This document shows positions 1 to 64,000 of a DNA stretch of 64,000 nucleotides, in pieces. Source of the DNA: Tubulanus polymorphus. Lineage: Eukaryota > Animalia > Nemertea. A model generated the notes under the pieces. It saw nothing but the letters and a program-made list of their open reading frames with translations, ran no database searches and was not told the origin of the DNA. A program made the position numbers and the translations under genes. The DNA lies in the NCBI RefSeq assembly GCF_964204645.1, contig NC_134025.1, forward strand, positions 21,303,101-21,367,100, written 5' to 3'. Positions within the stretch are counted from its first letter, which is position 1. Each line of letters opens with the position of its first letter.

Positions 1-72
1 TGCCGGCCACTCAATGTCTAACTCTGAATTAGCATGAATTAACAATTCAACGATTCGTTGTTGAAATTTTAG

Positions 73-210
73 GTCAAACGAACTGATTGGGTATTGAACT
101 GGCCTGGTCAAGTTGTCATCGCTGGTAGCCAGACGTTCTGGACAACGGATGTGACAAAAGGTTTAGAAGACAACGCCCTAAAAGATGTCTATGACTTACA
201 GCTTCAACAG
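73..210 (+). CDS. DNAH1: DNAH1 exon (linker end)
   Basis: ag|[18 protein letters not shown]...LQQ|gt. Confidence 0.9.
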
Positions 211-3200
211 GTCGGTAATGCGGATGATGATAGAAATTTTACTTGTTTTCTTTATTTTTGATTTGTTTGAATACTTTTAAGTGTTTTATGCCATTTGTTT
301 TGTTCCACCTTAACTATTCAACTTTCTGCGCCCTCTGTGGAGTTTAGCACGAGGTAACCTCGCTTCAATCACTGGCATTTATTGACTGGCACTAATTATC
401 GATAGTGCATGGCGTCAAAAAGAAATATCTTCTTCCCTAGTTCAGTGGGATAAGGCGTGATACTGTTGCATTCACAACTATCAGCTTTGAAAGAATGATA
501 AATAAGTTTAAGTTCTGCTTACTGCTTACAATGTATGGGCAACACTTCAAAAGCAATCTTGTCGTTAGGTTAAATGAACAATCCAATAGACAATAGAGTT
601 GGTCTTAGGAAACCAAGATCCTAACCACGTAAAGCGAGATAAATGAAAAAGAAATGAATGAAATAAAATCGCATGGATTTGAACTTTATGGAATTTGGAA
701 TTCATAATTGGCTGGAATATCATATTCAGATGGTTGAATAATGATTTCGCCAATCATTCATTGATATACGTGTTATGTATTGATGTACAAGTTGTAGACT
801 ATCTAAAATGCTTTATGAATATCCACAGCAAGGTCTTGCATATATCACGTAAGATGACACACTTCGAAAAACAAGTCTTAATCGAAATCTATTATTCGTG
901 TGGATTCGGTTACATGAAAATACTGATGCAATCATTCAATACATCGATTAAAGATTTTACGTAATCAGTGCAAATATTTTGACTATCTAAATGGTTATGG
1001 ACCCTTTTACAAAATATGAACGCTTTCCTATTATTGCCTACTCCGATCGGATCGTTAGGCAGTCATGTTTAAACGAAGAGACTATTGATCCAATATCTAG
1101 TTGACAATATACATCATATGGGATTTCGGAGGCAGCTATCTTTTATGGCTGATCTGTATATTCACTGTGAATTGTTATGTACGTGTTGTGTTTCGTTGTG
1201 TTTAGTTGGATGATCTGAGGAATCTGGTGCGTGGCGATTTGAGTAAGATGCATCGTTTGATTCTGTCTGCCTTAATCGTTGTCGAAGTCCACGCTCGTGA
1301 TGTGATCGTGAAAATGTTACAAGAGGATGTGAAATCGGTCAATGATTTTGAGTGGATAAGTCAGTTACGGTGAGCTGGGTGCATTTTTCGATCCTTTGCT
1401 ATGATAAACCCACTTCTGAAAGTTCGGAAATGAGTTGATGTAGTTATCGAATTCAGATCTAATGATTCATCAACCTAAAATTTTGTACCAGATAAGAGAA
1501 CTTGAATAATTTCATACTGGATATAACAAACCAACTACGTATAACAAACAGATTTTCTGGTTTTTTTAAGGTCGTTGTAAAATGGTTCCAGTCAATGTAT
1601 GTTTTAAATATCATGTATTTGTAGTTATTATTGGGTTGACGATGATTTGTACACAAGAGCTGTCAATGCAGAATTTTTGTATGGTTATGAATACCTCGGA
1701 AACAATGGACGCCTCGTCATAACCCCTCTGACGGATCGATGTTACCTTACGCTCACCGGTGCGCTTCATTTGAAATTCGGCGGCGCCCCAGCCGGACCGG
1801 CCGGTACCGGGAAAACGGAAACTACGAAAGATTTGGCAAAAGCCTTAGCCGTACAGTGCGTAGTGTTCAATTGTTCTGATCAGCTCGATTACATGGCTAT
1901 GGGTAAATTCTTCAAAGGTTTAGCAAGGTAAGTTATCTACATGAAATATACAGTCCTTGTTGGAAAGAGCTAAATGTCGATTGATTTGTATGACCATATA
2001 AATACAATATTCTCGATGAATGAAATGATAATCCAATATATGTACAAATTTTAATGGCCAGACTTAGGCAACGCAAGAAGGAATGTGGAGAACATTTTTC
2101 TGTAGACAAGTGGGATTTTATATCTATGTTATGTTGATATTTCAGTGCTGGAGCTTGGGCTTGTTTCGATGAGTTTAATCGTATTGACATTGAGGTGTTA
2201 TCTGTAGTCGCTATGCAGATTACGACAATCCAAAAAGCCCAACAGCAAAGGGTGAGAAGAGTTTACGTCTACGCGTAGTATGCATAGATTTCAGCACCCA
2301 CTCGCACCTTTCCTAATCTAATATAGATCGCAGTCTTTCTTTTGCTTTTCAGCTGGCTATGAACTTTCATTATCAGAAACCTGTAACTTATTCACTTTAC
2401 CGGTACATCTTAGAATAAACTTTTTCGCTTTGTTTATGTTTGAAACACCAATCCACTGGCGTTTTGGGAAGATACTGAACACAATTGAAATGCGAACCCT
2501 ACATCGGTGCCACAACATTGAAACTTGCGATGTGTATTAACTAGTTAATAAACACGAATGCGATGCGCTCAACATGCAAACAATGTGCAATTTACGTCAA
2601 GTTTATTCTAAGCTGTACCGTATAAACTGGGTCCAGTTTTGCATGAGTTTGAGATCTTTATTAATTTGTCACTTGCAACCGATTCAAAATTTATAGAATT
2701 TTAGCACTTTTATGAAACTGTAACTTAATTAAAACTTGATGAGCCATATGTCACTTTCTGTAGATCTTAGATATTTTTGAAAGCTGTAATAATGTACTTT
2801 TAATGCTTCAACTGCTATATTGTTTATCCATATTTTCCACAAGTTTCCAAAAATATTACAATAAAGATATGGCATAAGTGTTTTATTTCCAACAAAAACA
2901 ATACAGTTGTTGAAACACTCTAATCCATGTCAACTGTAAATAAAGGAAAAAGTTCCTCAATAAACAACTTTTCCTCAACTTTTTTTATCCGATAAAATTT
3001 ATTGAAACCAAACCACAACATTTCAGCTATAGACTATTAGCCATTCCCCTGATGATGGCTGTTGGTTAGTCAACAGCTGAAACGTTGTTTTATTTCGATT
3101 CATTTTATTGGATAGAAAATTCCTAATGTGGGACATTTTCATTTAAAAACAGTAAAACTGTGTCAGTGCTGAAGCATCAGAAGTAACATGGTCAATGGTC

Positions 3201-6200
3201 ATATCTAGACATTAGCAGACTTTTCCAGAAAAATCATCTGGTACCAGTATGGTATATGAAATCTTTCTTTGACCTCTGTCTTCAGTGGTTGGGAACTATT
3301 TCTATACTTGGCAGTCAATTTATGTTAAGCAGGTGCCGTGACTATATATTCTAACTCTTAATTAATCCATTCTTTAAACTCCTTTAATGATGTAGACAAC
3401 TTGCATGTATTGTACATACTTTTTCATAACGATAATTCAGTCATTATCGGTTTTATTTGATCGGGTAATCAAAATCTGTCATCTCTTGTTGATATCCCTT
3501 AATGCAATTACATGATGTCAGAGCTATATCTCGTCCCGAAATAGAAGTAAGATGTCACTGCAAGTTGTCTATAGCAACTTGTAGAATCAGTAGATAATGT
3601 ATAGATATAGAGTAGATTTTAATCCCTATAGCTTGATAGACATACTATAGCTAGACCGGACTATTGAGCTATATTTGAGGGTAGTTATGATTTCAAAGTC
3701 AAAATATAAAATCAAACTCAGACTAGTTCATTTTCAACTATTGTTTTTAATGTACTGAGTAGAACAACTCCAAATCATACTGTAGTCAAAGTGCCAGTTG
3801 CTCAAAGGTTGGTTTAAGTTAACCAGTCGATAGTTGATATGGTGCAGTTTTGATTGTCACTAGTCTCTAATCAGGGTATAGTATGTCTACATGATCATTT
3901 AATTTTCACCTCCTTAGCACGATGCACCCTCTAATATTCTAGCTGCGGCGCTTGGGCTTGCTTCGATGAATTCAACCGAATTGATATTGAAGTCTTGTCT
4001 GTAGTAGCTATGCAGATCATGGTTATCACACGTGCTCAATTAGAGAAGGTACAATGTTTATTGACTAATTAATTGAAAATCATCTAACAAATGGAAAAAC
4101 GCTAGACATTTTATCATTCTTATCAGAATGACGACAAAAGTGAATGCTCGAAGCCTTAAAGCCTTAATTGTTATTATTAAAGGGTTGGTTCCTCCTGGCT
4201 GTAGATAAATGCTTCAGATGAAAGATGAGATCGTTCAATAATCAGTATCGATATATCATCTTATTTCAGGCTGATCGTTTCATATTTGAAGGAGTTGAGT
4301 TGTCACTGAAGGCGTCGTGTGCTGTGTTCATCACTATGAATCCCGGTTACGCTGGTCGTACGGAATTACCTGATAATCTAAAGGTACCTTTATCACCAAT
4401 GTTATTCACGGTCACTGTGTGGGGATTGTCCGTGACAATTCGAATTTCTCTAAGAGATCTTATAATTATCTGTTCATTCTAAAAGATTTCTGATCAAAAT
4501 TCAACGCGATAGATAATTTTCAATGCTATTTTGATGAACAAATTCATCTCACTCCCTGATGATGTAACCAACGATGTGGCACCCCAGAGTCAAACCCTCT
4601 AGCAGGGTGGCCGCTTACCTGGAAACAAGGAAAAAGTCAGGAAATTTTCTTTTCCTTAAAAAAGCCAGTCATGGAATTTAGTTAAAAAAAAGCTTATTAT
4701 CGGGGAAAAGTCGGGGAGATTTGTTGAGGTTGCTAGATCACGCATATAATCGAACAGTTTCCATCTATGTATTACATAATTGATTGCATTAATTGATCAG
4801 ATTCTTAGTAGATCAAGTCGGGGAAAACAATGTGCATTTCAGGGAAAAGGGACTAATAGAAATGGCCAACCTGTCTTTTTTAATCTTAAAATAGGGATTT
4901 TCCCTGTTATTTATTTGGCTGGTAAATTTTGTTTGATTTTTTGATTGAGTGTCCCTTACAGACCCACCACACCTGCCGGGAGCGAAACAGGGGGTTTGAT
5001 TTTGAAATCGGAAATCAAAGTACAAATATAGTTGTGTGATCCGCGGTCCAGTTAACAGAATTTTTTTTTTGAAATCGAAGTAGTTGGGGTGAATTTTCTT
5101 GGCTGCCTAATTCAATAAATCGAGATTTTGGAAATAGCATTATTACAAGGTCGAAGATCATTTTGTCCATTTTTAAATTTTTTTGTTCGATTTCTACGTG
5201 TAAATAGTCTGATAGTCTATTGTAGTTATTTCCTCGGGTAGATGTTGATGTAGAAGTCCTCTTAAGTTAACTTACCACTGGTGCCTATACTGTTGCTATA
5301 TATTTTCATTGCTTCTCTGTTCGTTATAGGCATTGTTTCGACCGGTCGCCATGATGGTGCCCGATTACGCTCTGATCGCCGAGATTTCGCTGTTCTCATT
5401 CGGTTTCTCCGACGCGAAGAAACTCGCGAAGAAAATCGTGACGACGTTCCGACTGTCATCGGAACAGCTCAGTTCGCAGGATCATTACGATTTCGGTATG
5501 AGAGCTGTGAAATCGGTAATCTCAGCTGCTGGCAATCTGAAACGACAGAACGCCGATATGAATGAGGTACACTCGCTTCTTTTCACTTACCTTCGAGCGA
5601 CAACATCATTCTACTATGTAAAAAGCCCACAATCAATAGAAAAACTGTTTAAGTCATCAAGAGATACCGGGCTGTTTTGATTCACGGGAATTTAGTTGAA
5701 ACGTTGACTATTGCCGTATAACAGTAACAGTAAATTTAAGTGACAGACTGCTTTGGCGATCTAAACACTGTTTAACAATACACAGTTGTTGAATTAAAGT
5801 GCACATTTGCTGAGGTATCATTAGCGTCTATGTAGTTTTTAGTTAGTTTTCAGTTCATAGTCGTTCCAATAATCGTCCAGCCTAGCCTTGAACGAACTTT
5901 TACAGTTTTTTTCGAAATTGACTGGCAGGAATTGATTTGAAGCATATTCTATTGGTTTTTTACTTTAGAAGATAGACAGTTAATTTTCTATAGAAACCGA
6001 TGTTATCTTCGCTTTAATGATCGTTTGTTTTAGGATCTGATTTGTTTACGAGCCATCAGAGATGTCAATGTTCCGAAATTCTTGATGGATGATTTGAAAC
6101 TTTTCAACGGTATCGTTTCTGATTTGTTCCCCAGCACAAAGTAAGTAACAATATTGGCGCTATCTCTTGAATTAGAAAATACCAGTCAGTTGATGAATTG

Positions 6201-9200
6201 TGACTTAGTTCTTGGACGAGTCAACTTTGTTCTATAACCGATCTAACAATTTGGACTTAGAGTAAGTCATGACTGCAATTGGCCCCCAAAAACGGTAGGA
6301 TTTCATGTTTTTAGATTGGTTATAGGACCAATAAGGCCTAGTCTCTCTCTTGCTCTCAAATCACTGATACATCTAATGTTCTAGAATCTCTACTATTCTC
6401 AATCCTGTCTCTTGAACCAACCAACTCTTGAGTTTCTATGGAACATATACGCATGCATTCATCCAGAAAATATTGATTTCTGTCTGGTTTTTAAGGGAGG
6501 AACCGATCGATTATGGTGATTTGATGACATCTTTGAAGAAATCGTGTTTGAAAGCTGGTTTGAAAGACGTCGATGGCTTCATTCATAAATGCATACAGCT
6601 CTACGAAACGACCGTGGTTCGTCACGGTCTTATGTTGGTCGGACCGACAGGTTCCGGAAAGACAAGGTGTTACGAAGTGCTTCAGAATGCTATGTCCAAC
6701 CTGAAGGGTCAGATGTCGCCGGCAGGAGTACCCTTCGAAATGACGCATACATACGTTCTCAACCCGAAATCGATCACTATGGGTCAGCTTTATGGTGAAT
6801 TCGATGTGCTCACTCACGAATGGTAAATTCTTTTCTAGATTTTGTATGATCTCATTAACCTTACAATCGCTTGAATCTGTGATATCAGTACTCTCAAAGT
6901 AGCATCAAGAATTCCTTGATTTTGCTTTTATAAAACTATGCCCGGGCTTGTCTTCCCACAAGAGAAAATAATTCTTTGACACTAGATGTAGTTACTACTC
7001 AACTGCATCAAGAAAAAAAGTTTTAGAGTTGAACAAATCATAACTAGATATAAAAGATCCATTCTCCTGATTGAAATGGCATTTTATGAATGATTTTATA
7101 TTTTCTTTTTTAAAATTTCATGAAATATCTTTTTCCAGGACTGACGGAATATTGTCGTCTTTGATTCGCGTCGGAGCTGCGTCTAATGACGAGGATAAAA
7201 GATGGTTTTTATTCGATGGACCGGTCGATGCTGTCTGGATCGAGAACATGAATACCGTGTTGGATGACAACAAGAAGCTTTGCCTCAGTTCTGGTGAAAT
7301 TATCAAGCTATCGGATGTGAGTTCTCCATATGACTTGCTTGAGATTCAATCAGAAAATGCGTTATGTTTGATTTTTATCAAGTAAATAGTTGTGAAGAAT
7401 AATTTCTCTAACTGGGCAAATATGAAAATTGTGATTTCTATTCAAAGCTGAGACTGAAATGTAAAAAGATAATGAAATATTGGTGAATGATATTATTTGG
7501 GTTGCTTCAAAACTATTTCAAAATCTAGATCCGAATGCAATGTTAAGGTCTGGTGTATGTTACTATAGCTGCGATCACACAAGCGTTTTTGGCCCGTACG
7601 AGATCAGGCCTGGGATAACGGTTCACACAGGTGCCAAATGGCCCCATGACTGTTCCCCATAACGCGTGCCAGATTTCGTGATTTCATGATAAACCAGCCG
7701 ATATGAAAATTTCATTACAGAATATGACGATGATGTTCGAGGTGCAAGATTTAGCGGTAGCATCTCCGGCTACTGTTAGCCGATGTGGTATGGTATACCT
7801 AGAACCGAGTATTCTAGGTCTGTCGCCGTTCGTTGATTGTTGGATCCGACAACTACCCGATCCTATCTACCTATACAAGGACAAACTTCAAGGTCTTTTC
7901 GATTTCTTCCTCGAGGTAGGTCGGCCGTTCAACTATATATTTCCAAATGGTTTTTGCCTCTGATGTATCAACACGTAAATAGCGCCCTGGGATTAAAGCC
8001 CTCTCCCTCGGGTAAATTTCTGGAAGTCTGGAGACCTTGTCATTATAACTGTATATCAATACTAACTATTATTTGTGCTGCAATAGCTTTATCATGCCAT
8101 TATGATAATTTGATCAGTCATATTGAAAGCAATAGTTAAAAGTATACCAGTATACCTTTGCCGAGTATGAAAATGTACCCTATGATGTTTAATGTCAATT
8201 TGAGGGAGTTTTTGGGAAGTGGGGCAATCATCCTGATATGACTTTAGGTGTATACCATTGGATGCATTGAATCATCATATATTTTGGCAACCACAAATAA
8301 TATACATACAATAAATATCCATATTTTACTGCCGAAATACAGTCCCTTGTTCACTGAATTCAATACTTAACACATTTTCATGGTTTATCTCTTCCGATAC
8401 GTAGGATTCCATAAAGTTTCTCAGAAAGAATATGAAAGAATTTGTGGCATCGATGGACAGCAATTTGACATTCAGTTTGACGAAACTTCTTGATTGCTTC
8501 TTCGCTCCATTTATTCCAAAAGAGGTAACGTTTCTTTCACCAGTTAATCATTTAACATAGATGTTGGTTAATGTTCCCAATGTTTAATAATTTGGGCAGA
8601 TAAAAAAAAATTGTTAGTTTCTTATTTTGGCTGTTTTGCTGAATTATGAATATTTTTTTCATCAAAGTTAACACCTATTAGGTCTATATCCAGTTATCGC
8701 TAAGTGGTGATATCAAAATCATTTTCTGTAGCGAAGGTCATTGTGAACATTGAAAGAAATAGTGAATATTGGGTCAACAAACACGCAGGTTTGCTGCAAA
8801 CCTCTAAGAATCGATTGTTAGAATGAAAACCTTACAGGCATAAATTTGTATCATTGGCCATAGATATAACGTTTTAATAGTATGTTAAAATATCAACAAA
8901 ATCTGTCAAAGTTTGTATTGATTTTTTGGGGCCTAAGTTCTTGTATCCATCCATACCCACTGCTGCGTCTAAAGGAGGATATGGTTGTTGAACAGGCACC
9001 TGCGGTCACTTCGCGAAGCCCATCAAAGACGCCGCGCTCGCAGGGTTTCGATTACGGCGAATTCGACGTGTCCGATTCCGATAACGAAGACGAAATAGAA
9101 ATGAATCGATTTTCAATGAGAGTAAGTCGGCATGAAAAGCTGACAACGCATGAATCACTTCATAATTTCATTCCGCTCACAATGCCATCGTGTGTGGCAG

Positions 9201-12200
9201 GCTTTACATAGCAATTTTCACCATTTATTGTTCGTGAATGGTCAAGAATTTCATTCCGTCTTACAGGTGCTTGAATCTAAACGCCATCAAGATTCTACTA
9301 TCTTTAAACAGGTAGTAGGTATTGTAGTTCTTGATCAGTTCGAATCCTTGCTATATTGAATATTTGAATGTATATGAAAGATCTTCCACATTACATTTAT
9401 ACGATACCTAAATAGGATGAATTTCTTAGTGTATTATTACCTAAAGGTAATTCTTCTTTTCATTTTTAATTCGTCATTTAGAATCTGCATGAATTGTACT
9501 TATTAGAAGTTGTTTGGGTTATACTTCCCTATTGCATCAATCACATTGTCTATAACGACAATAATACAGAAATATTTAGGCTAGAAAATTGCAATTCAAA
9601 GAAATTTTCATCATCCATGTTACATCATTGATCACAAGTTACCAGTTTATGTATTGTTGTTGAAACCAAAAGAGGTACTAGAAAATTTCAAGAATTTTGG
9701 AAACAGGATTCAAAAAGGGAAAGAGTTTATGGTATTAAAAAACCTGGCTAAATAGTGACTTTTGATGAGAAAAACTATTGTTAGAATCACCTGTATTTGG
9801 GTGAAACGGCTGTTATGATACTTTTAACTGGATTTCCTAATCTTATTGCTGTGGTTATTTCTTTACAGAAAATGTCAATGAACATGAAGGTGTGTCTCTT
9901 CTTTTAAGTAGTGAAAAATCTATAGGAAACTTGATGCACTCTGATTTTGTACTTTATCTAGCTAACTATCCGTAGTAGGAATACCTGATTTCTTGCGTCT
10001 TTTAACGTAACTTCTAAAATCGGTATTATCAATTGTTCATTGCTCTACTCTGACGTAATGACGTCTATGCTCGATTGGTTGTGTTGGTTGATTTCTGTAT
10101 GAATTTTTGTGAATGATCTGAAAGATTTTCATTCGATTTCATCTCTTTTCTGAGAACACTCTCTCGTACACAATTTTCTAATCCACAAAGATTGCACTTT
10201 TTTACACTTTTTAAAATAATGAGTACGTTATGAAGGTGACTGCATATGATATTATAGATTTCTCTGAAGGGGTTCTGGAGTTTGTTGGATGTGTTGAGAT
10301 ACTGTCCGAACGTGGAGGCATTTTTCGATAGAAGCATTAGCTTATTCCGATGATACCTGCAGAGCTGCCAACTTTTCCTGATTTTCACTATTTGTTACTA
10401 CTTGATAATGAGAAATACTGATTTGATTTGTTTGATGCGTATAGAAATATGAAAGATGTTGCTGAGGGTCTTACTGTTGATTACTGATTAATTTGAACAT
10501 TTTCTTTCATATTTCAATGAAATGTTACTGAAAAAAATTCAATTTGTTACTGATGAGCATGTACAAATATTTAAAAACAATATCTCGATTACCTATATCT
10601 AGAAGCAATTTGATCAGATACTCGGTGTATTATTTATGAAAATTCTTGTTATCGGAATAAGCTAACGTTGCTTTCCTTTTCCTATCAACTTCACTTGCAA
10701 TTCACAACATAGATTTTCATTTCATAATCTTTTCTGTCTGCTGATAATTTTCCAAATTCGATTGAAAAAATTGTATAACGATGTGGGTCGAGTCTTTGTC
10801 GAAACCTCCAGAGCCCCATATTTTGTATGTTTGTTTACACTTTTGATTGAATTAATGCTGTTTGTCGTTGCACTAATGTCAGGTTCGCAAAGGGCACCAT
10901 GCACATATGTCTGGGGTAAGTATTCACTTGAATTGCTTCCTAGAGAGGTTTCTATGAGCCAGCCAAATCAATTTTGATTAGGCAATAGTAGATTTATCAA
11001 TTTTGGGTAAAACGTTTTAATTGAGTTGGGGGTCAAATTAAGCCAAACCAATTACAGGTATCCATATATACAGTAGACACTACTCAAGTTGGACCTTTTG
11101 GGACCGTAAAAATGTGTCCGACTTGGGAGATATCCGAGTTGGATATTATTCATTTCATATAAAGTGTCCAAAAAAATATTTCAACGATTATCTGAGTTGA
11201 ACAGCTATCTGAGTTGATCGGATCCGACTCGAGTGGAGTCTACTGTAACGGTAAGAGATTTCCCACAAATCATGGTTATACAGCGGGTAAATGTTGCTAT
11301 TGTGTCCGTCAGCCTAATTGGTTGGCTCATATGAACATTGTTGAAACTCGGCAATTATATATACATACCGGTATGCTTTTAAAAAGGTGATATTTATCTC
11401 AATAACTAAATACATATATTAAGATATCGAAATATCGGGTACCTTTATCTTATGATTCCTCTGTTCTGATATGATATACATCATTCCTCTGTTCTAATAT
11501 GATATACATACATTTCTATCTACCATTTCTATCTATGCATCCGTGGATTCACTGATTCATTAGTTCCTTATTCTTAGATCAAATTAAAGAATTGTTTACC
11601 ATATTCTATGTAGACTATGTATCTATCTGAATGATGAAACTAACAGTGAAAATAAAATGTGACCATATTGGAAGACCAAGATTCATAGCGTTCATTGAAT
11701 GTCTTCAGAATGAATTGAATCAGTGAGAGCTTTTGACTTTCCCCAAAATGACAAGTGTCTGAAAGTTTTTGAGGAAAAATGCAAGTATATGACTAAGATT
11801 TCACTGTTGCAACCTAAATGTTGAAACTCTTTGAAAAAAACTTTGGAGAAATTCTTGGGAAGCTGCGTTTACAATACGTGATTTACAACATTCTTAATTT
11901 AGTCTGTTCCAAATTTGAATTAACTAAAGAAGAACAGACCAAGCGATCACACTAGCAAAATTTCCCTTCTAAATTGGTCTGTTCCATCTAAGAACTGACC
12001 AATTTAGACTGTTGCAGGTTTGTTCTGAATTTTAGGATGGACCATTTCGAGTTGGTAAATGAATTGGTTTTAGGATGAACTGTTTCATTTTGAGTTGTGT
12101 CTAGCTGGACCAGTAATAACAAAAGACTTAAAAATGTGTGTGATTGCAATGTGATTGCACAGCATTGATTTGGTCTGTTCTGAATAGTTCTGTCGCAGGT

Positions 12201-15200
12201 ATGGCCCAAATTAGAAGGGATTAACTAGTGATGGTGTGAATTCAGCTTATAAGAATATGAATCCTAGATTATTTTGTCATGAACTGGATACATTTCAAGT
12301 AAATTTTGCAGAAGGTTTTGTCTGGGCTGTATAGTTATTATGGTCCATCATCAATTTGATTTTCGGCACTTTTCATTATCATCTCACAGACGTTGAATGA
12401 GACCTTTTCGTGTTTTGTATCGTTTAGGGGGAGAAGCCGATTCCCGAAGAGCGATTGGCGCGAGTTGTAGAATTAATCGAACCGTGGTTTATATTTTCCT
12501 TGCTCTGGTCGGTTGGGGCCACTTGCGATAACGACAGCCAGCACAAGTTCGACCAATGGTTACGCGAAAAGACCAAAGAATTCGGTGTAAGTTTGCAAAT
12601 AATCTGAAAGTCATCCTACATGAAATCATGTAGTTTGAGTGATTTCCTCAAAAACCCTATAAGTATGTGTTCAAGGGACGATGCTCTGGCTACAGCCACG
12701 TAGGCCTAGCTGTTCTTGTTAAAACATTAAGTATGCACCCACTAGAGCCACATGGTGCTCTAGCTCAGTACCATATACTTCTGCTCTACCATACAGTAGA
12801 ACTCACTTAATTCGGATGACTTGGGACTGGCCAGATTTCTCCAAATTAAATGAGATCCAAATTATGAATAAATAGTTAACATGGTTCCAGGTTAAATGTA
12901 CCAAATATTTCATCCGAATTGAATGAAAATCCGGATTGGAAAATCCAAATTAAGCGAGTTCTACTCGACTAGCTGTATCCTTCAAAGATTCAGCTAAAGA
13001 TTTTGAGAAAGGTGGATTTGGCCGACCGTGACACAGTACACCGTGGCTATAGTGAAACTTGAAAATCTCATGGTATCCAACTAGGGAATTTTGTTGTTAA
13101 ATGAAAAAATGATTTTTCTAGATAAGCCTAGTTTTCCCCGAGGAAGGATCGGTGTACGATTACATGCTAGATGATGGAGGTATCAGTCAACCGGGAAGTG
13201 ATGATGATGAGGAGGATGAAAACAAGGAGGAAAAACCTGTAAGTATTTGAGATCGAATCATCATTGTCATTTCTACCTGATATTGAAAACATTAGGTTTT
13301 TCATTCATGGTGTTGCTTGTTTTTTTTAGGTTTGTTGGGTTAATTGGATGGCAAATCTGCCTAAATTTGTCATTCCGCCTGAAACTAGATATTCTGATAT
13401 CATCGTTCCAACTATGGATACGGTCAGAATGACCAAGCTGATTCAAATGTTGTTGTCGAACAATAAAACTGTAAGTACCCTTTTGAACTTGCATTTTTTA
13501 TGCTATTGAAATGCCCTTTCGACAGGAAATATGCCCAATTTCAGGACGTTTTCCAGATCATTCGACAAAATTATGCCATTTTACCTATAGAAAGTGTCCC
13601 TTTCAGATTTTTTGTCCCCATGAATATTTGCATGTTCTTACCATGCGTACACAAAGCTCCCGCTCGGAATCAATTATATCCAGCGAGGAACTGGTGAACT
13701 TCACGATTTAGGGGAATAAAGGTTGCAAAAATTATGATTCTCTGTTTACAGGTTTTATCTATCGGACCTACTGGTACCGGTAAAACATTAGCGATATCCG
13801 ACATGCTGACGAAGGTTATGGCTAAGGAATACATTCCGGAGTTCATTTCGTTTTCGGCGAAGACAAGCGCCAACCAAACTCAGGATTTGATAGATGGTAA
13901 ACTTGACAAAAGGTAATTCGTACATACGTAAAAATAGAGAATATTACTCAGTCTAGGAAACCAATCCTGAAATTAAGATTATAAGATATCAACATCAACA
14001 CTGTTCTTTTTGGTATTTTACCAGACGTAAGGGTGTTTTCGGTCCTCCGCTTGGCAAGTATTTCATATTTTTTGTCGATGACTTGAACATGCCGGCGTTA
14101 GAAATTTACGGAGCGCAACCTCCGATTGAGTTGATACGTCAGTGGATGGACTTCAAGGGATGGTATGATCGTAAAATGATAGGTATGTACGAGTAGATAC
14201 AGTAGAGGTATTGTTAAATCCATACAGTAACTGGCAGCGCAAAGGATGTACAAATTTCACCTATTAGAGTCAAACTAACCTAACACTGTAGAACTAATTT
14301 TTTCGGAAAATGAAATATTCTCAGATCTGAGAAAAAATATTCATACCAAATCAGGGGCAGTGCTAGGAAAATTGGAAGGCTGGGGTCCAGGAGAATAAAA
14401 ATGCATTTCTTGGATAAAGCAGCCAAGTCAAAGGCCTCTATTGGGGTTTTCGCGTGGTTCTGCCCTCGGTTTTAGATATTTGTGAAGAAATACATCCGGA
14501 AGGTTGCAATTTCCGTGAGGATGAGCGCCAAAGACTGCCATTTGATTGTACATATTGGTCCCTGATTTGATAGTTTAAATTCAATGTTTTGTTCCATATC
14601 AAAAAATTAATTGAACTGCCGGAGCAAGTTTTAATAAGCTAATTACCCAATTAATTGCTCTGATTAATTTGTCTATTGCCGAGCTCTGAGTTGAGAATCA
14701 TAGCTAATTGGGTAGTCATCAATTGAGGTAATTAGTGACAAGTTGTCAGATGAAGAGATACCCCTGGCCAAACAGACACTGTGTCACTTGTCAAACTAAT
14801 AGCTATAAAATCTAGGCACGATTTCCAACCAGTATCAAATTGATTCACAGCAACTGAGAACAAACAACATGGATTACGAAACTGCCGTTGAAAGCTTCTT
14901 CGAAATCGAAAAACGCTTTCGAGCTGCGTGCTCGAAAATCATCGTCATCGACGAGAAACTATCGCGCCTCGACATTCAACTGAACAGAGCCGAGAACGAC
15001 GTTCACTGTCCGCGTTCAAACCTCATCAATCGCAAAATACAGATCTCGACGCTCGAAGGAGTACGGTTCGTCTATTATGAATACGCGCGCAGAAAAGCAG
15101 CCGAAATGAACAAACTTCGAGAGATTTGTTTTATCGCCGAGCAACGACAACAACAGCAGATGTCTCTGGATGAAGATTATTGATTATTTCAGCAGCAGCA

Positions 15201-18200
15201 GTCGTCACTGGATGCAGATTATTGATCATTTCAACAGAAGGTCCTTTTCAGGACCCCCTAAAACTACCAGTTAGACCCAGTCTACACTTACTCTGCTTAA
15301 ACCAATATTTGTGTCAAATTTATTCACCAGACATCCTTTCTGAAGGAATATGCTTGTATTGAACTATTGTAGAAAACCTCAATGAACTCTTTAATACCGA
15401 CAAATAATCTTTTGAACTAATTGATTTTAAGCCCCCTTGGTGGAAGGCCATTCGGGCTTATACCGCACCCCTGGGTCTTAGTGGTGGTCTGGCGTGCATC
15501 CGTCCATGCGTGAGGTATCTTGTGAACACTACAGACCACAATTTTTGACCCATCCGAATTCGGATGTATTGTGTATGACCAAAAACATCTCGGATCAGTT
15601 CAATTTCGATATTTGTGGTAATCAGATCCAAGATTGCTGACTGGTGTTAATCTTTGATTCTGAAAATATACATTTTGGATGACCTATCATATGACCAGAC
15701 TAGGTCATGATATCATCCAAGATGGCCGATTGTGACTTCACTTAGCACCTGACCAAGCAGGCTTAGATACATTCACATCTAGTTGTGAATTAGCTGGGTG
15801 AAAAAAAATACGTAGACTGAAAAATACGTATATCAAAGCTGGGATTGTTGCACATTAGTTGTGATATTCAGAGAGTGGACGGTTAACATCTTTCAAGAGA
15901 TAACTCATTACAGATATCTCATCGATATTTCTTGAAATTTGTAGGTGAATTCCGTCATCTGGTTGATGTGAATTTCATTTGCGCCATGGGACCACCGGGT
16001 GGTGGTAGGAACCCAGTAACATCTCGATTGACGCGACATTTCAACTATCTGGCATTCACCGAAATGGAAGATCACAGCAAGAAAAGAATCTTTGGAACAA
16101 TTCTTGACTGGTGGATAGGTAGGTAACTGGTCCAAAAATGGCCTTACAATACAAGCCTGGAAGAATTTGTTCGATTGAATAGCGAAAAGAGCTATAACCT
16201 ACCCTTCTCAAATCTAAATCTAGTTCACAAATTTTCAACCAATTTAAACATTATTTACAGTTGATATGTAGCTACGTAAAAAATGATACATCGATTATTG
16301 TGTAATGTGTTTGTTTTTTTAACGACCAGTTTCAAAGCGCTCCTATCAAGTGGCTGAAGGTGAAAAATCACTAATTTGCATGAATGATTTCTGTGATTTA
16401 CTTAGTACTTTTTACTCAATCACTTTCATGCATGCAGAAGTTGTTGCTTAACCATTATGTCACAGATCGTCATTTTATAACCAAAAAAAGCAACCTTATC
16501 TACTATAGCAATTTCAATTGTAAGATGGCCTTATTATCATCAGATAATCAATAAGTAGCATTCTAAATGTCACTTGTGTAGTTCAGGTATCCCTGAAAAT
16601 GGTACAGTGTTCCCAACGTTCAAATGCACCCAACACCTGTATTATTACAGTAATTTATCCCCAGCCTATATCTTTGAGTATGACTGGAGAAGTGGCATCC
16701 AAGCTACATACCCAGTACAGTACAGTGCAGTACACCAGTAGTTGCTTTTCACCAGATGCCCAATTACTCCTCAGTAGGGCATCAAGGATACTACATTGCT
16801 GTACCCCCATTATCTGACATCCCAGGTTCAAATTCTCTGACCAAACATAAATCATTATTTGCCATAATCGAATTATACCACATATTCATCCTTATGTTCA
16901 TGTTTAAATTTTCACGCTCTTTTTCCCGAGATGCATTTGAAACACATGTATTAGATTGCTAATTGAAAAAATTCTTCAATTTCTGATTTTCAGAAACTGC
17001 AAAAAATATCAAGGAATACAGCAGCCAGCTTGTGGAAACGTGTGCAACTGTATACAACTCCATTACAACTCAACTACTGCCCACTCCAGCGAAGAGCCAT
17101 TACACTTTCAACTTGAGAGATCTGTCAAAGATCTTCCAGGGAATCTTGATGGCTGATCCTTCAAAAATGGAGGTAAGACATCCACTAATTTTGAGGCCAA
17201 TTGCTCAAAAGCTAATTGAATTCTTGATGAGTGGTTTGAAATTCTAGAAGCTAATCAGCAGTCCGCTGACTTAGGATTTGCAGAACCCTGATTTTCAGAT
17301 TGAATAGTGCCCGGAAATTAATGGCTGCCCCTGATTGAGCTGTCATTCATGGTTATCGTAACATTGATTGAATATTGAACCTGAATGTGTGTCCATCTTA
17401 TGTCCCTGGGCCTGACCCACAACTGATACTTTGGGACTGTGGAGACTATGCTCTTGAATGAGATCGGACCCTATGGTAGAAAATATACGAAGTTTGTTTC
17501 TACATGTGTACTTAAACTATTTCCTTCTTGTATCAGAGTTTTCGCATTCATCCAACTTGGCAACTCTTAATGCTGTAAGGGAGTGAAACAAGTCTTAGAT
17601 ATTGAAATAGGAAATCAGTATGTAGAAGATCGAATTAGCAGAATTTCTTGGCCAACCCTTGGATTAATACAACTTTTCTTTATTGAACAACCGCTTCGCT
17701 GAGCCTAAAATTCACACGATTTGAATCTCAAGTTTTTACTGAGGAACCACACCTTAGTACCCATGTTTATACATGTACATTGTAGTCTATCATGCTACTT
17801 GTTTATGTACCTCAAGGCACTAAATTTTCCACTCTTTTCAGACTTTGAATGATCTGCTGAGACTCTGGTACCACGAAAGTTGTCGAGTGTTCCAGGATCG
17901 TCTGGTCAACGAGGAGGATAGACAGTGGTTTCACGAGCTGTTGAAAGACCGAATGAAACAAGACTTCCAAGTCGAATACGAGAATGTCGCGACACTGGAA
18001 CCGGTGTTGTACGGAGACTTCATGCAAGTCAGTGTGGATAACAAAGTCTATATGGAAATCACGGATCACACTCAGGTATTTGTATGAAAATGTGTGAAAT
18101 TCATGCGGTGATATAATTCTGCAGCCCGGACCTACCCTTAAAAGCCTAGCGCATATAGAAAGAAATAAATGAATTGGAAACGCCACATATTGACACTACA

Positions 18201-21200
18201 TTTTCAAAAATTGTCAAGACTTCACACTAGAATAATGTCTTCTGAAGACATGGGTGGTTCCAGGCTGCAGATTGCGCCGATGAATCGTTATCATAGACTC
18301 GTTTTTGCATGAAAATAACATTAACTACACAGTGAAACTGAAATGCCTAAAATTTATGTAATAGATTTCAAATATTTCTTTCAGAAATTCATAGGCTTGA
18401 TGCATATGATTTACTTTATTTCATTTTAGATGGTGAAAGTGATCGAAGATTATTTGGATGACTATAACCAAGTGAACACGGCTCAGATGAGATTAGTGTT
18501 GTTTATGGACGCGGTGAAACATGTTTGTCGCATCAGTCGAATTATACGTCAACCTCTCGGCAACGCGTTACTGTTAGGTATGGGTGGAAGCGGTCGACAA
18601 AGCTTGACGAAATTGGCTGCTTACATGTGAGTATAATGGTCTACGATGGTCGATCAGAATAATTTCATCACCAAGTTGAATGTGCCATCCCCCTTGCATG
18701 CATTGTAATACTGCCCCATGATGTGAAGAAACGAGGGGTGGATCCGAGAGGGATTTTCCATATTTTGTGATATGATGCCCTTCAAAATTTCAAAACTTGT
18801 TTCTTTGGTCATATTACCACCACCTCCACCACCACCACTAGATAGGTTCAGATGCACTCTGAATGCTATGAACTGTGCCGTTTAAAAATAATGCTTGTGT
18901 GAAGGGACCTAGTTCAGTGTTTGTGTTCATGTCACTTCTAGTGTTCCGAGATGACTCGGCCAAATATTGTCCTGGATTTGGTCCTAGCTTTGGATTTGCC
19001 CCTGCATCCTTGCCCTTGAGTGTTAAGAGTATTACTCATCCAGTTATAAGAACTGATTGACATCGGGATATGACATTAATCAGTCAAGAATTGTGTTTTA
19101 TTTACTTATTCCAAATAGAAGTGTCCACATTTGAATAAGGCAATGTTTTTCTGTAATCCAAAGGATGTTTTTGATAACAGTATGTTGTTTTGTTATAGGG
19201 CCGAGTATGATTTGTTCCAAGTTGAACTGGCTAAGAATTATGGAATTCCTGAATGGCGGGATGATTTGAAGACAGTTATGCTGCGTGCGGGCATGGAGAA
19301 TAAGCCGATGGTATTCCTATTCAGTGATACACAGGTACATCGTTTTAGAGAACTGTCAAGCTTTTATAAGCCCACTTGGGACTTTAGTCCCAGCAGGCTA
19401 TTGCGTTCACTTTTCGTCCGTCCGTAGACGGAATCCAGTTATTTTGGGAAGTTCTGAAGACGCTTCAATGTAATGTCTTGATATTTGGGTTACACATTTA
19501 TCTACCCTAGACACATCTTCAGCCCAAAAACTGGCCCTGTCAGAATCAAGATGGCCGACTGGCAGCGATTGTTGTTCGCCAAAATCAGCACTTTTTACAC
19601 TTTTTTTAACTTTTTGAGGGAAATTTTGAAGACGCTTTGATCAATTACCTTGATCTTTCATTTATATTTGATACCCCAAAGGACCCATCAGCTTAAGAAA
19701 AATTGGGTCGATTGAAGATGGCCGTCCTATGACCTTTTTAGTGCCCAAAAATGTCAATTTTGGCTGGAATTCTGGGTCCTGTAGCTTCCTACTGGTTTGC
19801 CATTTCTCATTGCAATTTGTGATGGGTATTCTTTGGAAAGGGATGTTTTATACCTGAGACAGGTATTCTTGATCAGCCAATTATGACGCAATTGGCGGCC
19901 ATCTTGGTGTCATCAGTACTCATTCATAGGTGGGAAAAGTTTTTCCACATTATATTGATACCTAAGCATATTGTGTTACTACAATCAATTGGAAAGTTGT
20001 AGCCCATGACGTGCTCTATGATTTTGGTGAGTTTCAAGGTCATTGGTTATTGTATATGGCCACCAGGGGCGTTGAATAATACAATAACTTAGTATTTCTA
20101 TATTATATTTGAACCTATGCATATTTTGTAACCACAATCAATTGCAAAGTTGTAGCTCATGACATCGTCTATGATTGTGGTAAGTTTTAAGGACATAAGT
20201 TATTCTGTAAGGTCACCAGGGGGCGTTGAATAATAGAATAACTTAGTATTTCCCTATTAGATTGGTACCTAGGCATATTTTGTTACCATGATCAATTGCA
20301 AAGTTGTAGTTCATGACATGTTCCATGATTGTGGTGAGTTTCAAGGTCATTGGGTTTAGCATATGGTCACCAGGGGACGTTGAATGGTAACGCAACTTAG
20401 TATTTCCGTATTAGATTGGTAACGAGGCATACTTTGTTATCACAATCAATTACAAGGTCATTGGTGGGTTTCAAGGTCATTGGTTTTTGTATATGGTCAC
20501 CAGGGGGCATTGAATATCGAAATTGTTAGATTGTTCAGCATTGAAAAACCACTTCCCAAGTGGGCATGGTGTCCCTGGACCCCTAGTTCGGAAATGGACT
20601 GACTGCTTCTAATAGAGTTAAGTTTGCTTGATAAAGATTTTTTCGCTGTTCTCTATTTGTTGTATACAAAAAGGCAATAATAAGCTAAAAGTATGGGTAT
20701 TGTCCCTGGATAGATTCCATTAAAAACATGTAAAAAAACAGACCCTTGTTCATATCCTTGTTCATACACCCACAATCATTCTATATTCCTTGAGTATATA
20801 CCGTAAGGTACATTAACATTGATTCACAGATTGATTCATGATATAGGCCTATGACAGAATACTCTGAAATAAGATGAGAATGATTTCTGAATTCATATGT
20901 GTGGTTGGTTTTCTGTATTCAGATTAAAAGTGAAAGTTTCCTGGAGGATTTGAACAATATTTTGAATTCCGGCGATGTACCAAACATCTACGCACTGGAC
21001 GAACTCGATCAACTTTACACGGCTATGAAGCCGATCGTTCAAGATATGGGCCTTCAACCTACGAAAACGAATCTGTTTTCGGCTTATACGAAACGAGTTC
21101 GTAGTAATCTGCATACAGTCATTGCAATGAGGTACATTTCTTCTCTCCACTAAATCTATCCTACTGCAGAAATATTTTGTTGCGCCGTGGGGACATATCC

Positions 21201-24200
21201 AAGATGTATACCAGTACATGTGTATCATTTATTCTGTGCCAGGTTTCCAAAGGGTTTAATGGTCCTTTTTGAATAGGTAGCTGCCTCCATATATACCACA
21301 ACAAATTGATTTTGTGTTACCTATTTGGAGGCAGCTATCCTTTCTCGAAGAGTCTTCAAGCAATAAACTTATTAATATGTCGTAACAACCCTGTAGATAA
21401 ATATGTCTCACCTGTTAGGCAAGATTACAAAATACCCGATACTCAAATGTTGTTGTGATCCGATTGTTTCAGTCCTATTGGAGAAGTATTTCGAGCTCGA
21501 TTGCGTCAGTTCCCGGCGCTAGTAAACTGTTGTACAATCGATTGGTTTAGTGAATGGCCTCAGGACGCGTTGCAATCGGTGGCTCTGCGTTTCCTCAACG
21601 ATATTCCTGATTTGGATACAACCGACGATGTCATGGATGGCCTGGTAAGTTTGAGACTTCCAAAAGAAAATGATTGCAGAATATTTTGATAATATGCCTA
21701 TGCCTAGTTTGATATTATTGTATTCAATTACTGGACAATTCTATAGAATGGTAACATGGTAGTATTTCACTTAATCAATGGGATATTTGCGAAATTAATC
21801 ACTTGACTGACCACAAGGTGGCAAGACACCGATAGTTAAAACCTGTTATTAATTGCATGTTATTTTAGTAGAACAAATTTTATCTTTTATACGAATTATA
21901 ATCTGTATCCTCTGTACCATTGCACTGTAGAGTAGTCATTAAAGTAATGTTAAACCTCTCCGTAAGAAACACCTCCACCGTGAACATTTTGCCCAGAACA
22001 ATAGTAAAGGCATTCTTTGTAGAGAGGTTTTACTGAGTTACAAATATAACAAATTGATTTGTGATTCTACCTTTCGAATTCGTCTATATATATACCATCA
22101 AATATGTCTTCAACAATGCTCATGAAATTTATTTGCTATTTATTTAGGTGAAAATGTGCCAAGAAATACATCAATCAGTTTTGCAAAATTCCCTGTCGTT
22201 CAAAGCCGAATTGTCCCGTCACGTCTACGTCACTCCGACCAGCTATCTGGAATTACTGGGCATATTCTCAAAGCTAATATCTATTAAGAAGACGGAACTG
22301 GCTACAGCGAACAAGAGAACAAAAACCGGTTTAGACAAGGTTGTTTATCAAATCCAACCTATGTTTTTTCTGCCCCTTTGTCATTGTCCCATGCAGGGAT
22401 TCTGATGGAATTATGAGACTGCCACAGTATGAAACCCTGCCTAATTTGACACTTGAGATGCTTAACTTTTCTTCGCATATAATGCATCATCAGCAATAAA
22501 CAACAGGAAAATCTACAACAGTAAACCAGTTACTGAGGCAGGGTTTTATGGAGTGGTAGATTCTCGATGCTATCAATTTGAATCCTTGCTTAGGGAGGAT
22601 ATAACTTTCTGTATATCGATCAAATTCAAATGCCATACTGCAGTATGAACCCATTGTCTTCGGTTATTAATTGTAGTTGCTCGCGACAGCAGAAGAAGTA
22701 ACAAAACTTCAAGAAGAACTAGAAACAATGAGTCCCCTTTTGGAAGAGGCGGTCAAAGAGTCGATCAGCACTATGGAGCAGATTTCTAAAGACACGGTAA
22801 GGAAAACATCATTTCGAAGAATTCATTATTACCACCCCTCTGAACCAAAGCATCAAAGCCATTTTAACTTGAAATTGGCAACACTTGTTTCTTTATTTAC
22901 ATTGAATGAATTATCTGACAACGCCATTTTCACATGACTGATATCCAGCCTCAGGCTTATGTATCAATTATAAACATATATCTGCTTGATTTTAGTTCTA
23001 AATTTTAATTAGTTAACCGAATGATCATGTCATCTAAAAACATATTTTTCTTTATTTCAGGTGGTTGCGGAACAAACGAAATCAATTGTTCAAAAACAGG
23101 AAGCTGAAGCCACGAAAAAAGCTGAAGAATCTCAAGCAATCGCAGATGACGCCCAGAGGGACCTCGATGAAGCTCTTCCTGCCTTGGTACGCTTATAAAT
23201 TATTACTTTAAAAACATTTGAATCATTTAGCTGTTTTTTGTATCTCATTATGCAGTTGACTGTGTCATTGAAGTTTACTGTGACTAATTCAGCTGGGGTA
23301 TTCAAATTATATTGATGGATGATCTAAACTGCTTTGTATTATTAAAAATTCATAGATACTATGGATGTACTTTTAGGATGCCGCTTTGGCTAGTTTGAAA
23401 TCTTTGAACAAGAATGATGTTATAGAAGTAAGGGCTATGCAACGTCCTCCAGATGGTGTAAGAATGGTCATTGAGGCAGTGTGTATTATGAAATCTGTAA
23501 AACCGAAGAAAGTTGCTGGTGACAAGGTATGTCATCCCCTTCTTTATTTCCATAGTTGAAGTTGATCAACTGTTACTAATGCAAAAATAGGCTTAGGTCA
23601 GCTTGTGATACCTGAACTGTGATATCCAGCCATTTGCCAGATCTGCAAACTAGAAAAAAAACTCTGATCCAATGGGTGTGTATTTTGACTAGAATTATGT
23701 TTATTACCGTTAAGGAGTGTTGCTAGTGCCAGTGCTTCAATTTGAGTTTGGAAGAGATGCATCACAAACCATACCTAAGCTTACACTCTTTAAAAGATTA
23801 CTGCAAAAAAAACTTGCTAATTATCGGTGAAATACATTCTTATATTTTCCTTTCTTACCGAGCCTAAAATGTTACATACTAATAAGCAGTAGGATACCTA
23901 TTCATATTTTCCCTTTTAGCCGGGTCAAAAAATTGATGATTACTGGGAAGTTGGAAAAGCTCTACTGCAAGATCCTGGTAAATTCTTGGAGAGTTTGTTC
24001 AAATATGATCGAGACAATATTCCCGACCAGGCGATACAAAAGATTCAACCATACATCGATAATGAAGCATTCCAGCCAGCTGCAATTGCAAAGGTAATTT
24101 CCTGAGTATCGGTGACCCCCTTGTATGGATAAACTGTTAACCTCGGTATAGTTTCCTGTGATAATGTGTATCAGCCGAACTGAGCCCTTCACATTTCAGG

Positions 24201-27200
24201 AGCCTGTTTCACGATATGAAATTGTCATTATCAATTTCCACACTATCAGCTTAATTTCAATGACCTCAACATCTATAATTGATCATGATGTGCTTGGCAA
24301 TTCTGGGGCCCCTAATCATAATTTTGATTCATAAAATTTTTTCGGGGTCTTTTAGATTACCGGTGTATGAGAACCCATTCATACGATGCGCCGTTTTGTT
24401 CAATTTGCTATTTCAATTATGCTTCATAGGTTTCAAAAGCTTGTACGTCGATCTGTCAGTGGGTCAGGGCTATGCACAAATTCCACTTCGTGTCGAAGGC
24501 CGTAGCTCCGAAACGCGCCGCTCTTCAACAAGCGCAAGCCGAGTTAGCGGAGACGCAGAAAGAGCTCGAAGCGGCTATGACTCGACTGCGGGAAGTCGAG
24601 GAGGGTATCGCGACGCTGCAGGCGAAATACGAAGATTGCGTGAACAAGAAAGAAGAATTGGAGAGAAAGTGTAAAGAATGCGAGGAGAGATTAGTTCGCG
24701 CTGACAAGGTAGGAAAAAGAAGATACAAAAAGAGATGCATATAGATATAGATATACCAGTAGTTATTTCAGCGACTATAGGTATCTCATCATTTTTAATT
24801 TAACTTTATTTGCTATAGCTTATTGGTGGTCTTGGAGATGAGAAAGTGAGATGGCAAGAATCTGTGGAACGACTAAGCTATATGTTAGACAACATTGTTG
24901 GCGATATCCTTGTAGCAGCTGGAAGTATTGCATACCTTGGGCCGTTTAGTGTAAGTGTTTTATGACTGTTTGAACCCACATGCCCTCTCTCCACCCAGGA
25001 GCACTGACTCCCGAGTACAACATTGTTCCAACTTGGATTTTGCTTCCCTGCAAAATTGTACACGCTTCGAGTATAGGCTAGGGCTAACAATACTATGAGT
25101 GTGAGTGCTTTGTAAAGCATGCAGTTCCACAGTTGGACTCAACTCTTCATCATCATTTTAACAATCAAATTCAACTTGCACTATGGAACTGAGTCCTATA
25201 TGGCCGAGCTGGTTTAGCACTATGTAATGCGGATGATTATCATTTAGAGGGCGTTACTTTCAGGGCGAATACCGACACAAGATGATGTCGAATTGGAACG
25301 AAGAGTTAACTACGTTCAGCGTGCCACATACTAGCGATCCGACTTTGGTGTCAGTTCTCAGCGATCCGGTGAAAATTCGTAGTTGGCAGATTGCCGGCTT
25401 GCCGAAAGATAACCTCTCAGTTGAGAATGGCGTCGTCGTACAGTACTCACAACGCTGGCCTCTGTTCATCGATCCACAAGGACAAGCGAATAAATGGGTC
25501 AAAAATCTGGTAAGCATTTCATGCTGTTCAGTATCAAATGGCACAGCTTCTTACTACACCCGCTGACTGTACAGCATATGTGACAAATTATTTATTGTTA
25601 ATGCATTTTGACACTGGCTGCAATCAACATTACCATCAGTATATATTGTTTCAATTTAACTTCAGACCAGGAATCAGTTTTATAGATCACATTTAACTTT
25701 AACCTGGGGCTACTTCTATGGACTGGTATTAACTTAAACATTTAGGCGAGCTCAATTCATAGATACCTGATGGTTTTCGGTGTCGACTCATATTTTTCGT
25801 TTGAATATTATCTTTAGGAAAGAGACAATGGACTTGATGTGATCAAACTGTCCGATCGGGATTTCCTCAGAAGTTTGGAGAATGCTGTACGATTTGGCAA
25901 ACCGTGTTTGTTAGAGAATATCGGAGAAGAACTTGACCCTGCACTGGAGCCAATTCTGCTCAAACAGGTATGTATGTGTATATTGAATTTACTGGACAGT
26001 TGAGGTTCAATTTGACTCAGAGGATAGGTTTAGCTTTTGAGTCAAAATCCAGGTTCATTTCTGAGTCCTAAACCCTAGAGTAGAATCTTTGCTCCCAACT
26101 GTTGAGCTGGTTCCCTACATTCAGCAGGTTTTAGGAACGCAAGTAAAAGAGTTCTGTTCATGGTATATATTCTCTTAAAGAGAGCATAACCATTCTTGAT
26201 CTTTTACCGGTATATTATTTAGTGTGTCCCTTACAACCCCACCATACCTGCTGAATGAAGCAGGAGGCTTAAACTTTGAAATTGGAAAATGGAGAACAAA
26301 ATATATATGAATTGCCAAATTTTGAAAATATTTGGTTTAACCCTTTCAGTGTGTCTACACCGCAGTGCAGTGTATAAATCAGTGATGGATTTAGCTAGTA
26401 TGCCGCACTGTGGTGTATTTATGTAATTAGTAACTAGGTTTTATCTCTATTGAAAGATGGCAGAACTGTCAAACATAGTGAAATATTAGTAACTAACGAT
26501 AAACCGCGCCGTGGTGTAGATGCACCATAGTGGTATTCTTGTTATTCAACATACTAGGGTGGAAATATTAAAAATTTTCAAATTATCTCCAGCACTATAG
26601 GGTATTGAATAGTCAGCGCTGAAAGGGTTAAGTACATAATATAAATGGAAATTGTCAGTTTCAGTTAAGGGTAATAATCTTTAATCAAACATGAACCGAT
26701 AAGCCACTGATTTAGTTTAACCGACTAAATACATTTTCTGCAGCTAAATCAATATATTTTTTCTTACAGACATTTAAACAATCCGGTAGTACGGTGATAA
26801 AACTTGGTGACGCTGTGATTCCCTATCACGACGACTTTAAATTCTACATCACGACGAAACTCCCAAATCCACATTACACACCAGAAATCTCTACCAAAGT
26901 CACCTTAGTGAACTTCACTTTATCACCGAGGTGAGTATTGTCAATCTTCTGTTGATGATTTGTTTCAGATTCCTGATATGCGAAACAAGTTAACTCTTGG
27001 CACGACTTAAAATGAAAAAATCTGTGTTTCGAATTATATATTTCATCAAAATCATTTCATGTCATTATTTTTGATTCAATGGTTATACCATGTAGTATAT
27101 TACCAGTTTTATACATTGTACAATATTTGATGATGTGTTAGTGTTTCACAACCTTTACATGAATTGAATAATTTTTCTAGGTCTCGTATGTTCATAGACT

Positions 27201-30200
27201 AGGTTAATCTTCTTAATGATTCATTTTGAGAGGCGCAGTGGCAAAAGGGTTTAAACAATCAGAAACCTGACTGAGTTTCTTCTCTGGGCCCGGTTCCACA
27301 GTTGTAAGTTAGAGTTAACTCAGAGTTAAAGTTAGTTCATGTTCTAACTCTAGAGTCAAATTTAACTCAGAACTGAGGAACTGGGTCCAGGTCTCTACTC
27401 ACAAAATAGCAAAAAAGATACCTTGAATCTGTGAATAATGAGGGATGCAAATACTTTTCAGAAAATATAATAATTTCATTTTTCATTCTCTGTAACAGTG
27501 GTTTAGAAGATCAGCTGTTGGGTATTGTAGTCGCCGAAGAGCGTCCAGATCTGGAAGAAGCCAAAAATCAGTTGATCGTCAGCAACGCTAAGATGAAGAA
27601 CGAGCTGAAGGAAATCGAAGATAAGATTCTAGCCCGATTATCGGCGTCTGAAGGCAGTCCTGTCGATGATATCGATCTTATTAACGTACTGGAGGCATCG
27701 AAGATCAAATCTGCAGAAATCAAGGTATAATATTTTAAAATCATCATAATTGAAACACTGAATAATGAAACAATTTAAATTGTCTTGATTAAGCTGATTT
27801 TGATATGAATCTACATCAAGTTATTAACTGAAAAAGTCCTATGATTACCATTGAGTTATGCTGAAGATTTTATAGAATTTTCAATCATTTGTTGGAATGC
27901 AATATATTTAGTATCCACTATCGCCATGTTTTGGGACTCCCGTGGATTTATCAAGTAGAGTTTGTTTAATTTCATAAATTCGGATGAAATTGAACAGTTT
28001 TGTATGATGGTGCTCAGAAGATTTGTTAAATTATAAACCGACTTAATGATCTATATGGGAAATCCAGCTAAAGCTTTGACACCCGTATTTCCCAAGTTTT
28101 TAACTTACCAGAACACTTGAGACCTGACTATCACTTCACTTTCACTTAATACACTCTTTGGGGCTCAATTCAACTAAAAATATTGAAAAATATGCATGAA
28201 ATCAGATTCATTTCTAGTTTATCTTACATCAAAACTACTATTTTTCGTGTTAAATCACTCTCATTTGTGTTGAAAACTACCAAAAATAAGTGACACAAAG
28301 TCAGTCAATCAGTTCTAAATGTATGACTTATTTCACTAAGACGGGAACTTCATGATTTGTTTATTCACTTTTGGATCTATTGATTACATTTTTAGGCTAA
28401 AGTTGTGGTAGCCGAACAAACAGAGTTGGATATCGACGAAACTCGTAGTAAATACATCCCCGTCGCGGTGAATACTCAGATTCTGTTCTTCTGCGTCGCC
28501 GATCTCGCTAGCATAGATCCTATGTACCAGTATTCGTTGGAATGGTTCATCTCTATTTTCCTCAGCGGAATTGCCAATGCTGAACGATCAGGTATAAATA
28601 ACTAAATTGGCTTTCAAGACCGCTAATAGGCTATGGGAGCCTAAAAATTCAGTTCAAAGTTGATCGAGAATGAACTTATTTTTACAATGTAAAATTGACT
28701 GTTCATCATGCGTCTGGCCGGATAGCTGGTGTTGTGGATCCCCATTGTCTTTAAAATGAATCATGTGAAACCATGTTATGTATTTACTGCCGCATTTCAA
28801 TATCTCCAACACAGAGGTGCTTTGATTTAAACGTATAATATGGTTTCTTTCAGAAAATCTGCCCCAGCGAATCATAAACATCAACGATTACTTCACGTAC
28901 AGTCTGTACAGTAACGTTTGCCGTAGTTTGTTTGAAAAACACAAACTGCTCTTCGCCTTCTTATTGACAACTCGAATCATGCAACACGACGGGAAGATCA
29001 ATATGGTATGATAACTGATGAACTTGAGCTTGAAAAAAGAATCGCTCATTTGCGTAGGCTATTAGTGTTGGACAAGAGGAATTTGCGGAAATTTCTAGAT
29101 GAATTACTCATGTTGAGATCTAGGGCATGAAGCCATTAGGACCAAAAATGCACATAATTAGAAATGCATTTACATGTTCATGTATTGTTTACTACACTAA
29201 AAAAGGTTTTCATATATATTGTATCTTATATCAAATACTTAATGTACCAGGTGCCAGTTGCTCAAAAGCTGGTTAGAATTAACCAGTGTCATGACATTGT
29301 GACAATCAAAAGTTACTATGGCATTTATCCGCCAGTTATCTTCAACCAACTTTTGAGCAACTGGCCCCAGAATTTCACTGAGCACTTGCCTATCTGTTTT
29401 GCTAATTTGTTTTAATCGAATGAACTGTGTCCGATTATGGGTCTGATGTTCATCCGATTATGGTCTGATGTTAATCGTAGAAGATACATTTTCTATTCGT
29501 TGAATTATTGTAGGATGAATGGCGATTCTTGCTAGCTGGAGGAACCTCCAAACCAAAGGAAATTGAGAATCCCGCACCAGATTGGGTTTCGGACAGAATC
29601 TGGGGTGATATTCTTACACTAGGTGCTCTTGATGCATTTTCCGAATTTCCTGAAGACTTTCAGAATAACGTTGAAGGATTCAAGAAAATATTTGATAGTC
29701 CAGAGCCACACAGGTAAAGGGCGTTTCGGACATTTCCCACTTGGCATATACATATCTCTTGTATCTCGTTTGCCCCTGGGTAGTTTCCTTTGGTACCTGT
29801 CCCTGTAAAATGTCAAGTACCAGTATCCTGAATTACCAGTTCAGGACCTAGAAGTCAAGTGTAGATCGCAAATTCAGGAGAAAACGGGGTATAAGAAGTT
29901 TTACCTTTTTACCTAATCACACTATTCTACAATTCAACTTGTGTAGGGAAGAGTTGCCTGGAAATTGGAAGGAGCGCTTAGACAACTTTCAAAAGATTAT
30001 AGTCCTCCGATGTTTACGAGCTGATAAAGTTACAAACGGGATGCAGGATTTTGTTGCGACTGAACTCGGTCAGCGTTTCATTGAACCACAGGTAATGTGT
30101 GACAATTTGGTTGAAGAAATCTGTAAATTCATTTATAAAGCCCCCTCTGTATACTCCTGGTACCTACAAGCTCTTCCATACTAGCTATGAAGTCTATAAA

Positions 30201-32866
30201 CACCACAGGCTTAACTATTATTCGAAAACAAGTCATTCAGTCTTAGCAAGTATCCCAAAGTTTTTGAAACGCAGGATGTCAAAAAAGGCAGTTTGAAGGC
30301 TAATCTAGTAAGATAACTGAAGATTTTGATACACACATAATTTCTTTTCCAAAATATTAATGAACTATATAGTATATCTTTGTTAGCTATTTTTCAACGC
30401 AACGATGGCATATTGCGACATATAATGATAATAACTACTTTAACATAAACATACTGTGAATACAATATTTTAGATCTAAACTAAAGGCTTGAGTCATGTG
30501 GAAATATTCTAATGTTATGTTATGTTCTATCTTGCAGACGGCTGATCTGAGTTTGGTGTATAAAGACTCCTCTCCGACCACTCCTCTTATATTCGTTTTG
30601 TCAGTCGGTACAGATCCGGCTGTAGATCTGTACAAGTTTGCTGAGGAAATGAGGTTTTCAAAGAAACTTTCTGCTATTTCCCTCGGCCAAGGACAGGTAA
30701 ACATTGTTGAAACCTATACGAAAATATGACAAAAATAACGTTAATTGTGCTGCATGAAATATTGTTGTTTATGTTCAGGGACCAAGAGCGGAAGCATTGA
30801 TGAGAAGTGCAATGGAGCGCGGAAAATGGGTCTTTTTCCAAAATTGTCACTTGGCGCCAAGTTGGATGCCGTCATTAGAACGTCTAGTGGAACAGATCGA
30901 CCCTGATAAGGTAAGAATACGAGGTCAAAGTTGACATTAAACATGTATATCACAAGCCAAATTTAGAAAAGCTTTTTTAAAAATCAGAAAATTTTAAAAA
31001 GAATATGTGATTCTTATCATTGGAAACCTTATACACTGGAAAATTTGTGTATAAAGCTGAAATGTAAATATACATATTTTAATTTTTTTCATGCTTTCAC
31101 TTGTTCCCTCTTTCTTGTAATCAGGTCCATCGCGATTTTCGTCTATGGTTAACCAGTATGCCGAGTCCAAAGTTCCCGGTTTTCATTCTGCAAAACGGCT
31201 CGAAAATGACCGTCGAACCTCCGAGAGGAATCAAAGCAAACTTGCTGAAAACATACGTATCGGTAACGGACGATTTCCTCAACTCGGTCGGCGATAAGGT
31301 AAATTTCGCAAAAGCGACATATTCCAAACCTACGTACTTAAAATAGAATTTTACTGTTTGGCATGATACTCAATTTCTATAAGGTTACAACCATTCGCTA
31401 CGTAATTTTCCTCATGAGCGATAGTAATTTATCAATTTGAAATGATTAACTTATGCATGGTTTGTTGTTGACAGCACTCACAAAGGGTAAGAGTTGACCA
31501 TATGCTTTGCATATACCTATATATTTATATCAATTCATGTACATGTAGATCTATTAATTATAGCTTTCTACTAAATTGAACCTGTATTTCATAGATCGTA
31601 GATGAGGCCACAGTATTTTTCGGAGGAAGTATGGATGACTAAATTTAGTAAAGTCATCCTCATTTTCTGGAAACCGAAAAAACCAGGGAAATAAACAAAT
31701 TTCAAATTTTCGAAGACATGCATTTCTACTATGAGAATTTTGGGAAATCTTTGTGACATAAATTCAGCTGAAGTTGTATATTCAAATTGATAATGATTCA
31801 GATATTCCTCTATTGAAATTCACGATCAGCTCTTTGAAATATGAATAGAAAAATCCCATTTTGAAATCTATTTACTTTATTATTACTATATTAACTGTAC
31901 CAAAATATTAGATTTTTCAAACTGTGGCCTAGTCGTATCCTATGCTTAGGCTTTCAGAAAACATTGTAAATCATGTAGTATGCCGCCTTCCTATTTACCT
32001 CCAATGCTACATGTTCCAGTCTTATATCCATGATGTTTTTATACATTAATTTAAGCTTTCTGCCTCCTTTTACCTTCCCTTCCCTTATGCTTAGAAAAAT
32101 GATCATTGTTTATTATATATGACACTAGGCCTACTGCTACTACATAGACCTCAAAGTCATAACAATCGTGATCGGGTTGTAGACCTGTAAATTTAAGGTC
32201 GATGAACTAGAAAATCAAAATTAGAATTCTAGAATGGACCCAGTTCCACAGATGTGAGTTAGATTTAACCAGATTGAAATTTGACTCAAAAAATTTGGAA
32301 CTGGGTCCCACTATACAAATGTATATCCTTTTCGAAAGCGCATTTCAAAAGGCAACATTGGTTTTTGTAGTTTTGCGGGTATACACAGGGACCTCATTCT
32401 GGTATTTAGGCTACTTTATAATGATTTCCATGTTATAGAAAAGAGTTCCATAGTTCTGAGATGAAGTTATCATTCTTGATTGGGTAATGTAAAATGAACT
32501 AATTTGATCTGAAGTCACATATTCAATCAATGGAACTGGGTCCATTTTACTGTAAACTGGGTGTAATTCAATTACTCTTAGTTAACAAACACACCAAATT
32601 TTTACCGTAACAATTATTTACATTCATCGAGTTATGAAATTATTTTCAATCTCATCCTTGTAGAATGTTGAATTCCGACATTTGTTGCTGTCGTTGTGTA
32701 TGTACCACGGCGTGACCTTGGAGCGAAGGAAATTCGGCGCTCTCGGCTTCAACATCCCGTACGAGTTCACCGACGGAGATTTACGTATTTGTATCAGTCA
32801 GCTGAAAATGTTCCTCAGTGAATACGAAGATATTCCGTACAAGGTATGAACGATAGGAAATGTGTG

Positions 32867-32929
<63 letters not shown>

Positions 32930-35900
32930 AAAATGTACTTAACCACTTAACTGGTTAACTGGGATGGTCAAAGTGGCTGTCTCATCGTTCAATTATTTTG
33001 GTGACATTGCACTTTCTTTGAAATGTTTTAGAACAATGATTTATAATCTTACAATCATTTATTATAATAATGTGTTATGGTCATAGAAAAAACACTTTTG
33101 ATATTCTAAATCATTTTGGGGGTCATTGGTGACCTGGGGGTGTTAATAAGGAATTGAATAAGCTCCACAATCAGCCATAGGGTAGCCGTGCTCTTTTGTC
33201 GCGTGCAGCCAAGGTGGCTGAATAAAATGACTGGTTTCGCCACCTATCAGTGTCTACACGATCTAGTAGTGAAGTGAATGACAATAGCATGAATATACTG
33301 TAAAAAAAAACAGGGGAAGCAGGTCTAATAGTGTCCACAAGTTATCTTGTCCCAAAAGAGGTAAAAGTTGGCTCATGGACAAGTTAACTCATTCCAAGTG
33401 GTTAAGGGTTTAAATAGCTGGTACCACCATTATATAGATAACTTACCCAAATGAGTATTTACACTAAGTAAATAAAATTGAAAATAAAATTGAATTGAAC
33501 TAAAAAAAATGGTGTTGGCTTACATAATGTGATGACTTAACCGAGTTTGACTATGGGCATTTACACCCATTACATCAATAACCATGCTTGATCATCAGAA
33601 ACTGTCCCTGATGATGATCTTGCTTGGCTTAATTGTCAAGGACAGTCCCTTATGTTGTAAGTGATCCCTGCTAATTGATTACAATATTGTCAATTGTTGG
33701 GGACAGTCAGTCATAACGACGCCTCAGCTTTGACATACCCTCTATTGTAGGCATTGTTTTTGATAGCGATTACGGTACACTTGGCTCAATTTTCATGGAC
33801 AGGGATATCGGAGTGCAATCATAGGTCTAAATATATTTTTATTGGCCTATGAATGCTGATGACGATAATAATTATGGCAATTATAAAGCCCTAAAAATCC
33901 AGCCACATCGCTAATCGTGTATCGTCTCTCGCTGGGGAGAAAACATCTGATCTACTGTATTCGGTACTCATCTCATCAGCGAGTCATCTAGGTCAAGTGC
34001 CCATTTGTTCCTGTTGGCAAGGTGGATAAGTATCTCGCCTAGAGTCAGGCCTATAACCTGGCATGCCAGAGCTAAACACTCAAACCACTCGCCCGAACCA
34101 CACTCCACATGTACTTTGTTAAATAGTCGTTGTATGTTCGGTTTCAGGTTTTGGTTTACACAGCTGGACATATAAACTACGGAGGACGAGTTACCGATGA
34201 CTGGGATCGTCGATGTTTGATGAATATCCTCAGCGATTTCTACAATCCGATCGTCTGCGACGAAGAACATGTTTACTCCGAGTCGGCGATTTACCGACAA
34301 ATCAGTCCGGCGCTCGACGTAAATGTAAGTAAGAGTAACGGATGCGTGGAATTTTCCAAAAGAGCCCATTTCGTATTATGAATGGGCTCTTTTGAAAATT
34401 TCTTGCTATGAATGCTTAAGTAGATAATTGTAACTCGCACAGTCGAATTGGATTCGTGAAAGAAATTCCTGAAACGTATCCAAAATCTTGTTGATTTGTT
34501 AACTTTGGTCAAATATCTAATCATGGGCTCTTCAGTCCATGTTTTAACCAACAACCTCGCCTTTGCCATCGGAAATTGATTATGATAATAAACCTTCTCC
34601 AATATACTGTCAAATGTTGAAATTCTACAGTAACCCAGATTCCATAATTGAGGTTGCAAATTATAGTGTCTTGACAGAAACCTAAGTCAAGGATTGAAAT
34701 ATAGCTATTTTATGGGAACAGATTTAGAATGAATGGCTATTTTTTCTTTTAGGGTTACATAAGTTATATAAAGTCCCTGCCGATTAACGATAGTCCAGAA
34801 ATCTTCGGGCTCCATGACAACGCGAACATCACGTTTGCGCAGAATGAAACGTTTTCATTGCTCGGTGGTCTGTTGTTACTACAACCGAAGAGTGCATCAG
34901 GTGGCGGAAAATCACGTGAAGAGGTACATCACCCGTGTTACGATGACTTATCAAAACCGTTGTGAATACAAACCATACCCTGGCATTTGTGATATTTTTG
35001 GAATTTCGCTATTTTTATCAAGTGAATTTGGGTGAAAGGGGACTGTATGTCGCTAAATGAAAAACGGTACCAAGCAAAAAATAAAAGGTTGAGAAAGTAC
35101 AGTATTGAAAATATTTGAAAGTTATAGGGGACATTATTTTAAAGGAAGTTGTGGGGCCTCCTCTCCCCAGCCATTTAGAAAACACTACTATATAAGAATA
35201 CAAGCATGTATAGCTTAAATTGTACTGTGATCTACAAGCCAAATTGAACAAAATCTGTCCAATTTCTTAAGTCGCTAATAGTATCTTTGGTACTTTCATG
35301 CAAGGGTCCTAGAGTAATTGGTGGTACCCCTAATGACATCCAAAAATGACTCTGGATCCACAGGATACCCCTAGACTTTGCTTGAAGCAAATGAACTATA
35401 CCCTTATACCATACCGTACCATATCATACTCTAATATTGTATTTATTGCATTATGAATTGAGAAAAAGATAAATCTTATTATTATTATCACCGGTTTAAA
35501 TAATTTACAGGTTATGGAAGATACAGCAAAGAGTATTCTGGGAGAAGTTCCGAAGCCAATCGATTTCGCGGCAGTGATGGAAAAATATCCAGTCATGTAT
35601 GAACAATCAATGAACACAGTACTCGCTCAAGAAGTGATCAGGTATCTACATCTGCATGTGATATTGAGACAATTCTTTCATCATCATAGAAACCCTATTT
35701 GCTCACTGAAGACTGTGACCTTGCAGAGTGACTGGCCACTTCTATTTCCCTCTAGGACAGGAACATTGAGATATGCCTCGATTTGCATTAAGTGTTTTAC
35801 TCAGCAAAACTCTTGAAACTATTAGATTTACTAGAAGGACAAGTTATGATTTACTAGAACTACCAGTTCCAGTGATAATTCCTCTGAATATTGTTCCATC

Positions 35901-38900
35901 TCAATCGGTTTTCTCTGGGAACAAGCCTTCTTCTAATTTAATGTGAATTCATTACTTTTTAGATACAACCGTCTTCTGGAAACGATCCATAATTCGCTTC
36001 ACGATCTGTTGAAAGCCTTGAAAGGTTTAGTCGTTATGTCGGAAGCTTTGGAGAACATGGCCAACAGTTTGTACAACAATATGGTACCCGATATGTGGGC
36101 AGGAAAAGCATACCCATCGTTGAAACCTCTGGCATCTTGGGTAACCGACTTGGAACACAGGATTCAATTCATCAAAGACTGGATCGACAATGGAATACCA
36201 GCTGTAGGCATTTTTCCATTCTCATTTCTGCATGAACCTAATGCACACAGCAAGACATAAGCTGTGACCGCAAGAGCGCTTTTGACCCGAGCCCACTGTT
36301 CACACGGGTGCCAAATGCAATCCAGGCAAAATTTGACTTGGGCCAGATCGGAGTCAATTAATCATGCGCTAAATCACCCCTGTCTGATCACAGCTATAAA
36401 TACAAAACAGAAAAGTTTTTCTGGCTTGTTTTACTGTGTGTTGCTTCAAAACACAGAAGAAACATAATTTGTGTTTTGTGTTTCGGAGCGTTACACAAGG
36501 TCACAAAACATGTTAGGAAAGTGTTTCAGGCTAATGTCTAGCTGTGTGAGGCCTTCGTAAATAGGACATTAATCAAATTTTGGTACTCGACACCAAGAGA
36601 GCAAAAAGCATTTTTCACTTTGAAAATCGTCCATATTGTCCCTTGAGTGAATTTAGATTTGCTGTAGCTTAAAAATGAACTCTATTTATCGCTTGATATT
36701 TCAGGTTTTCTGGATCTCCGGCTTCTTCTTCCCGCAAGCATTTTTGACTGGAACTTTGCAGAATTTCGCTCGTAAAGAAGTTATCTCGATTGACACGATA
36801 TCTTTCGGTTTTGAGGTAGATAATCATCAAACAATCTCTGAAGGAATTAACCGCAATCTGTATTCATTGACATCTTAAGATGTACATGTATACTTCATAC
36901 CATAATATATTCATTCAGATTCTCTTAAGATACCATTGTCATATGGCTTGTATTTTGATTCATTGAAAAGATGCCAATTTCACATGTTCTACAGACCAAT
37001 ATGTTTAGCTTTGCCATTTCTTTCTTAGTGAAATTTATCCTGAATTTTACGAGTGTAGTTCAATTACTTTTTCTGATATCAGAGAAAATTTGTACCATAT
37101 ATTTATCTAGCAACGCGGGAATGCTTCCTTTTTGTCAAAGTCTTGCGCCGACATTTCCACATTTCATTCCATATTCCATTTAATGAATTTTCAGTTACGA
37201 AATGCTGAAAGTTTCTAGTACTTTTGTTCATCTTTGCATTTCGTTATGTTCTATAGGTTGTGAAGACTCCGGCTTCAGAACTGAAGCGGCCAGAGAACGG
37301 TTGCTACATCAACGGTCTGTTCCTGGAAGGCTCGCGTTGGGACTACAACGCCCATCAGTTAACTGAATCCAAACCGAAAGATTTGTTCACCGAGATGCCC
37401 GTCATTTGGCTGATTCCCTACGAAAATCGAACCCAACCAGAAGAAGGAATCTATGAATGTCCTGTTTATAAAACCTTAACGAGAGCGGGTAAGTCATTCA
37501 AACAAAATGAAGGGTTGATTTGTACGTACGTACGTACATACATACATACATATATATTCAGTGGAACCTCGTTACAATGAACTTCAATGGACCAAAAAAT
37601 ATGTTCGTTATAACCGATAGTTCATTATATCGGGTATGAAATTTATCAAATCGTCTTACAAAATTCTTTATTTGTTTTAACTGATGAATTGTTGTAATCC
37701 AAGTTTGTTTTAACAAGGTTCGGCTGTATACATATCATCATTGTCCAAAAGTAAGCTTACTTAACATTGGGGGGTGATTGTATATGGCTATAAGTATCGG
37801 AAAGCCCCTCGCCAGTATCAGATTGCGTATTAGCATTTTATTTACTGGCGTATTATCATCAAAAGTCAAAATTTATGAATATTGTCAACGAATATTGTGT
37901 GTAGCTGTGACATTGGAATGAATAAGCTGATTAATTCGGCACAGACACAGGATGATTGAATAATGATTATATCTCAATGAAATTCGACGTACGGTGCTTA
38001 CGTCATTTATTTCATTTGCGCAACTCCTTTAACGCATGCTCCTTTCAAGCTATTCATATTTACTATAAGCGTGCCATCTTGAGTGGGCTTATTGTGCGTA
38101 AACACTTGAAGGGCCGGCTATTGTTTATTAACACTCAAAGCGGTAACATCTTGCAAAGGAACAGTATCTCTTTTTACTATGTCTACCATCTTCACAACCG
38201 ACCGTGGGGTGCATAGACCAAATTTCGATGACCCTCAGTTGCTATATGAGTTGTGATGGCTGCTGGGCTAATGGTCGTTTATTAGCAGAGAAAGCGGCAG
38301 TCAGTCCGCTGTCCAGCCATTCAAAGGGATCAATAGTTTAATCCACAGGTGTATGGACAGCTGTGTGAATAACCCATGATCACCCGGCATCATGCCTATT
38401 GTCAAATATTATATTTGCTTCACTAATTTATAACAGATGCATTTATTCCCTTCACATTTATTTTCACATAGCAAGCCATGGGGGAGGGGGCAATCATTCA
38501 CGAAAAATAAATAAACCCCATTAAGGTGGGTCTTGTTTCAGGAAGAACAGTCTCTTATTGCAAATGACATCTATATTAGAAATATAGGTTTTGATGCAGC
38601 TGTTGTTTGTCAAAGTTTACCGATTTGTTGAGTACAAATAAAGCACATCTGATTTCAACATTCATTTCAAACATTGTGTGAAAGTATATGTCATTTTATA
38701 TACATTCTAAAACTTGGGGGGCCCACTGTTCATAATTAATTAAGGAATTTCGACCTCGATTAAGGGACTGAATAAGGCTAGCTTGGTCTTATCTTAGGTC
38801 TTAGCAGTGGAACTAGCCTCAGGGCCCCCCAGTTTCACAAAAAGGATTAAGGCCTAAATCGATTTATGATAAACTGAATTAATGAAGAAATCAAATCGAT

Positions 38901-40321
38901 TTAAGAGTTAAACCTTTTTGTGAAACTGGGCCCTGGACTAATGCCGATTCAGGGTAAAAATTCCCTGGGTAAATATCCTCAAATCTTCAAAACCGGTGAA
39001 AATCCCCTCTTGGCGATTTTTCAAGAACATTTCAAAGCGAAATATATTTCTCCAATTATATTCACTTGCGATAAAATTGCAATATATTTGAAGTGTGCAA
39101 TGAATTCTTTTGTTGCAATTAATTCAAATAGATTTTTAGAATTGAATTATGTACTTTTTATTTGCAATATTTTGAAATTCCAACTGGAATATTTTTGTAC
39201 TGTGAACTCTTTTTAACTTGTGGTAATTTGAACTATTTTAAATTCTAGAGTAACATATTTGAGCTGTGCGATAACTTTAAGTATTGATTTAATATTAATG
39301 TAAACAGTTAATTTGTAGTGTTTTTTAATTCAAATTGTACAATAATTTCTACGCTCATGATATTCTTATGTTATACTGTACAATAAAATATGAATAAATT
39401 GACTTTGAAATTTTATCTATTTGCACTCCATTCAAAAGGTGGAGGATTTTTACCTACCGGGTACTTTGAAGAATCGGTGAATTTTCCCCAGGGGATTTTA
39501 ACCGCTAACCCTAATACCTTTAAATGGACGTTGATATTGCTCTCTTATAAATTGATCCCAATACACAAAACATTGCCCGTTTCCATACATAGCCGATGGA
39601 ATTGTTTGCCCTCTTCATTGTTGCGCATGTATCAGTACGTCCCAAAATGGAAGTACATGAATCTTTCATATGTTTAGTATTTCTCAAACCATATGAATTT
39701 GATCAAAACTTCATAAAGGCTATGAATTAATGGTTTCATCTTAACGATGTCCTGAATGATCTTGATTAAGTAGGTTACACTTGTTCGTCCGTGTAGTAAA
39801 TCTTGCATGGACAACTCCTAGGTCTTAAACTTTAAGTCCCACAATCGAGAAGCCAAAAAGTTGAATTATCAGTTGTGCATTTGCAATTCATTATGGAAAG
39901 ATTCAAAGATGGCTGCCTGGTGGCCATTTTGGCATCTATCTACATCATGAATACTGCGCGGACAACTCTTCTTGGGTCTTTCGTTGTATTTGGATGAAAT
40001 TTTGTGGACATAATGAGCATGAAATGTAGTTGGGCACCTATGGCTTATTTTACCAAAAAAAAACTCAGCCATTTTGGTATTTGTTTCCATTTGGACCTTT
40101 CAAACTGCATTTGCAGGGGTACTATTAGTCTGGCCAATGCAGACATTTCTAGTCTTACATTTCTTTACAATGATCCATTTATTTGTTTCTATTTTTCAGG
40201 TACGCTGTCCACTACTGGTCACTCGACGAACTTTGTATTCACTGCAGAAATACCGACAGATAAGCCGCAAGGACACTGGATAAAAAGAGGAGTTGCTTTG
40301 CTGTGTGCTCTTAATTATTAA
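73..40321 (+). CDS. DNAH1: Dynein axonemal heavy chain 1 orthologue (5'-partial gene span, 49 exons in window)
   Basis: Manually spliced GT-AG exons with all phases consistent (8505 nt, about 2834 aa plus TAA). Walker A motifs GPAGTGKT (AAA1), GPTGSGKT (AAA2), GPTGTGKT (AAA3), GMGGSGRQS (AAA4); stalk coiled coil and MTBD; C-terminus [14 protein letters not shown]. Segments such as [20 protein letters not shown] and [12 protein letters not shown] match DNAH1 as I recall it. Confidence 0.93.
1206..1369 (+). CDS. DNAH1: DNAH1 exon
   Basis: [10 protein letters not shown]...VEVHARDV...FEWISQLR. Confidence 0.92.
1625..1927 (+). CDS. DNAH1: DNAH1 exon, AAA1 Walker A
   Basis: YYW...[20 protein letters not shown]...[14 protein letters not shown]. 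Confidence 0.95.
2146..2251 (+). CDS. DNAH1: DNAH1 exon, AAA1 Walker B, variant A (mutually exclusive pair)
   Basis: 106 nt, (S)[35 protein letters not shown], ttcag| and |gtgaga. Confidence 0.93.
3943..4048 (+). CDS. DNAH1: DNAH1 exon, AAA1 Walker B, variant B (duplicated, mutually exclusive candidate)
   Basis: 106 nt, same phases as variant A, (S)[35 protein letters not shown], ttctag| and AAG|gtacaa. Confidence 0.85.
4270..4383 (+). CDS. DNAH1: DNAH1 exon, AAA1 sensor I
   Basis: ADRFIFEG...[19 protein letters not shown]. Confidence 0.95.
5330..5566 (+). CDS. DNAH1: DNAH1 exon
   Basis: [13 protein letters not shown]...[12 protein letters not shown]. Confidence 0.95.
6034..6140 (+). CDS. 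DNAH1: DNAH1 exon
   Basis: [17 protein letters not shown]...SDLFP. Confidence 0.93.
6496..6822 (+). CDS. DNAH1: DNAH1 exon, AAA2 Walker A
   Basis: [16 protein letters not shown]...[12 protein letters not shown]. Confidence 0.95.
7139..7316 (+). CDS. DNAH1: DNAH1 exon
   Basis: [25 protein letters not shown]. Confidence 0.95.
7721..7915 (+). CDS. DNAH1: DNAH1 exon
   Basis: [23 protein letters not shown]. Confidence 0.95.
8405..8524 (+). CDS. DNAH1: DNAH1 exon
   Basis: DSIKFLRK...[13 protein letters not shown]. Confidence 0.9.
8975..9121 (+). CDS. DNAH1: Candidate alternative cassette exon in DNAH1 (49 aa, Ser/Pro and acidic)
   Basis: aaag|[49 protein letters not shown]|gtaagt; phase 0-0; exon-like GC/CpG composition. 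Confidence 0.65.
9267..9311 (+). CDS. DNAH1: Candidate 45-nt cassette exon in DNAH1
   Basis: ttccgtcttacag|[15 protein letters not shown]|gtagta; phase 0-0. Confidence 0.45.
9869..9889 (+). CDS. DNAH1: Candidate 21-nt microexon in DNAH1
   Basis: ttatttctttacag|KMSMNMK|gtgtgt; phase 0-0. Confidence 0.45.
10883..10915 (+). CDS. DNAH1: Candidate 33-nt microexon in DNAH1
   Basis: tgcactaatgtcag|[11 protein letters not shown]|gtaagt; phase 0-0. Confidence 0.45.
11071..11245. mobile_element. Tc1/mariner-type MITE (TA TSD)
   Basis: TA|CAGTAGACAC...GAGTCTACTG|TA with about 25-bp imperfect TIRs. Confidence 0.75.
11948..12230. mobile_element. CACTA-like TIR element
   Basis: CACTAG..TCCCTTCTAAATTGG / CCAAATTAGAAGGGA..CTAGTG; internal AGAAC.GACCAATTTAGACT also seen near 56380; TSD uncertain. 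Confidence 0.45.
12428..12586 (+). CDS. DNAH1: DNAH1 exon
   Basis: [31 protein letters not shown]. Confidence 0.92.
12794..12966. mobile_element. Tc1/mariner-type MITE
   Basis: TA|CAGTAGAACTCACTTAATTCGGAT...ATTAAGCGAGTTCTACT; related copy at 49769-49926. Confidence 0.7.
13122..13238 (+). CDS. DNAH1: DNAH1 exon
   Basis: [14 protein letters not shown]...acidic loop. Confidence 0.9.
13330..13470 (+). CDS. DNAH1: DNAH1 exon
   Basis: VCWVNW...[10 protein letters not shown]. Confidence 0.92.
13752..13912 (+). CDS. DNAH1: DNAH1 exon, AAA3 Walker A
   Basis: [12 protein letters not shown]...[12 protein letters not shown]. Confidence 0.95.
14025..14182 (+). CDS. DNAH1: DNAH1 exon, AAA3 Walker B
   Basis: GVFGPP...FVDDLNMP...[13 protein letters not shown]. 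Confidence 0.95.
14804..14835 (+). promoter_or_regulatory. TATA box and probable initiator of the nested intronic gene
   Basis: TATAAAA at 14804-14810 and an Inr-like CCAGTA about 27 nt downstream, 65 nt before an ATG in strong context (caacATGG). Confidence 0.55.
14869..15183 (+). CDS. Intronless 104-aa helical/coiled-coil protein of unknown function, nested in a DNAH1 intron on the same strand
   Basis: ATG-initiated ORF with Kozak-like context, upstream TATA and exon-like CpG-rich codon usage; no dynein similarity; flanking dynein exons join correctly without it. Confidence 0.7.
   Translation: MDYETAVESFFEIEKRFRAACSKIIVIDEKLSRLDIQLNRAENDVHCPRSNLINRKIQISTLEGVRFVYYEYARRKAAEMNKLREICFIAEQRQQQQMSLDEDY
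15425..15782 (+). mobile_element. HINE-like (Helentron-associated) non-autonomous element
   Basis: 5' TAAGCCCCCTTGGT stem-loop, short CGTCC-type repeat, 3' inverted subterminal copy ACCAAGCAGGCTTA, small hairpin, CTAG|TT end. Confidence 0.55.
15945..16118 (+). CDS. DNAH1: DNAH1 exon
   Basis: [20 protein letters not shown]. Confidence 0.95.
16994..17172 (+). CDS. DNAH1: DNAH1 exon
   Basis: [23 protein letters not shown]. Confidence 0.95.
17842..18075 (+). CDS. DNAH1: DNAH1 exon
   Basis: [16 protein letters not shown]. Confidence 0.95.
18430..18626 (+). CDS. DNAH1: DNAH1 exon, AAA4 Walker A
   Basis: [10 protein letters not shown]...[19 protein letters not shown]. Confidence 0.95.
19199..19334 (+). 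CDS. DNAH1: DNAH1 exon
   Basis: [15 protein letters not shown]...FLFSDTQ. Confidence 0.94.
19362..20586 (+). mobile_element. HINE/DINE-1-like Helentron derivative with an internal tandem array
   Basis: Subterminal IR GCCCACTTGGGA (19370-19381) / TCCCAAGTGGGC (20554-20565), 5' stem-loop, (GTCC) microsatellite, 3' hairpin and CTAG|TT end, T-rich insertion site. Confidence 0.75.
19945..20515. repeat. About 153-bp tandem repeat, roughly 3.7 diverged units
   Basis: CACCAGGGG recurs at 20061, 20214, 20368 and 20498, each with ATCAATT..AAAGTTGTAG/TTTCAAGGTCATTGG blocks (last unit internally deleted). Confidence 0.9.
20923..21131 (+). CDS. DNAH1: DNAH1 exon
   Basis: [23 protein letters not shown]. 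Confidence 0.95.
21473..21644 (+). CDS. DNAH1: DNAH1 exon
   Basis: [25 protein letters not shown]. Confidence 0.95.
22148..22339 (+). CDS. DNAH1: DNAH1 exon
   Basis: [14 protein letters not shown]...GLDK. Confidence 0.94.
22677..22796 (+). CDS. DNAH1: DNAH1 exon, stalk CC1
   Basis: [15 protein letters not shown]. Confidence 0.92.
23061..23186 (+). CDS. DNAH1: DNAH1 exon, stalk CC1
   Basis: [17 protein letters not shown]. Confidence 0.93.
23377..23526 (+). CDS. DNAH1: DNAH1 exon, MTBD
   Basis: [29 protein letters not shown]. Confidence 0.93.
23920..24093 (+). CDS. DNAH1: DNAH1 exon, MTBD
   Basis: [10 protein letters not shown]...YDRDNI. Confidence 0.93.
24430..24708 (+). CDS. DNAH1: DNAH1 exon, MTBD/CC2
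   Basis: [15 protein letters not shown]...VAPKR. Confidence 0.94.
24819..24950 (+). CDS. DNAH1: DNAH1 exon
   Basis: [12 protein letters not shown]...[16 protein letters not shown]. Confidence 0.94.
25264..25509 (+). CDS. DNAH1: DNAH1 exon, AAA5
   Basis: WQIAGLP...[15 protein letters not shown]. Confidence 0.95.
25818..25967 (+). CDS. DNAH1: DNAH1 exon, AAA5
   Basis: [30 protein letters not shown]. Confidence 0.95.
26341..26627 (+). mobile_element. piggyBac-type MITE, copy 1
   Basis: TTAA|CCCTTTCAG...CTGAAAGGG|TTAA; inverted homologous copy at 52884-53171. Confidence 0.85.
26770..26930 (+). CDS. DNAH1: DNAH1 exon
   Basis: [25 protein letters not shown]. Confidence 0.95.
27286..27388. mobile_element. 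Short hairpin MITE (GG.CCC.GTTCCACAG family)
   Basis: GGGCCCGGTTCCACAG...GAGGAACTGGGTCC; relatives near 32237-32308 and 38827-38933. Confidence 0.55.
27499..27724 (+). CDS. DNAH1: DNAH1 exon, buttress
   Basis: [20 protein letters not shown]. Confidence 0.95.
28396..28591 (+). CDS. DNAH1: DNAH1 exon
   Basis: [12 protein letters not shown]. Confidence 0.95.
28854..29005 (+). CDS. DNAH1: DNAH1 exon
   Basis: [18 protein letters not shown]. Confidence 0.95.
29251..29367 (+). mobile_element. PIF/Harbinger-type hairpin MITE
   Basis: CAG|GTGCCAGTTGCTCAAAAG...CTTTTGAGCAACTGGCCC|CAG; 3-bp CWG target duplication. Confidence 0.75.
29514..29713 (+). CDS. DNAH1: DNAH1 exon
   Basis: [10 protein letters not shown]...NPAPDW. 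Confidence 0.93.
29947..30091 (+). CDS. DNAH1: DNAH1 exon
   Basis: [10 protein letters not shown]...FIEPQ. Confidence 0.94.
30538..30696 (+). CDS. DNAH1: DNAH1 exon, AAA6
   Basis: [12 protein letters not shown]...ISLGQGQ. Confidence 0.95.
30779..30910 (+). CDS. DNAH1: DNAH1 exon, AAA6
   Basis: [16 protein letters not shown]. Confidence 0.95.
31125..31298 (+). CDS. DNAH1: DNAH1 exon, AAA6
   Basis: [10 protein letters not shown]...[10 protein letters not shown]. Confidence 0.95.
31475..31486 (+). CDS. DNAH1: Candidate 12-nt microexon in DNAH1 (HSQR)
   Basis: ttaac..tgcatg..ttgttgacag|CACTCACAAAGG|gtaaga; phase 0-0. Confidence 0.45.
32664..32843 (+). CDS. DNAH1: DNAH1 exon
   Basis: [21 protein letters not shown]. 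Confidence 0.95.
32861..32928. repeat. Compound microsatellite (TG)10(CGTG)12
   Basis: Directly visible, starting 18 nt after an exon donor. Confidence 0.95.
32943..33401. mobile_element. Second TTAA-flanked (piggyBac-like) non-autonomous element
   Basis: TTAA|CCACTT..GTTAACT ... AGTTAAC..AAGTGG|TTAA; imperfect TIRs. Confidence 0.5.
34148..34324 (+). CDS. DNAH1: DNAH1 exon
   Basis: [14 protein letters not shown]. Confidence 0.95.
34753..34923 (+). CDS. DNAH1: DNAH1 exon
   Basis: [13 protein letters not shown]. Confidence 0.95.
35511..35641 (+). CDS. DNAH1: DNAH1 exon
   Basis: [20 protein letters not shown]. Confidence 0.95.
35963..36203 (+). CDS. DNAH1: DNAH1 exon
   Basis: ALKGLVVMS...[10 protein letters not shown]. 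Confidence 0.95.
36705..36815 (+). CDS. DNAH1: DNAH1 exon
   Basis: [23 protein letters not shown]. Confidence 0.95.
37257..37488 (+). CDS. DNAH1: DNAH1 exon
   Basis: [15 protein letters not shown]...YECPVYKT. Confidence 0.95.
37559..37726. mobile_element. Tc1/mariner-type MITE, degenerate
   Basis: CAGTGGAACCTCGTTA...TAACAAGGTTCGGCTG|TA. Confidence 0.5.
40200..40321 (+). CDS. DNAH1: DNAH1 terminal coding exon
   Basis: [12 protein letters not shown]...[15 protein letters not shown]. Confidence 0.95.
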
Positions 40322-40464
40322 TATTATTAAATTGTTGAATGTATCCTTTTAATAATTTTCTACTGCGAAAACATAGTGCAAAAATTTCCTTGTCCAATGA
40401 ACTATTACCCAGCCAAAAGTAATCTCTGCCGTCTCAATTTGGTCTGGCCAAAATGGTGTTCTCA

Positions 40465-40518
40465 AATAAAACAAAAACATCTTGGCGCTATGATTGAAAT
40501 TATCCTTTATGTAATAAA
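40465..40518 (+). terminator. Candidate DNAH1 polyadenylation signals
   Basis: AATAAA at 40465 and 40513, 140-190 nt after the stop. Confidence 0.45.
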
Positions 40519-43500
40519 AATAATGTTGTGGGAATTCAATTGACGGAAAGATAGATGGACCACAGACAGTTGAGAAGTTATTTTTGACCAGCAAGATTTG
40601 AACCAAAAACAGAAAACAAAATTCAACATCTGATAATTCACGCAGACGTCAGTGTGATATTTGGAATCGTAATCTCATAATGGCAAATAGTTCGGGAGCG
40701 TGAGGTATTTAATGTACCCTTACAAACAAAAAAGTTGTATAGCAACAAAAATACTTCACCGTGAACTTCTATTTTCTTGAATCTAGAAAACCTAGAATCT
40801 TTTATACGATATTGAATTTGAGATTAAAACTTATTCACCAAACTAATTCATTCGCGCTCAATTTTTGACATAAATCACATCGTAGATTTGAAAATGATGC
40901 TAGTGCATATTTTCCGCCTACACAGGTATTTAGCTGCTATAACCCTCCAGGAATCCCTACTTTAACCCCAAAGATCTTTGGTCCTTCCGTTTTTTTTTCC
41001 TATGAAAATTGCTCCAATCTAAGTAAGTGAATCGATCTTTGTAACCGCAGGACCTTAAGTCCAGTTGTTTTTTGCTTTCTATGAAAATTTCTCCAATTTA
41101 CGTCAGACAATCGTTGTTTGTAATTGCGCTAGACACATGTTTTTAAGCATCCAGATATTATAAGCCATGTGTTTCGTATGGCAGTGATTTCTGAAGTTTT
41201 AAACGTCAATGATTCCGTATCGATTCCAAAGCTCACGTCGCCTATATATGCGTCTGCCTACATGAGTAGCTCGTATCTTGTTTTAAATACTGTGGAGTTT
41301 TCAATTCATAAACACCTGTTTCATATCGATTTGTACATTGACCAACATGTGTAGTTGTAGAATGACATCATCATGTTCGTCAAAGAGGTACACATGGTGT
41401 GTTTTCGTTCTATTTTCACTATGCTTGTTTCAGAAGTTAATTAAATGGCCTTGTACATGCACGAGACAACCATAGAAAGCTGGGACAGGCTTCATAGACC
41501 AGCAGCAAGTTTTATATTTTTGCCAAGATAACAACATTTCTGGTCATTCTGTTTTAGAATTACACAAGATGCTTATAAAATGATGAATTTTTCAAATTTT
41601 TTCGGGGACCGTTAACCCCCTCTAAAAGGTACCGCACCTAAACCGCTCACCGCTCATGTACCTTGATGTATGTGCAACCAAGCGTAAAAGTTTTAGCCCC
41701 CCATTCTAAATTCCGGGATGACCCTCGAGTCCTGTTGAACTGGGACTTAGTCCCCGAGCGGATCGGATCAACTCTAGGATAAGCCTTACTCAGAAATGTG
41801 AAATTGGGGCCAGTTTTATTTGATTTAAACCTGCGAGATAAAATCCGCAATTATTGTATATTTGTTATTTCTAAATTCTATGAGCCCTATTCAAACATCG
41901 CTGCGTTGCCCTGCTGATTCAGTACTATATAGACCTAGTGACGACGAGCCAACGATCTGAAGTCACATCACGTATTTCTATTAACCCAAGATACAAAAAA
42001 TCGAACAAAAATGCAATCGATGTAGGCTTAAGTGAAATTGACGCGCGTTAATCGGGCCAGCCGAAGTAACGAGGACTAATTAAACGCCAATAACTAGGGT
42101 ATAAAAGAATTCCTCGTATCGAACTACCAGTACTGCTGCTAGATTTGTTGTTTTTCATTTTTCGTGAAGCTTATGGTAATGATAATCTGTCTACGACCCA
42201 CTGGCTCACATCTGACGTGTTATTATTATAGTAAGAGCCTATTGTGGTTTTTATAACATGTTCGTTCTAATTGCTATTTCCTTAACATGATTTCAACAGC
42301 ATTCTTCAGCCCTTGGTGCTGTTTCGGTTGATGGGAGATTTTTCCAGATCCCACGCAAGTAGTTTTCCAGTCGCCGCAGAAAAAAGGAAATCATATGTTT
42401 TCGCAGCGCATGATGAAAATTTTTTACCCACGTTAATTTCACATAGTTTACAAAGTTTTCGAATGTTTATCTATTGTTATAATAATTCTCGGTATCCGTC
42501 CATTGTCGAATCATCTAGATTGTGTATCGTTTGATGTGTACATATACGAAATACATATATTTTATATCGATTAGAATTTTTATTCGAGGTCTACAAGGAA
42601 CGAATGCTGTCGACGACTCGGCGACCGTAGGCAATGCCTATGTACGTATACATTATTCGTTAGAACAGTCAGCAAAAAGTGTTTTATAACAAATCACTTT
42701 GATGGTTATAGTACACAATACATTTTCGAGCGAAATTCTAGACGCAGACTTTCCGGATCAATTCGTCGGCTGTCGGTGGTGTTATTGCTTGGCAGCATAT
42801 TGACTTTTTGAATTCTGGCTTGCGTCAGCGAATTTCAGTTTTACTATATCGATTATTAGAGATGTAGCCAGGAGGGGAATCTGTGCGTGCGTTTCATTCG
42901 AGCCATATGTTCAGCGGTCTTGTTACTTCGATATATATGTATGTGTGTGTATATAGGTTTTTTTGTTTAAAAATGGGCGACACATGTATGCCCATGTATA
43001 GGACTTATAGGATGTGAGCTGTTCGCAAGACAACAGATTGTGTATTACTAGCGCATAGCGGACGTTCTGTTGTTTCCGACTCTCCCCTCAAATGTTCACA
43101 CAAACCATCAATATGATACTGTGATTTATTCCTACTGCTACTTTTAAAATGATTCCATCCATTTTTAAGTTTTCTTTTTCGGGGGAAGTCCATGAGTCGC
43201 CTTGATAGTGATTCTCCTCGGAAAAGTTTTGAAATATGACATCTTTAAGGTCTATTTGAAGGCTTTTGTCCAGTTGAACTAAATATTAGGCTTTGTAAGA
43301 GGGAATTACCTAAGAAAAAGTGAGAACAAGAATTTTAAATGGATATTTTAGAAGACATTGGAAAATTCTGGAAAAAATTGCATACGTCCCATGGATCTAC
43401 CCCCTCCATTTATTTTTGTATATCATACAGTTATATATATATGTACAATGTACACATTGAGAGATTAAGATAAATTTGAGAAATGTTCTGGTTTTTTATG

Positions 43501-44776
43501 ATTTCATGAGAGTTTATAGAATTTAAAAGAATGGAAATATATATATATATTTTGTTGAGAACTATTTGTGTTCTGTTTTTTTTTGTTGGTGTTGTTCTGG
43601 GAAGCATTCAGTAACTGGCCAGACTTGTCTCTATTCGCATCAGATGGTTCTGGTTATGAAGTGTTTTTTTAAACATAAACCATGCTCTTATCAACGGGGT
43701 CAGACACAGGAAATCAGCACACACCACAGACTGCAGTCTATCGTAGTCTGTGCCACGAACAACATAGACGATTCTTCTGGAATAATCCATTTTGATGATT
43801 TTCCCTTTACCCCTCTGCTAAGGAACGATATGAAAAATGATACGATGTCTTATGAAAGCAGCTGTCATCATCGTCAATACGGGGGCCAGCTGTTTCCTCG
43901 GCAACAGTATATCCGGGGCGGTACAACACTTGGTGACATTAAAATTGATATCGTTCTTTTTTAGGTAAAATCAATAATAAGATCATTTCCACTTGGATTT
44001 AGTTTGGTTTCATAATCCATAGAAAAAACCACATGTCCCGAGGAGCCTTGATCCGCCGATTCTGCCGGGCGATTCTTTCCTTCAGAAACCCAATGGAATA
44101 TGTAAAACTGGGTAAAATTCTATAGAAAGCCCTTCTTGGCTAAACCATGGACTCTAAAACGTTTTAAAGTCCATGGCTACATACACAATTCAGCTTAAAA
44201 ACCAGTGAATCGATATCATCGAATTCATGCGTATATCATCAGAAAAAGAAATAGTTCAATCATTGAAGCGTTATACGTTAAAGTAGTAATGTAACTGAAT
44301 GGCATGTGTTAGTTTAGGACCGGATTTTTACTTTGTAATCAATCGGTAAAATACTACAATGTATTGACTTTCCTTTGTAAGCTCTGTAGCAGTCTCTTCA
44401 TTCGATTTCTATATTTTGCACGGGAAGTGACAATTCAGATGGAACGTTTTAGAGCTTACAAATCTAACGTTACTCGCAAATATTTATCTATATAACCATG
44501 TGCGTTTTGTTTACATTTCCTACACGCGCTGATCTAGGCTTTCCGATGATTGGCTGAACTGATTTTTAGGTTAAAGGTTAAAAGCGCGTCCGCTAACAGC
44601 AGGCATTTGTTCTTCTCTTAAAAGACTAGCATTACTAAGTCTAAAATCATGTTGTCTTCAAAAATTTTATAACTGACAATCAGGATACAAAACATACAGT
44701 CAAAACTATGATTCATATCATGTTTGAAAACTGAATATCGTTGAATTAAAACAGTTTGATTTCGAGCACGCTTTGT

Positions 44777-44890
44777 GGGAATTCCAATTATCTTGAACGG
44801 CCGTCGCTGATTGGCTGATGGCGGTACCGGCAGCGATTACGTGGCTATAAAGGTTTGGTCGCGGCCGTCCCGGGTTTGACCCTCACTCGA
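44777..44890 (+). promoter_or_regulatory. Core promoter of the CREB3L gene
   Basis: CpG-rich; GGGAATTCC, inverted CCAAT box (TGATTGGCTGA 44808-44818, again at 44547), TTACGTGGC 44837-44845, TATAAAG 44846-44852; no ATG in the about 350 nt up to the start codon. Confidence 0.65.
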
Positions 44891-45234
44891 GATTAGCTCA
44901 CGCCTTTAAACACAACTCGTCACGCGAATAGTAAACATTCGTCATAAGTTCCAAGTTGGAACTTATAACGTCGAAGCCGCAATTTCTAATCGGCGAATAT
45001 CGGATTAATATTTCATCATTTCACGAAGCTCTGTGCCGTGCGCAGCGCTGTCTGATAGTGAAACGCTGCTGCGACACACTACAACAGTACAACAGCGCCG
45101 CTATCTCGTTCATTTTCTCAGCGTCGCCGTCGGGATAGACACATTTACGTATACGGGGTGGATTACAGCCGCCGCCACCGCATTTCTGGACTTCTCGGCC
45201 CCGACCCCCTATTCGGAATAACGGACTAACGACG

Positions 45235-45339
45235 ATGGATTTCTACGGTACGGATAGAAAGCTTTCCGAGCTCGGCGAGAGCGATTTCAACGACCTACTC
45301 GACCACGATATGTTCGACGGCACATTCGGTGCACTACCG
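45235..45339 (+). CDS. CREB3L1: CREB3L exon 1
   Basis: [23 protein letters not shown]...|gtaagt. Confidence 0.85.
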
Positions 45340-48300
45340 GTAAGTTACAATACAATATACAATACTTACAGCGGTACTGCCGCTGGTAAATTGAAGTAAA
45401 ATTTATTTTCTACCAGATGTCCAGTGGTGGGTCGAATTTTCGGGGCTCCAAACATGAATTGGTCTTGGCGCAACATTTAAATAGCTTGACAGCTTGTTGG
45501 TATTCATAATGACATCGAAATCTGGGGTATGGGGGTTAGGAACTAATGAAATAAACCTACTAATCAACTAATGTTGTGGTCCTTTGATGAAACTTTTGAG
45601 CCGCAACCCCTCAGCTAGTCTACCCCTCAGCCAAATGAGGGGTGTTTGAACTGTAGCGACTGCAGCGGCCAAAGTCGCAGCAATAATTTACTAGATGATG
45701 TTATTTTTTCTTCCAATACCGCGATTTTAATGAAATTGAAGTAAATACCCCGCAGTAAAATATTGGCGATTGACTGCAGCGATAAAAAATTGCTTCCAAC
45801 GCGCTTGCAAACTGGCAACTCTTCGCTTCGAAGACTTATTATTTTTATTTCAGTTTCCCGTCTCATTTTGTCTGGGCTTCTATCATATTAATCAACCATC
45901 TGGGAATGCTTGATTCACTTCTCAAATGAAGTATCACTCGTACAATTATAGTTACCAGTATTTCATTCAGTGCTTCGGAGGTTGGGGGCGACTGATCAAC
46001 AATTAACATCTATTCAATCTTGGGAATATCAATTTCAGTGTAAATTTCAGGTTTAGATATTTAGATATATAATTGGGTCTGACGTGGCATGTTATTAAGC
46101 GTGTTAATTAATGAAAAACAAATTGGGAATAGTAATTGATTCAATGATGAATTGAAAAAGATATTCTCGCGCTAGAAAAGTTCAAAAACCAGTGACAGCG
46201 TCAAACAAAAGGCTTTCAGATTTCACTCAATGTACAATAAGGACACACATCCCTGGTTTAGGCATGGACTCTTAGAATTGAAACGATTTAGAGTCCATGA
46301 TAGGCAACTATGATCAACAATATGAAAACATTGCCCGCAGTCCAAATCAATGATATTATTCGATCCTTGGAACGCTCCTGAGGCCTTAGAGGGGGTCTAT
46401 TAATAGTGTATTGCGCAGGCATTAATTCCTATTTGGCGCTGAATGTGAATTTTTCAGCGTGCACTGCATTTTTTTGTGTGCTAGGTGAAGGAATATGTCA
46501 GCTGTTTTCGATAAAAGATCGACCTAAATGATTGTGGAAACTGGATTTTGAACCGTGACCTGCCACAACAACGTAATTTCACATGGCAACATTTACTATC
46601 TAAAGTACCATTGTCACGATAGCCTATTCAATGGTTATATCGTAATAACGTATATTGAGATGTGGGTACCAGTTCGGGCACGTGTGGGGGATTCATTTTA
46701 TCTGTTACAATGAAGCGCGCGGGTACCAGTATTTAGAAGTCCAGTTTTAATCATGGAAATCCATTATTGTGATGACTTACACGCTCCGAGCATGTTTTTA
46801 CGTGAATAGACTTTTACCTTCCTAGCAGTAAACAAGGAAGGTATCTGCATTATTAATAGTTCTTCATGACAATTGAGTTTCAAGCTAGGCTTTCAATTAG
46901 GCTAATGCCTGGTGCGGACCCACGCTGTATTTTGGAATACAGTCAACGTTTTCAGAGTACTCATCAAAAACAATTTTTGAAGTAATTTTGGTGCAAAACT
47001 TGCTCAGAATGGCTTGTAATCCGTAATGACTTCACCTCCAGTGCTCACCTTCGAATGGCATGGGCACAAGTTTTGCCCTTTTCATCCCTCAAAGGTGCCA
47101 TTTTATTACTGGAATACTGTGAGTAGCTGGCTCTGGATCTGCCCCTTGACATTTTTTTACTCCAGGCCCCTGTTTCAACTGTTTAATTTCTAATCATTTA
47201 AAGGAATGCAAGTTTATGTTAAGTTTGGTGCGTACTTCGGTATGTTAACCCAAACAAAGGGAATATTTTGGTTTAATTGCTTTATGGTTACTTCATAGTT
47301 TCAATCAGTGAGGACAAAACAATCCAAACTTTTTAAACCATAAGACTGATCCTTTTCCTGACACTGGACTCTGGACATTTTTATTTTGGTGAATATGAAT
47401 TCTCTTATTTTGTCCAGTGGTGGATCCTGGCTGGAAGAAACTGGGGGGTTGTTCAAAAGGGCACTTTTTAGTCATGGCGGGTGTTCCTGTTTGCTAGGGG
47501 TAAAACTTAGGTATTAAAAAGCAAGGTATATTTTATATACGCATTTAGTGCATATTAGATCAGTACAGGGGATAAGAAGCCTATATCAAGTGGATTTTCA
47601 AAAGAGCACTCGCACAGAAAAGGGGGAGTTTGAACCCCCTGAACCCCCTTCTGGGTCAACCACTGCTCTCATACATAATGATGCCTCATAATGGTCTATA
47701 TTAGAGCATCCCTGCGAACAATGAGCTGCTGGTGTTGAATTTATCCTCTTTTCATTTATGTTTTCAACAAGGCAATGGATGAACAGTACAGCTCCGATTG
47801 TCAAGATTGGTTGGAGAGTTTGTTCGAAGACCCAGTGCTCAATGATAAGATGATGTCAGACGCCCTGCATCCCCCGCAAATCAAGTCCGAACATAGTTAT
47901 TCTCTTAGCAATGATGCGAATGGTCAAGAAAGCAAAACAGAATCCGGAAACAATGGTAAGAATTGAATAACGTATTTTCATCCTAATTGCATTTGGACAA
48001 GCGCTCATGTGGTATTAACAACTGCAGGGGCCAGTTTTATAGACTGGTATTATTCATTCATTCCCCTAAGCAACCAGAGCCATAATAGAGAATCTCTGTT
48101 GACTATGTTTCAAAATGTTGTGCACCTTGGCATCTTTCAGAGCTGCCAAATGTCCCTGAAAATAGATTTAAGGTATTTGGATCAGAATCCTTGAAGAACC
48201 TTCTGTCTCTAACAAAGTTTATTTCTTGTGTCCCTGACTCAAGCCCTGTTTAAAACTCATACCCTGTTACTCGATCAAGACTTTGGTCCGAAAATGGTCA

Positions 48301-51300
48301 TAATCCTAAAACCTGGTCTTAAATTATTTCGATTGGCTATAGAATTAAGCTGGCCCGAGACTGGTCTTAAAGTAAGTTATGTATCATGACTGTGTTATTT
48401 GCCTCTGGTCTTAAACTTATCTTTTCTCTCCTCAGAGATGGACATAGAATACTTGACCGAGACGCCTCAGACGAAGGCGTGCGACTTGTCGAAGAAGACG
48501 TTGGATCAGAAGTCGACGTCGTCGTCCTCGTCGCAGGTGGTTATGATCAAGCAGGAACCGCGTACGGAGATCATCACGACGTCGGCGACGACGGCTACGA
48601 CGATACTGAAACAACCGACGATCGTCCTGACGACGACGACGCAGCCGATATCGACGCAACACCGCATCGGCGTTCAACAACCGGTGACGAAACACGAACG
48701 AATGATCGTGCCGAAATACAGCATCAAGTTGGAGCCGCACGATCTTATCGACTCGATGAGTGATACATCTAGTAAGACACGTTAGATATCTGGATATCGA
48801 GGGGTTCTTCTGGGAGCCTCGAAATTCCCTCGGTTAGGGATTCGAACCTGATGGCATTGCTACACTCAGCCACGGCACAAAACCCTGCCACAGTAGACAG
48901 GGTGCGCAGGTTTACTGCAGGAAAACTTGCGGCACCAATCAGATTGCTCATTGTATAATCGCTGAGAGGCTATAAATGGGAAACCCGGGGCTGAAATAAA
49001 ACGGGATATCTGATTGGCTAAAAATGATTTCATCTAGCTGCGCGCTCGGTTTATCTAGTATGGCAGGGTTTTGTACCATGGCAATCTCGATGCCATCAGG
49101 TTCGAATCCCTGCCTGGGGAGGATGTTCGAAACATTTTGTAAAGAAAAAAAGAAGATTTTTTTTCAACATAGGTGCAATCTATTGTAATTCTGTAAGGGG
49201 GTGAAAAGTGTACTGCAAGTCCACCTTTGTTGTTAACTTGCCCAAGATGTATTTGGTAAGACCCTTCAATCTTGCCCCTCTAGTTCTTTGGCTAGAAAAA
49301 GAAAAAGAAGAAAATTCTGCTAGCCTTGATATACGCCTGCGAGCCTTAATCAAATAAAGTCGGAACAAACTGACGAATTCAGTTGCCCTGTTTGTGCTGA
49401 ATATGGGTGTGGTAGTATTGAATATGCCTCGAAGGGCTTCGATCAATCAGAACCACAATTTCAAAGTTGCTTCGAGCTTTATGCTGCAAGGTTATATGAT
49501 AGTTACTACTGATGTGGGATCAATATAAACTGTCGGCCAAACTGACACATGTGTTTATTGTATTGGATATATAAGCACGTTGAACAACGAACAATAGCGC
49601 ATCAACTGTATTTGATATCTCCGAATCGATGTTTTCTCACAGTAGTTAAAGGTGGGATGGGTCCAGGGATAAGTTGAGACTAAATCGAAAAAAAAAACGG
49701 TTCTTTCTTCCGATAAGCCCCGGGTATGGTATATACGACTAGCGTTTATAAGTTTACGAATCCATAAACAGCTGAACTCGCTTAATTCAGATGATTAGGG
49801 ACTGCCCGGATTAAATGAAATCCGAATTATGAATTCATAGTTTTGATTAAAACATGGTTCTAGGTTAAATGGACCAAATATCCAATCCGAAATTAAATGA
49901 AAATCAGGATTAATTGGGTTCTATTCTCTCTGTGTATAAGTAATTCCTGCTGCCTCTAGTGCCGCTGAAAAGTATTCTGAATTCCTTCACTCATCTCATT
50001 ACATGTACCTAAATAAATGTTTTTCTATTTGTCATTTTGAAGACGACCATGTCAGTTTGCCGCCCACGCCGCCCAGCAGTAATAACAGCAGCGACAGCGA
50101 AGGTGGTCAGAGTCCGCTGAGATCGGCGCCGTCGAGCCCGATACGGCACACGTTAATACCAAACAGGCTTCCTCAGACGACCGTTACCTGTAGAACCTAC
50201 ACATCTCAACCTCTCTTCTCGAGTCCCGTTCGAGTGAGTTCGTTTTCTAGCCTTGTCGGGACTTCCATTTATACGGGAGCATTAGGCACAAATTTTAATG
50301 ATGATAAACAGGTCATATCTCATGACGTGTTTCATAATTGCTGCGGGTTTCAAGGTGATTTGGTAATTTGTGTTCGTTCACTTAGAATTTTTAAATTGCC
50401 AGATTGTCAAGCATTTCACCGAGTGGGCATGGTCTCCCTGGAGCTTCATTTCCTACTATGTTTTCAATCATAGCTGCTGGGTTTAACGTGTGGAGTACCT
50501 GAATCTCTTTTGGGTCTATCTAAGGATGTATACCTCTGAGTCCAATAACTCCGCTGTTTTCCCATTTTTGGAACTAAGCCTATTAATCTAAAACCCAAGC
50601 GGAAAAGCTAGATCGTGAATCGGTGTTCCTTAATTCGACTAACATTATTAAACAGTATCCTAACAATGTCATCCCACATGAAATGAAAATTGTCATCAAT
50701 TTCAACTGACTAGGTCGACGCTTAATGATGGGTTAAATTATTCTGTCCGAACTAGACAAATTTGATAATTTTTCCGACGCGGCTTATTAGCTTGTTAATA
50801 GGTGTGGGGGCTAATAAAACGGTTTCGGTCTGAACATCGGCATAAAGCCAACAACGCCAGAGTGTTTTGAAAAATGTTCAGTCTTTTAAGCACATAATCA
50901 TTATCAGAGCTATTTACACTAGGTGTTACCGGTTTCTGTCTGGACAAATATTTAGCTTTCACCGTATTTGTCGATGTATGAAACGAATGAACCTGACGTT
51001 TACTGATTTTTAGGTCAATTTAAGGGTGGACCTCGAAGTTCGTAAGAGTTGTAGAATTTCAAGCTTTGGCAATGACTGAATGAATTTGGCAAATTCTACC
51101 TGTTGAAATGTATGAAAGATATAGTCGGGTCATAAAATATTTGCACTTTTTTGTGGGGAACTGATTCAAATTATGTCAATTGACACACAATTGACGCTTC
51201 CATACATTATGTTGGACTCCATTCTAGTAGTAAAATTCCTGTACAAGTTTTAGAAACCCACAATAAAATACCCCCCTATGAAATCATTTCATTATAAAAT

Positions 51301-54111
51301 ATGGAGTGACAGTAAAGTGACAGTCAATTCAATTGCTATGAATCACTCATTTTTCTTAAAGAAAAAGTAATTTTTAATTTTGTGGGTTTTTTTTATAAGG
51401 AACATTTGAATACTGTGAGAGTAAGTACATGTTTCTTGTCCTTCCTTGTCCAAAGGTATTCCAGCGCTTTCCTCAATTTTATAGGCTCTAATGCCTATTA
51501 TGAGAAAATGTCTTTTCTCGTGCTTAACGACGTTTTCGGGTCGTAATGTGCTTTTCCTGTCCATTTGAGCGCTTTTGCGCTACGACAATTTCAATTTTCC
51601 GATACGGGGAAAATTTGATGAGAAAACGTCTTGTCGGCATGTTCTCTACATGTGTTTAGCACTAAATCCAGGGTGTGTTCCTTTTTTCTCTTGTTGAAGC
51701 CATGGACCTTGCCATGCACTGTGCCTATGACTATAGCATATAATTTTTAGGAAATTCACGCATCATAATGAACCTGAACCGCGAGCAGAGTTCAGTTTAT
51801 TTCTGATATTTGGACTTCGCATTAAAACTAAATCATCCTGTCACTATTTTATGAACTACTACACTGAGTAATTATCTTATCAAAAAAAAAACCTTGTAAA
51901 TGATAAATCATAGTGTGATGATTACATAAATGCACTTTGGTACTGTTTATATGGTCATTGAGTGTGTTATGATGGACTCTGGAAACGTTCAACTTACGAT
52001 TGTGTCAATTAATTCTAGGTCACTCACAACGGCGTGTTGGTACTAACCGAAGAAGAAAAGCGCACGCTTATCACCGAAGGCTACCCGATACCCCAGAAAC
52101 TGCCTCTTACAAAACAAGAAGAGAAAAATCTAAAGAAAATACGAAGAAAAATAAAGAATAAAGTGAGTTTTATAAATTATTGGCGCTATTGTTCCAATCA
52201 TTCAATTCTGGAATGCCGAACCTCGTAAGTGCCTTGACCTACAGTACTGTAACTTCTTGACTCTGTCAAGACGCTTCTCATCACCTATCATCTTCTGGAG
52301 AACACAGGCTGATAAATGGCTTCAGCATATTTTACTTTACTTAAGCTCAAATTTACATTCCCCACCACACTCTAGCGCAATTATTTAGAGTTTGCGCAAG
52401 AAAGACATGTAATTGTACCCTCTTTGCTCCCAACTACCGGCACAATTTGGTACCTCGCTAGCTATGCGTGCGGTTTAGTACCAGGACCTTCTTCGCGACA
52501 TGATTGATACCCAGTTACATACATACATGAGCCACTTGGTCAATTTTCATAATATCCTTGAGCTATAATGTTAGTGGTTACAGGTAAATAAATCAATGTA
52601 TATCACTTGCAGATATCTGCTCAAGAAAGTAGACGAAAGAAGAAAGAATACTTAGAAACTCTAGAGAAAAAGTAAGGCGCTGATATATATCGGCTTCGAG
52701 TGATTAGAAAATATTCCGAATTTGATCTCAATCGAAAAGTGAATGCTCATATAAACTGTAATCTATCAAATTTTAGGGTAGAAGCATTTACGCATGAAAA
52801 TGGGGAACTAAAACGAAAGGTGGATTCACTTGAAGGAAACAACAGGTAAATAGGAATTTTCGATCGTCGATTCGATGATTTAACCCTTTCAGAGGTGACT
52901 AATTAATATCCTATAGTGCTGGAGAAAATGTGAAAATTTCGGATAATTCCACCCTAGTGTGTTGAATAACGGGAATAGCACTATGATGCGTCTACACCGC
53001 GGCGAAGTGTATCGTTAGTTACTATTATTTCACTATGTTTGACGGGTGCTGTCATCTTTGTATAGAGATAAAAACTAAAAACTAATTACATCAATACACC
53101 GCAGTGCGGTGTACTAGCAAAATCCATTACCGATTTATACACCGCACTGCCGTGTAGATGCACTGAAAGGGTTAATAGCATTTAGTTGGAATATCGAGTT
53201 GTCAGCTTGAGTTGTCTGTTATTTGGTTGGAAATTCTGACTGATTGCTCGATGAACTTGCTTAGTGGCTCAGGCAATTCTGTTAATTCAATATGGTACCA
53301 ACGCTGTTGGAATTACCGGTTTTTATATTGCAGGTGCTCTTGTGACCTGTGTTGCCTTATTGTTGTTAGTGGGGCAGACCAAAACTGATGAAAATACTGT
53401 TCACTTGTCTCTGATTATGAAACGGGGAATCATCCCTCTTATCTGTTTGATTTATAGATTGATTGATTTTGATTCGATTTAAAATTGTGTGTCCCTTACA
53501 AACCCATCAATCACACCTGTTGGCGACAAAACAGGGGGTTTAATTTTGAAATCAGAAATCGAAGTACAGATATAGTCAGATGATTGGCATTTGTAGATCT
53601 TATGTCTATTTTGTAAAAAAAAAGATATCAATTTATATGTTTTTCCTCTATGCGTAGATCTTTACTGTCACAACTGCAGAAGTTACAATCCTTGGTAGGG
53701 AAAGTAAGTCGACCATCTGCTGTTACGTCAACACAAACCGGAACCTGTCTCATGGTAAGCATACATCGAAGTCGTTCACTTCGTTCTTCGTTTTCGACTC
53801 TAGTTTCCCTTGCACTAGTTTTCGTTCTCGACCTAGCTCCACTGAGTCCTGCGTTTTTGACTCTAATGAACGAAAACTGATTTCGAATCGTATAGCCTTT
53901 CTTAGTGAGCAATCCGTGGAGCCGGGTCGGGATTCGATTCGTATCCATGAAAGATTCATTCATCGTAAGTTTTCGGATGAATTCTTTGTCCTCTACATAA
54001 AAAACTATATCAGCTAAGTCTACATTCAGGTTTTTGATTTTGAGTTGATTGCGGGCTCTCTATGCAGGGACTGAAGTTCGATAGATTTGAGATTGACTGA
54101 TTGGTTGATTA

Positions 54112-54157
<46 letters not shown>

Positions 54158-54707
54158 CTTAAGTTCATTTGTTAACCCCTAGGGCCAGTTGCACAGTTGT
54201 GACTTTAGTCCAAAAGTGTTCTTAATTCTTAAGACTGGTCTTAAGTTGTTAGATTGGCTATAGAACTAAGTTGGTCTTAGACTGGTCTCAAGTCTAAAGC
54301 CTGACTATGCAACCGGCCCCAGGGGCTGGTTTCATTGTCTTAGATGGTCTTACACTGGTTGCACATCTAAGCCATGACTGTGCAACTGGCCGCAGATGAC
54401 TGGGGTTAGGTTAGTCCGAATCCAATGATATTATTTTGAGCTTATCGATATAGGTAACTCTCGCCAAATCCACTGATCAGCAAGTACTCATTTGAAACTT
54501 GAATTTCTGACTCCGTAATTTAGACATTGCTGATAATACCGATATATGGTAATCCTTTATAAAGTATTGAAATTTTATTCAATACACCATTCAAGTGTCT
54601 CGCTTCATCCAAAAATCATTCTATCTATATGATTATTATTCAGCGCCGATTGTTTAAACAGCTGGTGCTCCAAATACCCCATTCGCTAATAACGTATCTG
54701 AAATATA

Positions 54708-54785
<78 letters not shown>

Positions 54786-54935
54786 CATCTTTTAATTCAT
54801 GTTAATTCCGATGTGTTTGTGTGAATGAAATCGCATTTCCGCATGATTTCGATATGATGAAGCAAGTCACAGCGGTAACACATGTCCGGCTATTAACGCA
54901 GATGGCGGGAAATACAGCGTGTAGCGTGAAAACAG

Positions 54936-55025
<90 letters not shown>

Positions 55026-58000
55026 CGTATATTGATCTGTTTGTTTGTGCTCGGCAGCAAAAATATATTCAAACACGATGTTACGAATCTTGTAATGTAG
55101 CAATTATGTTCAGGTTCGATGAACTGAATTTTCCCATATTTGTCTTGCTGAATGATTCTAATATTTGCAACTATTATGACTTAAGTTATTAAACTTGTCC
55201 ACGTACTTATTTCGGGTCTGGTTTCTGATTTTGATATTGTCAAGACTTAACTTCCAAAAAACAATCAAACATAATAGTAAAGTGTTTGAAACGAAGCTTT
55301 GCTCTCTGTTATCGCGTTTCGCTGTTTTTCTGAATTGCCACATGCGATCTGGTAATTAAGTACGCGCGCGTGTACGTACAAGTGTTCCGACATTGGTGGC
55401 GGTGGAAACTAATGACGTAAATCAAAATATCGATTTGTGAATTGAAAGATGAAAGTATAGTATGTCTATATACTGGTAATACTGTGCGAACACCTGTTTT
55501 ATCCTTTCCAGAGAGGAGCTGGCTTCCTCCTTCAAATCCCTCTGATTCTGACTACGTTTTGGACTTATCAGCAGTTATTAACTGATTTTTCTTTTTGATA
55601 TTTAAGAAGTTTTATTTTATGTTCATAAATTTGACAAGAATACATAGTCCAAAACTGATATGATTTTTGGCAAATTGATAGCGTTCGTCTTCGGGGAATT
55701 TATGGAGTAAGCCGTTCTTTTCTGGAAAAGTCTGTATGGTTAGATTCTTAAAATGATTAGTACAGTACAGCACAGTATTTCATCTGGCAATTCGTTACAT
55801 ATATTATTTCCTTAGCAGGTGGATGGCTAATGCAAAGGAAATATGTTCTACTCAAAAGTCAAAAGCCATTCGACTGCTTGGTGCATCGAATCACAGTTAC
55901 GATTTGTGCCTAGTTCCATAGTTGATTTGGGGAACTCGGTCCATGGGGCATAATTTTCAAAAACCTTCATTTGCAGTTTTGTTAACTAGTATTACCTTAA
56001 GCGTGGTGGTTAACTGAATTGACTACCTTAACCGGTAATAGTTCAGTTAAGCGCTGATGGGTTGAGATTAATACTGGTCTGTAAAACAACGCGTTGGAAA
56101 GTAGCCCCATGTCCAGTTATGACGAGTAATCCTTAAACATAGTATTTCAAGTTGATAGATCAGTTTAGACGGATGGTCTCGAATCTTAGCTGACGCTGAC
56201 ACATGGCTTTGGCGTAGACGTATCTTCTGAGCATCATTGTATTCATGATTTTCCATTTCGTAGATAAGCCGCATTCACGCCACGTTATTGAGAATTGTCC
56301 AGATGTAGTCTGTTGCTATTTAGAACGGACCAAATGTCCACCCTGGGAGAAAATCTACACTAAACTACTCCGTTTTAGAACCGACCAATTTAGACTCGCC
56401 AAAAAGACCCATCCAGGTCCATCACGAAGTGCGTGAATAGGAACCTGTCAATCAGTGGTACTTACTAGGCATAAGAGCGGATATATAAAAACCTGTGCGA
56501 CTGAATATCTCTGGTTTGGTCCTTTTGAATTTAGTCCATTCCGGGTGCAGGACAAATTAGAATGGACTCGCAGCAGCGACGGCGTGAACGCGGCTCTGAT
56601 CATCATCTGTATCCGGTGGACGTTACTGACCCGTGTACTTCCATTGTTACAGGTGCTTGTGTTATGTTTTGCCATGTTTATGGGAAGTTGGTCTCCGTCT
56701 ACGATCCTAAATATTGGTTATACAAACACGACGCCCGAATTAATGACAATACCGAAACAACGGCCATCCTTGGATCGGATAATCGGGCCGGATCTGAGAG
56801 ATCCGCGCACCGACGCTTACTCGACCCCGAACAGTAAGTATTTCGATATCGTTTATTGATACGGTTTCATTTTATTCACAAATGGAACCATTATCTACGT
56901 CCAAGGAAACTGACGTTAACGAGATGGCTATATTGGATTTAGTTTAATCTGCCTCGGTCTGGGTTATTTAGGTCGAACAACATATTCACAGCAATTCAGG
57001 GGCCACTTGCTCAAAAATTTATTAGAATTAACCAGTAGATAGTTGACATAGTGACAATTAAAAGTTCATTGTTACTATGGTATTTATCTGGGGCCAGTTG
57101 CTCAAAAGTTGGTTAGAGTTAACCAGTGGATAGTTGGCATAGTGACAATTAAAAGTTCACTGTTACTATGGTATTTATCCGCCGGTCATCTTTAACCAAC
57201 TTTTGAGCAACTGACCCCTGCCTGTTATCTTCAACCAACTTTTGAGCAACTGGCCCCTGGACTATGATTATATGATATTTATCAGCAATTCTGGACTGTA
57301 TATGATTTGATTCCATTTTAATGCGAATCGAATGTGGGCGTACTAAAAAGGAATGTTGAAATACCTGATTTCTATAGTGCGTTGTACCACCAACATTCCT
57401 CTATAGTAACTTTTAAAATTTAGCGATTATAGCTGGATAAAGATATTAAAACGGTGGTTGGTGCGTTTCCTTGATTTTGTTTGTGTATATTTGTGTGGTG
57501 GGTGATCAGGCGTCATATACAGAAACACTGCATGTATTATCATCTATCAGTTGCACACGGGTTGGTTATTTTAATAAACACTGACACGAAAAACTAGAAC
57601 AATCAAAGGATTAAACCATGCTTTACGAGATAGATAGGGCTATACGGCGAGCGATATGTATTACGAAGATATGGAACCACGTGTGTTCGGATAGCAATGC
57701 GACGAACATCTGTGTCGTTCTCTCTCTCTCTCTCTCTCTCTCGGTAATTCGTACCCACGCAGCTGTCTAAGCGCCGTGTATACATATCTCGCTGCATTTG
57801 CATATCGGATATTTTTACGACGAATTTCACTCCGTCGTCTGAAATATGGTCAACGCCGCGGACACATGTGCTTATACGTACATGTGTGCGGGCTACGAGA
57901 ATTAATCATATGTCGTTTGTACTCTCGCGGTTTCATCGCGATCGCGTGTTCCTAATGTTAGTTCAACATTTACGGGTATTGCTTCGGGAGAAAATTATCG

Positions 58001-59857
58001 ATAAAATGCGCTTGGAACGCTACCATATTGCTGTCGAAATAATTAGATCAACGTCTTTTGTATAGTTCAGCCTAAATTAAACCTATTTGCGGTACTGGAA
58101 TGCGACTTATAAGCTTTGAAGAAAATATAAATCTAATCAAATCTGTTGAAAAATGGGTCTGAAAATCTTAATATAATGGGTGAATCGGTGGTAAATCCTT
58201 CAGCAATTAAGATTATTTCCATGGAGCCAGGGTCAACAAGTTGTTCAAATATTGTTAGCTGATTCAAATTTCATCTTGATAGTACTCGGTGAAGCCTTGT
58301 TATAACGATTTATTGATTGTTACAAATTCAATTGAATGATTTCATACCAGATATATGATGAACTATCAGCCGTAACAAACAGAAGTTGGTTTCCTGAAGT
58401 TCCTTGCAACGAGGTTCTATTTTATGAAACATTAATTCTAACTTCGATTTGATTTCGAAATCTTCGTCGACAAATGATTTCATTCGGAACGTAAAAAACG
58501 ATTTTGACGTCAATGAATTGATTCTCCCGATCCTTAACTATAACTTTTACTCCGCGAGTTTTGCTATCTGCGGTATTTGATTTCGTTTTAGTCGGATGGG
58601 ATTGGGTATTGATTAATACTAATCATTTTGATACCGCGTCGAGGCGCATGAGGGAGTCGCCGCGTTATCGCCAGCCATTTGTGGGTTAACAGATGGTTTC
58701 ATTCGCGTTAACTGTCGCAGCTGATGCAATCTATGTTGCGCGTGTGTTCGAATTTCACGAATTAATTTCATATATCGATCTCATTGTTTGCCGATAATTA
58801 CGCTTTCGTATGAAAAAATGAAAATCAAGTTCTAGCTGTATTCGAATATCTAGACGAAAATAGTATATTCAATTCTATATCAGAATGTTATTGTGTTTTT
58901 GGTAAAACTCACTTAACCAATTAGCACTCAGGAATTTCACAATGTAGTGTCCATTACTCCCCAGAAAATTCAAGGGAAAATCACAAGTTTATCACCATAC
59001 AGAATAGTTTATTTCTAGTCAGTTCATGTACAATAAGTTCATGTCATTTTGTAGTAAATAGTCAAGGCTTTCATATGATATAATATTCGATAAGGTGGGC
59101 CACCAAAATCGTGACCTTTTGGCCCCCGATATTCGCCCAGACTTACGGTACTTGGATGTGAGTGCTCTGATCTGTCGTGTTCATACTCCTAATACTCGAG
59201 AATTGAAAATAGGAAGATGTTGATTTCTGTACGGTATTTCGAGGACTTGGGTCTCTAGTTTATCATAAGCTTTTGGCCGAGTCAGATGGAACTAGACTGA
59301 TGTTTTATGAGCCATCTCGCTTGAAAACATTTTTAAGAATCCCGAGTCAGACATAGGTAATATGGAACAAATTGCACGGACCGGTACCATTGGCTGCTTT
59401 ATTTTTGCTTAAATGATTTTCCCTTAATCTTAACGAAATCGGGAGCAAATATCCTGATATCCAAATAGATCAGATTTTAGTATTCTTAGTTTCACCAGTC
59501 TATATCATCTTTCGATTACTTGCAGAAAGGTCGCGTGTCCTCTTGTCGATGATGGAAGATTTAGAAGATCATAGCTTGTACGAGCCGTACGGACCGAACA
59601 TGCCGTTCATGAACAAAGATGACGCCTGCGACAATAACGACGAGGAGTACAAGTTTCACGATCCCGGTTTACCGAAAGCCGCGCCGTTACCCGAATCGGA
59701 GATGCCGCCGTCGTCGTCGGGCGACGAAGGCGGGCGTGTCGTCGTCGTCAAAGCGGCGACGAAGGCCAACGACACTCGCAAAGAGGTGAAACCGATTCCC
59801 GACATCGCGGCTGAGTTTTCCAGCAACATAGCGGTCGACGTAACATCTACGGCTTGA
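45235..59857 (+). CDS. CREB3L1: CREB3L1/CREB3L2-like (OASIS/BBF2H7/CrebA) ER-membrane bZIP transcription factor, 10 exons, 565 aa
   Basis: N-terminal DRKLSEL, FEDPVL and IKSEHSYSL; [15 protein letters not shown]; ATB domain [31 protein letters not shown]; b[25 protein letters not shown]; [19 protein letters not shown]; S1P site RVLL. Phases consistent (1698 nt). Likely co-orthologous to vertebrate CREB3L1 and CREB3L2. Confidence 0.9.
47415..47665. mobile_element. CAG...CTG-terminated (hAT-like) non-autonomous element
   Basis: CAGTGGTGGATCC...GGGTCAACCACTG; TSD not evident. Confidence 0.45.
47772..47955 (+). CDS. CREB3L1: CREB3L exon 2
   Basis: [11 protein letters not shown]...IKSEHSYSL. Confidence 0.88.
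48436..48771 (+). CDS. CREB3L1: CREB3L exon 3 (Thr-rich, IKQE/IKLE SUMO-like motifs)
   Basis: ctcag|...|gtaaga; phase 1-1. Confidence 0.85.
48836..49111. repeat. Foldback inverted repeat (about 280 bp) in CREB3L intron 3
   Basis: Nested perfect stems 48836-48857/49090-49111 (22 bp), 48877-48890/49061-49074 (14 bp), 48935-48944/49008-49017 (10 bp). Confidence 0.85.
50043..50233 (+). CDS. CREB3L1: CREB3L exon 4
   Basis: [21 protein letters not shown]. Confidence 0.88.
52019..52162 (+). CDS. CREB3L1: CREB3L exon 5 (ATB and basic region)
   Basis: [17 protein letters not shown]...KIRRKIKNK. Confidence 0.95.
52613..52671 (+). CDS. CREB3L1: CREB3L exon 6
   Basis: [19 protein letters not shown]. 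Confidence 0.95.
52777..52845 (+). CDS. CREB3L1: CREB3L exon 7 (leucine zipper)
   Basis: [22 protein letters not shown]. Confidence 0.93.
52884..53171 (-). mobile_element. piggyBac-type MITE, copy 2 (inverted relative to 26341-26627)
   Basis: TTAA TSDs, CCCTTTCAG TIRs, internal TACACCGCA.TGCGGTGTA palindromes. Confidence 0.85.
53658..53754 (+). CDS. CREB3L1: CREB3L exon 8
   Basis: [13 protein letters not shown]...TQTGTCLM. Confidence 0.93.
54096..54157. repeat. (GATT)n microsatellite
   Basis: Directly visible. Confidence 0.9.
54182..54392. mobile_element. Two adjacent Harbinger-type MITEs
   Basis: GGGCCAGTTGCACAG...TGCAACCGGCCC|CAG|GGGCTGG...TGCAACTGGCCG|CAG; degenerate relatives near 6190-6286 and 48285-48415. 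Confidence 0.55.
54711..54782. repeat. (TA)36 microsatellite
   Basis: Directly visible. Confidence 0.97.
54939..55020. repeat. (AT)41 microsatellite
   Basis: Directly visible. Confidence 0.97.
56653..56833 (+). CDS. CREB3L1: CREB3L exon 9 (transmembrane and luminal start)
   Basis: [15 protein letters not shown]... Confidence 0.9.
57000..57256 (+). mobile_element. Harbinger-type MITE containing a nested copy of itself (57091-57217)
   Basis: Inner element flanked by CTG TSDs (57088-57090, 57218-57220); same family as 29251-29367. Confidence 0.85.
59526..59857 (+). CDS. CREB3L1: CREB3L terminal exon (S1P site, luminal domain)
   Basis: (K)RSRVLLSMM...NDT sequon...VDVTSTA*. Confidence 0.87.
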
Positions 59858-62091
59858 ACGTAAGCGATTGTGAACAAAAAAAAAACAACCAACGTCTACG
59901 TAGAGTAATAGTGTCAACCATAGCCTCGTGTAAAAACGTCTCGCCGTTGTATCAATTATACCCCGCTAGAGGGCTCTGACGAGTTGTAGCGACTTCAACT
60001 TCGTTGAATGCGAGCAGCGTCGGCGCGAACGTTAGCTCTAGCCGCTATCCCTTTCAAGTCTTAGTTCCGTAACTTCTCTCGCGAAGGTTTCAGAAATATT
60101 ATGTACAGTTAAACGTCGACATATGTTGTACATATCGATATGTATTACCTACTCGATATATCGGTTGTAAAATGCTTCGAGGTTCTCGTGGGTCGAAGAC
60201 GTATCAATAATGGTCTGGTGCCTGGTGATGAAGATGATGATGTTTGAAAAAATGAAATTCGTGGAAGACGACGTGTGGCTCAAATACTCAAAACAACAAC
60301 AAAGATAAAAAACATTTTGAACAACAAGAATATCGTAATGAGTCTCGAGAACTGATATGGTTTTCTAAACGACGATAGTTGCATTTGTGAATCGACGTAC
60401 GAAAGTACGCGTGTTTTAAAAGAACCCGACATTTTCTGACCGAAATGATGGCATTATTTTATATATGAGGTCAATATGGAACAAATCGTACGGACCTGCA
60501 CTACTGGATGCTTTGTATTTCACTTCAGTTTAAGCGTCATCGTTTCTGCTATGCGCGTTTTATATAGGTCCGGCTAAGTGATGGGCCTACTTTTTGAGAA
60601 ATTATTTTTGTTGCGATGATCTTTTGAATATGTACATATATAGAAATACCACACTAATCACTTAGGGCCATAAACCTCTTTCCAGTTTTCGCTGCATAGC
60701 AGTGCTATCTGATCTGCTGCCCGCAAGATTGAACTTTATATATTATAAAGATGGCGACGCTGTCGCTGTCGAATTCATGCTCGACTAGAGCTATGGTGGC
60801 GATGGCTTATGATAGAATCAAGAGGTAAATGATGAATATAGTTCACGATTCAAGCGACGATTAAATGTGCTATTATTTTGTGTTCGGTCGTGCCAAGGAA
60901 ATGATCCCCCACTGCGTCGATAGTTTCCTTGCCCTGGGATTCTGCGTGCTAGATTTTCGGTATGTCGAAGCTAGGTCGTCGGGTATGACGGCGGACGCTT
61001 ATCGAAATTCGGGTAAAAAAAGAGTTGTAAATTCTGTTGTACTACGCGAATGTGTTCATTTTCTCCAGCGCGAGTCGATTGAGTGCGTATCAGATCATTT
61101 ACTCGTTTAAGTCACTTGCCGGAGGTCGTTCTATTACGATGATCACCATGGAATGGAATTCTATCTCAACTTAGATATTGATGAATTTTTTAAATGATTG
61201 ATAAGTGACTGAAAACATTTATTCATAAATCATTATATGTCTTAGCATATCATTACTGTCGGAATGGGGGCCAGTTTTGTTGTGCATGTTCGGTGCAAGG
61301 GTTTTATCGGAAATCTTTCTATCAGTGTATTTTTATATAAGAAACGACGAAAAAAGAATTCTCGCCAAAAAAATAAAAGATTGTACAAACCGATGCATTT
61401 TTTCGCGGAGTGAATGAGGTTGAATGAGTCCGCGTGACTTTCGCAGGCAGAGTCCATCAGTTATCAATATTTCACACTTTTGTCTGAACTCAAAAACCTA
61501 CCCCATATAATGTATATCGTTACTGATATATTTATCGAAGAATGTATGATTTATTTCTGATATCACGTTTTATGATTAATGGCCTACTACTATCAGTGTA
61601 CGTATATGTATATATCGGGGTTATCAGGAATATAAGTGTTGTACCAGAAGAAAGAAGGTGCAGTATATTCAAGTGTTCTCCAATCTGATAGGTCAGTTTA
61701 CACCTTAACCTGCAAGAGTTATTCGTAAAAAGTTTTTCGTGTGCCGGTTGATCTGCGTGGCAATTGAAAAAACGTATTCAATCATGAATTCCAAACTATT
61801 GGAAATGAAACTTTAGTTTATGGACATAGTTATGAGATGGTAAAAAAAGAATAAACATCTTATCCAAGGAATTATTTTTTGGGGATTTTAATACAATACA
61901 TTGGAAAGTTAGAATATTCACAATTTTGTGTTACATTGCCAATGTCTGCGGATGTAAGACTCTGCAGTCGTTTTACTTCGGTTGCCTACTGCAGTCCGTA
62001 AGTGTGTCGGGCAGGCTAAGGATTAAATGATATACCTGGTTTACAGACCAATCAGTGGAATTTTACACTTATGTGCTCTAAATTCCTAGTA

Positions 62092-62249
62092 CAGTAGACT
62101 CTGCCTACAGCGGTACCGGTCAGTGCGGTAATCCGCTCAAATCGGTACGATAATAAAAAGATTTTCAGTCCCTGCTGCTGTTTATGTGTTTAAAATCTCT
62201 ACCAATAATTTTCTGGTCCTGGAACGACCGCTATAGGCGGAGAATACTG
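62092..62249. mobile_element. Tc1/mariner-type MITE (TA TSD)
   Basis: TA|CAGTAGACTCTGCCTACAGCGGT...ACCGCTATAGGCGGAGAATACTG|TA. Confidence 0.8.
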
Positions 62250-63561
62250 TAAGTCTTATTGGACAGTTAACTATTATATCTCAGACCATTCAGATTGGCA
62301 TTCATCGGCATTCGACACCACTATTCTTATTACTGGCCTTAAAATTTGTTTTGATATCCTAGACTGATCCGGCTGGTATAAAATAGCGCATGTGTAATTA
62401 ATTGGCTTCGGATTTTTGTATATTAATGGTACAATTTAGTAGCATGTGGAATATTCCATCTACGTCCATCATATACACACAGTATATACATGTATATATG
62501 TCTATATATACCAGGTATATTATTCTTTTTAGCTCGCTGGATTTGTGCTTGTAAAAAAAAAGAAGATTCGATCTAATCATGATTAAATGTGCAAATTCTG
62601 TGTCTAAGATCCCTCGATTAATATGTGAATGTCTGTGCTGAGATTGGAAGTACACAACCAGTACGACTCGTAATTCTTTCAAAGTTCTGCTAGAATTGAT
62701 ATTATTGCGGGCAGGTCAAAATCGATAAGATGCTTTGTCGAAAGAGTTCAAAAATTTATGAATGGTGAGAAATGAGATTTTTCTTCTCACGGATATTCCT
62801 TACTAGTTTTTTGTGTGCAAAATTTTGCTATTTCGATTTTAGCCCACTAGGGACTCGTTCATCGGGAGGCATTATTCAATATTGTAATTTGCCAATGACC
62901 AAGCATTTCGCCGAGTAGGCATCGGGTCCCCAGCACCCCTCGTTTTTTATGAAGTCGCCCACTTCGGGGACAGCTACTTATTATTTTGTTATAGTCTACT
63001 AACTAGTACTTGTTAAGATATACGATTTTCAGACTTTATCAGTTGAATGCCTTGCGTTGATATTCTTATAATATGCTTTTCTAGAACTAGAAAATTCAGT
63101 TGATTTTTTGATACCGATTTATGAATTTTTACGAAATGCTTTCGGCGCTTTTCTTCTAGTAAAAAAAGTAAATGACTGAAATACTTTTATAATCGTCGAA
63201 GCTATAATCGTCGAAGCTATACGGAAGCCATTGTTACTCAAATGTTTCGCGTTGTTGCATGTGGATGAACTACCGAAAACCTGTGCGTGTTATAAGAATC
63301 GGTTTCATGAATCGGAACCATCTGCTGCCCGGGTGGCATGTGTCTCGCGCAAATTTCATTCATTTTATATAGATCCGATTCTTCGAAAATCCATCAATTA
63401 TCAGACTGAATTTTCACCGCTATACTATACCTACTCTCCTCCGTGCTATAGAAGTTTTACAGCGGACTCTGCTGTTAATTTACTGTAATTTGCTTTTACA
63501 GACGTCAATCAATCTGAAGCCTGAACCCATTATTTCAGAAATTCGATACTTTATCACTGTT

Positions 63562-63819
63562 CAGGGGCGGATCCAGGATTTTCTAGAAGGGCGGTTGCTC
63601 TGCTGGTCATTCCCCCTAAGATTTGAGAAAAACTAGTCTAAATTTTATGCATTCCGAGCATTTTTTTTTTGGCAAATTGCCTGATCATCTCATATACTCA
63701 ATATGAAGCTTCTACTTTTAAATGTAACTTTGTAAAACTGAAAATAAACAGGACGAAGGAAATTTCCAAATGGGGTGGGCTGTTTCGGGTGCCCCCCCCC
63801 CCCCCTGGATCCATGCCTG
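63562..63819. mobile_element. CAGGGGCGGATCCAGG-type non-autonomous element
   Basis: CAGGGGCGGATCCAGG...CCTGGATCCATGCCTG imperfect TIRs. Confidence 0.55.
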
Positions 63820-64000
63820 CAGTTTTTCCCAATTTAGATTATCTACGCTTCGCTTGTCTTCGGGACATCACCGTAGACGTTTGTAATCGAAAGTAATGAG
63901 AATCGTGTATTTTCGATATTGGTCATAACAACAATTTCTCCAAAAGTAAAACAACTACACCGGTAAATGTTTGAAGGGTCAGACCGCTGATTGATTCCTG

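Follow-up and report, generated by a model that had tools for sequence, protein, structure and literature searches.

A tandem pair of alternative exons in spiralian DNAH1 is likely to give two inner-arm dynein heavy chains that differ beside the AAA1 catalytic site

Whether a single gene for an axonemal motor can give two heavy chains by exchanging one exon of its main ATPase module is the question raised by a 64,000-nucleotide stretch of the genome of the nemertean Tubulanus polymorphus (contig NC_134025.1, positions 21,303,101 to 21,367,100; this whole stretch is called the window here). An earlier note, made from the letters alone, had described there two homologous exons as mutually exclusive versions of the AAA1 Walker B segment of an inner-arm dynein. 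Comparison with RefSeq and PDB agrees with that family and identifies the gene as a DNAH1 orthologue. The RefSeq model of T. polymorphus (P0308, DNAH1-like) matches the window letter for letter in 49 exact-match blocks (2834 residues), and the exon upstream of the pair has mammalian DNAH1 as its top three PDB matches (197-201 bits, the next being 167). DNAH1 outranks other heavy chains in the PDB matches and gives the RefSeq model its name, which places the gene in the DNAH1/DHC8/IAD4 class. The accessible part of the dynein survey of Kollmar (2016, PMC5100056) likewise classes DNAH1 as DHC8/IAD4. The features needed here are the following (window coordinates).

73 to 40318, + strand: 3' part of DNAH1 (DHC8, inner-arm dynein d), residues about 1375-4212 (RefSeq match, PDB matches)
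1625 to 1927, + strand: constitutive exon with the AAA1 Walker A, ending in phase 2 (sequence, PDB and RefSeq match)
2146 to 2251, + strand: exon A, with the ancestral-type Walker B strand and helix H3, used in the RefSeq model (34 of 35 residues identical to human DNAH1 1626-1660)
2252 to 3942, + strand: middle intron between the two copies, 1691 nt (sequence)
2401 to 2620, + strand: 22-bp inverted repeat within the middle intron, arms 2401-2422 and 2599-2620 (repeat/pairing scan)
3943 to 4048, + strand: exon B, the spiralian alternative copy, absent from the RefSeq model (sequence comparison)
4270 to 4383, + strand: constitutive exon with the AAA1 PS-I hairpin (inner-arm-specific Glu) and the sensor I strand, starting in phase 0 (sequence, RefSeq match)

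Exons A and B are each 106 nt long, preceded by AG and followed by GT, and share 74 of 106 nucleotides and 27 of 35 residues (positions 1, 26, 27, 29, 30, 33, 34 and 35 differ). The codon split at 1927 (phase 2) is completed to Ser by either exon and the exon at 4270 follows in phase 0, so that the equal phases and intact splice sites reported earlier hold. With exon A alone or exon B alone the reading frame stays open. With both included, a stop is reached about nine codons into B; with both skipped, translation would end some 13 codons into the exon at 4270. The frame itself would thus enforce exclusion, and the earlier note had already deduced the frameshift. A splice-aware pattern finds these two places alone in the window and nothing in 100 shuffles of it. 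Among the 49 blocks only the Walker B exon has a second match in the window, which means that a single internal exon is duplicated and that there is no tandem gene copy. The pair therefore shows the genomic marks that Pillmann et al. (2011, PMC3228551) use for mutually exclusive homologous exons, namely shared length, frame, splice sites, homology and structural element. The RefSeq model of T. polymorphus, the sole member of its cluster, contains exon A only.

Both exons have evolved under constraint and for a long time. Our recount of the 24-codon core agrees with the 12 synonymous and 0 replacement differences given before (pN 0), and because this core had been picked after the fact, all 35 codons were also counted, with pN 0.15 versus pS 0.84 (Fisher p 5e-9). 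The purifying selection proposed for both exons is thereby upheld over the whole exon. Between A and B, synonymous sites have reached saturation (pS 0.80-0.84), which points to an old duplication and not to a recent one. Searches with exon B recover B-like exons with the same ends in other genomes. The window's B shares 32 of 35 residues with the B exons of Haliotis, Mercenaria and the metagenome locus L048, 31 with that of Ruditapes and 30 with that of Paralvinella, and is nearer to these abalone, clam and annelid exons (30-32/35) than to exon A of the same gene (27/35). Five to seven identical replacements are common to nemertean, gastropod, bivalve and annelid B exons. Against L048, the window's B shows pS 0.75 and pN 0.066.

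These comparisons do not support one claim of the earlier note, which had taken a Met present in both exons, where human DNAH1 has Gln, as a sign of a lineage-specific duplication. The human Gln is confirmed. However, Met23 occurs in 11 of 17 B rows (nemertean, molluscs, annelid-like loci) versus 3 of 16 A rows, and it is thus a B feature that A has gained more than once and does not speak for a recent duplication. A tree built from 62 exon rows has a branch (84/74; 88% of bootstrap trees) with all 17 B rows on the same side, which also takes in one barnacle single exon and two rotifer exons; with 35 columns only, this tree is weak and convergence is possible. The row named Human in it stands for the macaque cluster P0180, whose block is identical to the human DNAH1 chain. 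The order A then B is found in the window, Paralvinella, L019, L048, L051, L047 and L037, that is, in every case with both copies seen outside rotifers. The best reading of these sequences is a single origin before the split of nemerteans, molluscs and annelids, and rotifers, which probably share the pair, may go back to it as well. The duplication is then likely to predate the nemerteans and is older than was supposed earlier.

Metagenome contigs, scanned with a splice-aware pattern, yielded 52 loci, several of which are near-copies of one organism. Copies with AG/GT ends number two in 10 loci and three in 4, and one was seen in 38. Both flanking exons are spanned by 20 of the loci. Two or three copies are present in 7 of these and a single copy in 13. 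The single-copy loci comprise 8 that are cnidarian-like, 2 fish-like, 2 sponge-like and 1 echinoderm-like, and the upstream intron is missing from the last three. At L006 and L050 an A-type exon runs on to the next exon, and a second copy was not found in between. Because of these two loci and the many relatives with a single form, the pair appears to be dispensable in some lineages. The three-copy loci (L012, L029, L031 and L052) resemble one another, and in them a short intron divides the third copy into 34+72 nt (by eye). The tree places L012 and L031 with Brachionus, L019 with bivalves and L048 near Paralvinella, while the phylum placement of L027, L030, L037, L047 and L051 is not confident. 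The Exaiptasia model P0001 was dropped as a second-copy case, as a long stretch of it, identical exon included, occurs twice in the model.

The annotated isoforms of relatives, which in RefSeq generally draw on RNA reads, contain the same exchange. Among the matches listed, both forms are annotated in at least nine species of bivalves, abalone and rotifer: Argopecten (3 B, 3 A), Mizuhopecten (4 B, 2 A full-length), Ruditapes (1 B, 5 A), Mercenaria (2 B, 6 A), Mytilus trossulus, M. galloprovincialis and M. edulis (both forms in each), Haliotis rufescens (2 B, 5 A) and Brachionus calyciflorus (1 and 2). In all six A/B isoform pairs of equal length the differences are confined to the 35-residue block, and three pairs of unequal length are identical over 426-2160 residues on either side of it. 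Gene models of Paralvinella (annelid) and Brachionus plicatilis (rotifer) run through two tandem copies, and Octopus species are each annotated with one or other of the two forms among the matches listed. Again among these matches, a single form is annotated in Lineus (2/2), Mya (7/7), Patella (5/5) and Schistosoma (11/11), and also in the Biomphalaria, Elysia, Macrostomum, barnacle, hemichordate and echinoderm clusters, where one annotated form in a cluster does not prove that the second exon is absent.

The layout of the exons, the rule set by the frame, a B that is conserved across phyla and isoform pairs that differ in this block only together support the reading that we prefer, with a probability of about 0.88. 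It holds that a tandem pair of 106-nt exons, present in molluscs, annelids and probably rotifers as well as in the window, is likely spliced so that each transcript takes one of the two, which yields two dynein-d heavy chains that share their catalytic residues and differ in the outer face of AAA1 helix H3. Animals that carry the pair would then likely have two forms of the motor, with a predicted difference in mechanics and none in catalytic residues.

The exchange was earlier described as a swap of the Walker B segment. The exon does carry Walker B, but the Walker B strand and its acidic residues are identical in A and B and the difference lies in the helix that follows. In an AlphaFold model of a related fragment (P0112), used for secondary structure only given its low confidence in AAA1L (pLDDT 44-67), the strand is predicted at exon positions 4-7 and the helix at 15-33, with the PS-I hairpin opening the next exon. 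When the helix is drawn as a wheel, the near-invariant positions 17, 18, 21, 24, 25 and 28 stay within about 60 degrees of its hydrophobic face, whereas the changed positions 26, 27, 29, 30, 33 and 34 (and 23) lie at 78-178 degrees from it. The A/B changes are thus predicted to sit on the outward face of helix H3, adjoining the PS-I hairpin near AAA6, a context for which we refer to section 3.3.1 of Gleave et al. (PMC4047620). Exon B is the more hydrophobic at positions 23, 26, 27 and 33. It is possible that the B residues would change how the parts around the PS-I hairpin and the AAA1-AAA6 interface pack, and that such altered packing would retune ring closure or ADP release and so tune the kinetics of the motor. 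A B motor of this kind would suit another cilium type or stage; the division between sperm and somatic cilia suggested in the earlier note is a conjecture.

Several features of the locus bear on how one exon might be chosen. The donor of exon A is weak (5.3 bits; 4 of 46 gene donors score lower) and the acceptor of exon B is very weak (1 of 46 gene acceptors scores lower). That B donors might be weaker throughout was considered and dropped, the B donor scoring 7.1 against 5.3 bits for that of A. Long-range complementary elements around the two exons were not found as ungapped duplexes, the best in the window having z of -0.56 and -1.85 and none at 9 other loci going beyond z -1.7 (18 tests); exclusion by a docking site and selector, that is, by competing RNA structures, does not show in ungapped pairings. 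The 22-bp inverted repeat of the middle intron, chosen post hoc and scored in this intron alone, has z -3.7 (0 of 50 shuffles). Steric exclusion requires very short spacing between the first donor and the second branch point. On this limit the middle intron, 1691 nt long here and 338-1635 nt at the 9 loci scanned for pairing, may be too long, and an AG about 25 nt upstream of the B acceptor argues against a distant branch point. As the simplest reading we infer a factor-regulated choice of exon, with A as the default and frame-triggered decay as a safeguard. The weak B acceptor and the use of A in the RefSeq model suggest that exon A would be the default form; a regulated splicing factor would shift the choice to exon B in some ciliated cells, and nonsense-mediated decay would remove transcripts with both exons or neither.

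An assembly artefact, or the remnant of a duplicated neighbouring gene, is exceedingly improbable as the source of exon B. Contigs of the DNA run X1 carry both exons in place with no differing letter within them; these contigs extend through introns and show no splice joints, which speaks neither for nor against expression. This run may be the window's own source and so argues solely against a local assembly error, and its variant-free exons are uninformative, as about 1 variant is expected per 212 nt (15 per 3212). A single exon among 49 blocks is duplicated, and the pair recurs in other animals. That exon B is a former working alternative which has recently fallen silent in T. polymorphus would agree with the A-only RefSeq model, the weak B acceptor and the losses in other lineages (L006, L050). 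However, B has kept its length, its frame, both splice sites and 32 of 35 residues of mollusc B, and with synonymous sites saturated against L048 at so low a pN, its decay would need to have begun very recently; we consider this improbable.

Separate duplications in nemerteans, molluscs, annelids and rotifers, with second copies that converged, are unlikely, yet they call for weighing because only 35 residues are compared. Rotifer pairs differ in that the first copy is the diverged one, and three copies are present in L012, L029, L031 and L052. The second copies of L037, L047, L051, L027 and L030 lack Met23, and barnacle and sea-anemone single exons have B-like residues. Against convergence stand the replacements common to the B exons of four groups and the constant A-then-B order, and independent duplication stands as a rival mainly for rotifers. 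It is also doubtful that both exons are used to make proteins that work alike, the pair being redundant or a splicing-coupled decay switch that sets the DNAH1 level, as might be argued from the identical catalytic motifs, from single-exon lineages that tolerate changes at the same helix positions and from the early stops with both exons or neither. The almost invariant A and a B with conserved residues of its own across phyla fit separate constraints instead.

As a conserved two-state change of 6-12 residues next to the AAA1 site, the exchange amounts to a natural experiment and draws attention to a helix surface that may set the kinetics of dynein. Since human DNAH1 has this block nearly invariant, the B residues also show which changes are tolerated there. 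The swap can be read in existing RNA-seq of bivalves, abalone and rotifers. According to the available part of Kollmar (2016, PMC5100056), animals have fewer single-headed inner-arm dynein genes than axonemal repeat positions. The pair may bear on how one genome tunes the beats of different cilia. A broader proposal, which is tentative and falls somewhat short of even odds, is that since the spiralian ancestor splicing might have switched the main ATPase module of dynein d between motors of distinct mechanics, each for its own kind of cilium (one for the compound cilia used in feeding or swimming, for instance, and another for sperm or simple cilia), that rotifer-like genomes expanded the set to three versions and that some snails may have used gene duplication instead.

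The DNAH1 exon cluster is real and ancient and has apparently not been described in print, although it lies latent among database isoforms. Automatic RefSeq/GenBank models of DNAH1 (bivalves, abalone, Brachionus) already contain the same 35-residue swap; these are unlabelled predictions, and the Tubulanus model is without B. Our literature searches, which covered few subscription journals, found no description of the cluster. The accessible text of Kollmar (2016, PMC5100056) reports some DHC genes with alternative splice forms in the motor domain and names DHC1 as the sole splice example; supplement files 2 and 3 of its 3 contain neither 'mutually exclusive' nor 'splice', and file 1 might list the cluster. 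Mutually exclusive dynein exons are already known from one published example in the texts available, the cytoplasmic dynein DHC1 of Schistosoma mansoni (Pillmann et al. 2011, PMC3228551). As far as the available part of that report goes, both cases consist of homologous internal exons of equal length in a spiralian dynein heavy chain, predicted from the genome. However, the Schistosoma gene encodes cytoplasmic dynein-1 and its exons split codons at both ends, whereas the present pair belongs to axonemal DNAH1, has phases 2/0 and is traced across several phyla. A close parallel is found in the muscle myosin heavy chain of metazoans, whose mutually exclusive exon clusters (Kollmar and Hatje 2014, PMC3912159), in the part of that paper available, likewise comprise ancient protostome or lophotrochozoan duplications of motor-domain exons. 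Myosin has many such clusters with known mechanical effects, in contrast to the predicted effect in DNAH1, and it shares with the DNAH1 pair both lineage-specific loss and gene duplication as an alternative route.

Methionine at position 23 of the 35-residue block (Met23), mainly a feature of exon B, is present on exon A in three separate lineages, namely in the window (2146-2251), in Haliotis and in the metagenome-contig loci L019/L021, and the exon of Mya is a mixture of A and B features. These patterns could reflect either convergence or gene conversion between the copies. In the second copy of locus L037, Met replaces the otherwise invariant Trp ahead of the Walker B strand.

Copy number also varies. 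Rotifer-like loci L012, L029, L031 and L052 carry three exon copies, two of which are visible in L003; in this group (L012/L029/L031/L052/L003) the third copy has acquired an internal intron, and Leu precedes the Walker B acidic pair in the first and third copies. Loci L006, L050, L007 and L025 have long introns and one A-type exon, a second copy not being found at these loci. Three of them (L007, L025 and L050) have an acceptor sequence in common and between them cover the flanks on both sides, which suggests that the B exon was lost. Several gastropod genera have two distinct DNAH1-like proteins per genus, with helix H3 altered in the second (P0154/P0315, P0238/P0314, P0227/P0323, P0307/P0309 and P0136/P0318). 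In these genera the exon switch may have given way to gene duplication.

Other features of the window are as follows.

about 4680-5380 and 3793-3845: intronic repeats of high copy number, at which contig depths add up to thousands
8975-9121, + strand: candidate cassette exon of 147 nt, within intron 8525-12427 (3903 nt)
about 45100-56900, + strand: exons resembling a bZIP transcription factor gene, presumably of the CREB3-like family, downstream of the dynein gene

The candidate exon keeps the reading frame, is rich in Ser/Asp/Glu and has the donor GTAAGT; the RefSeq DNAH1 model of T. polymorphus does not include it. Judging from the sequences compared, the junction at this intron is a second hot spot of alternative splicing in DNAH1, the 147-nt exon itself being a candidate: at the matching junction, mollusc and Lineus DNAH1 isoform models carry inserts of variable size (6-19 residues).

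What the first reader, a model, noticed from the sequence alone, without database searches (positions are those of the whole stretch)
8975..9121. 49-aa phospho-rich cassette exon inserted in an AAA2 loop of DNAH1
Seen: a CpG-rich, stop-free 147-nt phase 0-0 segment with a strong AGA|gtaagt donor. It lies between FIPKE and GEKPIPEE, which are contiguous in human DNAH1 as I recall (PFLPREGLKKIP). The peptide has SP/TP sites (SRSPSKTPR) and an acidic CK2-like stretch (SDSDNEDE). TGCTGC lies just upstream of the acceptor, and two GCATG (RBFOX-type) motifs lie at 9130 and 9148 just downstream of the donor. Inference: a regulated, disordered, phosphorylatable insert on the motor ring.
Basis: partly seen in the sequence, partly recalled or inferred. 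Interest (0 to 1): 0.72.

Follow-up and report, generated by a model that had tools for sequence, protein, structure and literature searches.

The report
Optional exon cluster in ciliary dynein
The longest intron of this animal's cilia-motor gene DNAH1 hides four small in-frame exon candidates, and other animals carry small optional or conserved exons at the same spot, so splicing likely lengthens one loop of the motor ring, by up to 82 residues here if all four are used.

Summary
The segment is real sequence and very likely a coding exon (third of 137 intronic open frames for coding bias; the two above lie in one inserted ORF). It sits in the longest intron (3,903 nt; median 428) of a DNAH1 gene, at a coil in the AAA2 lid. 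The site is a splicing hot spot: RefSeq isoforms of the crinoid Anneissia add 8, 3 or 11 residues at exactly this junction, a jellyfish protein adds 12, and an 18-nt microexon is conserved there in nine loci of unnamed animals. Weak point: the acceptor at 8975 scores below all 50 real acceptors, no insert above 12 residues occurs in 134 DNAH1 records, no homologue of the 49-aa peptide was found, and no RNA was available. Best reading: a combinatorial cassette cluster, with the 49-aa exon a weak-acceptor regulated cassette (about 0.55); an alternative first exon is the main rival. Phosphorylation is inferred from motifs only.

The parts
8405..8524 (+). DNAH1 constitutive exon, first half of AAA2 lid, ends phase 0
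   Evidence: Pfam PF17852 positions 12-49
8938..8974 (+). AG-free, C-rich pyrimidine tract with three YCAY, TGCTGC and a weak AAG acceptor
   Evidence: 69% pyrimidine, 38% C, 2 TGC (1 of 50 real acceptors has 2), AG-free zone 37 nt; matrix score -2.9; YCAY
8975..9121 (+). Exon candidate A, 49 aa, Ser/Pro-rich then acidic; alternative in-frame acceptor at 8996 (42 aa); in-frame ATG at 8981
9122..9266 (+). 145-nt intron between A and B with 8 YCAY and 2 GCATG (NOVA- and RBFOX-type motifs, recalled)
   Evidence: reached by 0.9% and 0.6% of 2,114 overlapping background windows; 63 motif-region tests made
9267..9311 (+). Exon candidate B, 45 nt, phase 0-0, 15 aa, basic
   Evidence: acceptor 9.9, donor 7.2; rank 2 of 4,004
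9869..9889 (+). Microexon candidate C, 21 nt, phase 0-0, 7 aa
   Evidence: acceptor 10.3, donor 8.5; rank 1 of 4,004; AG-free zone 84 nt
10883..10915 (+). Microexon candidate D, 33 nt, phase 0-0, 11 aa
   Evidence: acceptor 4.1, donor GGG|gtaagt 9.7; rank 8 of 4,004; coding score negative
12428..12586 (+). DNAH1 constitutive exon, second half of AAA2 lid, starts phase 0
   Evidence: Pfam PF17852 positions 56-97

Best explanation
The longest intron of this DNAH1 gene holds four in-frame exon candidates (147, 45, 21 and 33 nt) that are likely optional cassette exons spliced in combinations into one predicted loop of the motor's AAA2 lid, lengthening it by 0 to 82 residues. Shown: the gene, the site, the open phase-0 frames, the splice scores, and optional or conserved small exons at the same junction in other animals. 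Inferred: default skipping (8524>12428) gives the canonical motor; B and C, with strong sites, are included in some tissues; A has a deliberately weak acceptor (C-rich tract, UGC motifs) and YCAY/GCAUG clusters just downstream, so it would need tissue-specific activators. A would add a disordered Ser/Pro and acidic stretch that kinases could modify, B-D short basic stretches; the changed charge and length of the loop would tune contacts of inner-arm dynein d with its neighbours in particular cilia or sperm. Odds by step: A is a real exon 0.8; B and C are real 0.8, D 0.6; A is an internal cassette, given real, 0.65; regulation by phosphorylation 0.25.
For: Open 50-exon DNAH1 model, intron 3,903 nt against median 428. 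A's coding bias. An unbiased filter for phase-0 stop-free exons returns exactly B, C, D in this intron; C and B rank 1 and 2 of 4,004 forward pairs, best of 4,061 reverse-strand pairs 17.2. Anneissia japonica isoforms X1/X4, X2, X3 add 11, 8, 3 residues at this junction while Antedon adds none; Sanderia adds 12. An 18-nt phase-0 microexon in nine loci: 85% identity against 30-36% in flanks, valid donors of four kinds, a four-fold site with all four bases; a 27-nt one in L022/L028. In 22 homologous introns 17 of 41 strong pairs are phase-0 and stop-free (15 of 22 introns) against 1 of 9 on the reverse strand. L006 has three candidates including an acidic Ser/Pro one of 51 nt, unchanged in L005 (0 of 51 differences against 74 of 1,676). 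Junction lies in coil 469-478 of an AlphaFold model of Bugula DNAH1. Weak 3' sites with UGC are typical of eMIC-regulated exons (PMC8797185 section 10).
Against: No junction read exists for this organism in the runs served. A's acceptor is worse than all 50 real ones, lacks a CUAAY branch point, and A is far longer than the 31-nt median of eMIC exons. No insert above 12 residues in 134 DNAH1 records (mostly vertebrates, one named lophotrochozoan). No homologue of A, B, C or D in proteins or in 62 related loci, and the 18-nt xxxRRx microexon of relatives has no clear counterpart here. B, C, D have flat or negative coding scores. Eight of the 15 positive introns belong to one clade. Five coral-like or other introns show no candidate. 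Motif enrichment was one of 63 tests. The structure model has mean pLDDT 51 (59-88 over most of the lid). Mapped phosphosites of monomeric inner-arm dyneins, oyster DNAH1 included, are mostly N-terminal (10.1101/2025.03.10.642390).
Confidence: 0.55

Rival explanations
1. A is an alternative first exon of an internal promoter: translation starts at ATG 8981, runs through B-D into the rest of DNAH1 and gives a short dynein lacking tail, linker, AAA1 and most of AAA2; B-D may also serve as cassettes.
For: No good acceptor precedes A; coding bias starts at 8975-8981; ATG context has purine at -3 and G at +4; G+C rises from about 8920, as a short 5' UTR would; perfect RFX-type X-boxes (consensus recalled) occur in the homologous introns of L015, L019, L028.
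Against: No perfect X-box or TATA box near A, and X-box counts over all homologous introns (24) barely exceed shuffles (10-23); no named short DNAH1 record starts at this junction; relatives use the site for internal cassettes; L027/L030 leave only about 100 nt before their candidate.
Confidence: 0.2
2. A, B, C, D are exons of a separate small gene nested on the same strand in the dynein intron.
For: ATG-led first exon, ordered chain of exons, long intron; an unchecked note reports another same-strand nested gene in this genome.
Against: All four are multiples of 3 in the host's phase, which a nested gene does not need; no stop-bearing last exon with coding bias and only one AATAAA-type signal (9734) before 10500; no protein homologue; the homologous site holds host cassettes in a crinoid.
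Confidence: 0.08
3. A is not used: a decayed exon or inserted fragment that looks coding, while at most B and C are real.
For: Very weak acceptor, modest donor; no homologue; other frames of A also score positive because of CpG content; another coding-like insert sits in intron 14183-15944.
Against: Frame 0 scores best, ends exactly at a rare GTAAGT in the host phase, is single-copy and is followed by motif clusters.
Confidence: 0.15

Closest known systems
Anneissia japonica DNAH1 RefSeq isoforms X1-X4 (XP_033101980-983)
   Same: Optional, combinatorial small inserts at exactly the same junction of the AAA2 lid.
   Different: 8 and 3 residues, unrelated sequence; database models, not a described system; here up to four pieces and 82 residues.
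eMIC/Srrm4-dependent microexons (PMC8797185, section 10 and two passages read)
   Same: Frame-keeping short exons; A has a very weak 3' site with UGC motifs; C and D have long AG-free zones and one TGC each.
   Different: A is 147 nt; no CUAAY branch point or UCUC tract; B and C have strong acceptors; host is a motile-cilia motor; neural inclusion untested.
Phosphorylated AAA5 loop of outer-arm alpha and IAD-5 heavy chains (10.1101/2025.03.10.642390; abstract, outline and 12 passages read)
   Same: An extended disordered, kinase-modified loop on an axonemal motor ring, about 45 residues.
   Different: Constitutive and in AAA5; the text has no mention of AAA2 or splicing; here the loop would be switched by splicing and phosphorylation is only predicted.
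DYNC2H1 21-nt retinal microexon
   Same: Tissue-restricted microexon in a dynein heavy chain.
   Different: IFT dynein, single conserved exon, other site.

Membership tests
DNAH1 (inner-arm dynein d heavy chain) | Collinear match to DNAH1 proteins through the motor domain, best hits DNAH1 | tested here: met
   no tree was built
Cassette exon of DNAH1 | Keeps host frame, no stop | tested here: met
   A, B, C, D all phase 0-0
Cassette exon of DNAH1 | Usable acceptor and donor | tested here: inconclusive
   Met for B, C, largely D; A acceptor -2.9 (8975) or 3.2 (8996), donor 4.2
Cassette exon of DNAH1 | Both inclusion and skipping junctions in RNA | not testable with these tools
   Only DNA-type contig runs were served
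Cassette exon of DNAH1 | Conserved in relatives | tested here: inconclusive
   Position conserved; sequence not; no close relative available
eMIC-dependent exon | Short (median 31 nt) | tested here: not met
   Not met for A (147 nt); met for C (21) and D (33)
eMIC-dependent exon | Weak 3' site, UGC near it, long AG-free zone, strong CUAAY branch point | tested here: inconclusive
   A: weak site and 2 TGC yes, AG-free zone 37 nt is only the median, no CUAAY
eMIC-dependent exon | Neural inclusion that needs eMIC | not testable with these tools
   No RNA or knockdown data
Phosphorylated dynein ring loop | Phosphopeptides mapped to the loop | not testable with these tools
   Motifs only

The most novel reading that the evidence does not exclude
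One loop of the DNAH1 AAA2 lid is an animal-wide, repeatedly rebuilt splicing socket, and this animal has expanded it into a four-cassette module (up to 16 forms, up to 82 residues) that lets splicing factors and kinases together set the behaviour of one inner-arm motor per cilium type; or exon A starts a tail-less, AAA1-less dynein that binds microtubules without powering them.
Probability: 0.3. Interest if true: 0.72.

Novelty: new variant of a known kind. Interest (0 to 1): 0.5.

Why it matters
How one set of axonemal dynein genes gives different beats in sperm, larval bands and epithelia is open. A defined loop on the motor ring whose length and charge are set by splicing, at the same place in a jellyfish, a crinoid and several other animals, is a concrete handle that RT-PCR, proteomics and loop swaps in Chlamydomonas dynein d can test. 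Gene models built by homology miss these exons. I found no paper describing it; a sea-cucumber study reporting sex-specific DNAH1 isoforms (PMID 36371882) was seen only as a citation in PMC12000136 and may overlap.

Tried and rejected
No whole genome held. RNA: no RNA holder listed; the three runs laid are contigs that cross introns without splice joints, so no evidence either way. Protein searches with the 49-aa peptide: none among 3 candidates; one weak hit (E 7e-4) in a repetitive unrelated protein, rejected; no Pfam family; Atlas not available for this sequence. Minus-strand gene: minus frames over A are broken by stops or score lower. Repeat origin: A is in no repeat family and at single-copy depth, whereas 10360-10555, 11083-11300, 11900-12250 and 12790-12965 are repeats; the strong 12036/12198 sites lie in such a repeat and give stops or frameshifts. 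A as terminal exon read through to the stop at 9209: coding score falls after 9121. Vertebrate isoforms: no insert except one low-quality parrot model. Foldseek only confirmed DNAH1 as top match. Earlier-finding look-ups near this place, in relatives and by the first word set returned nothing. PMID 36371882 not held. No supplements were read; phosphosite tables of the bioRxiv paper could bear on whether AAA2 sites exist.

Full report
Gene and site. The window's first 40 kb encode the motor half of an axonemal dynein heavy chain. The exon after the finding hits DNAH1 proteins, a full-length crinoid DNAH1 aligns collinearly, and hand-refined exons give an open chain with consistent phases (one further exon added and a duplicated one, 50 acceptors in all). 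Intron 8525-12427 is the longest of 49 (3,903 nt, median 428). Its flanking exons match consecutive parts of Pfam PF17852, which in Bugula DNAH1 lies between the AAA_5 and AAA_7 matches; I read this as the AAA2 lid from general knowledge of dynein. In an AlphaFold model of the Bugula protein built on 22 sequences the junction (472/473) falls in a ten-residue coil between helices; the model is poor overall (mean pLDDT 51) and moderate there. Earlier unchecked notes call this genome a ribbon worm; I did not test that.

The observation. The 147-nt frame, the motifs and their coordinates are as stated. A codon-position model trained on the gene's exons against its introns gives 23 bits, in the upper range of real exons, rising from 8975 and levelling off near 9100. 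Of 137 intronic 49-codon open frames on both strands, only two frames of an unrelated ORF at 14809-15183 score as high or higher. CpG richness is ordinary for exons here. The donor has the consensus intron half but a modest matrix score. The acceptor is the weak point: -2.9 bits, below all 50 real acceptors, of which only one ends in AAG. It does have a C-rich pyrimidine tract and two TGC, features reported for eMIC-regulated exons (PMC8797185, section 10 and two passages read), but no CUAAY. An in-frame AG at 8996 scores 3.2, and an ATG at 8981 is in good context, so the exon's left edge is open.

A filter for phase-0, stop-free AG..GT segments with good scores returns exactly three in this intron: 9267-9311, 9869-9889, 10883-10915. 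Ranked among all 4,004 forward pairs of 6-60 nt in the gene's introns they are 2nd, 1st and 8th; the best of 4,061 reverse-strand pairs scores 17.2, between the first two. Their coding scores are flat or negative, which is uninformative at this length. The 145 nt between A and B hold 8 YCAY and 2 GCATG, reached by under 1% of background windows, one of 63 motif-region tests; reading them as NOVA and RBFOX sites is recalled knowledge.

Relatives. Of 158 protein records examined, 134 had both anchors; 128 have no insert, four Anneissia isoforms add 3, 8 or 11 residues at exactly this junction, a Sanderia jellyfish protein adds 12, and one low-quality parrot model adds 7. The Anneissia set shows two independent optional pieces; that RefSeq isoforms rest on RNA reads is my assumption. 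A metagenome scan gave 62 loci; 33 had all or part of the homologous intron, which is often the longest nearby. Nine loci share an 18-nt phase-0 microexon (85% identity against 30-36% in flanks; their flanking exon is 68-84% identical between loci, except one 99% pair), and two share a 27-nt one. In 22 of the 33 introns (11 dropped as duplicates, short or tandem-repeat filled) 17 of 41 strong pairs are phase-0 and stop-free, in 15 introns, against 1 of 9 on the reverse strand; eight of the 15 are one clade. Most of these peptides are basic. L006 carries three candidates, one acidic and Ser/Pro-bearing. None resembles A-D in sequence, and no protein homologue of A was found.

RNA. The only runs served are contigs that cross introns with no splice joints; they decide nothing.

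Mechanism. Most likely the intron is a cluster of optional cassettes for one loop on the motor ring. Skipping gives the canonical motor; inclusion adds basic short pieces and, when activators overcome its weak acceptor, the 49- or 42-residue Ser/Pro and acidic piece. A phosphorylated 45-residue loop on AAA5 of other axonemal dyneins is the nearest functional precedent, but that study places most inner-arm sites, oyster DNAH1 included, near the N-terminus and does not mention AAA2 or splicing (10.1101/2025.03.10.642390; abstract, outline and 12 passages read). The main rival makes A a first exon of a short, tail-less dynein; X-boxes in some relatives' introns hint at intronic regulation, but none lies near A and no named short record starts here.

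Novelty. Microexons in dyneins are a known kind; this site and a multi-cassette array are not described in the papers my searches reached (listings only). Sex-specific DNAH1 isoforms in a sea cucumber are cited in PMC12000136 (passages read); the original was not available. Verdict: new variant of a known kind; the hot spot is well supported, the 49-aa exon's own use is probable but unproven; interest 0.5.

Noticed in passing
window 2146-2251 and 3943-4048 (+); L009 about 1882-1987 and 2330-2432: Two 106-nt copies of the AAA1 Walker-B exon, same phases, different C-terminal residues; also duplicated in L009, single in L031 and L034. Likely mutually exclusive exons in the main ATPase site; possibly as interesting as the finding.
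   Followed up: partly
window 14809-15183 (+): 124-codon intronless ORF with the highest coding score of any intronic frame, inside intron 14183-15944; no Pfam family above cut-off. Probably an inserted or nested small gene.
   Followed up: partly
window 8448: One-base deletion in the DNAH1 exon in one contig of runs X2 and X3 (same sample, patchy coverage), absent from X1; may be a single amplified molecule or a null allele.
   Followed up: no
window 10040-10085: Two TGACG half-sites and a CCAAT box between candidates C and D, promoter-like.
   Followed up: no
L015 intron 968-1736, L019, L028, L006 (intron coordinates): Perfect or near-perfect RFX-type X-boxes in the homologous intron; six spaced about 145-175 nt apart in L015; in L028 the box overlaps the 27-nt microexon candidate.
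   Followed up: partly
P0047, P0064, P0066, P0070, P0016: Other DNAH1 isoform pairs differ by 7-17-residue inserts at two further sites (acidic AAA2-AAA3 linker; after the AAA3 lid start), the latter shared by coral, sea anemone and gar.
   Followed up: no
window 6496: A constitutive DNAH1 exon uses an AAG acceptor, so the AAG at 8974 is not impossible.
   Followed up: yes
window about 45300-50500 (+): Exons of a downstream gene that by recall resembles a CREB3-like bZIP factor.
   Followed up: no

Follow-up and report, generated by a model that had tools for sequence, protein, structure and literature searches.

A candidate non-histone gene with a histone-type stem-loop nested on the sense strand of a ribbon-worm DNAH1 intron

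Metazoan replication-dependent histone genes are intronless, carry a TATA box and short UTRs, and end in a hairpin with a 6-bp stem and a 4-nt loop, all of which they have in common with the gene described here. The histone 3' cassette, with its hairpin (Rfam RF00032), involves SLBP, the downstream element (HDE), the U7 snRNP and CPSF73. According to sections of PMC5100578, no cellular mRNAs other than histone messages carry a stem-loop at their end in place of a poly(A) tail, SLBP is cell-cycle regulated in mammals, and some histone genes also give polyadenylated messages extending beyond the stem-loop. The histone downstream element is purine-rich and variable, and SLBP stabilizes the binding of U7 (PMC5435866, in part). 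Maternal histone mRNAs of Drosophila and Xenopus need SLBP and the stem-loop, not U7 (sections of PMC11997800), a route described there for histone messages only, which end polyadenylated on a truncated stem-loop. Replication-dependent histone genes encode core or linker histones, whereas the protein considered here is no histone (no Pfam match, a predicted helical hairpin), and its gene stands singly in a dynein intron, lacks the AAAAG element and is not part of a histone cluster. Judged from its DNA, the gene is histone-like in layout, yet it is no histone gene.

Within the literature covered, with most subscription journals lying outside, we found no report of the protein family to which this gene belongs or of non-histone genes with a histone cassette. 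Passages found in a 2026 review hold no mention of non-histone genes with the cassette, the main text of 10.64898/2026.10.14.759114, as far as available, contains 'non-histone', 'mollus' and 'annelid' 0 times each, and the accessible part of an SLBP CLIP preprint adds nothing on non-histone genes of this sort. Lophotrochin and trochin, spiralian-specific genes of ciliary bands described in parts of PMC7441323, are likewise lineage-restricted and uncharacterized, and a ciliary link is tempting since the host gene, DNAH1, encodes a ciliary dynein. However, lophotrochin has a DUF4476-like domain, and no such Pfam match occurs in the protein described here or in the 132 members of its family profile.

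We interpret the 104-codon ORF in the host intron as a real intronless gene nested on the DNAH1 sense strand of the window, the whole 64-kb stretch of DNA that was analyzed (Table 1). Both flanking exons, compared against solved dyneins, have DNAH1 as their best match. Because they are contiguous on DNAH1 and are joined via a phase-1 GT...AG intron, the ORF is dispensable for the dynein frame. It contains 0 internal stops, and with a GC content of 0.46, a GC3 of 0.52 and a CpG observed/expected ratio of 1.98 it differs from the two intron flanks (GC 0.38-0.39, CpG observed/expected 0.49-0.55). The initial annotation had proposed such a nested, same-strand, intronless gene, not needed by the dynein frame and of coding-like composition unlike the intron. 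The exon matches, the intact ORF and the composition (GC, GC3 and CpG alike) bear this out, and the complete ORF, TATA box, Inr-like site, A/C-rich leader and aacATGG context that it listed are all present in the sequence. Since the window holds 16 ATG-initiated ORFs of at least 100 aa, several of them dynein exons or chance occurrences, length alone is no evidence. The ORF is judged above chance because of its homology, its synonymous bias relative to a second copy, and the promoter and 3' signals that it has in common with relatives.

Table 1. The nested gene, its candidate signals and its surroundings, in positions of the 64-kb window
Feature	Position	Strand	Basis or remark
DNAH1 exon 5' of the host intron	14025..14182	+	Best match DNAH1, human residues 2277-2328, E 3.5e-26
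DNAH1 host intron, GT...AG, phase 1, 1,762 nt	14183..15944	+	Sequence; flanking exons contiguous on DNAH1
High-copy dispersed repeat, ends approximate, outside the gene	14340..14540		Summed contig depth 1015 vs ~30 in flanks; many loose ends
Promoter 13-mer GTCATCAATTGAG, common to distant relatives	14715..14727	+	Exact in 3/15 related promoters
TGACA-N3-TGTCA palindrome, putative TALE-homeodomain-like sites	14736..14748		Sole match of the looser pattern in the window
TGTCA-N2-TGTCA direct repeat, 22 nt before TATA	14782..14793	+	7/15 related promoters
TATA box TATAAAA	14804..14810	+	Only TATAAA in the intron (36 in the window)
Inr-like site and short A/C-rich leader, putative start site	14826..14868	+	Sequence
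Intronless ORF, 104 aa, predicted antiparallel two-helix hairpin with short Q/acidic tail	14869..15183	+	Translation, family profile, AlphaFold2
42-nt tandem duplication of the ORF end; second unit untranslated, second TGA at 15223-15225	15148..15231	+	35/42 identical
Histone-type stem-loop GGTCCT-TTTC-AGGACC, 56 nt after the stop, 14 nt after the duplicated TGA	15240..15255	+	Rfam RF00032 and strict pattern
Expected position of the histone downstream element, without AAAAG	15267..15275	+	Longest purine run AGA
Dispersed repeats, ends approximate, outside the gene	15425..15800		Depth peaks and loose ends
DNAH1 exon 3' of the host intron	15945..16118	+	Best match DNAH1, human residues 2331-2386, E 1.4e-23 to 8.7e-23

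It is extremely improbable that the ORF instead serves as an alternative terminal exon of DNAH1, which would cut the dynein short and add a helical tail to it. Splicing from the phase-1 donor to an AG at 14814-14815 would keep the frame, and the frame is open from 14809. That AG nevertheless lies partly within the TATA region, and its pyrimidine fraction is 0.42, compared with 0.58-0.74 at three real acceptors, while the other four AGs are out of frame and the relatives of the ORF are stand-alone genes with the same promoter.

A search with the single protein sequence returned one relative, P0002, at 58% identity, and a two-sequence profile of the window protein and P0002 matched 388 clusters (50% identity) at E<=0.001. 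The homology search that the initial annotation had suggested therefore yields relatives, and the kinship it proposed to uncharacterized mollusc and other spiralian proteins agrees with profile matches in molluscs, annelids and nemerteans. Named members, brought up by a profile of 132 of these clusters, come from the annelids Lamellibrachia and Ridgeia, the ribbon worms Tubulanus and Lineus, and five bivalves, and all are uncharacterized; no named member was seen outside annelids, ribbon worms and bivalves, most records being nameless. A core profile was built from 132 of the 388 clusters, taken from the top 150 minus the longest sequences. The window protein, itself in that profile, scores 83.5 bits on it, the seventh lowest of the 132. 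Compared at the level of protein sequence with LOC141898434 (Tubulanus), LOC135502177 (Lineus), LOC123553738 (Mercenaria) and LSAT2_008627 (Lamellibrachia), it has the same 80-residue domain (F-x-x-A-C, EG-x-R, YEYA) and an acidic tail, but lacks the basic-aromatic residues around the turn. A quick tree built from 78 chosen rows places it and P0002 together on one long branch (SH-aLRT 100), and we regard the pair as a derived long-branch subfamily without the R-Y and R-S-F-R-Y basic-aromatic turn residues. Leads from the ESM Atlas, reached via homologues, are all under 0.9, the best being a 51-member, mostly mollusc cluster.

Genomic context in relatives was drawn from alignment A3, a tight subfamily of 21 sequences ~26-35% identical to the window protein, which led to 22 metagenome loci. 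The reading frame is uninterrupted in all 22, one being clipped by a contig end. In three of the 22, an H3 gene lies ~1.1-1.4 kb upstream on the same strand. Linkage to 5S genes likewise occurs among the relatives. A viral origin was considered and rejected: searches of IMG/VR with P0001, P0161 and A3 as queries gave no relatives, the sole phage match having an E of 0.8.

AlphaFold2 predicts two helices, at residues 3-43 and 49-103, with a pLDDT of 96.9, so that the helical hairpin read from the sequence by the initial annotation is also the predicted fold. Foldseek searches of the PDB and viral sets gave no match at E<=0.001. VIA-align matched generic helical hairpins only, the best being a designed protein (Z 11.9, rmsd 1.9, 97 aligned), and the CHMP4B hairpin has Z 11.5 (rmsd 1.1, 79 aligned, 6% identity); both fall below the Z of ~13 expected for generic helical bundles, and a resemblance to the helical hairpins of ESCRT-III, PspA and prefoldin may be no more than generic. 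Among solved structures searched by sequence, only coiled coils were matched, at E>=0.014, and no histone was among the matches. Pfam assigns 0 families to the window protein and to each of 25 longer members (0/25); over the 132 family members it gives 13 weak families, each in at most 4 of 132 and none at the level of a real match. A weak search for fused, longer forms returned one match, of 374 aa, among 7,991 scored candidates.

The window protein retains the family-conserved residues F17, A20, C21, A41, E63, G64, R66, Y72 and A73. It has lost five near-fixed ones, namely R37 (92%), Y38 (83%), R52 (75%), Y53 (86%) and Q23 (88%), with R37, Y38, R52 and Y53 replaced by Q, L, L and I, and it carries a 2-residue insertion relative to the family. 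Only 3 of the 132 rows jointly lack R37, R52 and Y53. In the family as a whole, a basic core (median net charge +6) is combined with an acidic tail (median D/E share 36%). Having lost near-fixed residues and lying on a long branch, the window protein may not share the role of its family.

The promoter has counterparts in distant relatives, as does the protein. Fifteen of the 22 related loci were used in the promoter tests, the seven left out being four near-duplicates, two loci that are truncated and one whose TATA is unclear, and the TATA positions were chosen by eye. Among 319 tiles, only the one holding the promoter reaches three related promoters with a shared 13-mer (GTCATCAATTGAG). The corresponding 10-mer test did not discriminate, the window scoring 4/15 and 34 of the 319 control tiles also reaching 4. 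Loosened to TG[AG]CA-N1-3-TG[TG]CA, the palindrome pattern has one match in the window and occurs in 5/15 related promoters. The TGTCA direct repeat stands at the same distance of 22 nt before TATA in L014, L015 and L020; the pattern as such has one match in 16.6 kb of other locus DNA and three in the 64-kb window. TATA-like words lie 70-126 nt before the ATG in 15 of the 21 related loci with an ATG, and the Inr-like CCAGT of the window gene has its A at 14831, 27 nt from the start of TATA. In a 5-mer model trained on the 15 distant promoters only, 14671-14800 comes second in the window, surpassed by a (GATT)n microsatellite. The window gene displays the layout typical of its family, being intronless with a TATA and TGTCA-repeat promoter. 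Sections of PMC6023610 identify TGACAG as a Prep/Meis site and report wide binding of TALE factors at the zebrafish blastula stage.

Downstream of the ORF lies a hairpin of histone type, with a 6-bp stem, a 4-nt loop, a G-C at pair 2 and a U at loop position 3, which is kept in both the MFE and the centroid fold. A strict pattern for such hairpins finds it once in 64 kb, both strands included, and 0 times in 3.84 Mb of simulated DNA. Rfam RF00032 matches 15235-15281 with 23.4 bits (E 0.0011), short of the 34 bits set as its gathering score, and a scan of the window at Rfam gathering scores is empty; the 34 bits are reached by one of eight family hairpins and none of three H3 hairpins in the related loci. 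Stem-loop criteria that include this G-C pair, this loop U and a distance of 25-60 nt from the stop are given in the available part of 10.64898/2026.10.14.759114, and the 56 nt of the window hairpin fall within this range. The 16-nt stem-loop of a Drosophila histone reporter, as given in part of PMC4105754, is identical to it. Hairpins follow the stop by 13-18 nt in 8 of the 22 related loci, and the window hairpin stands at a similar distance from its duplicated TGA (Table 1). When 12 hairpins are aligned, 72 of 72 stem cells pair, with the window hairpin changed on both sides at 2 of its 6 pairs, a count over related rows rather than a probability. Where proteins have been called through a TGA stop, a peptide shadow of the hairpin appears in 11 of 326 (shuffled tails: mean 0.02, maximum 1), the figure for those with long W-containing tails being 8 of 27. 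P0152, the read-through form of the closest relative, carries this shadow as judged from its translation.

Further copies of the gene, which the initial annotation had treated as a lone one, were found in contigs from three public runs (two samples of one study, one of which may be the source of the window), in which introns are covered. Where contigs of the second sample are shown, at 14641-15169, the window copy is unchanged (0 other letters). A second copy of ~90% identity is present in both samples, together with more distant ones. This second form is a paralogue and not an allele: the X1 flanking contigs run unbroken through the DNAH1 exons, where the depth stays the same and no second haplotype is seen, and each of the two samples contains both forms. 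The two copies are similar from roughly the start site up to 15320 or farther, at least 65 nt beyond the hairpin, with 14826-14861 identical in the second copy as implied by contig ends (assuming 31-letter words). Because of this span, and because the promoter has the family motifs, a DNA-level duplication is favored over a retrocopy.

Codons 37-104 of the two copies are separated by 16 substitutions, a complete list in which 12 are synonymous and 4 non-synonymous, which gives an omega of ~0.09-0.14 (expected synonymous share 0.21-0.30, p 6e-6 to 2e-4). Two indels of 3 nt fall within the ORF of the second copy and 1-nt indels beyond its stop. Its 5' part has 17 differences, of which 5 are among those listed, and the difference at 14933 would create a stop unless a neighboring base differs too, so that the second copy may not be intact. 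The selection signal concerns the path between the two copies rather than present-day use of the window copy.

We consider it rather improbable that the window gene, as one duplicate in a family that is expanding, is silent or in decay, its signals inherited from an active parent and still uneroded. Several copies in the organism, tandem arrays in relatives, and the loss of conserved residues and of the downstream element alongside the 2-residue insertion are what such a history would leave, but most of the residue losses are common to P0002, which has a hairpin shadow of its own. The intact ORF, unchanged in the second sample over the contigs shown, the 12 synonymous changes to 4 amino-acid changes, and the preserved promoter motifs and spacing likewise argue against it.

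High-copy repeats on both sides of the gene and the dispersal of its copies, one of which has a depth of ~150 in runs X2 and is absent from the X1 listing, raise the idea that the ORF is cargo of a mobile element inserted in the intron. This is very unlikely: no long terminal repeats, inverted or direct, bracket the gene, no target-site duplication or transposase was found around it, and the repeats to its left and right do not match each other. Apart from H3, no second ORF was tagged in the 22 related loci (histone and family motifs being the only ones tested), near-identical family proteins occur in five bivalves, and no fused form was found in a search of weak power.

A polyadenylation conflict with DNAH1, as foreseen by the initial annotation, probably does not arise, because neither AATAAA nor ATTAAA occurs in the 761 nt between the stop and the next DNAH1 exon; in their place stands the histone-type stem-loop, which that annotation had missed. 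Weaker variants are present in the intron, AATGAA at 15381 and AATATA at 15665. The standard element for U7 is also missing: AAAAG lies at +12 to +14 of 8/8 family hairpins and 2/3 H3 hairpins and is absent from the window copy. An AAAA at +5 to +8 would pass the loose AAA rule in the available part of 10.64898/2026.10.14.759114, but sits at the cut site. Going by the related loci, the hairpin is not obligatory in the family, since 14 of the 22 lack it, including all three H3-linked loci. AATAAA or ATTAAA occurs within 350 nt in 13 of the 14 hairpin-less loci and in 3 of the 8 with a hairpin, words that AT-rich DNA also yields by chance.

The window hairpin may therefore work with a diverged U7 element, work without U7, or be a relic. 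A relic would imply a real, expressed gene whose message receives its poly(A) tail at some weak signal farther downstream, like those of the hairpin-less relatives. We hold this to be unlikely. The perfect stem, altered on both sides of its pairs relative to the family form, is hard to reconcile with decay, and the missing AAAAG, the weak variants and the frequency of hairpin-less relatives are not. The second copy bears on both sides of the question. Its similarity continues past the hairpin, as would suit a longer message of the kind that some histone genes produce in polyadenylated form. At the same time, its hairpin and the next 23 nt are identical save the first G: 15241-15278 is unchanged, a G to A change at 15240 breaks the first stem pair, and the preceding 57 nt hold 8 substituted positions and 3 indels (Fisher p 0.02 or 0.003, for a region chosen after the fact). 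The lack of AATAAA and ATTAAA also speaks against a polyadenylated end.

On balance we lean, with some confidence, toward a gene of an unnamed worm-and-mollusc family that has its own promoter and whose message would be ended at the hairpin by SLBP-based, histone-type processing rather than by polyadenylation. Such a gene would have arrived as a DNA-level duplicate, since its promoter and the sequence beyond the hairpin came along. Its TATA promoter would drive transcription in dividing cells, among them oocytes or early embryos, with TALE-type homeodomain factors as the likely regulators. SLBP would then bind the hairpin, and the end would be made either with a U7 RNA tolerant of the diverged downstream element or by an SLBP-dependent, U7-independent maternal route; a perfect hairpin next to a poor downstream element would suit the SLBP and stem-loop requirement of Drosophila and Xenopus maternal messages (PMC11997800, in part). 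Since the intron offers neither a strong poly(A) signal nor a strong U7 site, DNAH1 transcripts would run through it without being cleaved, and the gene could persist there. Cell-cycle regulation of SLBP could also separate the nested gene and DNAH1 in time. The steps of RNA processing and protein function set out here are all drawn from the DNA.

As the protein combines a basic hairpin and an acidic tail, its most likely role is that of a small adaptor, linked to chromatin or replication and produced along with histones, a tentative suggestion that draws on the charge pattern, the histone-type end and the H3 linkage in 3 of 22 relatives. More doubtful still is a broader conjecture, in which such small helical proteins would form a lophotrochozoan fifth partner of the core histones, with genes beside H3/5S in tandem arrays or equipped with a histone stem-loop. 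The window copy would, on that conjecture, have kept the SLBP hairpin, dropped the U7 site and come to use the U7-independent maternal route, and hence be tolerated on the DNAH1 sense strand.

If SLBP-based processing of the nested gene is correct, a large non-histone family with a histone hairpin, kept paired through changes on both sides of the stem, would constitute a second client for the SLBP pathway, and would draw attention to a protein that has not been studied and that molluscs, annelids and ribbon worms produce along with their histones. RNA data selected for poly(A) would under-report such genes, which could explain the missing annotation. The window copy, with a perfect hairpin and no standard U7 site on the sense strand of another gene's intron, would amount to a natural experiment, in which the required extent of the cassette and the escape of the host pre-mRNA from cutting become directly testable.

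Elsewhere in the window, a looser hairpin at 48803 was set aside as intronic, non-canonical and of the kind expected by chance. A hairpin scan of IMG/VR returned 11 stretches, none with a histone or family ORF, and their context resembles phage terminators.

Among the 22 metagenome loci fetched from a tight subfamily of relatives of the window protein, three (L012, L014 and L016) possess a histone H3 gene on the same strand, ~1.1-1.4 kb upstream of the family member. Each of these H3 genes has its own histone-type 3' stem-loop, and the family members in the same three loci are without a hairpin. 5S rRNA genes adjoin family members in two of the 20 loci scanned (L002 and L003); linkage of histone and 5S genes is on record for mussels and brine shrimp (PMC13525598).

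Eight of the 22 contigs (L001, L004, L005, L006, L017, L019, L020 and L021) carry identical sequence at both ends, a pattern that would be expected of 1.3-2.3 kb circles or collapsed tandem arrays. Protein cluster P0011 comprises 35 members, with several on each contig. Among three public runs seen as contigs, a more distant copy of window 14866-15090 is found in X2 and X3 and is absent from the filtered records listed for X1; its depth in X2 is ~150, versus 25-45 for other copies. Copy-number variation of this distant copy is possible, bearing in mind that depth does not equal copy number and that the records are filtered.

Five bivalve genera hold near-identical family members (P0216, P0221, P0232, P0248 and P0260), which exhibit a basic R-S/R-V-T-R stretch at the N-terminus. 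The read-through tail of P0098, another family protein, contains two tandem hairpin shadows (peptides from translation across the stop into the hairpin) spaced seven residues apart.

IMG/VR contigs (L023-L033) also contain sequences that fit the histone hairpin pattern exactly; these are flanked by A and T runs as in bacterial terminators, which calls for care when searching by motif alone.

Within the window, DNAH1 ends near 37.6 kb. Three GC-rich frames, for which Pfam returned zero matches, look like exons of a second spliced gene and contain low-complexity S/T/D-rich stretches.

Features in the metagenome loci (L) and the window
Feature	Sequence	Position	Strand
H3 gene	L012	1-390	as family member
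H3 gene	L014	1-70	as family member
H3 gene	L016	566-976	as family member
5S rRNA	L002	364-482	
5S rRNA	L003	1434-1552, 1803-1886	
Tandem repeat, ~153 nt	window	19938-20516	
Dynein C-terminal domain exons	window	35937-37577	
GC-rich exon-like frames	window	48438-48785, 49940-50473, 59417-59857	
(GATT)n microsatellite	window	54080-54160
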